Shown here piece by piece: positions 1-64,000 of a stretch of DNA of 64,000 nucleotides (its first letter is position 1; each line of letters begins with the position of its first letter). This DNA comes from Macrostomum lignano (lineage: Eukaryota): assembly GCA_002269645.1 (NCBI GenBank), contig NIVC01000109.1, forward strand, positions 731,670-795,669. Direction: 5' to 3'. The position numbers and the translations under genes were made by a program. A model generated the notes under the pieces. The model did no database searches and had not been told where the DNA came from. It saw only the letters and a program-made list of their open reading frames with translations.

Positions 1-870
1 TTTCTAATGTTTATAAATATTAAGCTTCAATTTACTTTTGGCACAGTATGCAATTTTGAAAATTCACCCTAATAACGGTTTGCACCAGCAGGAAAGCAAC
101 TATTTTGTTGTTGGAAATCGGATTAAGCAGTCAAAAGAGTGTATTTCCATGAAAAAAATGTACTTTTTTTCCATTTTTTCAAATATTTAAACAGGTTTCG
201 CTCTTTCAATAAAAAAATAATCGCAGTACCTTAAAGTACAGTTAGTTTGGAATTAAATGACGGCGTTGAATTGTTTCTTCCATATTCCAAAAATTATAAT
301 GAGCACTTTTCCTCAAATCAGTTTGAGATCATGATTTTTAGTCTTTCATCGATAACTTTCTGATTTCAAATGTTTAAGAATTGAAAACTTCCACACTTGT
401 GTATCTTTGAATTGCGCATCGATTGGTGCATAGTATGTATGCTTAACTATTAGCAGTATAGAAAAAAATGCAAAAAACTGTAAAAGTACATTTTCAATTT
501 TTGCATTTTTTGCAACCAAAGTGCCAACTTTTTGATACAATTGAAAAAAACAACCCAATAATGTTATGCATCTTAGTAAGGCGCACCTATAACCCTCGAA
601 CATTTTTAGCTCGAGTTTTAATGTGCATGAGGAAATGCACTTTTGTAAAGACATAATCTTAAGACAAACATTTCAACTGAAGCCTGTTCCTTTTCTCCGC
701 AGTGAATCCATACAAAACTATACTCGTTAAATAGATCAGATTCTTCTCTTTAAAATGACACCTCACTTGTGAAATTCGCACTTGTAGTTTTGAAGTTACA
801 GCAGTTTTTGTGAGATTTTTCTTGTCATTTTTTCGATGCACACGTCTCATATTATTATATTCGTCACAAG

Positions 871-1031
871 CCAGACCACCCAATGCGCTTCGCGCATTGG
901 CTGGCTGTTTGTTCCTCATGCTCGGCACTTTGTGCCTCGCGCGTTCGCTCCGCTCACCCCACAACCCCAAGGACACGCGCTTCGCGCGTGTCCTTGGGTT
1001 TGTGGGTTTTGCGGAGCTCACTGGGAACTAG
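871..1031 (+). mobile_element. GC-rich hairpin cluster ending near CTAG; possible Helitron-type 3' terminus
   Basis: Hairpins CCAATGCGC-TTC-GCGCATTGG (880-900) and a 23-bp stem with one mismatch (958-980/984-1006, TTC loop). Outer CTCCGC/GCGGAG pair at 948-953/1011-1016; CTAG at 1028-1031. Confidence 0.35.
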
Positions 1032-1191
1032 CAGGCGATTATATCAAGGTCCATCTCTGTAAATGTAAAGTAGATACTTCTCCCTTACCCCGTCAGGACT
1101 CCATCCCCGGCGGTGGGGGGACTGTTATCGTATCCAGCCTTCTAGAAATTTCCGTGTAAACAACACTTTCCATATAAGGCAATTTAACCGT

Positions 1192-1820
1192 GTCTTCCTC
1201 TCTGCCTCCCCTCTCTGTGTCTCTCTGCCTCCCCTCTCTGTCTCTCTGCCTCCCCTCTCTGTTTCTCTCTGCCTCCCCTCTCTGTGTCTCTCTGCCTCCC
1301 CTCTCTGTCTCTCTGCCTCCCCTCTCTGTTTCTCTCTGCCTCCCCTCTCTGTGTCTCTCTGCCTCCCCTCTCTGTGTCTCTCTGACTCCCCTCTCTGTGT
1401 CTCTCTGCCTCCCCTCTCTGTGTCTCTCTGCCTCCCCTCTCTGTCTCTCTGCCTCCCCTCTCTGTTTCTCTCTGCCTCCCCTCTCTGTGTCTCTCTGCCT
1501 CCCCTCTCTGTGTCTCTCTGCCTCCCCTCTCTGTGTCTCTCTCTCTGCCTCCCCTCTCTGTGTCTCTCTGCCTCCCCTCTCTGTGTCTCTCTGCCTCCCC
1601 TCTCTGTGTCTCTCTGCCTCCCCTCTCTGTCTCTCTGCCTCGCCTCTCTGTGTCTCTCTGCCTCCCCTCTCTGTGTCTCTCTGCCTCCCCTCTCTGTGTC
1701 TCTCTGCCTCCCCTCTCTGTGTCTCTGCCTCGCCTCTCTGTGTCTCTCTGCCTCCCCTCTCTGTGTCTCTCTGCCTCCCCTCTCTGTGTTTCTCTGCCTC
1801 CCCTCTCTATGTTTCCCTCC
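1192..1820. repeat. CT-rich minisatellite (~22-24 bp, CTCTCTGCCTCCCCTCTCTGTGT-like)
   Basis: Direct tandem repeat; explains the low-complexity ORFs 1125-1938. Confidence 0.95.
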
Positions 1821-2861
1821 TGCTGAGCACATGCTTTCCGAATATTTCCGAAATTTAGAATTTTCTATGAAATTAAATAAAGCCACCCGACACTATATGT
1901 ACTCAAGTCTAACAAGCCTAACTACACTCAAAACCTAAACTGCTAAACAAAAACAAACCTTCGGAACTGCTGCCTTCACGCCTCATAATTACTTAACACT
2001 GCTACATACTGATACATTTTATCAATTCAGTTGTTTCAATGTTAATTATCTTTATATATTTAATACACCTGGCTAAAAACTATTGTTTAAAATTTTATAT
2101 TTAATTTTGTATTTCTACACACATATTAATTAATCAATTAAGTTCAATTAAGATAATTACATTAATAAGTTGCTTCGCGCACCACTAGCAAATGGAACCA
2201 GTTTATTTCCTCTTCTTAAGCATGAATAAATCTATAAACAGGCTTTCCTGAGGGTTAGCTATTTAGCTACTAAAATAGCAAAAGCATGCTTGCCAGAGGA
2301 GGAGATTGCCTGATATTCCCTCTCACCCCGGCCATGTGGATGAAAAGTTATTCCTGAAGCAGATCCTAGAATTCACGTACTGAAAACGTGACAAGAGGAA
2401 TCACAAACAACCCTTTAAGTGATTTGAGTAGCTTTATTTAACAGACCTTGGCATCCCACTAGTTATCTGCTTTTAGCTGCTTTGTTACTAAAAATAGATT
2501 ACGTTAAGCAGAATTTCTTACAAATTAATAAATAAAAAATTTTTGGAATGACATGCTCGTCTAAAATTTCCACCTTGTAAGCCTGAAGCCTGAAGTCTGA
2601 ACATTGTAAGCCACATCCAAACACAGGTTTAATTGTTTATTCAGTCACATGTGCATCGATTATTCGTTGACTTGCTGGGGCATGCACATTCGAAATGAAG
2701 AAAATTTACCCAAAACTAATAATTTCTTAATGATTACCTGCTACCTGCTACTTTTACAAGTAGTAGAGGCGAATATTAATTTCGAAAATGATGCTGGATG
2801 CGAAGAATGAAAAGACTTGAAAATTTTATTGTCTCAAAAAACCCACTTATCTAGTCGGACC

Positions 2862-3015
2862 TATGTACCTATGTACCTATGTACCTAGATGTACCTATGT
2901 ACCTATGTATCTATGTACCTATGTACCTATGTATCTATGTATCTATGCATCTATGTATCTATGTACCTATGTACCTATGTACCTATGTACCTATGCATCT
3001 ATGTATCTATGTATT
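2862..3015. repeat. (TATGTACC/TATGTATC)n 8-bp tandem repeat
   Basis: Seen directly. Confidence 0.9.
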
Positions 3016-3134
3016 ATTAGTAAAAACCAGTTTTGGCTGATCTTCTTTAAACTGATTTGCTTTGTATGCAGTCGAAAAATTAGTAAATCAACCTTATCCA
3101 CTAGGTAACATTAGACCTACTTTAACCCCACTCT

Positions 3135-3420
3135 CTTAACCACCCGCTCCTTCACGCACCCGCTCCTTCACCCACCCGCTCCTTCACCCACCCGCTCCTT
3201 CACCCACCCGCTTCTTCACCCACCAGCTTCTTCACCCACCTGCTCCTTCACCCACCCGCTTCTTCACCCACCCACTCCTTCACCCACCCCACTCCTTCAC
3301 CCACCTCACTGGTTCACTCACTTCACTTCTTCTCCCATCCCACTCCATCGCCAACCTCATACCATCACCCACCTCACTAACATCACCCACCTCACTAACA
3401 TCACCCACCTCGCCCGCCAG
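3135..3420. repeat. C-rich minisatellite (CACCCGCTCCTTCAC-like)
   Basis: Seen directly. Confidence 0.85.
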
Positions 3421-3935
3421 CCAACACAGAGATAAAAGCAAAGACAAAAACAGTGAATGATTTCCGCTTCCCAAATAGTTGCTCTTTTCGAATCAGTGAT
3501 TTAAAAATTCAAACAAAAATGTCCACATTTGCTGCTTCTAGCCATTCAGTAGCAAATGCGGGGAGAAGGCCCAAGCAACCCGAGCAGCGAGTCTCCCCCC
3601 CCCCCAAATGGGACCCGTCGCACCCAGCAGACCAGCGAGTACCGATCTAGAGAAGGCGAATCTTTTCTGTCAGATCTACAGCGCCGTCTCCAGGGTCGCA
3701 ACCAGCCCTAGGGACCGCCCAGTGACCCGACCAGCCAACGAGGTGCTTAAAGAACACTGCTGTGACGGGCACGGAGCTCGAAGTGGTATCTGCTCGCCCT
3801 TCAGCAACCCGGAGCACTGTAATGCCATCCGCAAGTCTGCAAGGCCCCCGGGCAGGATGGCGTCACCAATGACATGCTAAAGCACCCCACCCTCCACGGA
3901 TGACAGGACCCTGTCCATCACAAACCGCTCTTGGC

Positions 3936-3965
3936 AGAAGGGGGAATGTCCTTGGCAATGGAAAT
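3936..3965 (+). mobile_element. Polypurine tract plus TG start of a + strand LTR that hosts later insertions (probably continues after 6315)
   Basis: AGAAGGGGGAA (3936-3946) directly followed by TGTCC at 3947; right end of this LTR not defined. Confidence 0.35.
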
Positions 3966-4753
3966 TATAGGAGGTTGCGCGCCTGTCGAGTTAAGCGGCT
4001 AAATATGTGACCAAACTTCTTGCACTTGTCACATCGGGCCTGTTGTCGGCCGTGGCTTTGTTGATAGCCAGTGGCTCCTTGCTGTGGTTGCTGTTCGTTC
4101 TTCAGCTTTCGGCACTCGGATGCCTTGTGTCCTCTCCTGTCGCACCATTGACATGTGATGTTGGCGTTTTCTTCTTTCGCATTCATCGTTGTTCGCGTCT
4201 CTTCCAATTTTTGACGTTCAGTTCTCATTTCTTCGACTACGGCAATGAGTTGGCGTTTAGTGCTTTCCTCTTCATCATAATCCTTCATAGATTGCCATAG
4301 GAGTGAAAACTTTAGCAAGTCATCTGTTGTTCTTATTGTCTTGGACATTAGGTACCGTCGTAGTCCTGGTACTGCATTCTGTTTGACTGTGGATATCTGC
4401 GCATCCTGCAGAATCTGGTGATTTCGGGCTATTCGTGCCCTCCTATTTTCCGCTGCTTCTTCTTCTGGTGCAGCCTCTTGGTATACCGCATTTTCCACCA
4501 ATCGTCGAATGTCTGCTATGAACTTATTGACGTCTTCATCGTGCGCCATTTTGCGTGCCCATAGTTGCGCTTGCGCCGCCTGCCGGTTGTCAGTTCTGGT
4601 GTCATAGGCTGTCCTTAAAGCTTGTGTTAGCTGTCCATAATCGTTCCTAATATTTTCTGGTTGCTCGCCGTAAATTGTTAGCGCATTTGGTTGCAGGAAC
4701 GCTGGTAGAATTCGAGCTTTCTCCGCGTCCGTCAGTCCGTACGTTCTCATCAT
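3965..4753 (-). pseudogene. gag: Retrotransposon Gag (capsid-like region + CX2CX4HX4C zinc knuckle; second knuckle truncated)
   Basis: CQWCDRRGHKASEC knuckle. The second knuckle CDKCKKFGH runs into LTR-derived sequence, and there is an in-frame stop upstream. Confidence 0.8.
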
Positions 4754-6076
4754 AAGGTCAAACTGGTTTAGGAATTTAGGTTCTATCTACAGTGGGATGC
4801 ATAGGTCCTCACTAAACTATGTGCCTGCTTATCTACACAACCAAGTTCCAAACTCGGTGACCGCGTGCCTGCCCAGGGCCGAGCAAAACTATTTAACAAC
4901 AAAGCGAACAACTTCTCGGTCCCTGCATCTCGTACCAGTGCCTCACCTCCAGCCAGCCGGGTTTGCTATCCCAACCGACTACACCCAAAACAGGACGGGC
5001 TCACTCCTCGGGCCCACCCACTGGTCCCTCCTACCGGGGTACCGGGTGCCTGTGCCGCCTATGGCCCCTCGGTCTCTCCTCCAGCCTTCTGTTACTAGCG
5101 GGGACACAAATTGCAGCAAACAAAGGGGTTGCACCTACCTCCCTGCCGCTGCCGCGACGAACGTGAGTCGGATTCCAACATCCGGATTGCAGAGTGGCGT
5201 CCCGTGGTCGCCGCAGTGCTTCTCCGTCTGTCTTCCTCCTCCTCACGCCGTCGCCAGCCACACTACCTCGAGGTGACTTTTCCCAAGGGCGAACGGATTC
5301 CGCCCCCCAGAGCCGTGGTGCCGGGCTACTGACGCCTGCTGGGGGAACTCTCAAAAAGGTAACCATGGTCTTACGCTTGACCCAGCATGCTTGACTCCCC
5401 TAATTAGAGCTGGCATGCTACGCCTTCTGAGGTGACCAACTAGCACTAGCGCTTGATTAATACGCGGCAGGCAACTATGAGCAAGCGGATAATTCTTCAA
5501 CAAGCAATAAAGTTCTACTCTTTTTGTTGATTTTCTGAATTTTCTGGCTGAAGCAATTTTAAAGTTATCAGTCGGCACATATGGCTGGATTTTTTAGGCC
5601 TTTTTGCCTCAATTTTAGCGAACAGCACCTGGGATCAAGTCAACAGGTCGTTTGCTGTGTCACATGACAAGGCTGATTCCTATAGCCGAGCCACAACGTC
5701 TCAAACATCTTGTTCTGTTGACGCCAGCACCCTACTAGCCTTGCGTGATGCTTTCTAGTCCGCTTCCACTCACACTGTATGACTGCCTCGCAGACATCGT
5801 AATCCAGAGTTTTCATCGTGGACTCCTTCTGACGAGGCAACCAGACAGCGGTTGAAATAAACATCTCTGCATATGCACCGATCTGTCTAGCTTAACTATT
5901 TTTTGTACTTTTGTATATTTTTTTAGATTATCGAATACCGTATTCAACACATTTTACTGCAACTCAGCCTTCCGCAGCATGTCGTCCTCCAGCTCTGGTC
6001 CTTAGCCGCTCATGTCCTTAGCCGTTAGATGATGAAGAAACGGCTGATCTTCTCCGAAATCCTCCAGACTCCGGAT

Positions 6077-6089
6077 GGTCAGGGAACCA
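6077..6089 (-). promoter_or_regulatory. Primer binding site complementary to tRNA-Glu 3' end
   Basis: Minus strand TGGTTCCCTGACC, 1 nt after the LTR end; complementary to metazoan tRNA-Glu ...GGUCAGGGAACCA. Confidence 0.75.
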
Positions 6090-6090
6090 A

Positions 6091-6311
6091 TATAGGAGGT
6101 TGCGCGCCTGTCGAGTTATAAGCGGCTAAATACGAGTATGTTTGCTTGCGCCTCCTTTTGATTTCAATTAGCCTTTCAACTTTACTGGCTTTACTGTTCA
6201 ATCGAAAGTTTAGAACACAAGTTTTTGTTCGAACGATAGTTGTTAGGCCGCCAGTTTGCTCGCTCGCAAGTTGGCCCATTTCTACTTTTCCGCACTTATA
6301 TTTATACAACA
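6091..6311 (-). mobile_element. 5' LTR (~220 bp; TGTTGTA...CCTATA)
   Basis: Bounded by PBS and putative AAAT TSD; interior end duplicated at 3966. Confidence 0.6.
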
Positions 6312-6348
6312 AAATTTGCCTCAGTCAGCGTTATTTCAAACCAATAGC

Positions 6349-7526
6349 CAGTGTTGGGCAAGTTACTCAAAAAAAGTAACTTGCGTTACTGTAACTTAAG
6401 TTACCACTTTTTAAAAAGTAACTTACGTTAGCCTAGTAACTTTGAACAAAAACCCGGTAACTTTTAAGTTACTTCCGTTACTTACTTCCGTTACCTATGT
6501 TATAAACAAAATTTTCTGCTTTTTTAACATTGCAAATGTGCTGGAACAGCACAAATGATCGCGAAAGCCAGAAGGAAAAATACAACAAAATTAATTTCAG
6601 TAACTGTATTAAATTTTAATCACTTTAGGCCCTTTCCGTAAAAAGAAGAGAAGCTGAAGGTCAGAAACGTTAAAGGCAAAACGCAATTTAATTTTTAATA
6701 ACATTATAAGTTATAATACACAAGGACAACTTAACGTAACTTCAGTTGTCCTTGATAATACATCGCTCGTAATAAGTACCTGGCTTTACTCCACTCTACA
6801 GTCTGCTTTACTAGTCTTTTTATTTTCAATTATTTGAAATTTTTTTCAATTTTTTCAATTATTTTTCAATTCATTAATATTAAATTATTGTGCAGTGCAG
6901 TGCAGTGCCAGTGGACTTTAGTGGTGTAGCCAGGGAGGCCGCCTTAACAATCGTTGGGGCGGCAACTTCACCCCACCTGCAAGACACCCCACCAGGGGGG
7001 GTGGGGTTGGGCGTGGCGGGTGCATGAGGCATGGCCAGCCAGGCCCACCCCCCCCCCCCCCCCCCCAATTAAAATTCCTGGCTACGTCGATCACTGAGTG
7101 GATTTGTGGAGACTACAGATGAATTTCTTTCTTTGGTTGTTTGTTTCTAAGAACTAAACAAAATATTTTTATTAACTTAAAAACGAAAAGCAAAAATATT
7201 TTACCGAAAATAACAAAGTAAAAACATGTTTCAAGTATTTCTTTATTAATTACAGCGTAATACCGTATGATATTATTCACTTAGTTTTGAATTTAAGAAT
7301 GAAAAATGCTAAAAATGTGACAACTGGCGTAATAGCTAAGCATATCAGTTTTAAATTTAAATATTGCGATTGTTGCAAAGTAACTGTAACGGACTTCCGA
7401 AATTTGAGTAACTTACCGTTACTCCGTTACCAAAATAGGAAAGTAACTTGCGTAAGGAACGCTTTACGAAAAAGTAACTTGCGTTACCATTTACAAGTTA
7501 CTCGGTAACGGAAGTGCCCAACACTG
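6349..7526. mobile_element. Non-autonomous hAT-superfamily element (MITE)
   Basis: 12-bp TIR CAGTGTTGGGCA/TGCCCAACACTG, perfect 8-bp TSD CCAATAGC (6341-6348, 7527-7534), many subterminal GTAAC/GTTAC motifs. Confidence 0.9.
6909..7096. mobile_element. Small degenerate MITE nested in the hAT element
   Basis: GC-rich island in AT-rich DNA, with inverted GTAGCCAGG/CCTGGCTAC and CAGTG/CACTG ends; TSD not clear. Confidence 0.45.
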
Positions 7527-8116
7527 CCAATAGCAATTGCAAGAAAGTCTGGGAATTATTTTTTTGGTGCGAAAGTTTGGATGTCTGCGTGCCAGTTTCA
7601 TGTGAACAGCGAAATCGGACACCGCCGTTGTGCGTCATTCGGCGGCTCCACCAGTGTTGCAGCTGTATCGATGTCGCAGATTTTGGGCGCTGATCTCAGC
7701 AGTTTTCGTGAGAACCAGACGTTCAGGCGTTCTTAGTGCAAGCCAAGTTCAGCCGGCTAAACTTTTCTAACTTTCACTTGTGCAACAATTGAGCGTTGGG
7801 AAGCACAATGAACTCCTGCTGAACTGGTCTTGCTGTCCTGAGCCGATCGGCTGATTGTTGCGTACTGCTGAGATCGTTGATGCTGCTGCTGCTGATGGTG
7901 CAAGCCGAGCTACGTTGGGTGTCTTAGACAAAAGCTAGCGTCCGCAACGTTGGGGCCTACTTCATAACTTTGGTCCCCTCGCTCCAGGCTCACATTGGGT
8001 CCTCTCGTTGCCGTCCAGCCTCGCCAGGTGACTCGACCAGGTGACACGACCAGGTGACCTAGCCTATCCCCGTTCCTAGACTTATGAGCATTTTCTTATG
8101 GCTCATAGAAATGAGC

Positions 8117-8872
8117 CATCATCATTCCGTTCCAAAAAGGGAAAGGACGCCAGCAAGCCTGACTCCTACCGCCCAGTCGCCCTCACGAGTTGTATAGCCA
8201 AACTGGCAAAGCGGCTGGTCCTCCAGCGTCTCCGCCATGCCCTCGAAACCTCAGGCAAGGGCCGTTCAATGGAGGAATTGAGTGCGAGCACCTGTCAGGA
8301 AATTTTCGACAAATTGGAGTCCACCCCGCATCTCCGGCCCATTCTTTGTCTTCTCGACTTCAGCCGCGCCTACGATAAAGTCTGGCGCGCGGCACTGTAA
8401 AAGAAACTGCGGGAACTCGGCGTCCAAAGAGACGTCATCCGCTGGATCCGCACTTTTCTGACGGATCGCTGAGCCAGAGTGCGCGTGAACAACTGCATTA
8501 GCAAGCCTTAGCATTAGCATTAGCATTAGCATTAGCATTAGCATTAGCATTAGCATTAGCATTAGCATTAGCATTAGCATTAGCATTAGCATTAGCATTA
8601 GCATTAGCATTAGCATTAGCATTAGCATTAGCATTAGCATTAGCATTAGCATTAGCATTAGCATTAGCAATTAGCATTAGCATTAGCATTAGCAATTAGC
8701 ATTAGCATTAGCAATTAGCAATTAGCATTAGCATTAGCAAGGAGCGCATCTTCCACGAGGGCCTAACACAGGGTAGCGTTCTCGCCCCACCCTCTGACTG
8801 GTGTATATTAATGACCTGGCAACCGCTGTGTCCGCGAAGTCAACAGAATGCTCACTGAAGCTGTATGCCGAT
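8117..8872 (+). mobile_element. Non-LTR retrotransposon reverse transcriptase fragment (I/Jockey-group-like), defective
   Basis: Motifs SYRPVALTSCIAKL, LDFSRAYDKVW, QGSVLAP and YAD, with stops, frameshifts and a microsatellite insertion. Confidence 0.85.
8495..8740. repeat. (GCATTA)n = (TTAGCA)n hexamer array inside the RT fragment
   Basis: Seen directly; a few GCAATTA 7-mers toward the 3' end. Confidence 0.95.
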
Positions 8873-9383
8873 TTTTATACCACAAATTTTATCTATAATC
8901 GGATTGCTAGTCTAACTGTATGCTATCGTAGATTAGCAATCCATTCTAATTTAACAACAGTCATACTAAATGAGTACATTATTTGTTGTATGTGCAACAT
9001 GATTCACTTCCAAATTTCATTTAATTTTGGTTTCCTGTACATAAAAATGCCATGAGTTCAATGCTTGTCATTTATCATTTTAACTGGTATCGTTTTTAGC
9101 TAATCTTTTTTTACTGAAATCCAGCACTAACAATCAGAACTGATCAATGCACCTCTGCTGTTTCTATGCATATCCGTCTCTCTTCACACACTGCAAGCAT
9201 TCCGGAGTCTTTGATTCTGATGAGCCACTTCTAGCACTTCTCTGTGAGTGTTGGCAATGGAATTGAGCTTTGAGATATTGATTTATTTGGATTTCCTCTT
9301 TGGTTGTTGGAGCCCAAGTTCTGAAGACCTTTTGTTTAACTGGAAATGTAAATGGTTTAATGTGTTATTTAGTAACACTAAAA

Positions 9384-9706
<323 letters not shown>

Positions 9707-10139
9707 AGTTTCAAGAGTTTCAGCGAATGCAACCTACCGATATGTATCCAAATTTAGATTTCTTTTACTGGCTGCACTTTTACTTGACGGTTTGTGTACT
9801 TTTCGCTCTTTTTGCTTGGCTGTTCAGCACTGCCCTGAGGAAAGGGGATCGGAGCCGCGGGATTTGCACCCTCGCACCGGGCACTGCACTGCTCTGGTGC
9901 AGCTGCACCAATCGGTTAAGCGCACCTGCACTGCTATAAACTGTTTATCATCCTCCCTGTGGCCTGATCCCCTTTTCCTGACTGCTGGCTGAAACATTTC
10001 GCCGAATATTTCTGTCGATCTCCTTGTTTTAACTTTTTATTTTGTCATTTGAGCTCCACAGCAGATGCGAAGGGGAGTCCGACTGCTACCGATGGCGTTT
10101 GATAATCACTGATTGAGTAGATTTGCTTGCCTCTCTGAC

Positions 10140-10310
10140 TTGCGTGTGTTCCAATGACTAATTGACTGACTGATTGATTGATTGATTGACTGATTGATTG
10201 ACTGATTGATTGACTGATTGATTGACTGATTGACTGATTGACTGACTGATTGACTGACTGATTGACTGATTGATTGATTGACTGATTGATTGATTGACTG
10301 ACTGATTGAC

Positions 10311-10345
<35 letters not shown>

Positions 10346-10762
10346 CTGATTGACTGACTGACTGACTGATTGACTGATTGACTGACTGACTGATTGACTG
10401 ACTGACTGACTGATTGACTGATTGATTGATTGATTGACTGACTGATTGACTGATTGATTGATTGATTGATTGACTGATTGACTGATTGACTGACTGATTG
10501 ACTGATTGACTGACTGACTGACTGACTGACTGACTGACTGACTGACTGACTGATTGACTGATTGACTGACTGACTGACTGACTGACTGACTGACTGACTG
10601 ACTGACTGACTGATTGACTGACTGACTGACTGACTGACTGACTGACTGACTGACTGATTGACTGACTGATTGACTGACTGATTGACTGATTGACTGACTG
10701 ATTGACTGATTGACTGATCGATTGATTGACTGACTGACTGATTGACTGATTGATTGATTGAT
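10140..10762. repeat. (TGAC/TGAT)n microsatellite
   Basis: Seen directly. Confidence 0.95.
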
Positions 10763-10931
10763 ACCTCTTGTCGGATTCATATTTTTAATGTGGTAATCAG
10801 AAATGCCATTAAAGTGAGGCGACAATAAAGTTTTAATAAGTTGAATAATTCATCGTTGAAGATGTTTGGAAAATTGTTTAAACTGAATTTGTTTTGTTTT
10901 ATTTTGCAAGAGTTATTTCGCATATTAATAT

Positions 10932-11118
10932 GATAATACGAGTAATTGATTGCACCTGCTGCAATTGGGCTGGCACCCATTTTACAGCTGGGTGAACTGA
11001 AGCATTGCAGAGTTCAGTGTCTTGCTGAAGGACACAAATTGTTCCTAATGGGTCGAGAATCGAACCCTCGACCTTCAAGTCGTGAGTCCGATTCTGTAAC
11101 CACTAAGCTACAGCTCCC
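10932..11118 (-). mobile_element. tRNA-derived CORE-type SINE, internally deleted copy
   Basis: Minus strand has A box TAGCTTAGTGG, B box GGTTCGATTC and CORE-like GTGTCCTTCAGCAAGACAC...CAGTTCACCCAGCTGTAAAATGGG; homologous to 19478-19775. Confidence 0.8.
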
Positions 11119-11383
11119 TTCGCCCGCATATTGCAATCCTAGATGTTTAATCGTAGACCTGGGGATGAGGGTCTCGTACCGAAGCTCCCAGGTTCGATTC
11201 CGCACGCTAAAGCCCCTTGGTGCTGGCGCCACTTGGTGCTAAAGCCCCTCACGATGGTATCCCCAGGGCAGGCAGACATATTCAGACAGGAAGAAAGTGA
11301 TTTGAGAATCTTCTATCCTCAAATTTCTTCAAGCCCCTCACTGCTGAGAGAAGCTGCTGATTCCGCCATCTTCGCCCGCCTAA

Positions 11384-14300
11384 ATGGCCTCCAATCTCGC
11401 ACCTCGCTTGCCTGCTTTGCAGCCAGCAAGCCAGCCAATCTTCTTTGGACTGGCTGTCCTTCCAGCCTATGGGCTGCTGCTGCTGCTGCACTTTTGCCTC
11501 CACGCAGCCCCTGTCGCTTTTATAAACATCGGCGCGAATGACGGTGAGGCCCAGCGAGACGGCAACTGTTATAAGCAGCAGCATATATGGAAAATTGGAT
11601 TTTTATAAAGTACAGCTCTGCGATATGACTGTCAACCTGAAGGAACTTCTGTGCCTTGCAATCATTTGGTACTGCATAAATAACAGTAAGTGACTGTTGC
11701 TATTTAATTGAAAGAATGCAATCATTTGGGCCATGCAGAAAGACGCTACAGACTCAAACATTTTTCTGTAAAATTCGTCAGCGGGATTGGAATTTTTCAG
11801 TTTTTTAGCACTTTACTCTGTATACTTGTGGGCTTTTGCCATAGACAATTTTGCCTTGGCCTCCTCGCGGATGATATCGGCGATTTCCGTGCCTGCTGTG
11901 TAGCTGGGTAGTTACTTTTGCTTCTCGTTGGCGATACCTGATGGACGCATCGATGAAATCCTCAAGCCGGGGTTGAATGCGTTGTGAGGGTCTGCTGACA
12001 CGGAGAACAACTCAGGCGGGGGCAGAGAGAAAGTTGGCTGCCCCAATAACGCCAATAAGAGTAAAGCCGAGAGAGAGCAGTGTGTCGTGTGGAACCGAAA
12101 TAGTCTTCAACCCACGTACTACTCCGTGTGACCGATTTCTATTTGTATTTAGCAGCGACTCTGCAGTTGACAATGCGTACAGTATACACGAGGAAGCACA
12201 TTGGATGTACATAGCATATGTACACCAGGAGCATGAATCTTTGTCATACAAGCTACGGGCTGTCTGCACCGTGCATCAGGGTTGTTACAGAAATTCCTGC
12301 CTGTACATGTCAATTAAAAACAGCTGCTTAGATTTCATTGGACAGCAGTTGCAGTCTGGGATTAAGTTCTAGGATATAAAATAAAGGATTGTGGTCTTGG
12401 GCTGATGCAGGTTATCTCTAACCAAAGAAAGGTTTTATACGCTCGTAAAGATCCTAAACTTACTTGATTCACCATTGCTGAGTTTCTGGAAGCTCTCGCT
12501 AACTACTGCTCTGCTCAAATTCCACTGCGAAGAATCGTAGAGTAGCAGACTGCAATGAACGGTCGGCTAATCCTGATGATTTTCGGATGCAGCTTGTGCT
12601 GCCTGAGATTTTGTGAGTCTGTCAAAAATCCTAATCTGTAGGAAGCAAGATGAGATTTCAGGCAGAAAAGTCTTTTAAAAGTACTTCTCAGAGTTCCTTC
12701 AACTTCGAGTGAATTCTACCTTCTGTGAGACGTCTGTTGTTAACATTCACAACGTTAAGAGTTTTCCCTTTGTCTAATTTTAAAGCCAAAAATGTTCACA
12801 GGTCGTGCCATCAAGGTCTCCAGAGCTGAGATCGCCAATGCCTGGCAATCGTCTGTCTATAATCACCCAGAATGCGACTGCTTCATCAGATCAATGGACA
12901 AGCCGGGGCAGTGGACCTATTTTCTTACCAGCGACACTCCGGACCCCTCCGGCTACCAGTGGCTGCTGCTGAAGCTGACCCGAAGTGTCCCAGTGCGCTT
13001 TATCACTGTCTATGGGAGACAATATTCCCGGTACATCCTATATACTAAAAATGAAATGTGTGTCTCTGTGAGATAGATTTCAGAAAAAACGGCTTAACCG
13101 ATTTTCTTCAAACTTGCACCATTCGATCAGAAATTTTCCTGGGACGGTACATGCATCTTGGCTAAGAAATTGCTCAATATTAAAGGGATTAAATATTCGA
13201 AAAACATGCTTTTTTGCAAAGGTCAAGCAGCTCTTTCGACCTGAAATGCATTGTAAGAATGCTAGAGAAAAAACTGACTGGCTGAATTCCGATTGTGATA
13301 AAGATTGCATCACAACCAGTTGAAAACAGTGCCGAAGAAATGCACACAAGACTTGATTTAAATTGCGTAACCATATTGCTAACTTGAATTGAGACTGATA
13401 CTGGCTGACTGAGAAATTGATTATGTCATAACTTTTTACTCTAACCGACTTGCTATAAGTATTGAATTATAAGGGCCACAAGTCATGTTCTCCAATTGAA
13501 AAGAGATAGCCGGATGCAAACAGACTGGAATGCAAATGTAGCAACCTTGGTTCGAATCTTAGTAGTGAAAAATGTTTTTTTTATTAAAACACCTTAAAAA
13601 ACACAAAATTCTAAACATTAAAGAGCCACCATGTCGAACATTAAAAAGCCACCATGTCAAACATTAAAGAGCCACAATGTCAAACATTAAAGAGTTACCA
13701 TGTCAAACATTAAAGAGTTACCATGTCGAACATTAAAGAGCCACCATGTCAAACATTAAAGAGCCACCATGTCTAACATTAAAGAGCCACCATGTCCAAC
13801 ATTAAAGAGCCATCATGTCAAACATTAAAGAGCCACCATGTCCAACATTAAAGAGCCACCATGTCAAACATTAAAGAGCCACCATGTCAAACATTAAAGA
13901 GCCATCATGTCAAACATAAAAGAGCCACCTTTTTGAACATTAAAGAACCACCATTTCGAACATTAAAGAGCCACCATGTCAAACATAATAGAGCCACCAT
14001 GTCAAACATTAAAAAGCCACTTTGTCAAACATAGAAGAGCCCCCATGTCAAACATAGAAGAGCCCCCATGTCAAACATAGAAGAGCCACTATGTCAGACA
14101 TTGAAAAGCCACCGTATCAAACATAAAAGAGTTACCATGTACGAGCGTAGAACAAAAAAGAGCCACAATGTATAACATAAAAGAGCCACAATGTATAACA
14201 AAAAAGAGCCACAATATATAACATAAAAGAGCCACAATGTATAACAAAAAAGAGCCACAATGTATAACATAAAAGAGCCACAATGTATGACATAAAAGAG

Positions 14301-15670
14301 CCACCCTGTTAAACATAAAAGATACACAATTTCAAACGTAAAAGTAAGCGAATTTTAAAGGAGCCGCTATAATGCTAAGGAAATTGTCGCACTAGCTACT
14401 TATTGTCTGGTGGATGCTTGCAATCTGGGGGATGCTTGCTATCTGGGGGATGCTTGCTATCTTGGGGATGCTTGCTATCTGGGGGATGCTTGCTATCTGG
14501 GGGATGCTTGCTATCTGAGGGATGCTTGCTATCTTGGGGATGCTTGCTATCTGGGGGATGCTTGCTATCTGGGGGATGCTTGCAATCTGGGGGATGCTTG
14601 CTATCTGAGGGATGCTTGCTATCTTGGGGATGCTTGCTATCTGGGGGATGCTTGCTATCTGGGGGATGCTTGCTATCTTGGGGATGCTTGCTATCTGGGG
14701 GATGCTTGCTATCTGGGGGATGCTTGCAATCTGGGGGATGCTTGCTATCTTGGGGATGCTTGCAGTCTTGGGATGCTTGCTATCTGGGGGATGCTTGCTA
14801 TCTTGGGGATGCTTGCTATCTTGGGGATGCTTGCTATCTGGGGGATGCTTGCAGTCTTGGGATGATTTCTTTTTGCAATGCACTTCATTTGAGCAGTTTG
14901 TCTGTTGTCTTTTTGAAGGATTTTTGGCTGTCTTTTTGTTACTTGTAGAAAACAGAGATTCTATCCAGATGTCCCCCATCGGGGGGCGAAGATTGCTAGT
15001 TAAAAACTGTAAGCCATTTGTGTTCCAATACTGAGCTATAACTTACTTGTAAATACCCTAAAAATTGTCGCATTTGGTACCACATCAGTGAGCCACAGAG
15101 CCCTGGGCATCGAAGTGCTGCTCAGTGAGGAGAAGCCAGCCGGTCTGGATGAGGATGCACCCAACTGCACTGCAGCCGCTTTCAGTCACAGTCTGTCCGG
15201 ATTCCAACACTGCGGCTTCACCAGAAATGACAGCAGCAATTCACTCAGGTCGCACTTGGTGCATGAAGTGACCTGCTCAGCTGAGGCCGATGGCAAGGTT
15301 TGTCACGCAGTTGCTGCAACTCTTTCAATATTGGAATTCGCAGTGCTGCAGCATCGCATTGCAGATGGCGCAGTATGTGCTGCTGAGGAAGTTCGTGGTC
15401 AATCAGACTGACAAGATGATGAACTTTGAGCTGCTTGAAATTGAGAAAAGAGACTGCTTTCGGCCTAACAGAGACAGCAGCTCTGGCTGCTCTTCTGCTG
15501 ACTTCTGTAAAGAACAACACAGGGGATGCTTTGTGGAAGACTTGTCTCAGCTCAAGCTCAATGAGAAAGTGGTGATTCGAGCTCGGCTGCCAGGAAACTG
15601 CAGAGCACCTGCTGCATCAAACTGCAGCATCAGAATGCGGAACGGCAGTGATCTCTTGGAGTTGAGTTCG
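11384..15670 (+). CDS. Probable 5' exons of the Ig receptor: signal-peptide exon (11384-11543), fucolectin/F5-8C-like exon (12802-~13030), degenerate exons ~15088-15670
   Basis: Hydrophobic leader ending at phase-1 donor G|GTGAGG, in phase with acceptor CAG|GT at 12801. AWQSSVY..SMD..F.T..P..W.LLKL...V.FI.VYGR pattern. A frameshift near 15290 leaves this part uncertain. Confidence 0.4.
13036..13200 (+). mobile_element. 5' part of a non-autonomous Helitron-like (Lep1/HINE-type) element
   Basis: A|TCCTATATACTAAAAATG start, short GT/CT tract, then AAACGGCTTAACCGATTTTCTTCAAACTT core; 3' end not located. Confidence 0.45.
13618..14330. repeat. ~23-bp minisatellite (AAAGAGCCACCATGTCAAACATT)
   Basis: Seen directly; diverging variants toward the 3' end. 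Confidence 0.9.
14408..14866. repeat. 18-bp minisatellite (GGGGATGCTTGCTATCTG)
   Basis: Seen directly. Confidence 0.95.
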
Positions 15671-15724
15671 GTAAGAGTTCGATTGAGATAAATACTTGAG
15701 CTTGCACCTGATATGGGAATTGAG

Positions 15725-18700
15725 CAGCACAGTTGGGCATTCGCATTGCAGAGTGCGGTCTCGGCCAGCTCTCTGATTCTGAGAACTTTTACAGTGCGGC
15801 TGCGGATGCACGGGGCGGATTTGAAGTGCCGACACAGCTGCAGCGGTGGGACTGCGCTTGTCTCTTTTCATACACTGGGTGTGCAGTCCGCCAGTGAGTC
15901 AGGCTGGCAATCAGTTTTCCTGCTGTCACAGAAATCTGCATTGAAATTGCAGACACGAATTCAATGCGGCGGGCTTGAAGACCTGCAGAGCCCTGCACCA
16001 CTCACTACTCAAACCCTTCCAGAGCCCTGCACCACTCACTACTCAAACCCTTCCAGAGCCCTGCAACACTCACTACTCAAACCCTTCCAGAGCCCTGCAC
16101 CACTCACTACTCAAACCCTTCCAGAGCCCTGCACCACTCACTTGCTGCTCCCCGCAAACACCAGCTGGACAGACGGAGCAGCCGTCAATCTGACAGCTGA
16201 CACACCGGGTTGCTACTGGATGCCAATCAGCCACAGCTGCTCTGTGCAGTCACAGCGAAATGGAAACACAGCGCTTCAGCTGCTGTCAGTGAGTCCCACA
16301 CTGACCCATGGTTGCACCTGTGTATTGGGTGCATGGCAACAATGATCTGAAAATTAGCTGTGAAAACTGACTCATTTCAGAGCAAGAACTCAAGCAGCAC
16401 ATTCTCAGTGATTGTGAGCAGGAGCTGGGGAAGCTCAGCATCAGTTTTGTGTCAGGTGAACCAGTCAGGACTGTTCGATGTAACGGCTCGTCGCGAGCTG
16501 CCTGCAGTTCTGTGTAAGTGTCCATGTACTTCTGTTTGTTCTTGGATGCATGTTCTCCAGTTCAACAGTTAGATCCAATGCGGAACCAGTTCACCAGTTA
16601 GATCCAATGCGGAACCAGTTCACCAGTTAGATCCAATGCGGAACCAGTTCACCAGTTAGATCCAATGCGGAACCAGTTCACCAGTTAGAACCAATGCGGA
16701 ACCAGTTCACCAGTTAGATCCAATGCGGAACCAGTTCACCAGTTAGATCCAATGCGGAACCAGTTCACCAGTTAGATCCAATGCGGAACCAGTTCACCAG
16801 TTAGATCCAATGCGGTACCAGTTCACCAGTTGGATCCAACGCGGAACCAGTTCACCAGTTAGATCCAATGCGGTACCAGTTCACCAGTTAGATCCAATGC
16901 GGTACCAGTTAACCAGTTAAACCCAATGCGGAACCAGTTCACCAGTTAGATCCAATGCGGAACCAGTTCACCAGTTAGATCCAATGCGGAACCAGTTCAC
17001 CAGTTCAACCCCAATGCAGCTCACCTGACTGCCATACCGAACTGCATTTCAGACCGCAGCTCCGGCCTGTCAATCAAGCTGCCTCCTGGACGAATCCGCA
17101 GTGGAAGAGAAGCTCAAGTCACCCTGCAGACTCTGGAAACAGGAAATCCGCCTGCTCAGCACTTCTGCTCAATCGGTGGAGCCAATCTGAAACAGCTCAG
17201 AGTGAGTTACTCACTGTGAATTGTCAATGCAAAAATTATGCATAAATTTATAAATTACTGACTCTGTTGACTCCAGCTGCCATCTGAGTCAAATGCTTCA
17301 TCAGTGTGGCGACTCAATGCATCGGCCAGCCACAACCAGATGAGAATCATCTGCCAGGTCGCTCAGACTCATGCAGACGGCAAACTCTTATTCAATCAGT
17401 CTGTCAGCAGTGAGCAACTCGATGTGTCATGTGAGTGGATTGCAGTTCAGCTTCTCTGATCCATCAGCAACTCAGATTGCTGAGACAATTAACCATCCAT
17501 GCTCGCACCTGCACGAAAACAGACGCGTCAAACAGCTCATGGAATGCAACTCAGCCTCTGGTGATGAAGGAGGGCGAGCCCGTGTCAGTCTCAGTTCGGT
17601 CAGTTGGTGGCAACCCTGAGCCCAGTCACCGGTGCTGGCTGCGGACAGCCGAGGGTCTCAGCACCAGCATGACCAGGGCCCAGAACACCCCCGAGGCTCA
17701 AAATCTAGGCGTTGAGACGCTGGTGGAATCTGAGTTCAGCTTGAGTTCCACAAGGCAGATGAACGGAAGGTCATTGGAGTGCAGGGTCTCTCAGCATGGC
17801 CTCGAAGATCTGGATGGCATATTCACACAGAATGTTACTGTCTATTGTGAGTTTTCAGCTTCATACTTGTTACAATAAGTAAGTAATTACCTGCTGAGCC
17901 TGTTGCAGGTCAATTGGAACGTACTTGTGAATTACACTTTGTTCCATTTCATTGTTGATTTATTAATTATTTATCTGTTTAGAGGCATAGACTGTCAGTC
18001 GACAGAAATGAATTATGCATCAATGATATACCTTTTCGCGATGGGTAAAAAACGAATCTTTATCCTTATCCTTATTGAGCATTCAACTCATGGAACCAAT
18101 GACTGAGACCTGCACCGAGCTCTGAACACAATGATTTATTCCCGTTTTGAATTTTAAGCCTCTAATTGATGCTGTGGCAATGGTGGCTGTTGTTAGCTCG
18201 TACTTGAATAGGACCAATGATTATGGTATCGGGAACCCTGACCCGCTACGCTGTTTGCGATGTGCGGAGTCGTGATAGATAAGCGAGTTAATGAGTAATA
18301 TTTTGTACAAAACATTACTGTGTTTTGTGAGTAGGAAGGAACCCCTCGAAATTCTAGCAGAAAGCATGATGCACTAGATACAGGTTCAAGCCCGACGTGA
18401 CTTTACCACAATGGAAGGCAAAACTGTTATTGCACTGTCTTGCAGTTCCTTCGAACAGCATCGGTTGGACTGGCCAGCTACTGAACGGCTCTGAGCTGAG
18501 TCTGCTGGGACAGACACAGGAGGGAAACCCGAGGCCCGAGCTGCACTGCTCGATCAAGTCCGACACAGTCAGCATTGAAGGACTCACTGTGAGTTCATGT
18601 TTGCTGCTACCAAAGCTGCTGTCCATCATTGCTGTACATGCATTCTCAGTGTCATTACTCACGGCCCTCTACTTGACCTTTGATGTTACTGAGCAGCTCA

Positions 18701-19260
18701 CTCCTGAGCCCGATCTCAGAGGCAGACACGGAGGCTGGATTCGGAGAGCTCGACTGACTCACCAGTTCTTTGAGCGACAGGATGAGGTCACTGTGACGTG
18801 TCTGATCAGCCAGAGCTTTCCCGGTCTCGGCGCTGTGTTCTCACCGGTGAAGAGCTCGAGGACTGTTCGAGCCGTGTTCCGTGAGCATTCAAATTTTAGT
18901 TTGTGTGAGAATGCTCACAGGGTTCGATCACTGCTCACAAAGTACACATTGTTCTTCAGCGAGCGCCAAAAGCAGAAGCAGTTCTGACAGCGGTGTGCTG
19001 CTGACAGTCGTTATCAGCTGCTTGGTGGCCGCAGCCGTCGCAGTGGGCGGCGCAGCGACTGCCGCGGTGCTGAAGCGGACCCGAGCAGCCGCCGCCTCCG
19101 CTGGCGTCACCAGCCAAGGAGCGGCCGTGGAGCTGCTGGCTGCTGCCAAGCCGCCCGACCCCAACGTGAGACTCAGTTTTTATTAAGCAGGTGTTTCAGG
19201 TGAGATTAACTCAGAAGCTTTTATTTCTTCCAGTCGGTTTACTACTATGCTGAGAGCTGA
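15725..19260 (+). CDS. Multi-exon type-I membrane protein with C2-set (CD80/nephrin-like) Ig domains, TM helix and short Tyr tail
   Basis: Phase-consistent GT-AG exons 15725-15893, 16173-16288, 16381-16513, 17053-17201, 17277-17430, 17523-17846, 18446-18588, 18694-18880, 18921-19165, 19234-19260. Repeated GNP.P/A...C and MNG..L.C motifs; TM VLLTVVISCLVAAAVAVGGAATAAVL followed by KRTR; ends PDPNSVYYYAES*. Confidence 0.75.
15985..16142. repeat. 34-bp intronic minisatellite (AGAGCCCTGCACCACTCACTACTCAAACCCTTCC)
   Basis: Same unit as 22285-22702. Confidence 0.9.
16566..17010. repeat. 29-bp intronic minisatellite (GTTAGATCCAATGCGGAACCAGTTCACCA)
   Basis: Seen directly. Confidence 0.95.
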
Positions 19261-19477
19261 GGAGACCGGCAAGCGGTTCGTGTGGCCTTCGATGACTTCT
19301 AGGAGGCAGTAATGGGCTGCTGCTGCTGCTGCTGCCTCCGGTTCACTGCATTGGTCTATTTATTAGACAGCAACTTTTTATTGTTTATTAACCCAGAGTT
19401 ATTCGAAGAGTTTTTTTCCCGAGGTTTCCAACTGCTGTGTACAGCAGGCAACACTTTTAAAACATTCTCTTTGCTTT

Positions 19478-19775
19478 GAGTTGGTTGTCGCCTAGCGGTC
19501 AGAGCGTCGGACTCACGACTGAAAAGTCAGGGGTTCGATTCTGGAGCCACTCGGAACAATTTGTGTCCTTGAGCAAGACACTTGTAACTCTGCAATGCTT
19601 CAGTTCACCCAGCTGTAAAATGGGTGCCAGCATTAGCTGGGGTAAATGAGGTGTGTGGCGACCCCCCAGTCCTTGGACTGAACAGCCGTACGCAGCCTTC
19701 AGATGCGCCGCGCAATAGCTGCGGCAGAGCTGTCGGTTGCGCATATGCCCATTAGAACAGGTGTAATTAATTGTT
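19478..19775 (+). mobile_element. tRNA-derived CORE-type SINE, near full length
   Basis: tRNA-like head with B box GGGTTCGATTC, CORE-like GTGTCCTTGAGCAAGACACTT...CTGTAAAATGGG, and a 3' tail shared with the 10932 copy. Confidence 0.8.
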
Positions 19776-19992
19776 ACATTGATATTATCCTTGTTTTGAC
19801 ACGGGGTTTTCAGCTGCTATTCTTTCACAGAAGTATTATTGCTTTGTCATATATTTTATATTTTAACTTAATCAAGGACTCGCACAGTGTAGCGAACTGG
19901 TTTCATAAACGCATTATCTTCTGTTGGTTACTCAGTTTTTCTCTTGCTTTCTCTTGAATTTCAAATAAAAGTTTGTTTCTACACCATTTTAC

Positions 19993-20526
19993 CAAAGTCT
20001 TGATCAAAAGAGACAAGCAGGAATTCAATTCAAACACTTTAGGAAACCTCAGCGCTTGCGGAAATTCAATTCAAGCAAAGTCACATTCTATTGAAACAGA
20101 CGAACTTCAATTCAGACTGTTTGTGACCAAAACTGTCTCTGAGTAATGCGCATGAGCAGATTTGAAATTCGAAAGAGACAAAGTGACATTCTTGTACATC
20201 ATGGTGGCAGAACCAGGTTATTGATGGTTAGGTGGCTCAAGTTGACCACAGGACACCGACTTGTTCCTGTTTTGAATTTTAATATTGTGTTCTTGGATAT
20301 GTTGTGTTTTATCTCTCTGACGGAATAGAATGTAACTTTGTTTGTTTTGAATTTCCAGTCTGCTCATGCCCGTCTATCAGGGACAGTTTTGGCCTCAGAC
20401 AGTCTGGATTGAAGTTCATCTGTCTCAATAGAATGGGACTTTGTTTGAATTGAATTTCCGCAAGCGCTGAGGTTTCTTAAAGTGTTTGAATTGAAGTCCA
20501 TCTTGTCTCTTTTAAACAAGAACTTG
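19993..20526. repeat. Long imperfect inverted repeat (~150-bp arms, ~230-bp spacer); foldback/MITE-like
   Basis: AAACACTTTAGGAAACCTCAGCGCTTGCGGAAATTCAATTC (~20032) is the near reverse complement of GAATTGAATTTCCGCAAGCGCTGAGGTTTCTTAAAGTGTTT (~20449). Confidence 0.8.
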
Positions 20527-22284
20527 TTCAAAGTAGGAGGCAAATGGTGCATTAAAGTTCATTAAGACAGAACACTTCTGTGCATTTTGCATTGTTTCGT
20601 GCACAGTGAATGTACAATCTGATCCGGGCTTCAGTTTTAACTAATTTCAATTAATGCCATATTGGCAATAAATTTATCAAATTGCCGCGATTAAAATTCT
20701 ATTCGATTCCCATTTGAAAGATTGGCACCTATCTATAGCAGCGTGCTGAAGGCTGCAGCAATGGTTGTTTACCTACAGCGCGGTTCATCGCATGCAAGCG
20801 GTGCAATCCATATAGTTGGAAACGCCACAGACAAATCATGAGTGTATATAGCAACTCATTCGGTAAAACTTTGACTTCCTGACCGACTTGATGTCCTTAG
20901 TTTAGCTTCTCGATTGCTTAAAATGCACAGCTGACTGACTGTTTCCGAAAACAGATCAATAGTCGAGATTCTGGCAGCACTGTAGCAACTGATGAGGATG
21001 TGAACATAGTCTGAAAAAGACAGTAATATAGACAGTAGTAAGTGTAGAATCCGGCTTCGCTCTGCTGAGGTTCTTCAGTTAGTCAGGCTCAAGTCGTTTT
21101 AATTTGTCATTGAAAAAGGAACCGCCATAAAGGATGCCTTTCATCGCCTCCGACAGAAGCAAACGACTGTCGTGACCTAAGCGGTATTTGGGACATGATG
21201 TACATGAAGTCTGGCTAACTAACGCCTTCTGTAGCAGTGTGAAGGTGCTCTAGACTACGTGACGAAGAGCCTTTCTGTTAGTATTTGGGATTCAGTGTAT
21301 GTCTTCACGAAGTCCTACAGCGATCGCTTGAGCGAATACAGGGTACCAAGGTTTCTGTCAGATTCTGTATGAGAGTTGGATTGTAATCATGGGCTTAAAA
21401 ATAAAAATAAAATCTCATATTATACTCCATTCTCAAGCTGAACTTTGAAGCTGCTCGTGGGCACTTCCGGATTCTGCGCTCATTACGGTCCAATAATGGC
21501 ATCTGGCTGCGAATCAACCGCCCTGACATTCCGCTTCGATGTTCAGACTAATTTGACAGCCCTTATGCATGCAAATCCTTGCAGAAGCTCATTGTTTAAC
21601 ACAAGCCTATATTGAAATTCAAGTGTTCTTCAGAGTTCTGAACTGCAGAGACAGTGAGGTCAGAGCTGCTGCCCGAACAGTGCAATCCAGTACACGGACT
21701 GCTTGAGTAGACCCTGTAAACTCGACCACCGATGGAAAAGGCTAATGAGAGATACCAGTTACTCAAGGATCTTTCAAAACTAAGTTTGCCGGTATCTCAG
21801 GGAGTGAAGGATTTAGAGATCAATTATATTGATAATCAATCGAATATGCAGACAAAAGAAGTCTGGACACAATTCGATGCAGTGCAAGTATGTTGCACCC
21901 AAATTACTTTAAGTAGTATGCTAGGGTCATCCATGCATGAACTGAGTATTGGATGCAGAAAGAAATCCTAAACATAGGAAAAGGACTCCATTAAAGGCAG
22001 TCTCAAAGTTAAAAGATATGTGTCTAACCCAGAAACATCAGAAAGCTAGATGTTCAAATGGCAGAATTATATGAATTATTGAGCCGTCTAAAACCTTCCT
22101 GTTTCGTTAAAACTAGTAAAAAGTAACCTAAGATTAGGCCTACTAATCTTAATATTTCTGCAGGCAATATCAGAGCGTTCAAAAACGTTCCGCATTCAGA
22201 TATAAAGGGATTAAATAAAAATAATCATACCATCAAACTTTCTTATAGCCTCACTTTGCTAAGCTGCAGCTGTCTGTTCGGAGA

Positions 22285-22702
22285 GCACTCACTACTCCAA
22301 CCTCTCGAGAGCCCTGCACCACTCACTACTCAAACCCTTCCAGAGCCCTGCACCACTCACTACTCAAACCCTTCCAGAGCCCTGCACCACTCACTACTCA
22401 AACCCTTCCAGAGCCCTGCACCACTCACTACTCAAACCCTTCCAGAGTCCTGCACCACTCACTACTCAAACCCTTCCAGAGCCCTGCACCACTCACTACT
22501 CAAACCCTTCCTGAGCCCTGCACCACTCATTACTCAAACCCTTCCAGAGCCCTGCACCACTCACTACTCAAACCCTTCCTGAGCCCTGCACCACTCACTA
22601 CTCAAACCCTTCCAGAGCCCTGCACCACTCACTACTCAAACCCTTCCAGAGCCCTGCACTACTCACTACTCAAACCCTTCCAGAGCCCTGCACCACTCAC
22701 TT
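22285..22702. repeat. 34-bp minisatellite, longer copy of the 15985 array
   Basis: Seen directly. Confidence 0.95.
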
Positions 22703-23635
22703 TCTGCTCTCCGCAAACACCAGCTGGACAGACGGAGCAGCCGTCAATCTGACAGCTGACACACCGGGTTGCTACTGGATGCCAATCAGCCACAGCTGCT
22801 CTGTGCAGTCACAGCGAAATGGAAACACAGCGCTTCAGCTGCTGTCAGTGAGTCTCACACTGGCCCATGGTTGCACCTGTGTATTGGGTGCATGGCAACA
22901 ATGATCTGACATTTAGCTGTGAAAACTGACTCATTTCAGAGCACGAACTCAAGCAGCACATTCTCAGTGACTGTGAGCAGGAGCTGGGGAAGCTCAGCAT
23001 CAGTTTTGTGTCGGGTGAACCAGTCAGGACTGTTCGATGTAACGGCTCGTCGCGAGCTGCCTGCAGTTCTGTGTAAGTGTCCAAATAGCTCGTACTTCTG
23101 TTTTTTCCTTGATGCATATTTGATTTTTGATATTCGGATGTACCTACTAAAACAGGTGAAGACAAGCACGTATGTTTTTTGATCTGATCACTTTTAAGCC
23201 TCTACTATAATTTTGCAAAACTAAAGAATATCAATAAAAAAACCTGGCCTTGTGTAGTGAAGTATTTAAAAGAATTGGTCAAGTTAGGAAATCTTAAAAA
23301 CTTCACGTGGTCATTGGACCAAATCTTCGGGTTTCATAGTTGAAACTGCAGCGGCGAGTATATTCAATTTTAAACGTTTCCTTTCTATCTTCCTTCTTAC
23401 AGCTAAAAACTGACTGCACATGACTTGATTTACTTAAAGCAGCTGGTGATGTGCTGGGAGTGCGCATCAGTCAGCGCAACTGCAGTAAAGACGATACGAA
23501 GACGTGACGGTCAGGAGGTTCAGCTTGAGATCCGCCACACTGTTTCATCATCGAGGCGAATGAATGGAGGCTCCGTGATGTGCGGACTCGTGATAGATAA
23601 GCGAAATAATGAGAAATACTTCGTACAAAAACATT
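22703..23635 (+). pseudogene. Duplicated, truncated fragment of the Ig receptor
   Basis: 22703-23085 is nearly identical to 16143-16520; 23575-23635 matches 18262-18317; broken at ~23636. Confidence 0.8.
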
Positions 23636-23640
23636 TCCAA

Positions 23641-25251
23641 CTACTGCAGCTGCAACCCGGCAGTAGCCACAAACTGCCTCAGCTGGTCGAGCCTCTTTCT
23701 GGCAAAGTCGTCCAAGTTGTTGAACCTCTCGAACTCGCCCACCGCGGCGTCGACGGCTGCGACGTCGCAAGCGTCGGTAGCCAAAGCCAGCGACCTCACC
23801 AGCGAGAGCTCGTCGGTGTCCTTGAACGAGCTGCACAGCCCAACCAGCTGCTCCGCCTTCTCGCCGACTCCCGCAGCTCCTGAGCACAGCAGACACAGAC
23901 AGCTCTTGGCCAGGTGGTCCTTGGCTCCGAAGCTCAACAGACTGTGCTGCTCAGCCGACACTCCCAGATCCTCAAACACCGCAGCTGCCTCTGCCAGCCT
24001 CCCACAGTCCGCCATCAACTCCCCGGCCTTGGCGCGGCTGCCCGCAGCGCTGGCCGGACTGTCCTCGCCGCTCCAGAAGTCCGCCGCTCTCAAGTAGGCA
24101 TCGATGGCCTCCTCGACTTGCTGGGATGAAGCCAGCAGGTCTCCAGCCTCCTCCAGTTGTCTGGCAGCGATGGCCGCTTGTTGCAGGCACCGCACGGCCT
24201 TCGCTCTCGTGTCTGGCAGCTTGCGGTAGCAGTTCGCAGCCTCCGAGTAATTGTTGGCCGCATCGAGCTCGCATCGCCTTTGCTTTGAGAACAGCTCGGC
24301 TGCGGCTTCGAACGCCCGCCCAGCTTCGCTCCGTTTCTGATAAAGCTTCAGCTGGTTGCCCTGCTGCAGAAGTTTGGCGGTGTCAGTAGTTTGCAGTTGG
24401 GCTGACTGGGGCTGCGTCCGCACCGGGCCTTCAGGACGCGTCTGACTGCTGGTTTCATCATCTCTAGGAAAGCTAGGGTAGCAGTTCGCAGCCTCTGAGA
24501 CATTGTTGGCCACATATATCTCCTCGAATATCGCAGTCACCGCGGCGTCTCTTGACCAGTCACCAACTTCACTGCTTACAGCACAAATTCCGACAAGCCG
24601 CTCGAGCTGGCCCAGAAGCCGCAGCTGCAGCTCCTCATTGTCGCTCTTTTCTCTAAGCAGGCGCTCTGACCTCTCAAAGTCGGCCTCCAAGTCTCCAAGC
24701 GATTCGTGCATGGACTGGACCAGGCGAAGCAGCTCTGCCATGTCGCCTGCAGCCTCCGCCGTGGCCACCTCCTGCTTGTAGCTGGAGACGTCCTCGAAGT
24801 CCCGCTCGCACACACGCACTGCCTCAAGCACACTCGAGAGCTGGCCCGTCACCCTACTACGAAACGAGTCGATGTCTTGCTGTACCAAATCGAATTTGTG
24901 ATTGACCTCTTGCAGCTCCTGTTGAATGTCGAGAGCGAGACGACGCAGCGACTCAGCGTCTTGTTGCGGTCGCAGTAGCGCTGCACGGCTAACTGCACCT
25001 GCTGCGCGTTGTGACTCTTGTGACTCTTGTGAATCTTGTGACTCTTGTGAGTAGGCACGTAGCAGCTCTTCGACCTCCTCCTTGAGCTTGAATAGATTGG
25101 CCACATCGACACTGAGGTGTTGACTGCACATGTGGCAGCGGGAGAAAGGAGCCACACCGACTGCAGCTTTTTCGCAGATGATGCAGAGAGGAGTTGGGGT
25201 AGCGAGAGGCGCGTCCGAACTCGAGCTGTCGCTTGAGCTTTCGCGGCTCAT
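23641..25251 (-). CDS. 536-aa single-coding-exon protein: CxxC-x12-CxxC (B-box-like) + coiled coil + alpha-SNAP (NAPA-like) domain
   Basis: Open frame from CCAACA-ATG (25251) to TAG. C-terminal ~240 aa match SNAP motifs (AGRAF..AA, AANNYSEAANCYRK, AIDAYLRAADFWSGEDS, LLSFGAKD, LCLLC, F.D..E..L, V.EF....LD). Splice acceptor TTTCAG 21 nt upstream of the ATG. Confidence 0.8.
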   Translation of the reverse strand: MSRESSSDSSSSDAPLATPTPLCIICEKAAVGVAPFSRCHMCSQHLSVDVANLFKLKEEVEELLRAYSQESQDSQESQESQRAAGAVSRAALLRPQQDAESLRRLALDIQQELQEVNHKFDLVQQDIDSFRSRVTGQLSSVLEAVRVCERDFEDVSSYKQEVATAEAAGDMAELLRLVQSMHESLGDLEADFERSERLLREKSDNEELQLRLLGQLERLVGICAVSSEVGDWSRDAAVTAIFEEIYVANNVSEAANCYPSFPRDDETSSQTRPEGPVRTQPQSAQLQTTDTAKLLQQGNQLKLYQKRSEAGRAFEAAAELFSKQRRCELDAANNYSEAANCYRKLPDTRAKAVRCLQQAAIAARQLEEAGDLLASSQQVEEAIDAYLRAADFWSGEDSPASAAGSRAKAGELMADCGRLAEAAAVFEDLGVSAEQHSLLSFGAKDHLAKSCLCLLCSGAAGVGEKAEQLVGLCSSFKDTDELSLVRSLALATDACDVAAVDAAVGEFERFNNLDDFARKRLDQLRQFVATAGLQLQ

Positions 25252-25309
25252 TGTTGGATTGTTTGTGAGGAGCTGAAATGCAGATAAAGTTGAAACTCCA
25301 CAGAGTAAA

Positions 25310-25500
25310 AAGAGGGAGAAAAAAGGGAGAACAGAGGGAGAAGAGCGGGAGAAGAGAGAGAGCAGAGGGAGAAGAGCGGGAGAAGAGAGAGAACAGAGGG
25401 AGAACAGAGGGAGAAGAGCGGGAGAAGAGAGAGAGCAGAGGGAGAACAGAGGGAGAAGAGCGGGAGAAGAGAGAGAACAGAGGGAGAACAGAGGGAGCAG
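25310..25500. repeat. GA-rich simple repeat in the 5' intron of the SNAP-fusion gene
   Basis: Seen directly; accounts for the spurious N-terminal extension of ORF 23641-25539. Confidence 0.85.
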
Positions 25501-25572
25501 AAGGAAAAAGTGCTCAATGCGCTGTGGGATTAGCAACATTAGCAGATTTCAAGGAATTTCCAGCCTCATTCC

Positions 25573-26100
25573 AAACCGACTCACCTGTCAAATGCGAATG
25601 TAGTCGGATTTTGAATCAGTGAGTTCAGTGATGGTCAAGGAATACTTGGCTGAATATCCTCTGCTGCCAGTGCAAGGGTGCTGAGCTCTGCAAAAGCCAG
25701 TGTGCCACACTTTGAATCGGTGCCAGTATCGCAGGTTACAGAATTGCATCTCTGCAGCTGCAAGAATGCTCAGTCTGAGAAATTACTGAGCACACACTGG
25801 TACCTGTTTTGGGTGAATTTTCTATTGCAGACATTTATTATTTAAACTTTGTTCATCATTGCAGCGGTGCAAAATTCGAATTTCGAGCCATTCGATATTA
25901 GAAATGTGCATCGGAGACCGGGTTGGTCTGGGTGGCAACTCTTGCTGCACTCAACTGTGCTCTGCATTTTCTGCTGCGCCTCTCATTCCGTTTCTGTGTG
26001 TGCAACCTGCGGTCTGCTGTACTTTGCCAGCAGCTGTGCGAAGAAGCTCGCGTGTGCAGAGCGGCCCTGCAGTAACAATGGAAACTGCTGGCTGAGAAAC
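25573..26100 (-). pseudogene. Degenerate, inverted Ig-like exons upstream of the SNAP-fusion ORF
   Basis: Minus-strand KYSRPQV..STVECSKSCHPDQPGLRC..NGS and KYSLTITEL motifs with stops; GTGAGT donor near 25572. Confidence 0.35.
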
Positions 26101-26221
26101 AGTGGGGAAAGAGAAGGTGCGATGAGGACTGAGAGCTGTGCTCAGGAGAGATGTGCTCAGAAGAGGTGTGCTCAGGAGAGAGAACGTTGTCAATGGGCAG
26201 TGAATTCTGTGCAATTTTAAC

Positions 26222-26410
26222 GCCGCAGTGGGCGGCGCAGCAACTGCCGCGGTGCTGAAGCAGTGAGCGGCCATGGAGCTGCTGGCTGCTCTACCAAGCC
26301 GCCTGACCCCAACGTGAGACTCTGTTTGGATGAAGCAGGCATTTCATTTGAGATCAACTCAACAGCAAATTTATTCCTTCCAGTCGGTTTACTACTATGC
26401 TGAGAGCTGA
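26222..26410 (+). pseudogene. Partial copy of the receptor TM/tail exons
   Basis: Homologous to 19040-19260; retains intron and TCGGTTTACTACTATGCTGAGAGCTGA. Confidence 0.8.
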
Positions 26411-26618
26411 GGAGTGCGCAGGCGGTCCGTGTGTGGCATTCTTGACGAATCAATTAAAAGTTTAATGTACAAGTTCTACATGAAGGTGAAATATGGGAAT
26501 AAAATAAAACTTCGGTATACAGACACAGACAGTTTGATCCTGAACATTGAAACAGTAGACTTTTATCAGGACCTTTTGACGCGGAAGGACTTGTATGACC
26601 TATCTGAATACCCAGAAC

Positions 26619-26945
26619 TGTTGGTTCTGGATTCACGGACACTAGGTCATATGAATAAAATGAGCAACTGCTCCAACTCAAGCATTTACTAGGGCCTGTA
26701 TGAATAAACTGAGAAATTGCTCATACTCTGATAATACTCTGAGATTGAGCCATTTCTCAGGTCAATAAGAACAAAACTGCTACCATAAACTTAATTTCTG
26801 AGCAATTGCTCAGAAAACGTTGAGGCAGCCTCCTGGCAGACTCAAGAACGAGTCGCAGTGTAAAAAGCAGATAAATCGTCAAAGCTAAACTCCTGAACTC
26901 CTGAAACTCCGGATAGTCTCTGACGATAAGGTTGACTGCGTAACA
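26619..26945 (-). mobile_element. 3' LTR-like segment (327 bp)
   Basis: Plus strand TGTTGGTTCTGGATTCACGGACACTA...GCGTAACA; shares only its termini with the 5' LTR. Confidence 0.65.
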
Positions 26946-26959
26946 TGTACTTCTGCCTA

Positions 26960-29300
26960 TTATCTGTAGGCATCGACTATTACGAGCAGGTACTTGTTGC
27001 CCTTAAACGGTCCAGCGTAGTCTGCGTGCACACGGCACCACTTTTCGCTTTCCTCTGGCCAAGATGCCCATTGGATTGATGCTCCATGGTCTTTATTTGT
27101 CTGGCAGGCGACGCATTGCTTAGTATGCCTAGTGACATCAGCGTCTATTCCTGGCCACCATACGCATTGTCTGGCGATGGGTTTCATCTTGTCCGCGCCT
27201 ATGTGGCCGTCGTGCAATAGTTGAAGAACTCTTTGTCGCTCCTCCTCCGGGATCAGCAGGCGTATTCCTCTGTAAAGAAGATCGTTCTCGATTGCCAGTT
27301 CGTCAAGAGTTCGAGCATATGTTGGTAACTCCTTGATTCCTCGGGCTGTCCAGCCATGCTTGACGAGCGCAAACAGTCGTCGCATCTCCTGATCAAGCAT
27401 TGACGTGCGCCTAAGCCGCTGCTTGTCAACTGGTATATCGAGTAGACTGTCCTGAATCGAGTTGACGTCGAATTGCTCGCTCTCCGCGGCACTATTATTC
27501 AATCGAGATAGGGCATCGGCGGCAGGGATCTACTCGGAACGCTTACACTCGATGACGTAATCATACTCCATGAGTGTGATCGCCCATAGCTGTAGCCTAG
27601 CAGCAGCAACCGTAGACAAGGCCTTTCCCGGGTTGAACAGGAATTTCAGTGGGTGATGGTCCGTCCTGAGCACCAACTTGCGTCCTAGCAAATATTTGTG
27701 GAGACGTTTAACCGCCCAGACTATGACTAGCGCCTCTCTTTCGATCTGTGCATAGTTTCTCTCAGCCTGTGTCAACGTCTTGGAGATAATTAGAACAGGA
27801 CCGGACGACTGATCTAACACGGCTCCCAGACCCACCGGTGATGCATCAGTCGTAAGTATAATATTGTCAGCTGGATCGAATGACTTTAGGAGTCCGGCGT
27901 TGTGCAATCTTTCCTTGATTGTGTTAAAGGCCTTCTGTTCTTGCCTTCCCCAGGTCCATCGCACACCTGACCTGGTTAGATTGGTCAATGAATCTTTCAA
28001 CGTAGCCAAGTTAGGAATGCATCGTCCATAGAAATCGACCATTCCCAAGAACGCCTGTAGTTGTTTGAGGTCGCTTTGCTCTTTTAATCCGGCAATGGCT
28101 TCCACTTCCTCCTTTAGAGGGCGAATTCCATCTGCACTGATCTCGTAGCCCAAAAATCGTATTGACGACTTGTTTAGTACAGACTTGTCAGCATTTATGC
28201 GAAGTCCATTGTTTTCCAGGATCTTCATTACTGTGTTGAGCCTTTCGTCATGATCAGTCTGACTTTCGCCCCAGATGAGGATATCGTCCTGGTAGGATAT
28301 CACGCCGTCGAGGTTTAGCAGGAGTTTATCCATATATGACTGGAAGATAGCGGGTGCTTGTTTTACCCCAAAAGCCAGTGAGGTTGGACGAAACAGGCCA
28401 AAGGGTGTGCTCCAAGTTTGCATCTGACTTGTCTCGGCGTCGACTGGTACCTGCAAGTATGCGTTTGTGAGATCTAGCGTGGAGAATTTCCGGGCTCGAC
28501 CCAATCTGGACATCACTTCATCTATCGATGGCGTTGTCGATACCATGTCTTCCAAGACTGGGTTCAGTGTTATCTTATAGTCGCCACAAATCCTGATACT
28601 TCCAGATTGCTTTCTGACACACACTATAGGCGTGGCCCATTCGCTCGATTGCACTTTCTCCAACTGTCCTTTCAGATTCCATTCTTCGTAGCTCGTTCTT
28701 TACGTCTTCTTGAATACCATAGGGAATCGGTCTTGGCTTGCAGAAAACGGGTTTTGCGCCTGGCCTGATCGATAGTGACGCCTTCACGGTGTCGACTGGA
28801 GACATGCGACTTGATTGCCGTTCTTCTGTGGTGTTAGCATTACCACCTTGGGTTATGGCGACATAAAGCTCCGGCTCCAGCTCTGCAATCCAGTCCAAAC
28901 CATATATGGGCTCCACATCTCTGTGGTCTACGACAAACAATGGCAGGTTCGCTACTGCACCGCCACGCTCTACTCTGACAGTAACTTCTCCTAAAACACG
29001 CACCGGATCTCCTTGGTATGCTGTAAATCATCGGGCTGTCGGTCTTAAATTGGATTTCAACGGAAGGCCTTGATACATCTTTAGCGATACAAATGATGAG
29101 ACGGATCCAGTGTCCATAATCATACGAAGATTGGCCCCATTGACCAGCAGAAGCCTTGTTATCCTGCGCCTGCTGGGCTCCTCACAGCTGCTATTTACGG
29201 AGAAAATGCTGTCAAGACCTACAGGTCCTGAAGAATCTTCCTGCGGTTCGATCGTCTGTCTTGACCGTTGAGCAGGTCTTGATGTATTAGACTTACACAC
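26960..29300 (-). pseudogene. pol: Gypsy pol (protease, RT, RNase H, truncated integrase), broken into several ORFs
   Basis: MDTGS, RICGDYK, YQDDILI, TDASPVGLGAVL, HDGHIG..CVWWPG..CVAC, VHADYAGP..VDAY then stop. Confidence 0.95.
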
Positions 29301-29324
29301 AGCTTTCAGATGGCCAGTCTTTCC

Positions 29325-30050
29325 TCAATTCAGGCAGGTCTTTGAACGGTGCTGGCAGACGTCCTTGCGGTGTCCATCCTTGCCACAGCAGAAACATTTT
29401 GCTTGGTTGCCATGGCTCTGTTGATTCCACTTGCCGTACCCGGTTGGCTGCCACGCTTTGCGATCGTTCTGTCGAGTCTCTGGCAAACGCGGTCGATCCG
29501 CCCTCTTGACCGATAAGATTTCGCTGCTGTTCATCTGTTTTTCACCACGCGCTACGGCTTCGCATGCGCTTGCCACGGACGTCACCCTCTCCCAGGTGAG
29601 GTCTGCGAGTTTTTCAGTTAGCAGTTTCCTCACGATGTCTTTGTTGAACAAGCCAAACACAAACTGGTCGCGCAACTTGTCGTTTAGGTCCGTGAATTCA
29701 CAGTTGTCCGCGGCTTGTCGAAGTCTCCTAGCGTAGGCCGACGTGTCTTCTTCGCTTTCCTGCTTCATGTCGTGGAAAGCGTACCTATAGGCCAGTCCCG
29801 ACTTCGATGCTTTCGTTTCGTTTGTTAGTAGCGTCTTTAACTGGTCGAAGGTCTTTTCCTCTGGCTTTGCTGGCAGTGAAGCGTCAGCCAGAAGGTTGAA
29901 CGCCTTTTTCCCCAGTTGTGCTATAAACGCGTACTTCAGCACGTCGTCGTTCCACTTGTTGACTTTGGCTATAGCCTCGAATCGCTGTAGCCATCTGCTG
30001 ACCTCGGCAGGCACGTCTGTCTCCAGGGGTTCGATTGGAATCGTCGCCAT
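29325..30050 (-). pseudogene. gag: Gypsy gag with CCHC knuckle
   Basis: MATIPIEP.., LRDQFVFGL, CFCCGKDGHRKDVC; ATG overlaps the PBS. Confidence 0.9.
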
Positions 30051-30061
30051 CCTCGTCGCCA
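30049..30061 (-). promoter_or_regulatory. PBS complementary to tRNA-Ser(GCU)
   Basis: Minus strand TGGCGACGAGGAT, 1 nt after the LTR-terminal CA. Confidence 0.8.
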
Positions 30062-30062
30062 G

Positions 30063-30301
30063 TGTTGGTTCTGAATGCACGGACACTATAACACCAATTT
30101 TGATGTAGCCTTTAGCTAGCTCGGTTATTTCTTAAGTGCTCCAGTTGAGCAGCTCTCTCTAATCACGCTTAGTGTATTTGAGCCTTGCGGCTCTGCTCAC
30201 TTTAATGAAAAGAGTATCGCTTGACAGTTTCGGCCATAGAGTATGCACCGTGGTAATAACTAACATAAGAGATTTTCTATAAACCATCTAAGCATCTAAC
30301 A
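30063..30301 (-). mobile_element. 5' LTR (239 bp)
   Basis: TGTTAGATGC...CAGAACCAACA on minus strand, between TSD and PBS. Confidence 0.85.
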
Positions 30302-30813
30302 AGAACCATTCAAAACACAGAATGGCAATCAAAATGTTTAACTTTTATCAGGACCTTTTGACGCGGAAGGACTTGTATGACCTATCTGAATACCCAGAAT
30401 CATTCAAAACACAGAATGGCAATCAAATGTTTGACCCTCGTAACAAGAGGGTAATTGGGATTTGGGAAAATGAACGATGATTATTATTGAATTTTATCGG
30501 GTTGAGAGCAAAGTCTTATTTTGTAAAATGTGAGGCATCAGATCCCATTAAAAAAGCTAAGGGTGTTCCCAAAAATGTTGTTAGGAATGAGTTAAAAGCC
30601 GTATTCAGAGATCTACTGTGTCACAATAAGAGAACTATCCATGAATTCTCGAAAATTCAGTCCAAGAACCACAATATTTATACGATTCAATAGAGGAAGA
30701 TTGGCCTGTCAGGCGCAGACAGTAAGAGATTATCTTTGATGGCAACATAAAAAGCCTGCAGTTCCGGCCACTGGAGATTGCAAAAAATAGGTTTTTAATT
30801 AAAAATTGTAAAA

Positions 30814-30897
30814 ATGACAACAGATACTTTTCTTCAAGATTTAGTTAATGAGCTAAAGATTCCAAACTTCCGAGGGGTCTTTATGAGCGATAAACTG
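30814..30897 (+). pseudogene. N-terminus of a Polinton/adintovirus adenain-like cysteine protease
   Basis: MTTDTFLQDLVNELKIPNFRGVFMSDKL directly after the PolB C-terminus; truncated. Confidence 0.65.
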
Positions 30898-30987
30898 TGC
30901 ATGACTTTTTTATATGCAATGGCCAAAACTCGAAAGAGCTACAAGGAAATTATTCCAGGGTTTTAGGTTTTGATCTTTATGTCACAG

Positions 30988-31347
30988 GGTTCGATCACTG
31001 CTCACAAAGTACATTTTGTCCTTCAGCGAGCGCCACAAGCAGAAGCAGTTCTGACAGCGGCGCGCTGCTGACGGTCGCTGTCATCTGCTGCTCGGTGGCC
31101 GCAGCCGTCGCAGTGGGCGGCGCAGCGACTGCCGCGGTGCTGAAGCGGACCCGAGCAGCCGACGCCTCCGCCGGCGCCATCAGCCAAGGCGCAGCCGTGG
31201 AGCTGCTGGCTGCTGCCAAGCCGCCCGACCCCAACGAGAGCTGCCTAAGTCTCCAACTGCTTGAATAAACACGTGTTTTATGCAGTGAGAATAGCTCAAC
31301 AGCACTTTTAATCTTTCCAGTCGGTTTACGACAATGCTGAGAGCTGA
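30988..31347 (+). pseudogene. Third copy of the receptor stalk/TM/tail cassette
   Basis: Near-identical to 18921-19260; donor GT changed to GA at 31236; tail exon encodes SVYDNAES*. Confidence 0.8.
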
Positions 31348-31898
31348 GACCAAAAGGCGGTCTGTATGGCAATTGACTCGGAGAAGGCAGTATTGAGCTA
31401 CTATGTTGTTTTTGTGAACGTTTCCTGTACTGTCCTTTGATCCTAGCAGACAGATAAAATTTCTTTTCCTATCCAGATTCATCCAATGCAATCAGCAAGT
31501 CAATATGGCTTGCTACGAGCACTATTCGATTATTGATCTCTGTTGAAAGTACGAGGTGTTTATTAACTATTCAAGCTTGGTTGAAATGTTAAAAATGTTA
31601 AGTTTTTTACATGCAAGTATCCTTTATTTATTAAACATTAGCGTTAAATTTCGCAAAAAAATCTATTTGGAACAGTAAATAGCCGATGGATTTCCATGAA
31701 AGATCACTGAAATATGTTAAGTATCAGACAAACTTCGATCAGCGTAGAACCAATGAATAAAACTTCAAAGAAGTCATGTCAATACGTGTAAATCATCGGA
31801 GTAGCTATTTATCGAACTGGGCAGGATATACAGCTACCCATGTGTAACTGGAACCGATTGCAAAACAGCCTGACTTCAATTCGATTTTCTTCAATATT

Positions 31899-32384
31899 CT
31901 ACTCGCGTCGAGTACTTACATGTCCGCCGAGTACATCCGCGGCAATAGACGAATGCTCGCTGTTTTCTACCGCAGCAACGACAGCAACTTCAGGCTGCTC
32001 ATCTGCACCATCGTCGTTGTCTTCGTGCAGCAGCGTCGACCGCCGCGTCAATGTCAGATCGCAGCAGAAGCCTGAGCAGCAGTGACAAGCGACACACAGC
32101 AGGAATGCAAATGTGAGAAGTAAGGTCGCTGCCAGCAGTAACTTCCTGCCCTGCCAGTGGGCGGACAGTGTGCTGGCAGCAGGCAATAGCAGCAGAACAA
32201 AAATGCTCAAACAGGCGAGCGAATAAAGCAGGAAGGCTAAACAGTACTTGCGGGAGAGGTAAGCCGGCCAGCCGAATGCTGCAGCCCCGTGCTGATGACG
32301 CACCTGCAGCTGGGGCAGCTGCTGCTCGGAATATTGTCCACGTTGCTGTCGTGCATTGTGCTGCGGTTGGTTTGAATCTTGCAT
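31899..32384 (-). CDS. Small (161 aa) putative two-TM protein with Cys-rich juxtamembrane segment
   Basis: Intronless GC-rich ORF; Gln-rich N-terminus, two hydrophobic segments, CVACHCCSGFCC, acidic tail; no family recognised. Confidence 0.45.
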   Translation of the reverse strand: MQDSNQPQHNARQQRGQYSEQQLPQLQVRHQHGAAAFGWPAYLSRKYCLAFLLYSLACLSIFVLLLLPAASTLSAHWQGRKLLLAATLLLTFAFLLCVACHCCSGFCCDLTLTRRSTLLHEDNDDGADEQPEVAVVAAVENSEHSSIAADVLGGHVSTRRE

Positions 32385-34252
32385 TTTTGTTTCTTTGGGC
32401 TTTTATTATTAGAACATTGAAGTGAAAAAAACTTTCATCCACTTTAAATCTCAGTCACTTGTATCGATATCTCTGTCAAGCTCTTTTTTTCATTTTCTAT
32501 GTCTACCACAGACAATTAATTACACTGATTCATGGCTGCACCAATTCATGCACCATGCAGCTTCCGCCATCACTGTCTGTCCTTCGCTGCTCTTCTTAAC
32601 CTCTCCATTGTCCATCCAGTCCATTAATTAATGTCATCTTCAGGTTTCACTTCAAGATAGAACATACTCGTATATTAACATCTGCACGATAGGGGACATC
32701 CCTGAACAAAAGCTCTAAATGGATACATTTTGAGATTCTCAAATACTCAATTTGTGGTGGATTCTGAAGAACTTATTTTGTCTTGATTTATCTGTCAGAT
32801 TTGCGCTTTATGTTAATAGCTTCTACTGTAATGTTGCTGATCCCTCAACTGCATGACTTTGTGTCGATATGGTCGTATGAGTAGATATGGTCGAAAACCT
32901 TATAGCACCTAGAATGGTGATGTAAGGGTAGTAAGCAGATAGCTCAGTGTGGGCATATTATGTTGCTATAGGTTTATATGGCACAGGTAAGCATTAAACG
33001 GCCGAAATGTAATGCAAAAGAAGATCAATCCATATACATGTAATGGCTTTAGCTGTCTTTATCAACAGTTTTAACTTTAGGCTTAGTAGTGTGGTATAGT
33101 TAGTAAATAGTGAATGTAAATGCATGTACAGTGTAGCTTGATTAAATCTTCTGGCCTGAAAGTACATGTAGTTGCAATTTCACAGTTCAATTCTTCCAGA
33201 AGACCGGAAGAGCACTTGAAAAGTCACATACATGTACATATATAGATAAATGCCTGATGGTCCCCCCAAGGTCTGGACACAGAAACCAGTGGAATTGGTC
33301 GATCATATTCTGTCGAGGAAAATAAAAAACCAACTATCAACATTTGTAAGTCGACGAGTTTCGCACTCCGTGGTGCATCTTCAGGTTTATTTTATTAGAA
33401 CGAACGAAAAAACTGAGACTAACGATAATAAACAAAGTCGAGGAAAATGTACACGGTATGTGCGACTCCGGCAGAGATAATGGGTTATCTCCGCTATCCA
33501 TGTCTATCCATCTCGAATTGGTTTGTCTATGGTATCAGAGTTACGCTACTGATTATCACCGCTCATTTAACACTGAAGGAATAGACGAGGCGCACAGGCA
33601 AAGTGGATTACATGTACATTATACGAGCCGTTAAGCAGCTTGTTTACCTTATAGTATAGCTTAGCGGTGATCGCGGCCATGGTGCCTTTTAGTATAGTAA
33701 GACGGCCACTGAGTGTTTTACATGTGCGATTGTTGAGCAAGCTTCTTTTTCTTCGCTTGTATCCATCATGGGATGACTCGTACAATGCAATGCAAAGCAA
33801 GGTCAATGCAAAGTCCGTTGCTGGGGTCGAGCTCGGCTAGTCGTCCGTTTGAACAGTTTTATTTTACGGTAAAGCCAAAACGTACATGCACGGTTGAAGC
33901 TTCACATGTATGTCTTCTAACTTAAGCGCTTTTGGTCTTCATGGCAATAGAAGAATTTTCTCAAAGTTGCCACTGATCCACCCCAATGTCCGGAAGAGGA
34001 TCGGACTATGTAGGAAAACTATATGTGGACCAATAAATTAAGCGAAAGTTCGCTAGAATACAGCCCCTTCATCCTTTGGTCCGGAGATCCGCATCCTTAC
34101 CAAATTTTCGGTAGCGCCACTGTGTTTATCGTAGGCAATAAAGTCCCGCGCTTTTGTACATGTACACAAGTGTACGCCTCAATGGGCTGAATCTAAAAGT
34201 CAAGTCTCGCGTTTAAACTAATATTTTACTGTACTGCCAGGTTACTGTACTA

Positions 34253-35934
34253 CTACCTGGCAGGCGACTCAGGAGCCCAGGAACGAGCTGTGTGAGTTCT
34301 TCGCCGCCATTGTCAACGCGCCGCCACCCCCGCTGCCAGACAGTCTGACGCTGCCGCCGGAGATGCCGTTGCCGGCAGAGGAGAGCTTCAGCCTAGTACC
34401 AGTCAGCACAGCCGACGTTGTGAGGCTCACCTAACAGCCACCGGGCGGGAAAGCGCTGCGTCCGGACGAGGTGCCCATCGAGGCGCTGCGCGCATCCAAT
34501 GTGTGGCCAGTGAGGTCGCCAGAGTGATGAATCGCGTGCTCTTCGGTGAGGGTGCACCCAAAGAATGGACCACGGCGCACATCGTTGCAGTTCCTAAGAA
34601 GCCGGGCACCACGAGGCTTGAGGAGCATCGAGGCATCTGCCTTCAGTCCTGCGCTGCGAAGCTGTTCAACCGGATGCTGTTATCGCGGTTGCAGCCCGTG
34701 CTGGATCCGTACCTGCGTCCTGAGCAGAACGGCTTCCGGCCCCATCGCGGCACAGTAACGCAGATCCTGGCTCTTCGGCGAGTCATCGAGGAAGCACGGC
34801 TACGCCAGTCGATCCTGATTGTTATCTTCATAGATTTCAAGAAGGCATTCGACTCGGTCGTCAGGTCTGTGCTCCCATAGGTGCTCCGTGCGTACAACGT
34901 GCCAGAGCAGCTGATTTCCGCCATCATGGCGACGTACCGTGATAAGAAAGCTGCTGTTTGAACACCGGACGGCCTATCGGACTCCTTTGAGACATCCTCC
35001 GGGGTGCTTCAAGGAGATACGCTTGCGCCGTTCCTGTTTGTTCTGGTGCTTGACTGGGTGCTGCGGACCGCTCTTCCTACCAACGACGACGGCTTTCTGT
35101 TGCGGCGACGCGTGGGTCGACGTCAACCGGAGAGGCGGCTCAGCGTGCTTGGCTACGCCAACGACCTCGCCCTGCTGTCCTCAACTGTCGAGGGTGCCCA
35201 GCGACAACTGGACAAGCTAGTTGCTGTTGCGAAGAGTGTCGGCCTGGTGGTCAACACGCAGAAAACCGTCGCGTGATCTGCGTGCCGGACGACATCGAGG
35301 CTGCAATTTTATGCCGAGGCGCTGATGGACAGGCGACAGAGCTTCCGCGTTGTCAGCAGTTCGTCTACCTCGGCGGTCTGGTTCCCGGCGTCCGCGAGGA
35401 TCTGCGGCGTCGCCGCGGGCTTGTCTGGGCTGCATTTCGTTCTGTGAGGGCAGTCCTGCAGTCCGAGGCCTTATACCTGACCGCCAGAGGGCGGCGTTGT
35501 ACCAGGCGGTGATCGAGACCGTCCTACTGTACAACGCCGAGACATGGATGCTGACGGAGTCGCTCGAGCAGCAAGTTGACGCGGCGCACTCTGGCCTGCT
35601 GCGCGCCGCCTTCAAGATCGGCTACGAGCGAGTGACCAACGAAGCTTTGTATCGCCGCGCCGGCCTGGTGCGCCACCTGTTGCGCCGTCGGCGACTCCAA
35701 CTGGCAGGCCACATCATCCGCGCCGAGTCGTACTGCCCAGAGCCGGTGCAGGAGGTGCTGCTGCTAACGCTGCAGGCACCCTATATACCGGCGGGGGCAG
35801 GCGCGCACTCCGCGTTTCGTCGACTGCCTACTGGCTGACGCCGGCGCCCCCGATTCGGCTGGCGGCGTGGCGTCCATTCGCGACCTGGCTTTGAAGCGCG
35901 CCCTGTGACGCTAACTGCGTTGTTGTGTTGTTGT
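34253..35934 (+). mobile_element. 5'-truncated RTE-clade non-LTR retrotransposon, defective
   Basis: RT motifs PKKPG, LRPEQNGFRP, FIDFKKAFDSV, GVLQGDTLAPFLF, YANDL (YADD altered). (TTG)n tail, TSD TTACTGTACTA (34242-34252, 35935-35945), stops and frameshifts. Confidence 0.9.
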
Positions 35935-36404
35935 TTACTGTACTATTATTATATGTTAGTATTATACTAATTATATATTATTATTATTATGTGTGTTATA
36001 TTATTATATGCTATTATTATATGTTATTATTAAACTGCATTATGAGATCAGCCTGATGGCCCAACATTTTCGCAGAAGCAAACTATTCAAGAAAATAATT
36101 GCATTACATTTTCTTATGACTGCCTTTCGTTTCCTGGATCGTTAAATTGTTTAGAGGCGGTTTAAATTGTTATCTTTCGGTATTTTTCCATCAATTAGTT
36201 GTTGTTGATGATTGAGTCATTGAGAGAGCAGTGATTGAGGCACTCATACTAATAATTAGTTCTACACGCAAGACGCGACACGGAAGCACACGCGAAAACA
36301 GTCCTGTGCTGCAAATATTTGCGTGACACTAAGTGGCATAAGTTTAAACTTTAAGTTCTTTCTGTTTGTTGCAAGCCCGTTAGGCGATCTTCCGGTTTCT
36401 CGCT

Positions 36405-36700
36405 CTAATAAATTATTCTAACCCCCTTTTCAGAGTCCCAAAGCGATGAAAACGAAATGAAGTTAAGCCAGTCGACTACAGCTTCACTCCCAATTGTGGC
36501 CTCCACTATAACATCTGCAGCCTGCAGGTTCTTTGACCAGAAGTAGATGATGTTGATGAGCTGGAGCAGCAACAGATGACTTCCCTTCAAAAAATTGCAA
36601 ATCCCTTAAAAATGGTTCACATCGAGGTTGCACAGCACGATGCTATTGATGACTTCAATTGCAGGAACAATAGATTGCAGCATTCGAGGTTGGCCAGCCA
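36405..36700 (-). mobile_element. Possible Merlin/IS1595-like transposase N-terminal remnant
   Basis: F..GSHL.L.QLINIIYFW......V..E.......VVDWLNF resembles the Merlin region preceding the DDE domain; no TIRs found. Confidence 0.45.
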
Positions 36701-37994
36701 TAGGCCTATTTTAGATTCAGCAATAGGCCTAGCTGAAAAGTTCAAAAAGAGGGTTAAAATAATTTAAAGTAGGAAACCAAAAGATCACCCATATAGGTGC
36801 TATGCATAGCCTTGGAAGGATCTACCTTGGTGTATCTCGGCATACAGTAAAGGTCTTACTATTTTTTAGTGTATATCAAGATATATCCCAGCATATATAA
36901 CAATACTGGTATAGTTCTAGTTTACTTCGTTATATTCCAACCCCCCTACCCTTGAATAGAGGGCGAAATAATTTAATGCAGTAAACTAGAACTATACCAC
37001 AATACTTAGTTGATACATTGTGTCAAATGACAATTTTTTTATTGGCATATAAACCTAGTATACAAACAAGGTTTAGGGCCTATTCTTTTTTTGGCATTAA
37101 ACCTACAAATATATGATCCAATCTATGGAAGATCTAGGACATTTAGCAATATGCTAATATATTGCTAGGTTAAGTATATTTGATTTTGTCTTATGGACTT
37201 TTAATCTAGCCTAGGTAGTTAAATTGCTAGGCCTAGCCCACTAGCCCTAGGTAGGGGATAATTTGTCTACTAGTTCTTGCTTAGGATAGAATCTTTGCAT
37301 GGCAATTTTGGAATAAAAAGTTATATGTAGATTTTTTCACAAGTTTTTACCCTAAGGCTAGACTATGCAATTTTTTTATTTGAATTTTATGAGTAACCTA
37401 TTTTATAAATGTTTCATACAAAGTTTAATTGTTTAATTAAATATCTAAAATGTTTTTTATATTATTCTTTTTATAGGCCTAATGTAATGCTTAGTGGCTT
37501 TGCTTTTAAATCTGAAATAACTTTGAAATCATTTGAAATAACTTATTATAGCCAATGCCCAACCTCAAAATTTCACCTATCTGGTGCAACTTAGTTTTGT
37601 CCAGATTTGCAACTTACCTATGTACCACTATACTGAAGTACTGAAGGACCGGGGGGAGGGGGTAGCATACCTCGTGCGTGCTTGTGTGTTGTGCTTATTG
37701 AAATATAGAAGTACCTCATTTCTCTTCCCTTTCTCCTGCCCTTACTCTCTTTACTGATTGATTTATCATTCACTTATGCAGCATTGTACTAAACTGCACT
37801 GTAGCCTATACTCTGTAGGCTATACTGTCTACATATTGTATTGTATATTTCTGGCAAACTAGTTCTGGCATAAGTTTAAACTTTAAGTTCTTTACTTAAA
37901 TATATATATGAGTGCATGTGTATATAGGTATATATAGGTATACATTCTTTGAGTCATTATATACTTCACTTAAAGATAGACTTGCACCTGGCTA

Positions 37995-39286
37995 TATGAC
38001 AGCTGAGCAATAAGTTTCCGGTTGTGCCCAGACAGAAATTAGAGAGAAAAAACAGTTATATCTTTTCAAAGTACTCTCCAGCAGATTCAATGTAAATTTT
38101 CATGTGCTTTACCACTTGCTAAAGCAGGCACCTCTTCCACATGCCGGATAAAGGCCTCTACTGCAGCTTCTGGTGATCCATAGTGGATTCCACGCATCCT
38201 GCACTTGATTTGTGGAAACAGGGGGCCAGGTTGAGGCTATAGGGTGGATGACCAAGCTCTTGAATGCACTCTCTGGCCAGGAATTCTGCCACCTGTTGAG
38301 CCTTGTGGGCCGGGGCATTGTTGTGATGGAGAAGGATGCCCCAAGCTCAAGTCCTTGGGCGATGCCTGGAGAGAGTGCTCAGCACTTCTGGTAGGCAAAC
38401 ATTGGCATACCAGTCACCAGTGACTGTGCACTGTTGCATAAGTGGAACTGTGGCCAGATGACTAGTTTTCACCTCAAAAATGGCTACTATCTGCTTTGCC
38501 ACGCTGCACTCTCACCGAAGCTTGGATGGTGGGATGCCACCAACTGGAGTCCACTGGGCCGACTGCTGCTTAGTCTCTTGGTCAAAACTATGGATCTAGG
38601 ACTTGTCATCACTGAAGATATCCCAGACCGAGTTTGAGCTGCCTCTATTGAATCTGTCAAGCATTGTATGGCACCAGGTCACCCGAGCCTCCTTCTGCTC
38701 TGGAGTTAGCTGATAAGGCACCCAGCGTGTAGAAATCTTGCTCAGGTTGAGCTGTGAATGCAGGATTGTCCTGATGGATCCTGATGAAATACCTACCTCT
38801 GCCTCTATATGGGCCAATCACTCGGGCATCATCCTCAACGATGGCCTAGACAGCAGCAACATTATCCTCAGTTGTTGCAGAGACAGACCAGCTGCTGCGC
38901 TCCTCATCATCCAGACTCTGCCTGCCGCATTGAAATTCGGCAAACCAGTCAAAAGTGGTGGATCTAGATGGTGCTTCATCCCCAAAAGCTCCTTGCAATC
39001 GCTCAAGACTTTCTTGCTGCCACAAACCACTTTAAAAATGGCTTTTAAAGTGATAAAAACTTATCATTGCTCTAAAATGACTCCTATTGAGCTCCATTGT
39101 GAATTTGATAGATAGGATGGCTATGCTAGCTTGGTTTGGGATACTGCACTGGCTATGTATGACCAATGTGTTTGAAACTTTACAAACATTGTACTTATAT
39201 AATGTACTTGACACCTATGGTGTCAGATTTGTCAGCTGCCTCTCAACTATACACACCCAGAAACTTATTGCTTAGCCCAAGTTGTA
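37995..39286 (-). mobile_element. Full-length but decayed mariner element (~1.3 kb)
   Basis: Inverted ends GCTGAGCAATAAGTTTCCGGTTGTG vs GCTAAGCAATAAGTTTCTGGGTGTG with TA flanks; transposase motifs RWVPYQLT, HHNNAPAH, HPPYSLNLAP; many frameshifts. Confidence 0.9.
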
Positions 39287-39876
39287 TATTGAATCCTGCA
39301 TGTGAATGGGATGAAAAAGGCCATGAAGACTATTCTATCAACTGGTGCCCCCTTTCTGCAGCTGAAGAATGAAAGCCATTGCTCCTTACATGATGGAAAC
39401 TTGGGTTGTGTAACTCCTAGAGAAGTTAATGATTATTCTAGTGCACATTAAATATTAGAATAAAATTTACCAGCAATCTTAAGTGCAGCCTAGGGATCAG
39501 GTAATGGTGCAGCTGCAGCATATTCAAGAGACTAGAAGCACCACCATCCCATACAGAGAGGGACTGTTAATTGTGGTGCAAAATCCAGAGGTTGTTGCTT
39601 CTAATAGAGATCTATCTGTGCAGAATGCAAAAATTGAGATTCATGTTGCAGATGCAACAACCCACAGGGCGTTACAACAGATATAGCATTTGTGATGACA
39701 GTGAAGTCGAGTGGGACTTACAAGTTTGCTAAAACCATGGGCAAGAAACAATTTCTTCTAACACCATTGTGCTGCACACAAATTGGAGCCTTCTATGTAT
39801 CATGTCTTCAAAAATTTGCCTTATATACAATGCCTAGATACACTACTGCAATGCCTAGAGGACAGGCAAAAAATCT

Positions 39877-40445
39877 CCCGATTGCAACTTAGTTCCTCCC
39901 AATTGCGACTTAGTTCCTCCCGATTGCAACTTAGTTCCTCCTGATTGCGACTTAGTTCCTCCCAATTGCAACTTAGTTCCTCCCAATTGCAACTTAGTTC
40001 CTCCTGATTGCGACTTAGTTCCTCCTGATTGCAACTTAATTCCTCTTGATTGCGACTTAGTTCCTCCTGATTGCAACTTAGTTCCTCCCGATTGCGACTT
40101 AGTTCCTCCCGATTGCGACTTAGTTCCTCCTGATTGTGACTTAGTTCTTCCTGATTGCAACTTAGTTCCTCTTGATTGCAACTTAGTTCCTCCCGATTGC
40201 GACTTAGTTCTTCCTGATTGCGACTTAGTTCTTCCTGATTGCAACTTAGTTCCTCTTGATTGTGACTTAGTTCCTCCCGATTGCAACTTAATTCCTCTTG
40301 ATTGCAACTTAGTTCCTCCCGATTGCGACTTAGTTCCTCCTGATTGTGACTTAGTTCTTCCTGATTGCAACTTAGTTCCTCTTGATTGTGACTTAGTTCC
40401 TCCCAATTGCAACTTAGTTCCTCCTAATTGCTACTTAGTTCCTCT
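39877..40445. repeat. 21-bp minisatellite (GATTGCAACTTAGTTCCTCCT)
   Basis: Seen directly. Confidence 0.95.
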
Positions 40446-42628
40446 GTTCTCTTTTCTTCTCTTTCTCTTTCTCTCTCCTCTTTCCTTCTCTCTCTTTTTT
40501 CTTTCTTTTCCCTTTCTTTTCCTCTCCTTTCTTCTCCCAATTTTTCATTTTTCCCATTTTCAATTTTGCAACTTACCTTGGCTGGCGGCCATTTCACCCA
40601 TCCAGTTCAGATGGGTCGGACAGGTGTTGGGCATGTATGATTGCAAACATTGTCTAGCATAGATGAGCCCTTATTCTTCAATAGTGCTAATGTGGAAAAG
40701 GGGGTGTCTGGTGCAGTTTAGACCTTGGTTGCAATAGGGATAATTTATAATTGATAAATAAATATAAATAATAGGATAATAATGATTAGCAATGCTTACT
40801 CCTATAGTCCCATATTAATAACAATAATATTTATTATTTATATACTATAGTTCAAGTCATAGCAAATATATGTCAATGAAAATTATAGTTTTTTTTTCAA
40901 TTCTATGCTAATATAAATAGAAAAATTATGTCAATATCTATATGCCAAAATTTAAGAGAATATCTATTTTTTAGAAATAAACTTTTATTGAACTTTTAAG
41001 TATAAAGTGTAGTATTCCACTGTAGCTGTGGCTATGGCTACGGGATCCTATGGCAAATATGGTAAAATATGTGCCTATAGCAACTACAGATATGCCTACA
41101 GTAGATAGCTGCTTTTACAGCCATAACTACAAAAATATAGTAGTTGTTGTCATATTCCATAGATTCCTATAGCCATAGTTAATAATTTAAAAATTAAAAA
41201 ATATTAGAAACAAGTAGAGTAAAACAAAGATACTTTGGTAAACTACATTATAGACTTAGAAACTTATAAATTATACCTAATAAATTACAACAAAACATTT
41301 ACAAACCATAACTTTTATTAATGTAAAAAAGTTAAGCAATAGTACTTGTACTTTTAGTAGTGATTAGGTATCATTACTCTGTAAAAAGATAAAATATAAT
41401 CTTTCAAAGGCAATCAAGTGTTTGTTTTATTTTCTATTATATTTTTGTAGTTGTTTAAGCACCAAGTTATCTTCCTGGTTCAAAATATTTTGTTTCTTAG
41501 ACTTTAAGATATTTTGTTAAAACTATGGCTATGGCCATGGGAACTATAGGAATATAGTAATATTGGGGTTTTCAGCGTAACTGTAATGAAACAGACTATG
41601 GGGTATGTTTTCATGTGCAATATTAGTCTGTTAGCATACATTGGCATATAAGAGCTAAGAAAGCAAATTTTGTTCTAGTGTACATTGGTACATAATACTA
41701 ATATTAGGTATGCCCATTCTTATAATATTATATTTTAGCTGCTATGTGAATAAATAAGACATTATTGGCATAGCACTATATGGATAATATTATCATTATT
41801 AAAATAAGATCATAGGAATTAGTGCTTTTATAATGATTATTAATTACTAACTAGTGTTCTACCACTAAACACCATGGATTGCAAAGACTAACTATAAATG
41901 TAACTATAAATTTTTGCCACCTGACTATAGCTGTATATTTTTTGATCAAAATCTTTATAATCCATATTTTCCTATAACTATGGCTATAATATAACAAAAT
42001 TATAAAAAAGCTGCAAACAAATTAATATATGAGAAATCCTAAATATGTTATTACAAATCTTATCTATCTCTTTATTACATATCTAATGACTTCCTAAAAG
42101 GTAATATGTAAAAGGACTTTAATATTTTAACATTGCTTTAGGAAAACATGACTTGCTGCAGATGCAACTACATTATCTATTTATAATTATATCCATAATT
42201 ACAGGGTAACAATATTACTACTTTCTAATTATAAAAACTTGTTTCAAGAGAGAAAATATTCATTTCTGGCCTAATTTGACCTTAATTAACTGAAAAATTA
42301 AGTTTTGCCATTACTTTTTATAAAAGTGCACAAATATTTTATTCATTTTAAAGAATTTTTATTTGTTTAAATTTTCAAAATTTTAATAGTATCAGAATAC
42401 CAAACTATTTGGAAAATAAAAAAATGTATTGTAAGTTACTAAAGTGTATAATTGTTAAGAAAGTATAAATGTGAAAAATACTTAGCATGTAACAAGTGGA
42501 ATGATATTAACATTCACAGTTATTTAGTCAAAAATGTGTTTATAGCCTAGTTATTAGGTATATAATGCTTATTATCAGCAAATGCTAAAAATGCAAGACA
42601 AAGTACATTATTATTCTAACATTTACAG

Positions 42629-45600
42629 GATCCCACAGCCTTGTTTGCAAATCCTAAACTCTCAGTCTCAGTGAAGATTGAGAGGCTGACAAATTTCTTA
42701 GAGACTGCGCCAGTTTTTGTAAGTTTATTTTACATTCTGTGTAATGAGTCTACACAGAAGACTTATTTTAAACTAACTTATACATTAATGAGATGTAGGT
42801 AATGATGAGATGTAGAGATTGATAACATGTAGGTAATGATGAGATGTAGGGATTGATGAGATGCAGGTTAGCAGGTATTGATAAAATGCAGGGCTTGATG
42901 AGATGTAGGGATTGATGAGATGCAGGGAATGATGAGATGCAGGGAATGATGAGATGTAGGAATGATGAGATCTAGGGATTGACGAGATGCAGGGATTGAT
43001 GAGATGCAGGGAATGATGAGATGTAGGGATTGATGAGATGCAGGGATTGATGAGATGCAGGGAATGATGAGATGTAGGGATTGACGAGATGCAGGGATTG
43101 ATGAGATGCAGGGAATGATGAGATGTAGGGATTGACGAGATGCAGGGAATGATGATATAAATGTGTAAGGAATAATCAGAGGTGCATGCAGAGACTGACG
43201 GGGAGATATTCACTGAGAGTGAGTATTTGAGATGCAAGGATGCTAAGCCACTTCTGTACTCCTATCCTCTGCAGGAGGTGCACACTGCCCTGCCAACCCT
43301 GCTGGACAACATCCTTGGCTACGATGGCGACGCCAACTGGCGTCTGCTTAGCCGGCCTTCGCCGAACTCCTCCGCAGCTGCCTCGTCCTCATGGAGCAGT
43401 AGCGGCAGCGGTTCCTCAGCCGAGTACCGGCTCATCCTGAGCTTCCTGGCGCCAGCCGGGCCGCTGTGCCAGTGCCTGCTGCGCCGGCTTCTACCTGATC
43501 AGGCCTGTCGCTATGACTTCCCCGTGTCCCGCCTGTCCCACCGGACCCAGTGCCTGCTGTTGCAGCAGTCTGACGCAGCATCGAATGCAACTGCCGACGC
43601 CAGTTTGCATTTTTTCCGCCAACGATTCAATCAGACTGTTGCTGCTAATGCTGCGTCTTCTTCTGCTGCTGGGGCGCCGGTATTGCGCTTGAATGCGCTG
43701 GAATTGCTGCTGTTCAACCTTATTGGCCATCCGGCTCATGTTGGTTGCCGGGCATCTGATTGGAGAGGCTCAGTTGATTATCTATATTGCCAGCTGCTCA
43801 TGCTGTACATGCAGCATTTCTTGCTCATGACCGACTACTCTGTGCAGCTCTTTGATCGGGACTTTGCCGCCGCAGCCATCGCCCCCGCTGTTGATGTCGA
43901 CGGATTCGGCTACGGCTACGGCTACTCGTCTCTGATTGGTCGAGCCGGCAGAACCGGAGCCGGGGAGCCGCCCTATCCGGTTGATTGCTTTGTCCAATCG
44001 CTGCTGGAGTTCTGGATCGGCTGGTGCTGCTTGGATTGCCGCCACGCGCCTTGTTTGACCACCTGCTCGGGGATTGCTAGGGACTTCCTGGTGAGCTGGC
44101 TTGCTGATTGGGGAGTCTTGGTTGCTGATTGGGAAGTCTTGGTTGCTGATTGGGAAGTCTTGGTTGCTGATTGGGGAGTCTTGGTTGCAGATTGGGGAGT
44201 CTTGGTTGCAGATTGGGGAGTCTTGTTGCTGATTGGGGAGCTGAATTGCTGATTGGGAGAGTCTTGGTTGCTGATTGGGGAGCTGAATTGCTGATTGGAG
44301 AGCTGATTGGGAGAGTCTTGGTTGCAGATTGGGGAGTCTTGTTGCTGATTGGGGAGCTGAATTGCTGATTGGGAGAGTCTTGGTTGCTGATTGGGGAGCT
44401 GAATTGCTGATTGGAGAGCTGATTGGGAGAGTCTTGGTTGCTGATTGGGAGAGTCTTGGTTGCTAATTGGGAGAGTCTTGGTTGCTGATTGGGAGTGTTG
44501 GTTGCTGATTGAAATGGAGTCTTGGTTGCTGATTGGGGAGGCCACCCTGACAATGGTATCTAAACCTACCCTGAGAATTAGCTGTTTACTTCCGCCTTCT
44601 ACTTGCCGCCGCCAACAGGAAGACCTGCACCCCACGCCTGACCACGTGTGCCTGGTCCGCCTGGCGGTAAAGTACCTGCATCATTTTGCGTACGCGCCTC
44701 GCCTCGCCGGCCTGCCCCGGCCCGACACCAGCCCCCGGGCGCCGCAGCTGCTCCTGGGTGCCGACCGCTACCGCAGCGAGCGGCTGCCACGTCTGCTGCA
44801 ACCGAAGCTGGCCGGGTTTTTCGATTTTACATTTCAACAATGGCCGTACGATACTAGCTTCCGGTTTGTGCTGGAGGCCTGGCTGTCATATCTGCAGGTG
44901 TGTGTGTGATCGTTGCAGTGTGATCTTTTAGGCAGGTTGGTCACTTGCGTGTGTTTTTGCTCATTGCAGTGTGATCTTTTAGGCAGGTTGGTCACTTGCG
45001 TGTGTTTTTGCTCATTGCAGTGTGATCTTTTAGGCAGGTTGGTCACTTGCGTGTGTTTTTGCTCATTGCAGTGTGATCTTTTAGGCAGGTTGGTCACTTG
45101 TATGCGTTTGTGATCATTACAGTGTGACCTTATAGCCAGGTTGATTACCTATGTGTTTGTGATCACTGCAGTGGGACTTTATAGCCAAGTTGGTCACGTG
45201 TGTGTGATCACTGCAGTGGGACCTTATAGGCAGGTTGGTCACAGGTGTGATCATTGTAGTGTAACCTTTATAGGTAGGTCAGTCGCAGGTGTGCTATAAG
45301 AACATATTTAATGATTGTTCTCTGTTCTCATTAGGTAACTCTTGACCAGTTAGGCTACCGATATGTAGCGCAGATAACTTTCTCGGTTAGGTTTATGGGG
45401 GGGGGGGTTAACAAGCTTAATGTTTCATAAGCCCGACTGTTGGAGCAAAGAGTTTGAAGCCGTCAATTCCTCATTTTGCTGTTCATCCTTTCGCGCTCGC
45501 CGCAGCCCTGGCGCTATGTGGACTCGCCGATGCACCCGGCAACTGGTGGGACGGACGTCTCCCCCGGCACAGGCTGGTCAGCCTTTGTTGAGTCCAATGC

Positions 45601-48061
45601 TCATTTCTACGCTGACCTGTGGCTGGGTCTGCTGCGCAGGCTGGCCCGGGCCGACCTGCGGGTGCCCCGGTTTGCCCACATGCTGCACCGCTGCCTGTCT
45701 GTGTACTGCCGGGCCCGGCCACTGCTGGCCGATGCCTTCTCTGTCGCCGCTGCTGCCGCAGCTGCCAACGCCGGCGGAGGCACGTCGCCATCTCGACAGT
45801 CGGCGATGCAGATGTCGGATGGCTGCGGTAGTGGCGCCGCACTTTGGTGGCAGCGCCAGGCCGAGGTGACCCGCCTTGGCGCCGAGCTGCTGCGCGCCTG
45901 CGTTGACGCCAAGCGCCGATCGGGCTTAAAGAGCGGCTCAGTTGCCGCCGACTCTGCCGACAATAACAACTATGACGATCAGGCCGAAGTTCGGACTCGG
46001 GTTGTGGATTATCTGGCTGATTCGGCGAGGCTGCTGGCTCTGGTCTGCGATCTGGGCGGCGATGAAGCTGTAGCGGAGGCTGAGGCCGAGGCAGAGGCCA
46101 GCGGAGCCGATTTGTCGACTGGGACGGCGCTGCCGCGGCCGCAGACGTCGCCGTGGTCCTCGGGGCCGCTGGACAGTCAAGCGCCTGACGTGGCGCCGGA
46201 CGGCACTCTGACGCCTCTGGGCCGCTACCAGCTCGCTAATAATGCCAGGCGCTTCCAGTATATGCCTTACTCTGGCGACTGGGACAGGTGAGTGAGCGGC
46301 TGAGCCTTTGAGTTTTTCCTTTTCTTAATCTACTAAAGTTACCCAGACAATGGCCTCTAAACCTACCCTGAGAATGGCCTCAAAACCTTCCCTGAGAATG
46401 GCCTCGAAATCTACCCTGAGAATAGCCTCTAAACCCTGAGAATTGCCTCTAAACCTACCCTGAAATGGCCTCTAAACCTACCCAGAGAATGGGCTCTAAA
46501 CCCTGAGAATGGCCTCTAAACCCTGTGAATTGCCTCTAAACCTACCCTGAGAATGGCCTCTAAACCTACCCTGAGAATGGCCTCTAAACCTACCCTGAGA
46601 ATGGCCTCTAAACCTACCCTGAGAATGGCCTCTAAACCTACCCTGAGAATGGCCTCTAAACCTACCCTGAAATGGCCCCTAAACCTACCCTGAGAATGGC
46701 CTCTAAACCTACCCTGAGAATGGCCTCTAAACCTACCCTGAGAATGGCCTCTAAACCTACCCTGAGAATGGCCCCTAAACCTACCCTGAGAATGGCCTCT
46801 AAACCTACCCTGAAATGGCCCCTAAACCTACCCTGAGAATGGCCTCTAAACCTACCCTGAGAATGGCCTCTAAACCTACCCTGAAATGGCCCCTAAACCT
46901 ACCCTGAGAATGGCCTCTAAACCTACCCTGAGAATGGCCTCTAAACCTACCCTGAAATGGCCTCTAAACCTACCCTTAGAATGGCCTCTAAACCTACCCT
47001 GAGAATGGCCTCTAAACCTACCCTGAGAATGGCCTCTAAACCTACCTTGAGAATGGCCTCTAAACCTACCCTGAGAATGGCCTCTAAACCTACCCTGAGA
47101 ATGGCCTCTAAACCTACCCTGAGAATGGCCTCTAAACCTACCCTGAAATGGCCCCTAAACCTACCCTGAGAATGGCCTCTAAACCTACCCTGAAATGGCC
47201 CCTAAACCTACCCTGAGAATGGCCTCTAAACCTACCCTGAGAATGGCCTCTAAACCTACCCTGAAATGGCCCCTAAACCTACCCTGAGAATGGCCTCTAA
47301 ACCTACCCTGAGAATGGCCTCTAAACCTACCCTGAGAATGGCCTCTAAACCTACCCTTAGAATGGCCTCTAAACCTACCCTGAGAATGGCCTCTAAACCT
47401 ACCCTTAGAATGGCCTCTAAACCTACCCTGAGAATGGCCTCTAAACCTACCCTGCCGCCGCAGGCAGCCAGTCAGGTCCTGGGAATGCGGCACCCTAGTG
47501 GTGCTCACCACCGAGTTGTCGGACTGGCTCACCCACCTGGCCGGCCGAGACCGACTCGAATCTCTATGCTCGCGGTCCCGGCTAGCTCACCTATTGCTGG
47601 CGGCGCCAAACGAGCGCGATCGTCTGCGCCGGCGCCTCGGCCGACGCGCGGCGCCAATTTTACGAGTATGCTCTTCTTCTTCTTCGTCGCGAGAGTGTAA
47701 AGATCGGGCCGGAGATGCGAGAATCTCATTGAGATGGCTGGCGGGCTACCCGACCCTGTTGGTGATGCTGGCAGCCTATGCCGCTTACAGCTGCCTGCTT
47801 GGCTACAAGTCTCTGGCCTTATTCTGCTTGCTAATAGCTTTCACCAAGTTCTGCCTGCTAGTGCTCGATGAGGCCTGCTGGATTTGGAGATTCGGATCGG
47901 CAAATCCTGCTGGTGCTACTACTGCTAGCAATAGTACTAGTAGTAGTGCTAGTAAAAGTCCGGCTCTGGATGTGTCTGACTGTTCTCGGCTTGTTGGTTC
48001 CGGTATTAGAAGCGGCCCGATACCGTTTCCCGGCTTGGATGCGTCCTCTTTGGCCGATTGA
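42629..48061 (+). CDS. SMPD4: Sphingomyelin phosphodiesterase 4 (neutral sphingomyelinase 3) ortholog
   Basis: Exons 42629-42718, 43275-44090, 44619-44897, 45506-46287, 47464-48061, all in phase. Motifs EVHTALPTLLDNILG, FLAPAGP..YDFPVSRL, PTPDHV.LVR..VKYLHHF, WLSYLQPWRY, LTPLGRYQ, QPVRSWE, and a C-terminal TM. No ATG in the first exon seen. Confidence 0.9.
42786..43152. repeat. 17-bp-subunit intronic minisatellite (GATGAGATGCAGGGAAT)
   Basis: SMPD4 intron. Confidence 0.9.
44095..44540. repeat. ~21-bp intronic minisatellite (TTGGTTGCTGATTGGGGAGTC)
   Basis: SMPD4 intron. Confidence 0.9.
44911..45110. repeat. 51-bp intronic minisatellite
   Basis: About four copies of GCAGTGTGATCTTTTAGGCAGGTTGGTCACTTG... 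Confidence 0.9.
46347..47452. repeat. 24/22-bp intronic minisatellite (GAGAATGGCCTCTAAACCTACCCT)
   Basis: Fills the last SMPD4 intron up to the acceptor. Confidence 0.95.
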
Positions 48062-48479
48062 TTTATGGTGTAATTGTTGTCTCTCATTCCTTAGTGCATT
48101 TTCTAATTTCACTTTGTTTAAACTAATCTTGAAGCATTGCGTTCTAGCATGAGAAAGGTGTAGCGTCTTGTGACCCGGACAATTAGATGGTAGAATTCGT
48201 TTCACCTGAAGGATCGGTGAGTGTAGCGGATTATAATTCAAGTCAAGTACATTTGCTTTTGTATGTGTTTAATCTTGCTGTGTATTCATCATCACTATTT
48301 CACTATACGCGTTTGAGTTCCTTTTTTACGCTCGTAAGTAGTGCAATTGTGTAGTATTGTATTTTTTAATATCATAAATAAATATGTATTGGCGTTTAAT
48401 CAGCATGTCATGTTGGCAAGCTTGCTGTTCATTCATTATTTTGTCACAATTGTGCTGGCTGGGCTTTAGGGGCTGGCCA

Positions 48480-48491
48480 TTTATCTATCTG

Positions 48492-48526
<35 letters not shown>

Positions 48527-48551
48527 GTCTATCTATCTGTCTGTCTATCTG

Positions 48552-48610
<59 letters not shown>

Positions 48611-48611
48611 G

Positions 48612-48650
<39 letters not shown>

Positions 48651-48675
48651 GTCTATCTATCTATCTATCTGTCTG

Positions 48676-48710
<35 letters not shown>

Positions 48711-48774
48711 GTCTGTCTATCTGTCTATCTATCTATCTATCTGTCTGTCTATCTACTATCTGTCTATCTATCTG

Positions 48775-48805
<31 letters not shown>

Positions 48806-48885
48806 GTCTATCTATCTATCTATCTGTCTATCTATCTGTCTATCTATCTATCTATCTATCTGTCTATCTATCTATCTATCTATCA

Positions 48886-48921
<36 letters not shown>

Positions 48922-48946
48922 GTCTGTCTATCTATCTATCTATCTG

Positions 48947-49002
<56 letters not shown>

Positions 49003-49006
49003 CCTG

Positions 49007-49057
<51 letters not shown>

Positions 49058-49060
49058 CTC
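48480..49060. repeat. (TCTA/TCTG)n microsatellite between SMPD4 and the Kelch gene
   Basis: Seen directly. Confidence 0.95.
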
Positions 49061-49169
49061 TACCACCAGTGCAGCTCATCCACAAGCCCCACCGCATCAC
49101 TTCAGCCCTGAGTCGGACACCGCCAGCCCAGCCGCAGACTCCGCACTCGACAACCTGCCCAGCTGAGCG

Positions 49170-52100
49170 ATGTCTGCATCAGCAGCCTGGGATCTGGCTC
49201 TGGCCAATCGCGCCGGAAACGGCGCCGAATTTGGCGCAGGCGCCTCGGCAGCGGCGGCGGCAGCGTCGTCCTCCACGGGAGTCGCCGCCTCGCTGGATCC
49301 GACTTCTTCGCTGTCGGGCCTGCTGTCGCCGGCGTCTCCAGCCGCCGAGCAGCAGCAGGAGCAGGGCGGCCCGGACCCCGCCCACGCAGTGATGGTGCTG
49401 CAGGGCCTGTGCTCTTTGCGCTCCAAATCGGTTCTCACCGATGTCACCCTGCTGGCTGACGGCCAGAGATTCGATGTGCACAAGGTGATTCTGGTGTCCT
49501 GCTCAGACTATTTCCGCAGCATGTTCACCTCCGGGATGAAGGAGTGCAGCCAGAGTGAGATTGAACTGAAAGGCGTCACCGCTAAGGGATTAGAGAAGGT
49601 GAGTAAACACCCGTCGCACAAAGTTATTTACACAACATATCGGTGTAGTGCATATCTTGTAGTGCCTTCAAAAACGCGCAGGTGCTGGACATAATCTACA
49701 CGTCTAGCACCAGCATTGAAGGTGATGACGTGTTCGACATTCTGGCCGCTGCCACTCATCTGCAGGTGAGTTGTGCTTATTTTCTAGAAGTTAGACTCCA
49801 AATTTACCTTTCATTGGCCATTACATGTAGAATCACCTGTCAGCAAGCCATTAAATGTAGATCTTCACCTGTCAACAAGCCATTACATGTAGATCTTCAC
49901 CTGTCAACAAGCCATTACATCTAGATCTTCACCTGTCAACAAGCCATTACATCTAGATCTTCACCTGTCAACAAGCCATTACATGTAGATTTTCACCTGT
50001 CAACAAGCCATTACATGTAGATCTTCACCTGTCAACAAGCCATTACATGTAGATCTTCACCTGTCAACAAGCCATTACATGTAGAATCACCTTTCAACAA
50101 GCCTTTACATGTAGATATTCACCTGTCAACAAGCCATTACATGTAGAATCACCTTTCAACAAGCCATTACATCTAGATCTTCACCTGTCAACAAGCCATT
50201 ACATGTAGAATCACCTTTCAACAAGCCATTACATGTAGATCTTCACCTGTCAACAAGCCATTACATGTAGAATCACCTTTCAACAAGCCAATACATGTAG
50301 ATTGTAGATCTTCACCTGTCAACAAGCCATTACATGTAGAATCACCTTTCAACAAGCCATTACATGTAGATCTTCACCTGTCAACAAGTCATTACATGTA
50401 GATCTTCACCTGTCAACAAGCCATTACATCTAGATCTTCACCTGTCAACAAGTCATTATACATGTAGATCTTCACCTGGCAACAAGCCATTACATGTAGA
50501 TCTTCACCTGTCAACAAGCCATTACATGTAGATCTTCACCTGTCAACAAGCCATTACATGTAGATCTTCACCTGTCAACAAGTCATTATACATGTAGATC
50601 TTCACCTGTCAACAAGTCATTATACATGTAGATCTTCACCTGGCAACAAGCCATTACATGTAGATCTTCACCTGTCAACAAGCCATTACATGTAGATCTT
50701 CACCTGTCAACAAGTCATTACATGTAGATCTTCACCTGTCAACAAGCCATTACATCTAGATCTTCACCTGTCAACAAGTCATTATACATGTAGATCTTCA
50801 CCTGTCAACAAGCCATTACATGTAGATCTTCACCTGTCAACAAGTCATTACATGTAGATCTTCACCTGTCAACAAGCCATTACATGTAGAATCACCTTTC
50901 AACAAGCCATTACATCTAGATCTTCACCTGTCAACAAGCCATTACATGTAGAATCACCTTTCAACAAGCCATTACATGTAGATCTTCACCTGTCAACAAG
51001 CCATTACATGTAGAATCACCTTTCAACAAGCCAATACATGTAGATTGTAGATCTTCACCTGTCAACAAGCCATTACATGTAGAATCACCTTTCAACAAGC
51101 CATTACATGTAGATCTTCACCTGTCAACAAGTCATTACATGTAGATCTTCACCTGTCAACAAGCCATTACATCTAGATCTTCACCTGTCAACAAGTCATT
51201 ATACATGTAGATCTTCACCTGGCAACAAGCCATTACATGTAGATCTTCACCTGTCAACAAGCCATTACATGTAGATCTTCACCTGTCAACAAGCCATTAC
51301 ATGTAGATCTTCACCTGTCAACAAGTCTTTATACATGTAGATCTTCACCTGGCAACAAGCCATTACATGTAGAATCGCACCTTATTTGTCACTGCCTTCC
51401 GTCTCTCTTTAAGGTGATGCCAGTCCTGGAGTTCTGCGAGCGGAATTTCCTTCGCAACATGACCGCAGCCAACTTCACGGATTTCATCGTGACGGCTCGC
51501 CTGTACAACATGGCCGGCGTGCTGGCCCAGATTGACAAGTTCATCGCCGCCAACCTGCTGTCCATAGCTGACGGGCCGGCACTGAGCCAGCTGGGACTCG
51601 ACCAGATGCTGGCTTGCCTGCGTTCGCCGCACTGTCGCCTGCGCGAGATCGATGTGTTCCGTGCGGTGCAGCTCTGGCTGGATGCCAGAGATCAGCAGCA
51701 GCAGTGCATGGAACAGCTGCTCACTGAGATCCGCTATAACCTGATTGCGCCTTCGGATTTGGTGTCGAAAGTACAGTTGGCTCCGGCAGTTATGGCTAAT
51801 GCTAGACTGCACAGCCTACTGCTGCAGGTGATTGTCTTTGTCCTCTCAGAATGCACTTTTTTGGGCAATGCACTTTTATATTTAGGTCTTTGTTTTTGTC
51901 TCAAAGTCTTGAAGTAATTCATTGTTTAAAAAGGTCTTTGTTTTCTCAAAATAAGTCTTTGTTTTCTCAAAATAGGTCTTTGTTTTCTCAAAACAGGTCT
52001 TTGTCTTCTTGTTTTCTTAAAATAGATCTTTGTTTTCTTAAATAGGTATTTGTCCTCTCAAGATTAGTCTTTTCCATTTACATAGTCCATGGCTTTGTGA

Positions 52101-54577
52101 CACAACACCGCAGGCGCTTAACTATCACGTGGTGCCGCACTGCCAGCCGCTGTGCACCCCGCCAGACATGTGGCTGCGCTGCTACCGGGAGCAGCTGGTC
52201 TGCGTTGGCGGCCGCGACCTTCAGCCGACCACGCCCGGTCTGGTAGAGGACTGCTCAGCCCTGCTGCTGCCGAAGCCGTCTCAGGGCGCCACCGCTGCCG
52301 TCGCTGCGGCTGAGTCCTCGCTGATGTCGGCAGGCAGGAGCTCTTCAACTATCCGTCGTCACACCCTCGCTTCCCTGCCTACGCCTGTCAGTCACGCCCA
52401 ATGCGTTGTGCTCAACAACTTTCTGTACGTCCTGGGCGGCTGCGTCACCCAGTGCGCTCACGCCGAGTCGGCTGTGAACGCTGTGAGCCGATTCGACCTG
52501 CGCTTCAACGCCTGGTACCAGTGCGCCCCGATGCTGCAGCGGCGCGCCTACTTTGCTGCCGGCATTGTGATGGTGAACCGGCGGCCAAGGATTATGGTGG
52601 TGGCCGGCCGGCGGAAGGAGGGCGCCCTGCAGCACTGCGAGCTGTACGATCCTGAGGCCAACTGCTGGACTGCCGGCCCGTCGCTTGGGCAGGCCTTCTA
52701 CTCCCATGCTGGGGCTGTGTATAAGGATACGGTGAGGGATTTAGGGGGCTGCTTCCATTCTGGGGGCTGTTAGCTCACCCAGCGGTTAACGTGTCCGATT
52801 GTCGTGCCATCTGGGGGCTGTTAGCTCACACTCACACAGCGGTTAACGTGTCCGATTGTCGTGCCATCTGGGGGCTGTTAGCTCACACAGCGGTTAACGT
52901 GTCCGATTGTCGTGTCATCTGGGGGCTGTTAGGTCACACAGCGGTTAACGTGTCCGATTGTCGTGTCATCTGGGGGCTGTTAGGTCACGCAGCGGTTAAC
53001 GTGTCCGATTGTCGTGTCATCTGGGGGCTGTTAGGTCACACAGCGGTTAACGTGTCCGATTGTCGTGTCATCTGGGGGCTGTTAGGTCACACAGCGGTTA
53101 ACGTGTCCGATTGTCGTGTCATCTGGGGGCTGTTAGGTCACACAGCGGTTAACGTGTCCGATTGTCGTGTCATCTGGGGGCTGTTAGGTCACGCAGCGGT
53201 TAACGTGTCCGATTGTCGTGTCATCTGGGGGCTGTTAGGTCACACAGCGGTTAACGTGTCCGATTGTCGTGTCATCTGGGGGCTGTTAGGTCACACAGCG
53301 GTTAACGTGTCCGATTGTCGTGTCATCTGGGGGCTGTTAGGTCACACAGCGGTTAACGTGTCCGATTGTCGTGTCATCTGGGGGCTGTTAGGTCACACAG
53401 CGGTTAACGTGTCCGATTGTCGTGTCATCTGGGGGCTGTTAGGTCACACAGCGGTTAACGTGTCCGATTGTCGTGTCATCTGGGGGCTGTTAGGTCACAC
53501 AGCGGTTAACGTGTCCGATTGTCGTGTCATCTGGGGGCTGTTAGGTCACACAGCGGTTAACGTGTCCGATTGTCGTGTCATCTGGGGGCTGTTAGGTCAC
53601 GCAGCGGTTAACGTGTCCGATTGTCGTGTCATCTGGGGGCTGTTAGGTCACGCAGCGGTTAACGTGTCCGATTGTCGTATCATCTGGGGGCTGTTAGGTC
53701 ACACAGCGGTTAACGTGTCCGATTGTCGAGCCAAAATTCTTGGTCAAACTAGCCTGTTGAAGAAAAGGTTACCTTGACAAGTAGGGTCAATCTGCTGGAT
53801 AAACTTGTTCTGTTGCACTACTAATGGAACACATATTGACTTCATTTGGAATTCGGCAGGTCTAACAATCGCAATCTAAATCCCTTTGTCGGAAGGTTGG
53901 ATTTGTTATGCGATTCACAGCCGTGAGGACCAATCCCCAAGTCACTAAGGGTAATTGCAAACAACTAACTGGGGACTCTAGCGACTCTTGTGACTTTTTA
54001 CCGATTTTTTGCTGAGTTGTACAATCGTAAAAAAGAGTCGCGAAAAAGTAGTTGTTTTAGCGCTTAAATTTGCGCCACTGTCCTACGCCGCCGTGTTATC
54101 CCGCAGATGTACATCTCGGGCGGCTACGCCAACGAGAATTTCTATCCAGACGTGCACAAGCTCCGCCCTGCCGCCCAGTTCTGGGAGGAATGCGCGCCAA
54201 TGCTGGCCGCCCGCGGCTGGCACTGCATGGTCGAGGCCGCCGGCCGTCTCTACGTCTGCGGCGGCTGCTCGTTGAACGCGGCAAACAACGCCCTGCCGGT
54301 GCTGCAGTGCGAGCAGTACAACGCCGAAGCTGACCAGTGGACCATCGTGTCCCCGATGCCGGTGTCGCACAAGGAGGCCTGCGCCGTGGCTGTGGATCGG
54401 CATGTCTACGTGCTGGGCGGGTTCAATGTGCACACGAAGACTGGGCAGCGGCTGGTGTGCCGGCTGGATCTGGACTCGCATCAGTGGGAGACTGTTGGCT
54501 CGTTTAGTCACAGCACCACTGGGGTCTGCGCCTGTCTGCTTAAGGTGCCGCCTTATCTGTTGCCGTATGAGGACTGA
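49170..54577 (+). CDS. BTB-BACK-Kelch protein (KLHL9/13/26 group; Cul3 adaptor)
   Basis: Exons 49170-49598, 49682-49765, 51414-51827, 52114-52731, 54107-54577, all phase 0. BTB motifs [22 protein letters not shown] and IELKGV, a BACK domain, and Kelch repeats (LYVLGG, YISGG, LYVCGG, VYVLGG). Confidence 0.92.
49818..51375. repeat. 32-bp intronic minisatellite (GTAGATCTTCACCTGTCAACAAGCCATTACAT)
   Basis: Kelch gene intron 2. Confidence 0.95.
52757..53727. repeat. 51-bp highly homogeneous intronic minisatellite
   Basis: Kelch gene intron 4; explains ORF 52791-53777. Confidence 0.95.
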
Positions 54578-54659
54578 CGCTCTGGCATTGTTGCTGCTGC
54601 TGCTGCACTGTCTTTTCTGGTAATTGGAGCTGTGTGACCTAGACTGATTTAGGTAAGTT

Positions 54660-55280
54660 AGATCAGATTGTGAATGCTAATTAGATTGTGTGAATCCTGA
54701 TTAGATTTTGTGAATGTTGATCAGATTTTGTGAATGTTGATTAGATTGTCTGAATGCTGATTAGATTGTGTGAATGCTGATTAGATTGTGTGAATGTTGA
54801 TCAGATCGTGTGAATGCTGATTAGATTGTGTGAATGTTGATCAGATTGTGTGAATGCTGATTAGATTGTGTGAATGCTGATTAGATTGTGTGAATGTTGA
54901 TCAGATTGTGTGAATGCTGATTAGATTGTGTGAATGTTGATCAGATTGTGTGAGTGTTGATCAGATTGTGTGAATGCTAATTAGATTGTGTGAATCCTGA
55001 TTAGATTGTGTGAATGTTGATCAGATTTTGTTAATGCTGATTAGATTGTGTGAATCCTGATCAGATTGTGTGAATGTTAATCAGATTGTGTGAGTGTTGA
55101 TCAGATTGTGTGAATGCTGATTAGATTGTGTGAATGCTGATTAGATTGTGTGAATGCTGATTGAATTGTGTAAATGCTGATTAGATTGTGTAAATGTTGA
55201 TCAGATTGTGTGAATGCTAATTAGATTGTGTGAATGCTGATTAGATCGTGTAAATGTTGATCAGATTGTGTGAATGTTAG
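54660..55280. repeat. 20-bp minisatellite (ATTAGATTGTGTGAATGCTG)
   Basis: Starts right after the AG|GTAAGT donor at 54653. Confidence 0.95.
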
Positions 55281-55744
55281 TTTGGTTGAATAATTAATAC
55301 TGCTTATATTGTGTGAGCATTGGTCACATTGTGTCGGAGGTTGCTGTGAAATGTGATCCAGTTGTGAGTCATAATCACCGTTTAGTGTGAGAAAAAGTTC
55401 CGCTGCAGTCTATTTTTCGGTTTCATTCTTGCTTTGTTTTGATATTTCGCTAGGCGCATTTCTCCTCTGTATATTATTGATTTTTTTCACCTCATAAAAT
55501 ACTTATCGCGCACCTGTAAAGCTGGGATACCCTGTTGCTGATTACCTGTGTCTCTATGGATCATCTTCATTCGCTAATGCGTGTAAAATTTTAAATGTTA
55601 TGAGAAGAGATGGCCACCAGTCTATCAAGCCTTATTTTCAATTTGATTTGTATTGTTAATACCTTTATTTCAATATCAAGTAATATCTTTGCCCACACCC
55701 CCTACCATGCGCTGTGTGTTTATCACAACACGCTAGGGCTAGCT

Positions 55745-56500
55745 TCCATCTCACATGCTAGACTATAGATCCCATCTCACACGATAGATCTCATCTCACG
55801 CTAGATCCAATCTCACACGCTAGACTATGGATCCCATCTCACACAGTAGATCCCATCCCACACGCTAGATCCCATCCCACACGCTAGATCCCATCCCACA
55901 CGCTAGATCCCATCTCACACGATAGATCTCATCTCACGCTAGATCCAATCTCACACGCTAGACTATGGATCCCATCTCACACAGTAGATCCCATCCCACA
56001 CGCTAGATCCCATCCCACACGCTAGATCCCATCTCACACGATAGATCTCATATCACGCTATATCCCATCTAAACACGCTAGATCCAATCTCACACGCTAG
56101 ATCCCATCCAAACACGCTAGATCCCATCCAAACACGCTAGATCCAATCTCACACGCTAGATCCCATCCCACATGCTAGATCCCATCCAAACACGCTAGAT
56201 CCCATCCAAACACGCAAGATCCCATCCAAACACGCTAGATCCCATCCAAACACGCAAGATCCCATCCAAACACGCTAGATCCCATCCAAACACGCAAGAT
56301 CCCATCCAAACACGCAAGATCCCATCCAAACACGCAAGATCCAATCTCACACGCTAGATCCCATCCAAACACGCTAGATCCCATCCAAACACGCAAGATC
56401 CCATCCAAACACGCTAGATCCCATCCAAACACGCTAGATCCCATCCAAACACGCTAGATCCCATCCAAACACGCTAGATTCAATCTCACACGCTAGATCC
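55745..56500. repeat. ~20-bp minisatellite (GATCCCATCCAAACACGCTA family)
   Basis: Seen directly. Confidence 0.9.
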
Positions 56501-56595
56501 CATCCTTCTCTCTAGAACCCATCCCACACAATATATCCCATCAGCCTCTTTAACTCCCTACAAAATCCTAATTATCTGCAACATAATCTTGTTTC

Positions 56596-56642
56596 AATAA
56601 AGCTTCTTTGCTTGTTTCTGCGAGTAATTTTCTTTCTCCTAG
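56596..56642 (+). promoter_or_regulatory. AATAAA poly(A) signal followed by a U-rich tract and a strong 3' splice acceptor (candidate trans-splice site for ISCU)
   Basis: AATAAA at 56596-56601; TTTTCTTTCTCCTAG ends at 56642; ISCU ATG at 56667. Confidence 0.6.
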
Positions 56643-56666
56643 CAACCGAAATCCAAGCAACCAAGC

Positions 56667-58110
56667 ATGTCCAGCGCTCTGCTCCGCACCCTGTCGCCTG
56701 GCCGTCACTGCCAGCGCCTCACCCAGGTGGCCACGGCCGCCTACCACAAGAACGTGCTGGACCACTACGAGAACCCGCGCAACGTGGGCTCGCTGGACAA
56801 GGCCAGCAAGCGGGTCGGCACCGGCCTGGTCGGGGCTCCCGCCTGCGGCGACGTCATGAAGCTGCAGATCGAGGTTGACGATAATGGGCGCATTGTTGAC
56901 GCCAAGTTCAAGACCTTCGGCTGCGGCTCCGCCATCGCCAGCAGCAGCCTAGCCACCGAGTGGGTCAAGGGCAAGTCTGTGGACGAGGCCTCCGGGATCA
57001 GGAACTCGGAAATCGCCAAGGAGCTGCGCCTGCCGCCAGTCAAGCTGCACTGCTCCAGTGAGTGCTCCGTGACACCACTCCCATCCCACACTGCCATCCC
57101 ACACTGCCATCCCGCATTCCCATCCCACACTCCCATCCCACACTGCCATCCCACACTGCCATCCCACTCTCCCATCCCACACTCCCATCCCACATTCCCA
57201 TCCCACACTCCCATCCCACACTGCCGTCCCACACTGCCATCCCACATGCCCATCCCACACTCCCATCCCACACTGCCGTCCCACACTGCCATCCCACATT
57301 CCCATCCCACACTCCCATCCCAAACTGCCATCCCACTCTCCCATCCCACACTCCCATCCCACATTCCCATCCCACACTCCCATCCCACACTCCCATCCCA
57401 CATTCCCATCCCACACTGCCATCCCACTCTCCCATCCCACACTCCCATCCCACACTGCCATCCCACTCTCCCATCCCACACTCCCATCCCACATTCCCAT
57501 CCCACACTCCCATCCCACACTGCCGTCCCACACTGCCATCCCACATGCCCATCCCACACTCCCATCCCACACTGCCGTCCCACACTGCCATCCCACATTC
57601 CCATCCCACACTCCCATCCCACACTGCCATCCCACATTCCCATCCCACACTCCCATCCCACACTGCCATCCCACACTCCCATCCCACATTCCCATCCCAC
57701 ACTGCCATCCCACTCTCCCATCCCACATTCCCATCCCACACTGCCATCCCACACTCCCATCCCATATCAGACTGCCATCTTCCACTGACTTTTCTCAACC
57801 CCATTTCACAGATCCCATCCCACAGGCCAATCCCACATATCCCATTTTACAGGATCCCATCCCACAGATTCCATCTTACACAGGATCCCATCCCACAGAT
57901 CCCATTTCACAGGATCCCATTCCACAGGCCCATCCCACAGATCCCATTTCACAGGATCCCATCCCACAGATATTGAACGAAGCCTGACTGACCCGCACGC
58001 ACCGCCTCCCCCTCGCATCCCCTTCAGTGCTGGCCGAAGACGCCATCAAGGCGGCCCTGAAGGACTTTAAGGTGAAGAACGCTGACGAGGCCGGAGTGAT
58101 GGAGAAGTAA
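56667..58110 (+). CDS. ISCU: Mitochondrial iron-sulfur cluster assembly scaffold
   Basis: Exons 56667-57057 and 58028-58110. Motifs YHKNVLDHYENPRNVG, GAPACGDVM, FKTFGCGSAIASSS, LPPVKLHCSMLAEDAIKAA; Arg-containing basic presequence. Confidence 0.97.
57073..57970. repeat. CCCATCCCACAC-family minisatellite filling the ISCU intron
   Basis: Seen directly; explains ORFs 56765-58018. Confidence 0.95.
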
Positions 58111-59086
58111 CTCCGTGTGGCTCCGGCCGATCTGCACTGCCGGTGTGTTAGCAGTGCAAACAGGAGTTTTCCGTCTTGACCAACCCGGAAATTGTTTACG
58201 TTTCTGCTTTCATTAATTCGCTTCATCTTGATTGCATCAATTTTCAGTTGTCTAATACAAAATACGAGTATTAATTTTTATGTAGGATTAGTGTAGGAAT
58301 TGATTAATTTAATCAAGTAGTTTATTAGGAGTATTAATGTCTGTTTCTCTCTACTTATTACTGTCGTTATATTTTATCCAGACGGGTTCTTCACCCCCTT
58401 CAGTACTTAAACTTTCTTTTTCCTCAACCTTTAATATCTAATTTGAAATCAAGCTTAGTTTAGCAAATCAGTTTAAATCTATTTTGTTTCAACTTATTTT
58501 AATCAAAGTAGCTCCATGCCATCTCCATGTCATCAGTGTGTACTCGTAATGATGCAGAATAATACACTTGAAAAATAAAAAAATACCTTTGTTTTAATTT
58601 TCTCCATCCTAGCTTTGTACATAAGTAGTCTTCATCATAACCATAATTTATAACAAATTTAAGTTTCTTCACTTTAAATCATTTGCTAAAAGCAAAAAGT
58701 GTTAGTTTGTATTTGTATAAATTTCAGTCAGTGTCATTATTTGCTAGTAATCTTTATCATATTTATAAATATGTATAGTAGATTGAGTTAATTAATTTTA
58801 GATTGCAAAGTGCATAATGTACGCGTATTTCAGGTATATACAGAGGTCAGGCTTCAAGATAACAGTTTCAGTTAGCCGGCTATTTATAGATTTTAATAAT
58901 TGGTCTCGTTATTACAAAATCACAGCGGGGAAAATAGAATATTCGCCTAACCGCACTACTGCACTCGCTATTTAGTAAGTAGTGCGTAGCAGATTTTGTT
59001 GCAACAATTTACTGACGACAGCTCTTGAAAGACAGGGTATTAGACTGCGAGTAGGGAAGAGAGTCTCAGGTTAACTTGAGCTTCAG

Positions 59087-62000
59087 TCATCGGAGAGCCT
59101 GGCGCCCCATCACCAGCAGCAGAAGCAGCAGCGCAGGCCACGGCCTTGCAGAGGCGCCGGCCTTGAATCGCTCATTATTGATGTACTTTTGCACTTCCGA
59201 GTTCGGCGATGTTCTCGTTGTTGACTGAGGATCGGCGTTAGCCGATGGCGTAGCCACGCTGAGCCGCGCCGGCCGGCTGTCGCCGAACACCGACATCGTC
59301 TGGATCTCCACCACGTAGACGGTGCTGGGCTCCAGGTGGTAGATGTTGAACTGCCTCTCGCGCACGTCCACCACGCTGGTGTCCGAGCTGGCCGGGTCCA
59401 GGCGGGGCTCCAGACTGGCGGCTGAGCCGGGCAGTCCGGTCTCGTCGGCCGCTGGGCCCCAGGCGATGCGGAAGCCAGCGATGGCGTGCAGGGCGGTGTT
59501 GCCGGGGGCGGCCCAGCGGATTCTGATTACATAGTAGCGCTGCTGCTGCCGCTGGGATGGCGCCGCTGGCCTCGGCACCACCGACCAGTTCAGCAGGGTG
59601 GGCGGCTGCGGAGCTGACGGCACCTCTGCAGTGGGGATATCAGCTCCACTCAGCTCCTTCACGCATTGATCTCGCATCTCAATACCTCACGTCTCACATC
59701 TCAGCATCTCGTATCTCATGTCTCACATCTCCTACAACCAAATCTCATACTTAACCTAACACTGTCACATCTCAAATTATGGCATCTCCATTTCACAAAT
59801 CAAATCTCACAGCCCAGGTGCCACATCTGTCGCTCACCATCCCTGGGGCACATGGGGAACTGGTCGCCTCGAATTTGAGTCTCCTTGCAGCTCCTGGTGC
59901 AGAAGCAGGTGTTCCAGGTGAGCGCCACCTCGCCCGAATTTGTGATGCCTTTCACCTGGAGCGCGTAGTGACAGTTGAACTGCAAGCCTTGGATGGTGAA
60001 GGCCAAGGCGTCCTGTTGGCGGGTGGGAAGAGCGGCGCGATGTGAATGCTGTGTGTGAACTGTGAGTATCTAGTGTGAACTGTCAATATCTAGTGTGAAC
60101 TGTGAATAGCTAGTGTGAACTGTGAATATCTAGTGTGAACTGTGAATATCTAGTGTGAACTGTGAATAGCTAATTTGAGCTGTGAATATCTAGTGTGAAC
60201 TGTGAATATCTAGTGTGAACTGTGAATATCTAGTGTGAACTGTGAATATCTAGTGTGAACTGTGAATGTCTAGTGTGAACTGTGAATATCTAGTTTGAAC
60301 TGTGAATATCTAGTGTGAACTGTGAATGTCTAGTGTGAACTGTGAATTTTTGGTACGAACTGCGAACTCGGGTGAAAACTGTGAATACCCAAAGTAAATT
60401 GTGGCTCACCTGAACCAAAGCCTGCCTGGTTGCCAGGTCGCCAGTGGTCTCAGACTCGATGCAGACCCGCTGAGTCCACTTGATGATGTAGGCACTGACT
60501 GGCCTCTGTGGTTGCCGCCTCAGGCCTGAGAGGGTTGTGTGAACTTTTGGATTCAATTTGAGCTGTTTTGGGGATGGGACAGACGGTATGAGACAGTGTG
60601 GTATGAGAGTGTGGTATGACACAGTGTGGGATGGGACAGTGTGGGGTGGGACATTGTGGTATGGGACAGTGTGGGATGGGACAGTGTGGGATGGGACATT
60701 GTGGTATGAGACAGTGTGGTATGAGAGTGTGGTATGAGACAGTGTCGTATGAGAGTGTGGTATGACACAGTGTGGGATGGGACAGTGTGGGATGGGACAG
60801 TGTGGGATGGAACAGTGTGGGATGGACAGTGTGGGATGGGACAGATGGTGTGGGATGGGAGAGACGGTGTGGGATGGGACAGACGGTGTAGGATGGGACA
60901 GTGTGGGATGGGACAGATGGTGTGGGATGGGAGAGACGGTGTGGGATGGGACAGACGGTGTAGGATGGGACAGTGTGGGATGGGACAGATGGTGTGGGAT
61001 GGGAGAGACGGTGTGGGATGGGACAGATGGTGTGGGATGGGAGAGACGGTGTGGGATGGGACAGACGGTGTGGGATGGGACAGTGTTAATGGTGTTGATA
61101 GCGTCGCGTGAAACCTTGTGGGTTTTTTTGTAAGTCTGGGAAATTTGTACATGGCAGCTGCTGCTTCAAGTGCCAGAAATCACCGGCCCCCGGTCTGCTT
61201 CTTCCGCTCTTCTTCTGGCGGACAGCTAAATGTGGAATCCGTGTTCCCCGACACGGCGGACGAATCTGTCAAAGTCGTCCCCAGCTCCCAATCGTATTTT
61301 TTTGTTGACGCCGCCAACAAATTGCACCGACTGTCCCGCCGGGACACCGGCTGCAGTTGCGACCGCCACGGGCAGACAGCAGCTGCGCTTTGACAGGGGC
61401 TGGGCTGCTGCTGTATGCTAATTAGTAGCTAGCCAATGTTGTTTACCGGTTTTTCGTTTATCTCATATTTGGCTAGTTCTCCGTGTTATATCTCTCACAG
61501 TCTATCCTGATCTATCAGTTACTATATCTCACAGTCTATCCTGATCTATCAGCTATTATATCTCTCACTGTCTATTCCAGTCTATCAGTTATATCTCTCA
61601 CTATCTATTCCAGTCTATCAGTTATATCTCTCACTATCTATTCCAGTCTATCAGTTATATCTCTGTGTCTATCCTGATCTATGAGTTATATCTCTGGCTA
61701 TCCCAATCTATCAGTTCTATCTCTCATTGCCTATCCCAATCTATCAGTTCTATCTCTCACTGCCTATCCCAATCTATCAGTTCTATCTCTCACAGCCTAT
61801 CCTAATCTATCAGTTCTATCTCTCACTGTCTATCCCAATCTATCAGTTCTATCTCTCACTGCCTATCCTAATCTATCAGTTCTATCTCTCACTGTCTATC
61901 CCAATCTATCAGTTCTATCTCTCATTGCCTATCCCAATCTATCAGTTCTATCTCTCACTGCCTATCCCAATTTATCAGTTCTATCTCTCACAGCCTATCC

Positions 62001-62704
62001 TAATCTATCAGTTCTATCTCTCACAGCCTATCCTAATCTATCAGTTCTATCTCTCACAGCCTATCCTAATCTATCAGTTCTATCTCTCACAGCCTATCCT
62101 AATCTATCAGTTCTATCTCTCACAGCCTATCCTAATCTATCAGTTCTATCTCTCACAGCCTATCCTAATCTATCAGTTCTATCTCTCACTGTCTATCCTA
62201 ATCTATCAGTTCTATCTCTCACTGCATATCCCAATCCATCAAACCTCAGTCGCACCTGCATCAGCGCTGGGCCAGATGAGCAGCAAGTTGAGGCTGCCAG
62301 CCTCATAAAAAGGCGAGTTGATCAGCAGCGGCGAGGCGGGCCGGCTGTGGCAGGAGCAATCGAGCTCGTGAGCTGGGTGGTCCGCCCTGCCCAGCTGCTG
62401 CTGCAGCCGGCGCTGCAGCTCCGAGTTCGTCGAGACGCCGATCGACGGAGCTGAAAGAGAAACGAAAAAAGACAGAAACTTCAAAACTTCCAAATTCGTA
62501 TTTCTTTTTTGGAAATGAAAGCTCGCGCAATGATTGACTCATTTTGACATTCTGCCCACCATTTTGATCGCGAGGAGGCTGCGGCGGTGGCGGCGGTTTT
62601 GTCGGCGGCGTCGTGGGTGGCAGCAGGCGCGCTGTGGTTACATAAATTGTGACGTTCCTTGAGCGCAACTCGCTCTGGTAGCCGTAGTCTGCGATGGCTG
62701 CCAG
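59087..62704 (-). CDS. 3' part of an anosmin-1-like multi-FN3 extracellular protein; 5' end outside window
   Basis: Phase-consistent exons 62560-62704, 62256-62450, 60410-60525, 59838-60012, 59087-59670. FN3 motifs LLIWP..YIIKW, IQGLQFNCHYALQV, IRIRW..FRIAWG..LEPSTVYVVEIQ. Confidence 0.6.
60055..60345. repeat. 20-bp intronic minisatellite (TGTGAATATCTAGTGTGAAC)
   Basis: Seen directly. Confidence 0.9.
60575..61085. repeat. GTGTGGGATGGGACA-type intronic minisatellite
   Basis: Reverse complement of the ISCU-intron motif family. Confidence 0.9.
61490..62240. repeat. 33-bp intronic minisatellite (CTATCCTAATCTATCAGTTCTATCTCTCACAGC)
   Basis: Seen directly. Confidence 0.95.
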
Positions 62705-62789
62705 CTGTGTGTGACAGGTTGCTTTTAATGAAATTTTTAGTGCCTCAAAAAGTTTTAGTTGTTCGCTGATTTGTCAGTTTTTGGGTCAA

Positions 62790-63995
62790 TAAAGTTTGTG
62801 TCAGATATAGGTCAATAAAGTTTGTGTCAGATATGGGTCAATAAAGTTTGTGTCAGATATGGGTCAATAAAGTTTGTGTCAGATATGGGTCAATAAAGTT
62901 TGTGTCAGATATAGGTTAATAAAGTTTGTGTCAGATATGGGTCAATAAAGTTTGTGTCAGATATGGGTTAATAAAGTTTGTGTCAGATATGGGTCAATAA
63001 AGTTTGTGTCAGATATGGGTCAATAAAGTTTGTGTCAGATATGGGTCAATAAAGTTTGTCAGATATGGGTCAATAAAGTTTGTGTCAGATATGGGTTAAT
63101 AAAGTTTGTGTCAGATATGGGTCAATAAAGTTTGTGTCAGATATGGGTCAATAAAGTTTGTGTCAGATATGGGTCAATAAAGTTTGTGTCAGATATGGGT
63201 CAATAAAGTTTGTGTCAGATATGGGTTAATAAAGTTTGTGTCAGATATGGGTCAATAAAGTTTGTGTCAGATATGGGTCAATAAAGTTTGTGTCAGATAT
63301 GGGTTAATAAAGTTTGTGTCAGATATGGGTCAATAAAGTTTGTCAGATATGGGTCAATAAAGTTTGTGTCAGATATGGGTTAATAAAGTTTGTGTCAGAT
63401 ATGGGTCAATAAAGTTTGTGTCAGATATGGGTCAATAAAGTTTGTGTCAGATATGGGTCAATAAAGTTTGTGTCAGATATGGGTCAATAAAGTTTGTGTC
63501 AGATATGGGTCAATAAAGTTTGTGTCAGATATGGGTTAATAAAGTTTGTGTCAGATATGGGTCAATAAAGTTTGTGTCAGATATGGGTCAATAAAGTTTG
63601 TGTCAGATATGGGTTAATAAAGTTTGTGTCAGATATGGGTCAATAAAGTTTGTCAGATATGGGTCAATAAAGTTTGTGTCAGATATGGGTTAATAAAGTT
63701 TGTGTCAGATATGGGTTAATAAAGTTTGTGTCAGATATGGGTCAATAAAGTTTGTCAGATATGGGTCAATAAAGTTTGTGTCAGATATGGGTTAATAAAG
63801 TTTGTGTCAGATATGGGTCAATAAAGTTTGTGTCAGATATGGGTCAATAAAGTTTGTGTCAGATATGGGTCAATAAAGTTTGTGTCAGATATGGGTTAAT
63901 AAAGTTTGTGTCAGATATGGGTCAATAAAGTTTGTGTCAGATATAGGTCAATAAAGTTTGTCAGATATGGGTCAATAAAGTTTGTGTCAGATAAA
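62790..63995. repeat. 26-bp minisatellite (GGGTCAATAAAGTTTGTGTCAGATAT)
   Basis: Seen directly; presumably intronic in the FN3 gene. Confidence 0.95.
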
Positions 63996-64000
63996 CTTAG

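What the first reader, a model, noticed from the sequence alone, without database searches (positions are those of the whole stretch)
23641..25251. Intact Zn-finger/coiled-coil-alpha-SNAP fusion gene (TRIM-like architecture with a SNAP effector domain)
Seen: a 536-codon stop-free ORF in otherwise decayed sequence, with a good start context and an in-frame acceptor 21 nt upstream. It has CIIC-x12-CHMC (25126-25185), about 130 aa of heptad-like sequence, a linker and a nearly complete SNAP fold. Known: canonical SNAPs are stand-alone NSF adaptors with an N-terminal hydrophobic membrane loop and a penultimate Leu (L294 in alpha-SNAP) needed for NSF stimulation; soybean Rhg1 alpha-SNAP variants act in defence. 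Here the membrane loop is replaced, part of the DMGRF helix is deleted, the acidic tail is lost and a penultimate Leu is kept (..GLQLQ). Inference: a dimerising, B-box-like scaffold carrying a SNARE/NSF-binding or decoy domain. I know no described family with this architecture. Its position in a receptor cluster suggests an immune role.
Basis: partly seen in the sequence, partly recalled or inferred. Interest (0 to 1): 0.85.

Follow-up and report, generated by a model that had tools for sequence, protein, structure and literature searches.

The report
Flatworm zinc-knuckle/coiled-coil–SNAP chimeric gene
An intact, unannotated gene in the flatworm Macrostomum lignano joins the front half of a zinc-knuckle/coiled-coil/NHL gene to the SNAP-like domain of a membrane-anchored SNAP paralog; it looks selectively maintained, but nothing yet shows that it is expressed.

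Summary
Window 25251-23641 (-) is an intact 536-codon ORF with a CCCC zinc knuckle, about 180 aa of helix and a confident SNAP fold. The window is Macrostomum lignano contig NIVC01000109.1.

The gene is a DNA-level chimera of two intronless, tandemly arrayed families specific to this lineage. One parent is a RING-less zinc-knuckle/coiled-coil/NHL family, which supplied about 0.9 kb of 5' flank and aa 1-245. The other is a family of SNAP-like proteins with variable membrane anchors, which supplied aa 259-536. The two are joined through a 46-nt copy of an internal SNAP segment.

No protein in the searched databases combines both halves. Changes private to this copy show purifying selection (dN/dS about 0.3). 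There are no frameshifts, although neutral divergence is 7-8% and the flank carries many indels. It is therefore probably a maintained gene, not a fresh pseudogene.

Against function:
- The transcript-based annotation of this same assembly has no model here.
- A conserved Trp is lost.
- Ten residues of a helix hairpin are lost.

- Pfam and PDB profile searches did not detect a B-box.
- There is no RING and no receptor cluster.
- The missing membrane loop and acidic tail were inherited from the parent family, not created by the fusion.
- NSF coupling is doubtful, and an immune role is unsupported.

The parts
25279..26140 (-). 5' flank inherited from the zinc-knuckle/coiled-coil/NHL parent family (putative promoter/5'UTR). 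It includes the CT-rich 11/31/42-nt tandem repeat at 25310-25510.
   Evidence: 88.5-89.1% identical to the 5' flanks of paralogs in L003 and L002. Homology stops at about 26140. Tandem repeat.
25273..25278 (-). TTTCAG splice acceptor 21 nt upstream of the ATG. It is conserved in the paralogs and is likely an SL trans-splice or 5'UTR acceptor.
   Evidence: Sequence. Conserved in the paralog alignment. Transcript-based partial CDS models of paralogs start 1-3 codons before the ATG (P0004, P0008). 38.8% of M. lignano genes are trans-spliced (PMC5730564).
23641..25251 (-). Intact chimeric ORF, 536 codons plus TAG.
   Evidence: The exact protein is absent from all collections.
25126..25185 (-). C23-x2-C26-x12-C39-x2-C42 zinc knuckle (followed by H45 and D49), a single CCCC site.
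   Evidence: Invariant in paralogs, including the 49%-identical P0017. Pfam gives only Zn_ribbon_12 at E = 0.004-0.05 and no zf-B_box. No B-box found in the PDB.
24508..25131 (-). Helical/coiled-coil region, aa 41-248, including the (SQE/D)n 9-nt repeat at 25009-25050.
   Evidence: AlphaFold2 helices. Heptad periodicity z up to 7.6. 91.6-93.7% nt identity to the paralogs.
24477..24522 (-). Junction patch: a 46-nt direct-repeat copy (85% identical) of the gene's own internal SNAP segment at 24225-24270. It encodes YVANNVSEAANCY. Parent-family homology on the N-terminal side ends at 24518.
   Evidence: family D4.
24406..24476 (-). Disordered linker derived from the last Cys-rich (CCFPRDEE) repeat of a lipid-anchor-type SNAP-like paralog. 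All the anchor Cys residues are lost.
   Evidence: 82% identical to L001:16259-16303. Parental ORF L001:16102-17178. pLDDT below 50 for aa 246-276.
23647..24405 (-). SNAP-like domain, aa 283-535. The private 30-nt deletion lies between 24172 and 24171, and the private W307R change is in this domain.
   Evidence: PF14938 at 129.6 bits against 163-172 bits in the paralogs. pLDDT 93-98. Foldseek finds alpha-SNAP/Sec17. 89-95% nt identity to 12 paralogs. Residue table.
23621..23640 (-). The last ~20 nt of paralog-type 3' flank. Homology ends here and the rest of the 3'UTR is new sequence.

Best explanation
This is a species- or genus-specific chimeric gene in Macrostomum lignano, made by a DNA-level rearrangement. 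The rearrangement joined two pieces. One is the promoter-proximal flank plus the zinc-knuckle and coiled-coil half of an intronless, RING-less 'B-box-type'/coiled-coil/NHL gene. The other is the linker plus SNAP-like domain of an intronless, Cys-rich (lipid-anchor type) member of a tandemly arrayed, membrane-anchored SNAP-like family. A 46-nt templated copy of an internal SNAP segment fills the junction.

Shown: the ~2.5-kb island sits alone on a different contig from both parental arrays. Since it diverged from them it has accumulated about 7-8% neutral divergence, while the reading frame and amino-acid sequence stayed under purifying selection.

Inferred: it is transcribed from the inherited promoter and (trans-)spliced at the conserved acceptor. 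The product is a soluble protein that oligomerises through its coiled coil, possibly with the 85-89%-identical NHL paralogs. It presents SNAP-like domains on a flexible ~40-aa linker. These domains keep the SNARE-bundle-facing residues but lack both the membrane anchor and most NSF-contact residues. The most likely action is as a soluble, multivalent SNARE-complex binder, competitor or adaptor, not as a canonical NSF cofactor.
For: Source and parents:
- Window 46667-64000 is 100% identical to NIVC01000109.1.
- The N half has 84-89% aa identity to P0002-P0009. The C half has 81-88% to P0005/10/11/16. No hit covers both halves.
- Both parent families are intronless and arrayed.

Breakpoints and patch.

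Selection:
- Pairwise dN/dS is 0.38-0.56.
- Private substitutions are 12 synonymous / 16 nonsynonymous in the N half and 9 / 5 in the C half. Combined dN/dS is about 0.3, P = 0.0003-0.006 for kappa 1-4.
- Four private-divergence estimates agree: N-half synonymous sites 8.5%, C-half synonymous sites 8.0%, the 5' flank 7.0%, and the patch 3 of 39. This fits one old event.
- P(no stop) is about 0.004-0.008 at 8% neutral drift.
- The ~0.8-kb flank has about 8 small indels, most not multiples of three. The ORF has only in-frame indels.

Fold and residues:
- Structure and fold search.
- Equivalents of K93/K94, K122 (Arg), K167, L197, Y200 (Phe) and K203 are kept. D217 is Gly, and only 1 of 4 NSF-contact acidic residues is kept.
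Against: - There is no expression evidence. The GenBank annotation of this assembly is transcriptome-derived (PMC5730564). It models the neighbouring genes and both parent families but nothing at this ORF.
- The copy has lost a Trp that is conserved in 33 of 45 SNAPs and in all paralogs. It has also lost 10 residues of a helix hairpin, and its Pfam score is 35-40 bits lower than its parents'.
- It lost the parental 3'UTR, and no AATAAA lies within 340 nt.
- The private branch may partly predate the fusion if closer, unannotated parents exist. In the N half the window is the outgroup to the sampled paralogs, so 'private' changes are not polarised there.
- Oligomerisation, zinc binding, SNARE binding and NSF independence are all inferred, not shown.
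Confidence: 0.55

Rival explanations
1. It is a chimeric pseudogene, a by-product of the very high duplication and rearrangement rate of this neopolyploid, repeat-rich genome. On this view the open frame and low dN/dS were inherited from functional parents, because the fusion is more recent than the private branch suggests.
For: - Not annotated in a transcript-based annotation.
- Embedded between a satellite and a gypsy element.
- Lost a conserved Trp and 10 aa of a helix hairpin.
- Lost the parental 3'UTR.
- Both families turn over fast, with paralog-paralog dN/dS of 0.4-1.0.
- An in-frame junction has a prior of only about 1/3, so it is not improbable by chance.
Against: - The nearest known relatives are no more than 89% aa / 95% nt identical.
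- The patch differs at 4 of 39 positions from its own source inside the gene.
- Both halves and the flank show the same 7-8.5% private neutral divergence.
- There is no stop or frameshift in 1.6 kb, although the adjacent flank is rich in indels.
Confidence: 0.3
2. The gene is functional, but the N-terminal module is what matters. It would act as an NHL-less, dominant-negative or regulatory partner that heteromerises with the coiled-coil/NHL paralogs, with the SNAP-like domain as a largely inert passenger.
For: - The coiled coil is 85-89% identical to the paralogs.
- The SNAP domain carries the damaging-looking private changes, the deletion and W307R.
Against: Private dN/dS is lower in the SNAP half (0.17-0.35) than in the N half (0.40-0.43). 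That points to constraint on the SNAP domain itself. AlphaFold2 keeps the fold at pLDDT 93-98.
Confidence: 0.1
3. It is an assembly artefact that joins reads from a TRIM-like locus and a SNAP-like locus.
For: Both parents are multi-copy, and the assembly is known to be difficult and redundant (PMC5730564).
Against: - The halves are 5-11% diverged from every other copy, so no pair of sampled loci could be collapsed to produce them.
- The two families share no repeat at the junction that could mislead an assembler.
- The junction carries a diverged templated insertion and is in frame.
- The island has unique flanks on both sides.
Confidence: 0.03

Closest known systems
Alpha/beta/gamma-SNAP and yeast Sec17 (Pfam PF14938), the NSF/Sec18 adaptors
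   Same: The same TPR-like helical sheet plus C-terminal bundle. Equivalents of K93/K94, K122, K167, L197, Y200 and K203, and a penultimate Leu, are kept.
   Different: About 25-30% identity. Lacks helix 1 and the hydrophobic membrane loop, and has no acidic tail. The D217 equivalent is Gly. Ten residues (alpha-SNAP 108-117) are deleted. It carries a 280-aa N-terminal zinc-knuckle/coiled-coil extension. Canonical SNAPs are stand-alone proteins of about 290 aa.
M. lignano membrane-anchored SNAP-like paralogs (BOX15_Mlig022924g1/g2, Mlig021756g2, Mlig027212g2; arrays on NIVC01000090.1 and NIVC01000684.1)
   Same: Direct parent of aa 259-536, at 81-88% aa and 89-95% nt identity. Shares the C-terminal ..QLQ, Gly at the D217 position and absence of the loop.
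   Different: The parents have a TM helix, a mucin-like ectodomain plus TM, or a Cys-rich MGNICSC-type lipid anchor at the N-terminus. The chimera has none of these and is predicted soluble. It also has the private deletion and W307R.
M. lignano 'B box-type domain-containing' coiled-coil/NHL paralogs (BOX15_Mlig004830g1, Mlig016838g1, Mlig030027g1 and others), resembling RING-less TRIM-NHL proteins such as Brat
   Same: Direct parent of the 5' flank and aa 1-245, at 84-89% aa identity. Same zinc knuckle, SQE repeat, coiled coil and conserved acceptor.
   Different: The NHL beta-propeller is completely replaced. No NHL remnant is left in the window.
HAP40 (F8A), a SNAP-fold protein repurposed as a huntingtin partner
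   Same: A SNAP-like fold used outside the NSF cycle. It is recovered by the fold search (ranks 32-37).
   Different: The structural match is much weaker than to alpha-SNAP, and there is no sequence relationship or shared architecture.
Soybean Rhg1 alpha-SNAP variants (from memory, not tested here)
   Same: SNAPs with an altered C-terminus and impaired NSF interaction that act as interfering or toxic variants.
   Different: Those are point or C-terminal variants of a canonical stand-alone alpha-SNAP in a plant resistance locus. Here there is a domain fusion in an animal, with no defence context.

Membership tests
SNAP family (PF14938) | Profile match above the curated gathering score | tested here: met
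   129.6 bits against a cutoff of 25, aa 292-521, profile positions 35-274 of 282.
SNAP family (PF14938) | SNAP/Sec17 three-dimensional fold | tested here: met
   AlphaFold2 pLDDT 93-98 over aa 283-535. Foldseek best hits are alpha-SNAP/Sec17, E = 3e-11, target-normalised TM 0.74-0.81. This is a predicted model, and AlphaFold2 is insensitive to the deletion and to W307R.
Canonical alpha-SNAP function (NSF adaptor) | N-terminal hydrophobic membrane-insertion loop | tested here: not met
   The profile match starts at position 35, so helix 1 and the loop are absent. They are replaced by a disordered linker. This is also true of the parents.
Canonical alpha-SNAP function (NSF adaptor) | SNARE-bundle-facing residues K93/K94, K122, K163, K167, L197, Y200, K203 (the residue list is from memory of the alpha-SNAP literature) | tested here: met
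   The equivalents are R343, K344, R364, G404, K408, L438, F441 and K444. All but the K163 equivalent are conserved or conservatively replaced. Binding itself was not tested.
Canonical alpha-SNAP function (NSF adaptor) | NSF-contact acidic residues (D217, E249, E252, E253), the acidic C-terminal tail and the penultimate Leu (the residue list is from memory) | tested here: not met
   The equivalents are G458, L490, D493 and A494, and there is no acidic tail. Only the penultimate Leu (L535) is kept. D217 is Asp in 39 of 45 other SNAPs.
TRIM/RBCC | RING finger | tested here: not met
   Only 22 Ser/Asp-rich residues precede the single CxxC...CxxC motif. No RING is hit in Pfam.
TRIM/RBCC | B-box zinc finger (two zinc sites; Pfam PF00643) | tested here: not met
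   PF00643 is not hit at E<=1 or E<=10 in the protein, its first 64 aa, or three parents. A profile of the region finds no B-box in the PDB. Only four Cys plus His45/Asp49 are present, with no ligands in the 12-residue loop. UniRef calls the paralogs 'B box-type', which is a lead only. PROSITE was not available.
TRIM/RBCC | Antiparallel dimeric coiled coil after the B-box | tested here: inconclusive
   Long helices and heptad periodicity are present. Foldseek finds no TRIM coiled coil. The oligomeric state cannot be tested here.
M. lignano zinc-knuckle/coiled-coil/NHL family | NHL beta-propeller C-terminal domain | tested here: not met
   No NHL match in the protein or anywhere in the window. 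The N half is 84-89% identical to family members.
M. lignano membrane-anchored SNAP-like family | N-terminal TM helix or Cys-rich lipid anchor | tested here: not met
   The parents carry them. In the chimera the anchor is truncated to ..CYPSFPRDDE.. with the Cys cluster gone.

The most novel reading that the evidence does not exclude
The ORF is an expressed, selected new gene that wires a self-associating zinc-knuckle/coiled-coil scaffold to a SNARE-binding but NSF-uncoupled SNAP-like domain. It would be the soluble offshoot of an undescribed flatworm radiation of membrane-anchored SNAP-like proteins. That radiation comprises at least 12 tandem genes with hypervariable ecto-, TM or lipid-anchor N-termini, and may regulate or police membrane fusion and secretion independently of the canonical NSF cycle.
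Probability: 0.3. Interest if true: 0.65.

Novelty: new variant of a known kind. Interest (0 to 1): 0.45.

Why it matters
If it is expressed, this would be a dated, mechanistically readable case of new-gene birth by domain swap. All three breakpoints, a templated junction insertion and both parent arrays are identified.

It would also be the first SNAP-fold protein found on an oligomerising zinc-knuckle/coiled-coil scaffold. It points to a larger unstudied family of membrane-anchored SNAP-like proteins in a tractable regeneration model that has transgenesis and RNAi. That family would allow a direct test of what a SNAP fold does when it is hard-wired to membranes or dimerised and apparently uncoupled from NSF.

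If it is not expressed, it is an ordinary by-product of a highly duplicated, repeat-rich genome.

Tried and rejected
- B-box/TRIM membership: Pfam at lenient thresholds, a PDB profile search, two AlphaFold2 runs and a Foldseek search of the N half all failed to give a B-box or TRIM coiled-coil match.
- Existing proteins with this architecture: I looked among the best 150 of 538 representative hits, then ran Pfam on the long SNAP proteins. Their extra length is SNAP/TPR duplication or unrelated sequence, with no zinc-finger or coiled-coil N-terminus.
- Assigned one search hits to other loci: every hit is at most 89% identical to the window protein, so none is encoded at this locus.
- Annotation or expression record: exact look-ups of the 536-aa and 632-aa products, and of nine neighbouring ORFs, found nothing on record. 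Full-text and supplement searches for the parents' locus tags also found nothing.
- NHL remnants or parental flank beyond the island: none found.
- TE-capture signatures (terminal inverted repeats or flanking direct repeats) around the island: none found.
- The bacterial promoter/terminator scan is irrelevant for a eukaryote and was ignored.
- Homeologous contigs (NIVC01002709.1, NIVC01000476.1) at the equivalent position: I could not reach them, because only 10-kb flanks around ISCU were retrievable.
- The first full-length MAFFT alignment (A1) forced NHL against SNAP, so I discarded it.
Full report
**1. The observation**

The minus-strand ORF 25251..23641 is open for 536 codons. The stop-to-stop frame runs on to an ATG at 25539. 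That extension is a translated CT-rich 11/31/42-nt tandem repeat and is not coding.

The CIIC-x12-CHMC motif is at 25185-25126. A TTTCAG acceptor lies at 25278-25273, and 21 ATG-free nucleotides separate it from the start codon.

Pfam gives SNAP PF14938 at E = 2e-37 over aa 292-521. The PDB sequence search gives alpha-SNAP at E = 6e-17 and Sec17 at 4e-8.

An AlphaFold2 model built with 51 aligned sequences has these features:
- pLDDT 93-98 across aa 283-535;
- a disordered linker (aa 246-276, pLDDT below 50);
- long helices at 41-82, 94-168, 171-228 and 234-248;
- an unresolved first 48 residues.

Foldseek puts alpha-SNAP/Sec17 chains first (E = 3e-11, target-normalised TM 0.74-0.81), followed by gamma-SNAP and HAP40. 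Heptad periodicity is significant in aa 99-161 and 169-217.

**2. Where the window comes from**

The homologs are all Macrostomum lignano. The window's ISCU exon is 100% identical to BOX15_Mlig025566g2. Window 46667-64000 matches contig NIVC01000109.1 of GCA_002269645.1 over 17,334 nt with no mismatch or gap. The window is therefore NIVC01000109.1:731670-795669.

That assembly's GenBank annotation is derived from a genome-guided transcriptome, after transcripts overlapping repeats were removed (PMC5730564). It models four neighbouring genes:
- mit_SMPDase-like;
- BTB-Kelch;
- ISCU;
- an fn3/Ig gene.

It has no model for this ORF.

The surroundings are a 34-nt satellite (22184-22795), Ty3/gypsy pol and gag-like ORFs (26960-30086) and other repeats. 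There is no receptor cluster.

**3. What it is: a chimera of two lineage-specific families**

No database protein covers more than 48% of the query.

*N-terminal parent.* Residues 1-245 are 84-89% identical (about 92% at the nucleotide level) to a multi-copy family. UniRef labels it 'B box-type domain-containing'. Its members are intronless proteins of about 550 aa with the same zinc knuckle, an (SQE)n repeat, a coiled coil and weak NHL repeats.

*C-terminal parent.* Residues 259-536 are 81-88% identical (89-95% at the nucleotide level) to intronless SNAP-like genes. These lie in tandem arrays on NIVC01000090.1 (at least 7 copies in 21 kb) and NIVC01000684.1 (at least 5 copies).

The SNAP-like genes share a constant SNAP-like domain but have very different N-termini:
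- a single TM helix;
- a Ser/Thr-rich mucin-like ectodomain plus a TM helix;
- a Cys-rich MGNICSC...CCFPRDEE repeat that looks like a myristoyl/palmitoyl anchor;
- a repeat-rich long form.

Outside M. lignano, the nearest SNAPs are ordinary proteins of about 290 aa at roughly 30% identity.

**4. Anatomy of the fusion**

- Homology to the NHL family covers about 0.9 kb of 5' flank (to ~26140) and stops at 24518 (...GAGGAGAT).
- Next comes a 46-nt patch (24522-24477). It is an 85%-identical direct copy of the gene's own internal SNAP segment at 24270-24225, and it encodes YVANNVSEAANCY.
- From 24473 the sequence follows the last Cys-rich repeat and linker of the lipid-anchor-type paralog (L001:16102-17178).
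- Homology to the SNAP paralogs ends about 20 nt after the stop codon.
- Beyond 26140 and 23621 nothing matches either parental locus.

The unit is a 2.5-kb island on a contig that carries neither array. The retained non-coding 5' flank indicates DNA-level duplication, not retroposition. The templated insertion at the joint is typical of microhomology- or template-switch-mediated repair; that mechanistic reading is an inference.

Both breakpoints fall in inter-domain linkers. One is about 10 residues before the NHL domain. The other lies inside the membrane anchor. The exchange is a clean in-frame domain swap.

**5. Is it maintained?**

*Pairwise comparison.* Nei-Gojobori dN/dS against the paralogs is 0.38-0.49 for the N half and 0.44-0.56 for the C half. 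That is no higher than among the paralogs themselves, which give 0.4-1.0.

*Private substitutions.* At sites where all sampled paralogs agree, the changes private to the window are as follows:

| Region | Synonymous | Nonsynonymous | dN/dS |
|---|---|---|---|
| N half | 12 | 16 | about 0.40 |
| C half | 9 | 5 | about 0.17 |

Combined, the excess of synonymous changes has P = 0.0003 to 0.006 for transition/transversion ratios of 1-4.

*Consistent dating.* Four estimates of private neutral divergence agree:
- 8.5% at N-half synonymous sites;
- 8.0% at C-half synonymous sites;
- 7.0% in the non-coding 5' flank;
- 3 private differences in 39 nt of the junction patch.

This agreement is what a single, fairly old event would give, after which the copy no longer shared in concerted evolution with the arrays. 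That link is an inference.

*Open frame.* At 8% neutral drift the chance of keeping 536 codons free of stops is about 0.004-0.008. The ~0.8-kb flank differs from the paralogs by about 8 small indels, nearly all not multiples of three. All length differences in the ORF are in frame: 30 nt in the SNAP domain, 57 nt in the linker and the SQE repeat units.

*Caveats:*
- Closer unannotated parents cannot be excluded.
- In the N half and the flank the window is the outgroup to the sampled copies, so changes there are not polarised.
- The CT-rich flank is prone to indels.

*Points against function:*
- There is no gene model in this assembly's transcript-based annotation.
- W307R is a private change at a position that is Trp in 33 of 45 other SNAPs and in all paralogs.
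- The private 10-residue deletion removes the tip of a helix hairpin (the equivalent of alpha-SNAP 108-117).
- The Pfam score is 35-40 bits below the parents'.
- The parental 3'UTR is lost.

I put the probability that this is a maintained, functional gene at about 0.55-0.6. A pseudogene gets about 0.3, and an assembly artefact about 0.03.

**6. How it probably works (inferred)**

The inherited 5' flank and the TTTCAG acceptor are conserved across the paralogs. Transcript-based partial CDS models of paralogs begin only 1-3 codons before the ATG (P0004, P0008). In M. lignano 38.8% of genes are trans-spliced. The ATG at 25251 would then be the first AUG of a (trans-)spliced mRNA.

The predicted product, from N- to C-terminus, has:
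- a Ser/Asp-rich tail;
- one CCCC zinc site;
- about 180 residues of coiled-coil-like helix;
- a flexible linker of about 40 residues;
- a SNAP-like domain.

The SNAP-like domain keeps the equivalents of alpha-SNAP K93/K94, K122 (as Arg), K167, L197, Y200 (as Phe) and K203, plus a penultimate Leu. It has Gly for D217, keeps only one of the four NSF-facing acidic residues, and has no acidic tail. The whole parental family shares these features. The functional roles of these residues come from my memory of the alpha-SNAP literature.

In the parents a covalent membrane anchor stands where canonical SNAPs have the hydrophobic loop. The chimera has neither. The most economical model is a soluble, coiled-coil-oligomerised SNARE-bundle binder with weak or no NSF coupling. 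It may heteromerise with the NHL paralogs. It would act as a competitor or adaptor, not as a disassembly cofactor.

I give SNARE binding about 0.3 and an immune role about 0.1. Nothing in the window supports the immune role.

**7. Comparison with known families**

It is a member of the SNAP superfamily by profile and by fold. It fails the tests for a canonical NSF adaptor, because it lacks the membrane loop, D217 and the acidic tail.

It is not a TRIM. There is no RING. The B-box test also failed: Pfam zf-B_box is absent at E<=10 in the protein and in its parents, a PDB profile search finds no B-box, and the models have low confidence there. The coiled coil is unmatched in Foldseek. 'RING-less TRIM-NHL-like' is at most an analogy for the parent.

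No protein combining the two halves was found in three searches:
- 5.8 billion clustered proteins;
- 1.84 billion representatives (with Pfam checks of the long hits);
- an exact look-up in 15 billion sequences.

The searchable literature describes neither this architecture nor the membrane-anchored SNAP-like family.

**8. Verdict**

This is a real, architecturally unique, probably selected but unannotated chimeric gene. I rate it a new variant of known kinds: a SNAP-fold protein and a new gene born by domain shuffling.

The TRIM/B-box label, the receptor-cluster context and the idea that the fusion itself removed the membrane loop and acidic tail are not supported.

Interest is moderate at 0.45. 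The parental radiation of anchored SNAP-like genes may be the more interesting lead.

Noticed in passing
L001 1143-19979, L005 10001-12372 (NIVC01000090.1); L006 1238-18590 (NIVC01000684.1): Two tandem arrays (at least 7 and at least 5 copies) of intronless SNAP-like genes. They share a near-constant SNAP domain but have hypervariable N-termini: a TM helix, a mucin-like ectodomain plus TM, a Cys-rich MGNICSC lipid-anchor type, and an ADDQTTK-repeat long form. All have Gly at the alpha-SNAP D217 position, no acidic tail and a penultimate Leu. I found no description in the searched literature.
   Followed up: partly
window 46667-64000 = L007 1-17334; L008, L009: The window is NIVC01000109.1:731670-795669 of assembly Mlig_3_7. 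The block mit_SMPDase / BTB-Kelch / ISCU / fn3-Ig occurs on three contigs at about 92-96% identity, as expected for this hidden polyploid. Whether the other two copies carry the chimeric gene could not be checked.
   Followed up: partly
window 26960-30086 (-), 34527-34880 (+), 3965-4753 (-): Several retroelement ORFs. Ty3/gypsy ORFs (integrase zinc-binding domain, RT plus RNase H, and a gag-like ORF without a Pfam hit) lie directly upstream of the island. There is also a separate RT fragment and a PNMA/gag-like ORF with a zinc knuckle.
   Followed up: partly
window 22184-22795: A 34-nt satellite of about 12-13 copies at 96% identity, just downstream of the gene. In one frame it reads as a repetitive ORF.
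   Followed up: no
window 25310-25510 and 25009-25050: A CT-rich 11/31/42-nt tandem repeat lies immediately 5' of the start codon. It is also present, at different copy numbers, upstream of the NHL paralogs, and it creates the spurious 632-aa ORF extension. A 9-nt repeat inside the CDS encodes (SQE/D)n and varies in copy number among the paralogs.
   Followed up: partly
window 26414-26692 (+): A short ORF with a YTDTDS motif reminiscent of family-B DNA polymerases, possibly a Maverick/Polinton-type fragment. Pfam does not hit it.
   Followed up: partly
window 23609-24097 (+); L001 1763-2335, 8419-8937, 10567-11079 (-): An ORF of 160-190 aa antisense to the SNAP domain is open both in the window and in several paralogs. 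It most likely reflects the GC-rich codon composition and is not a gene.
   Followed up: no
L001 18927-19979: One SNAP-like paralog carries an in-frame internal duplication of about 39 aa (ARQLEEAGDLLASSQQVKEAIDAYLRAADFWSGEDSPASA). It lies right next to the site of the window's 10-aa deletion, which suggests this segment is prone to slippage.
   Followed up: no
window 56667-57788 (+) and 56765-57804 (-): The first ISCU exon reads through into a G/W-rich satellite (WDGSVGWECGMG units on the opposite strand), giving several long overlapping spurious ORFs.
   Followed up: no
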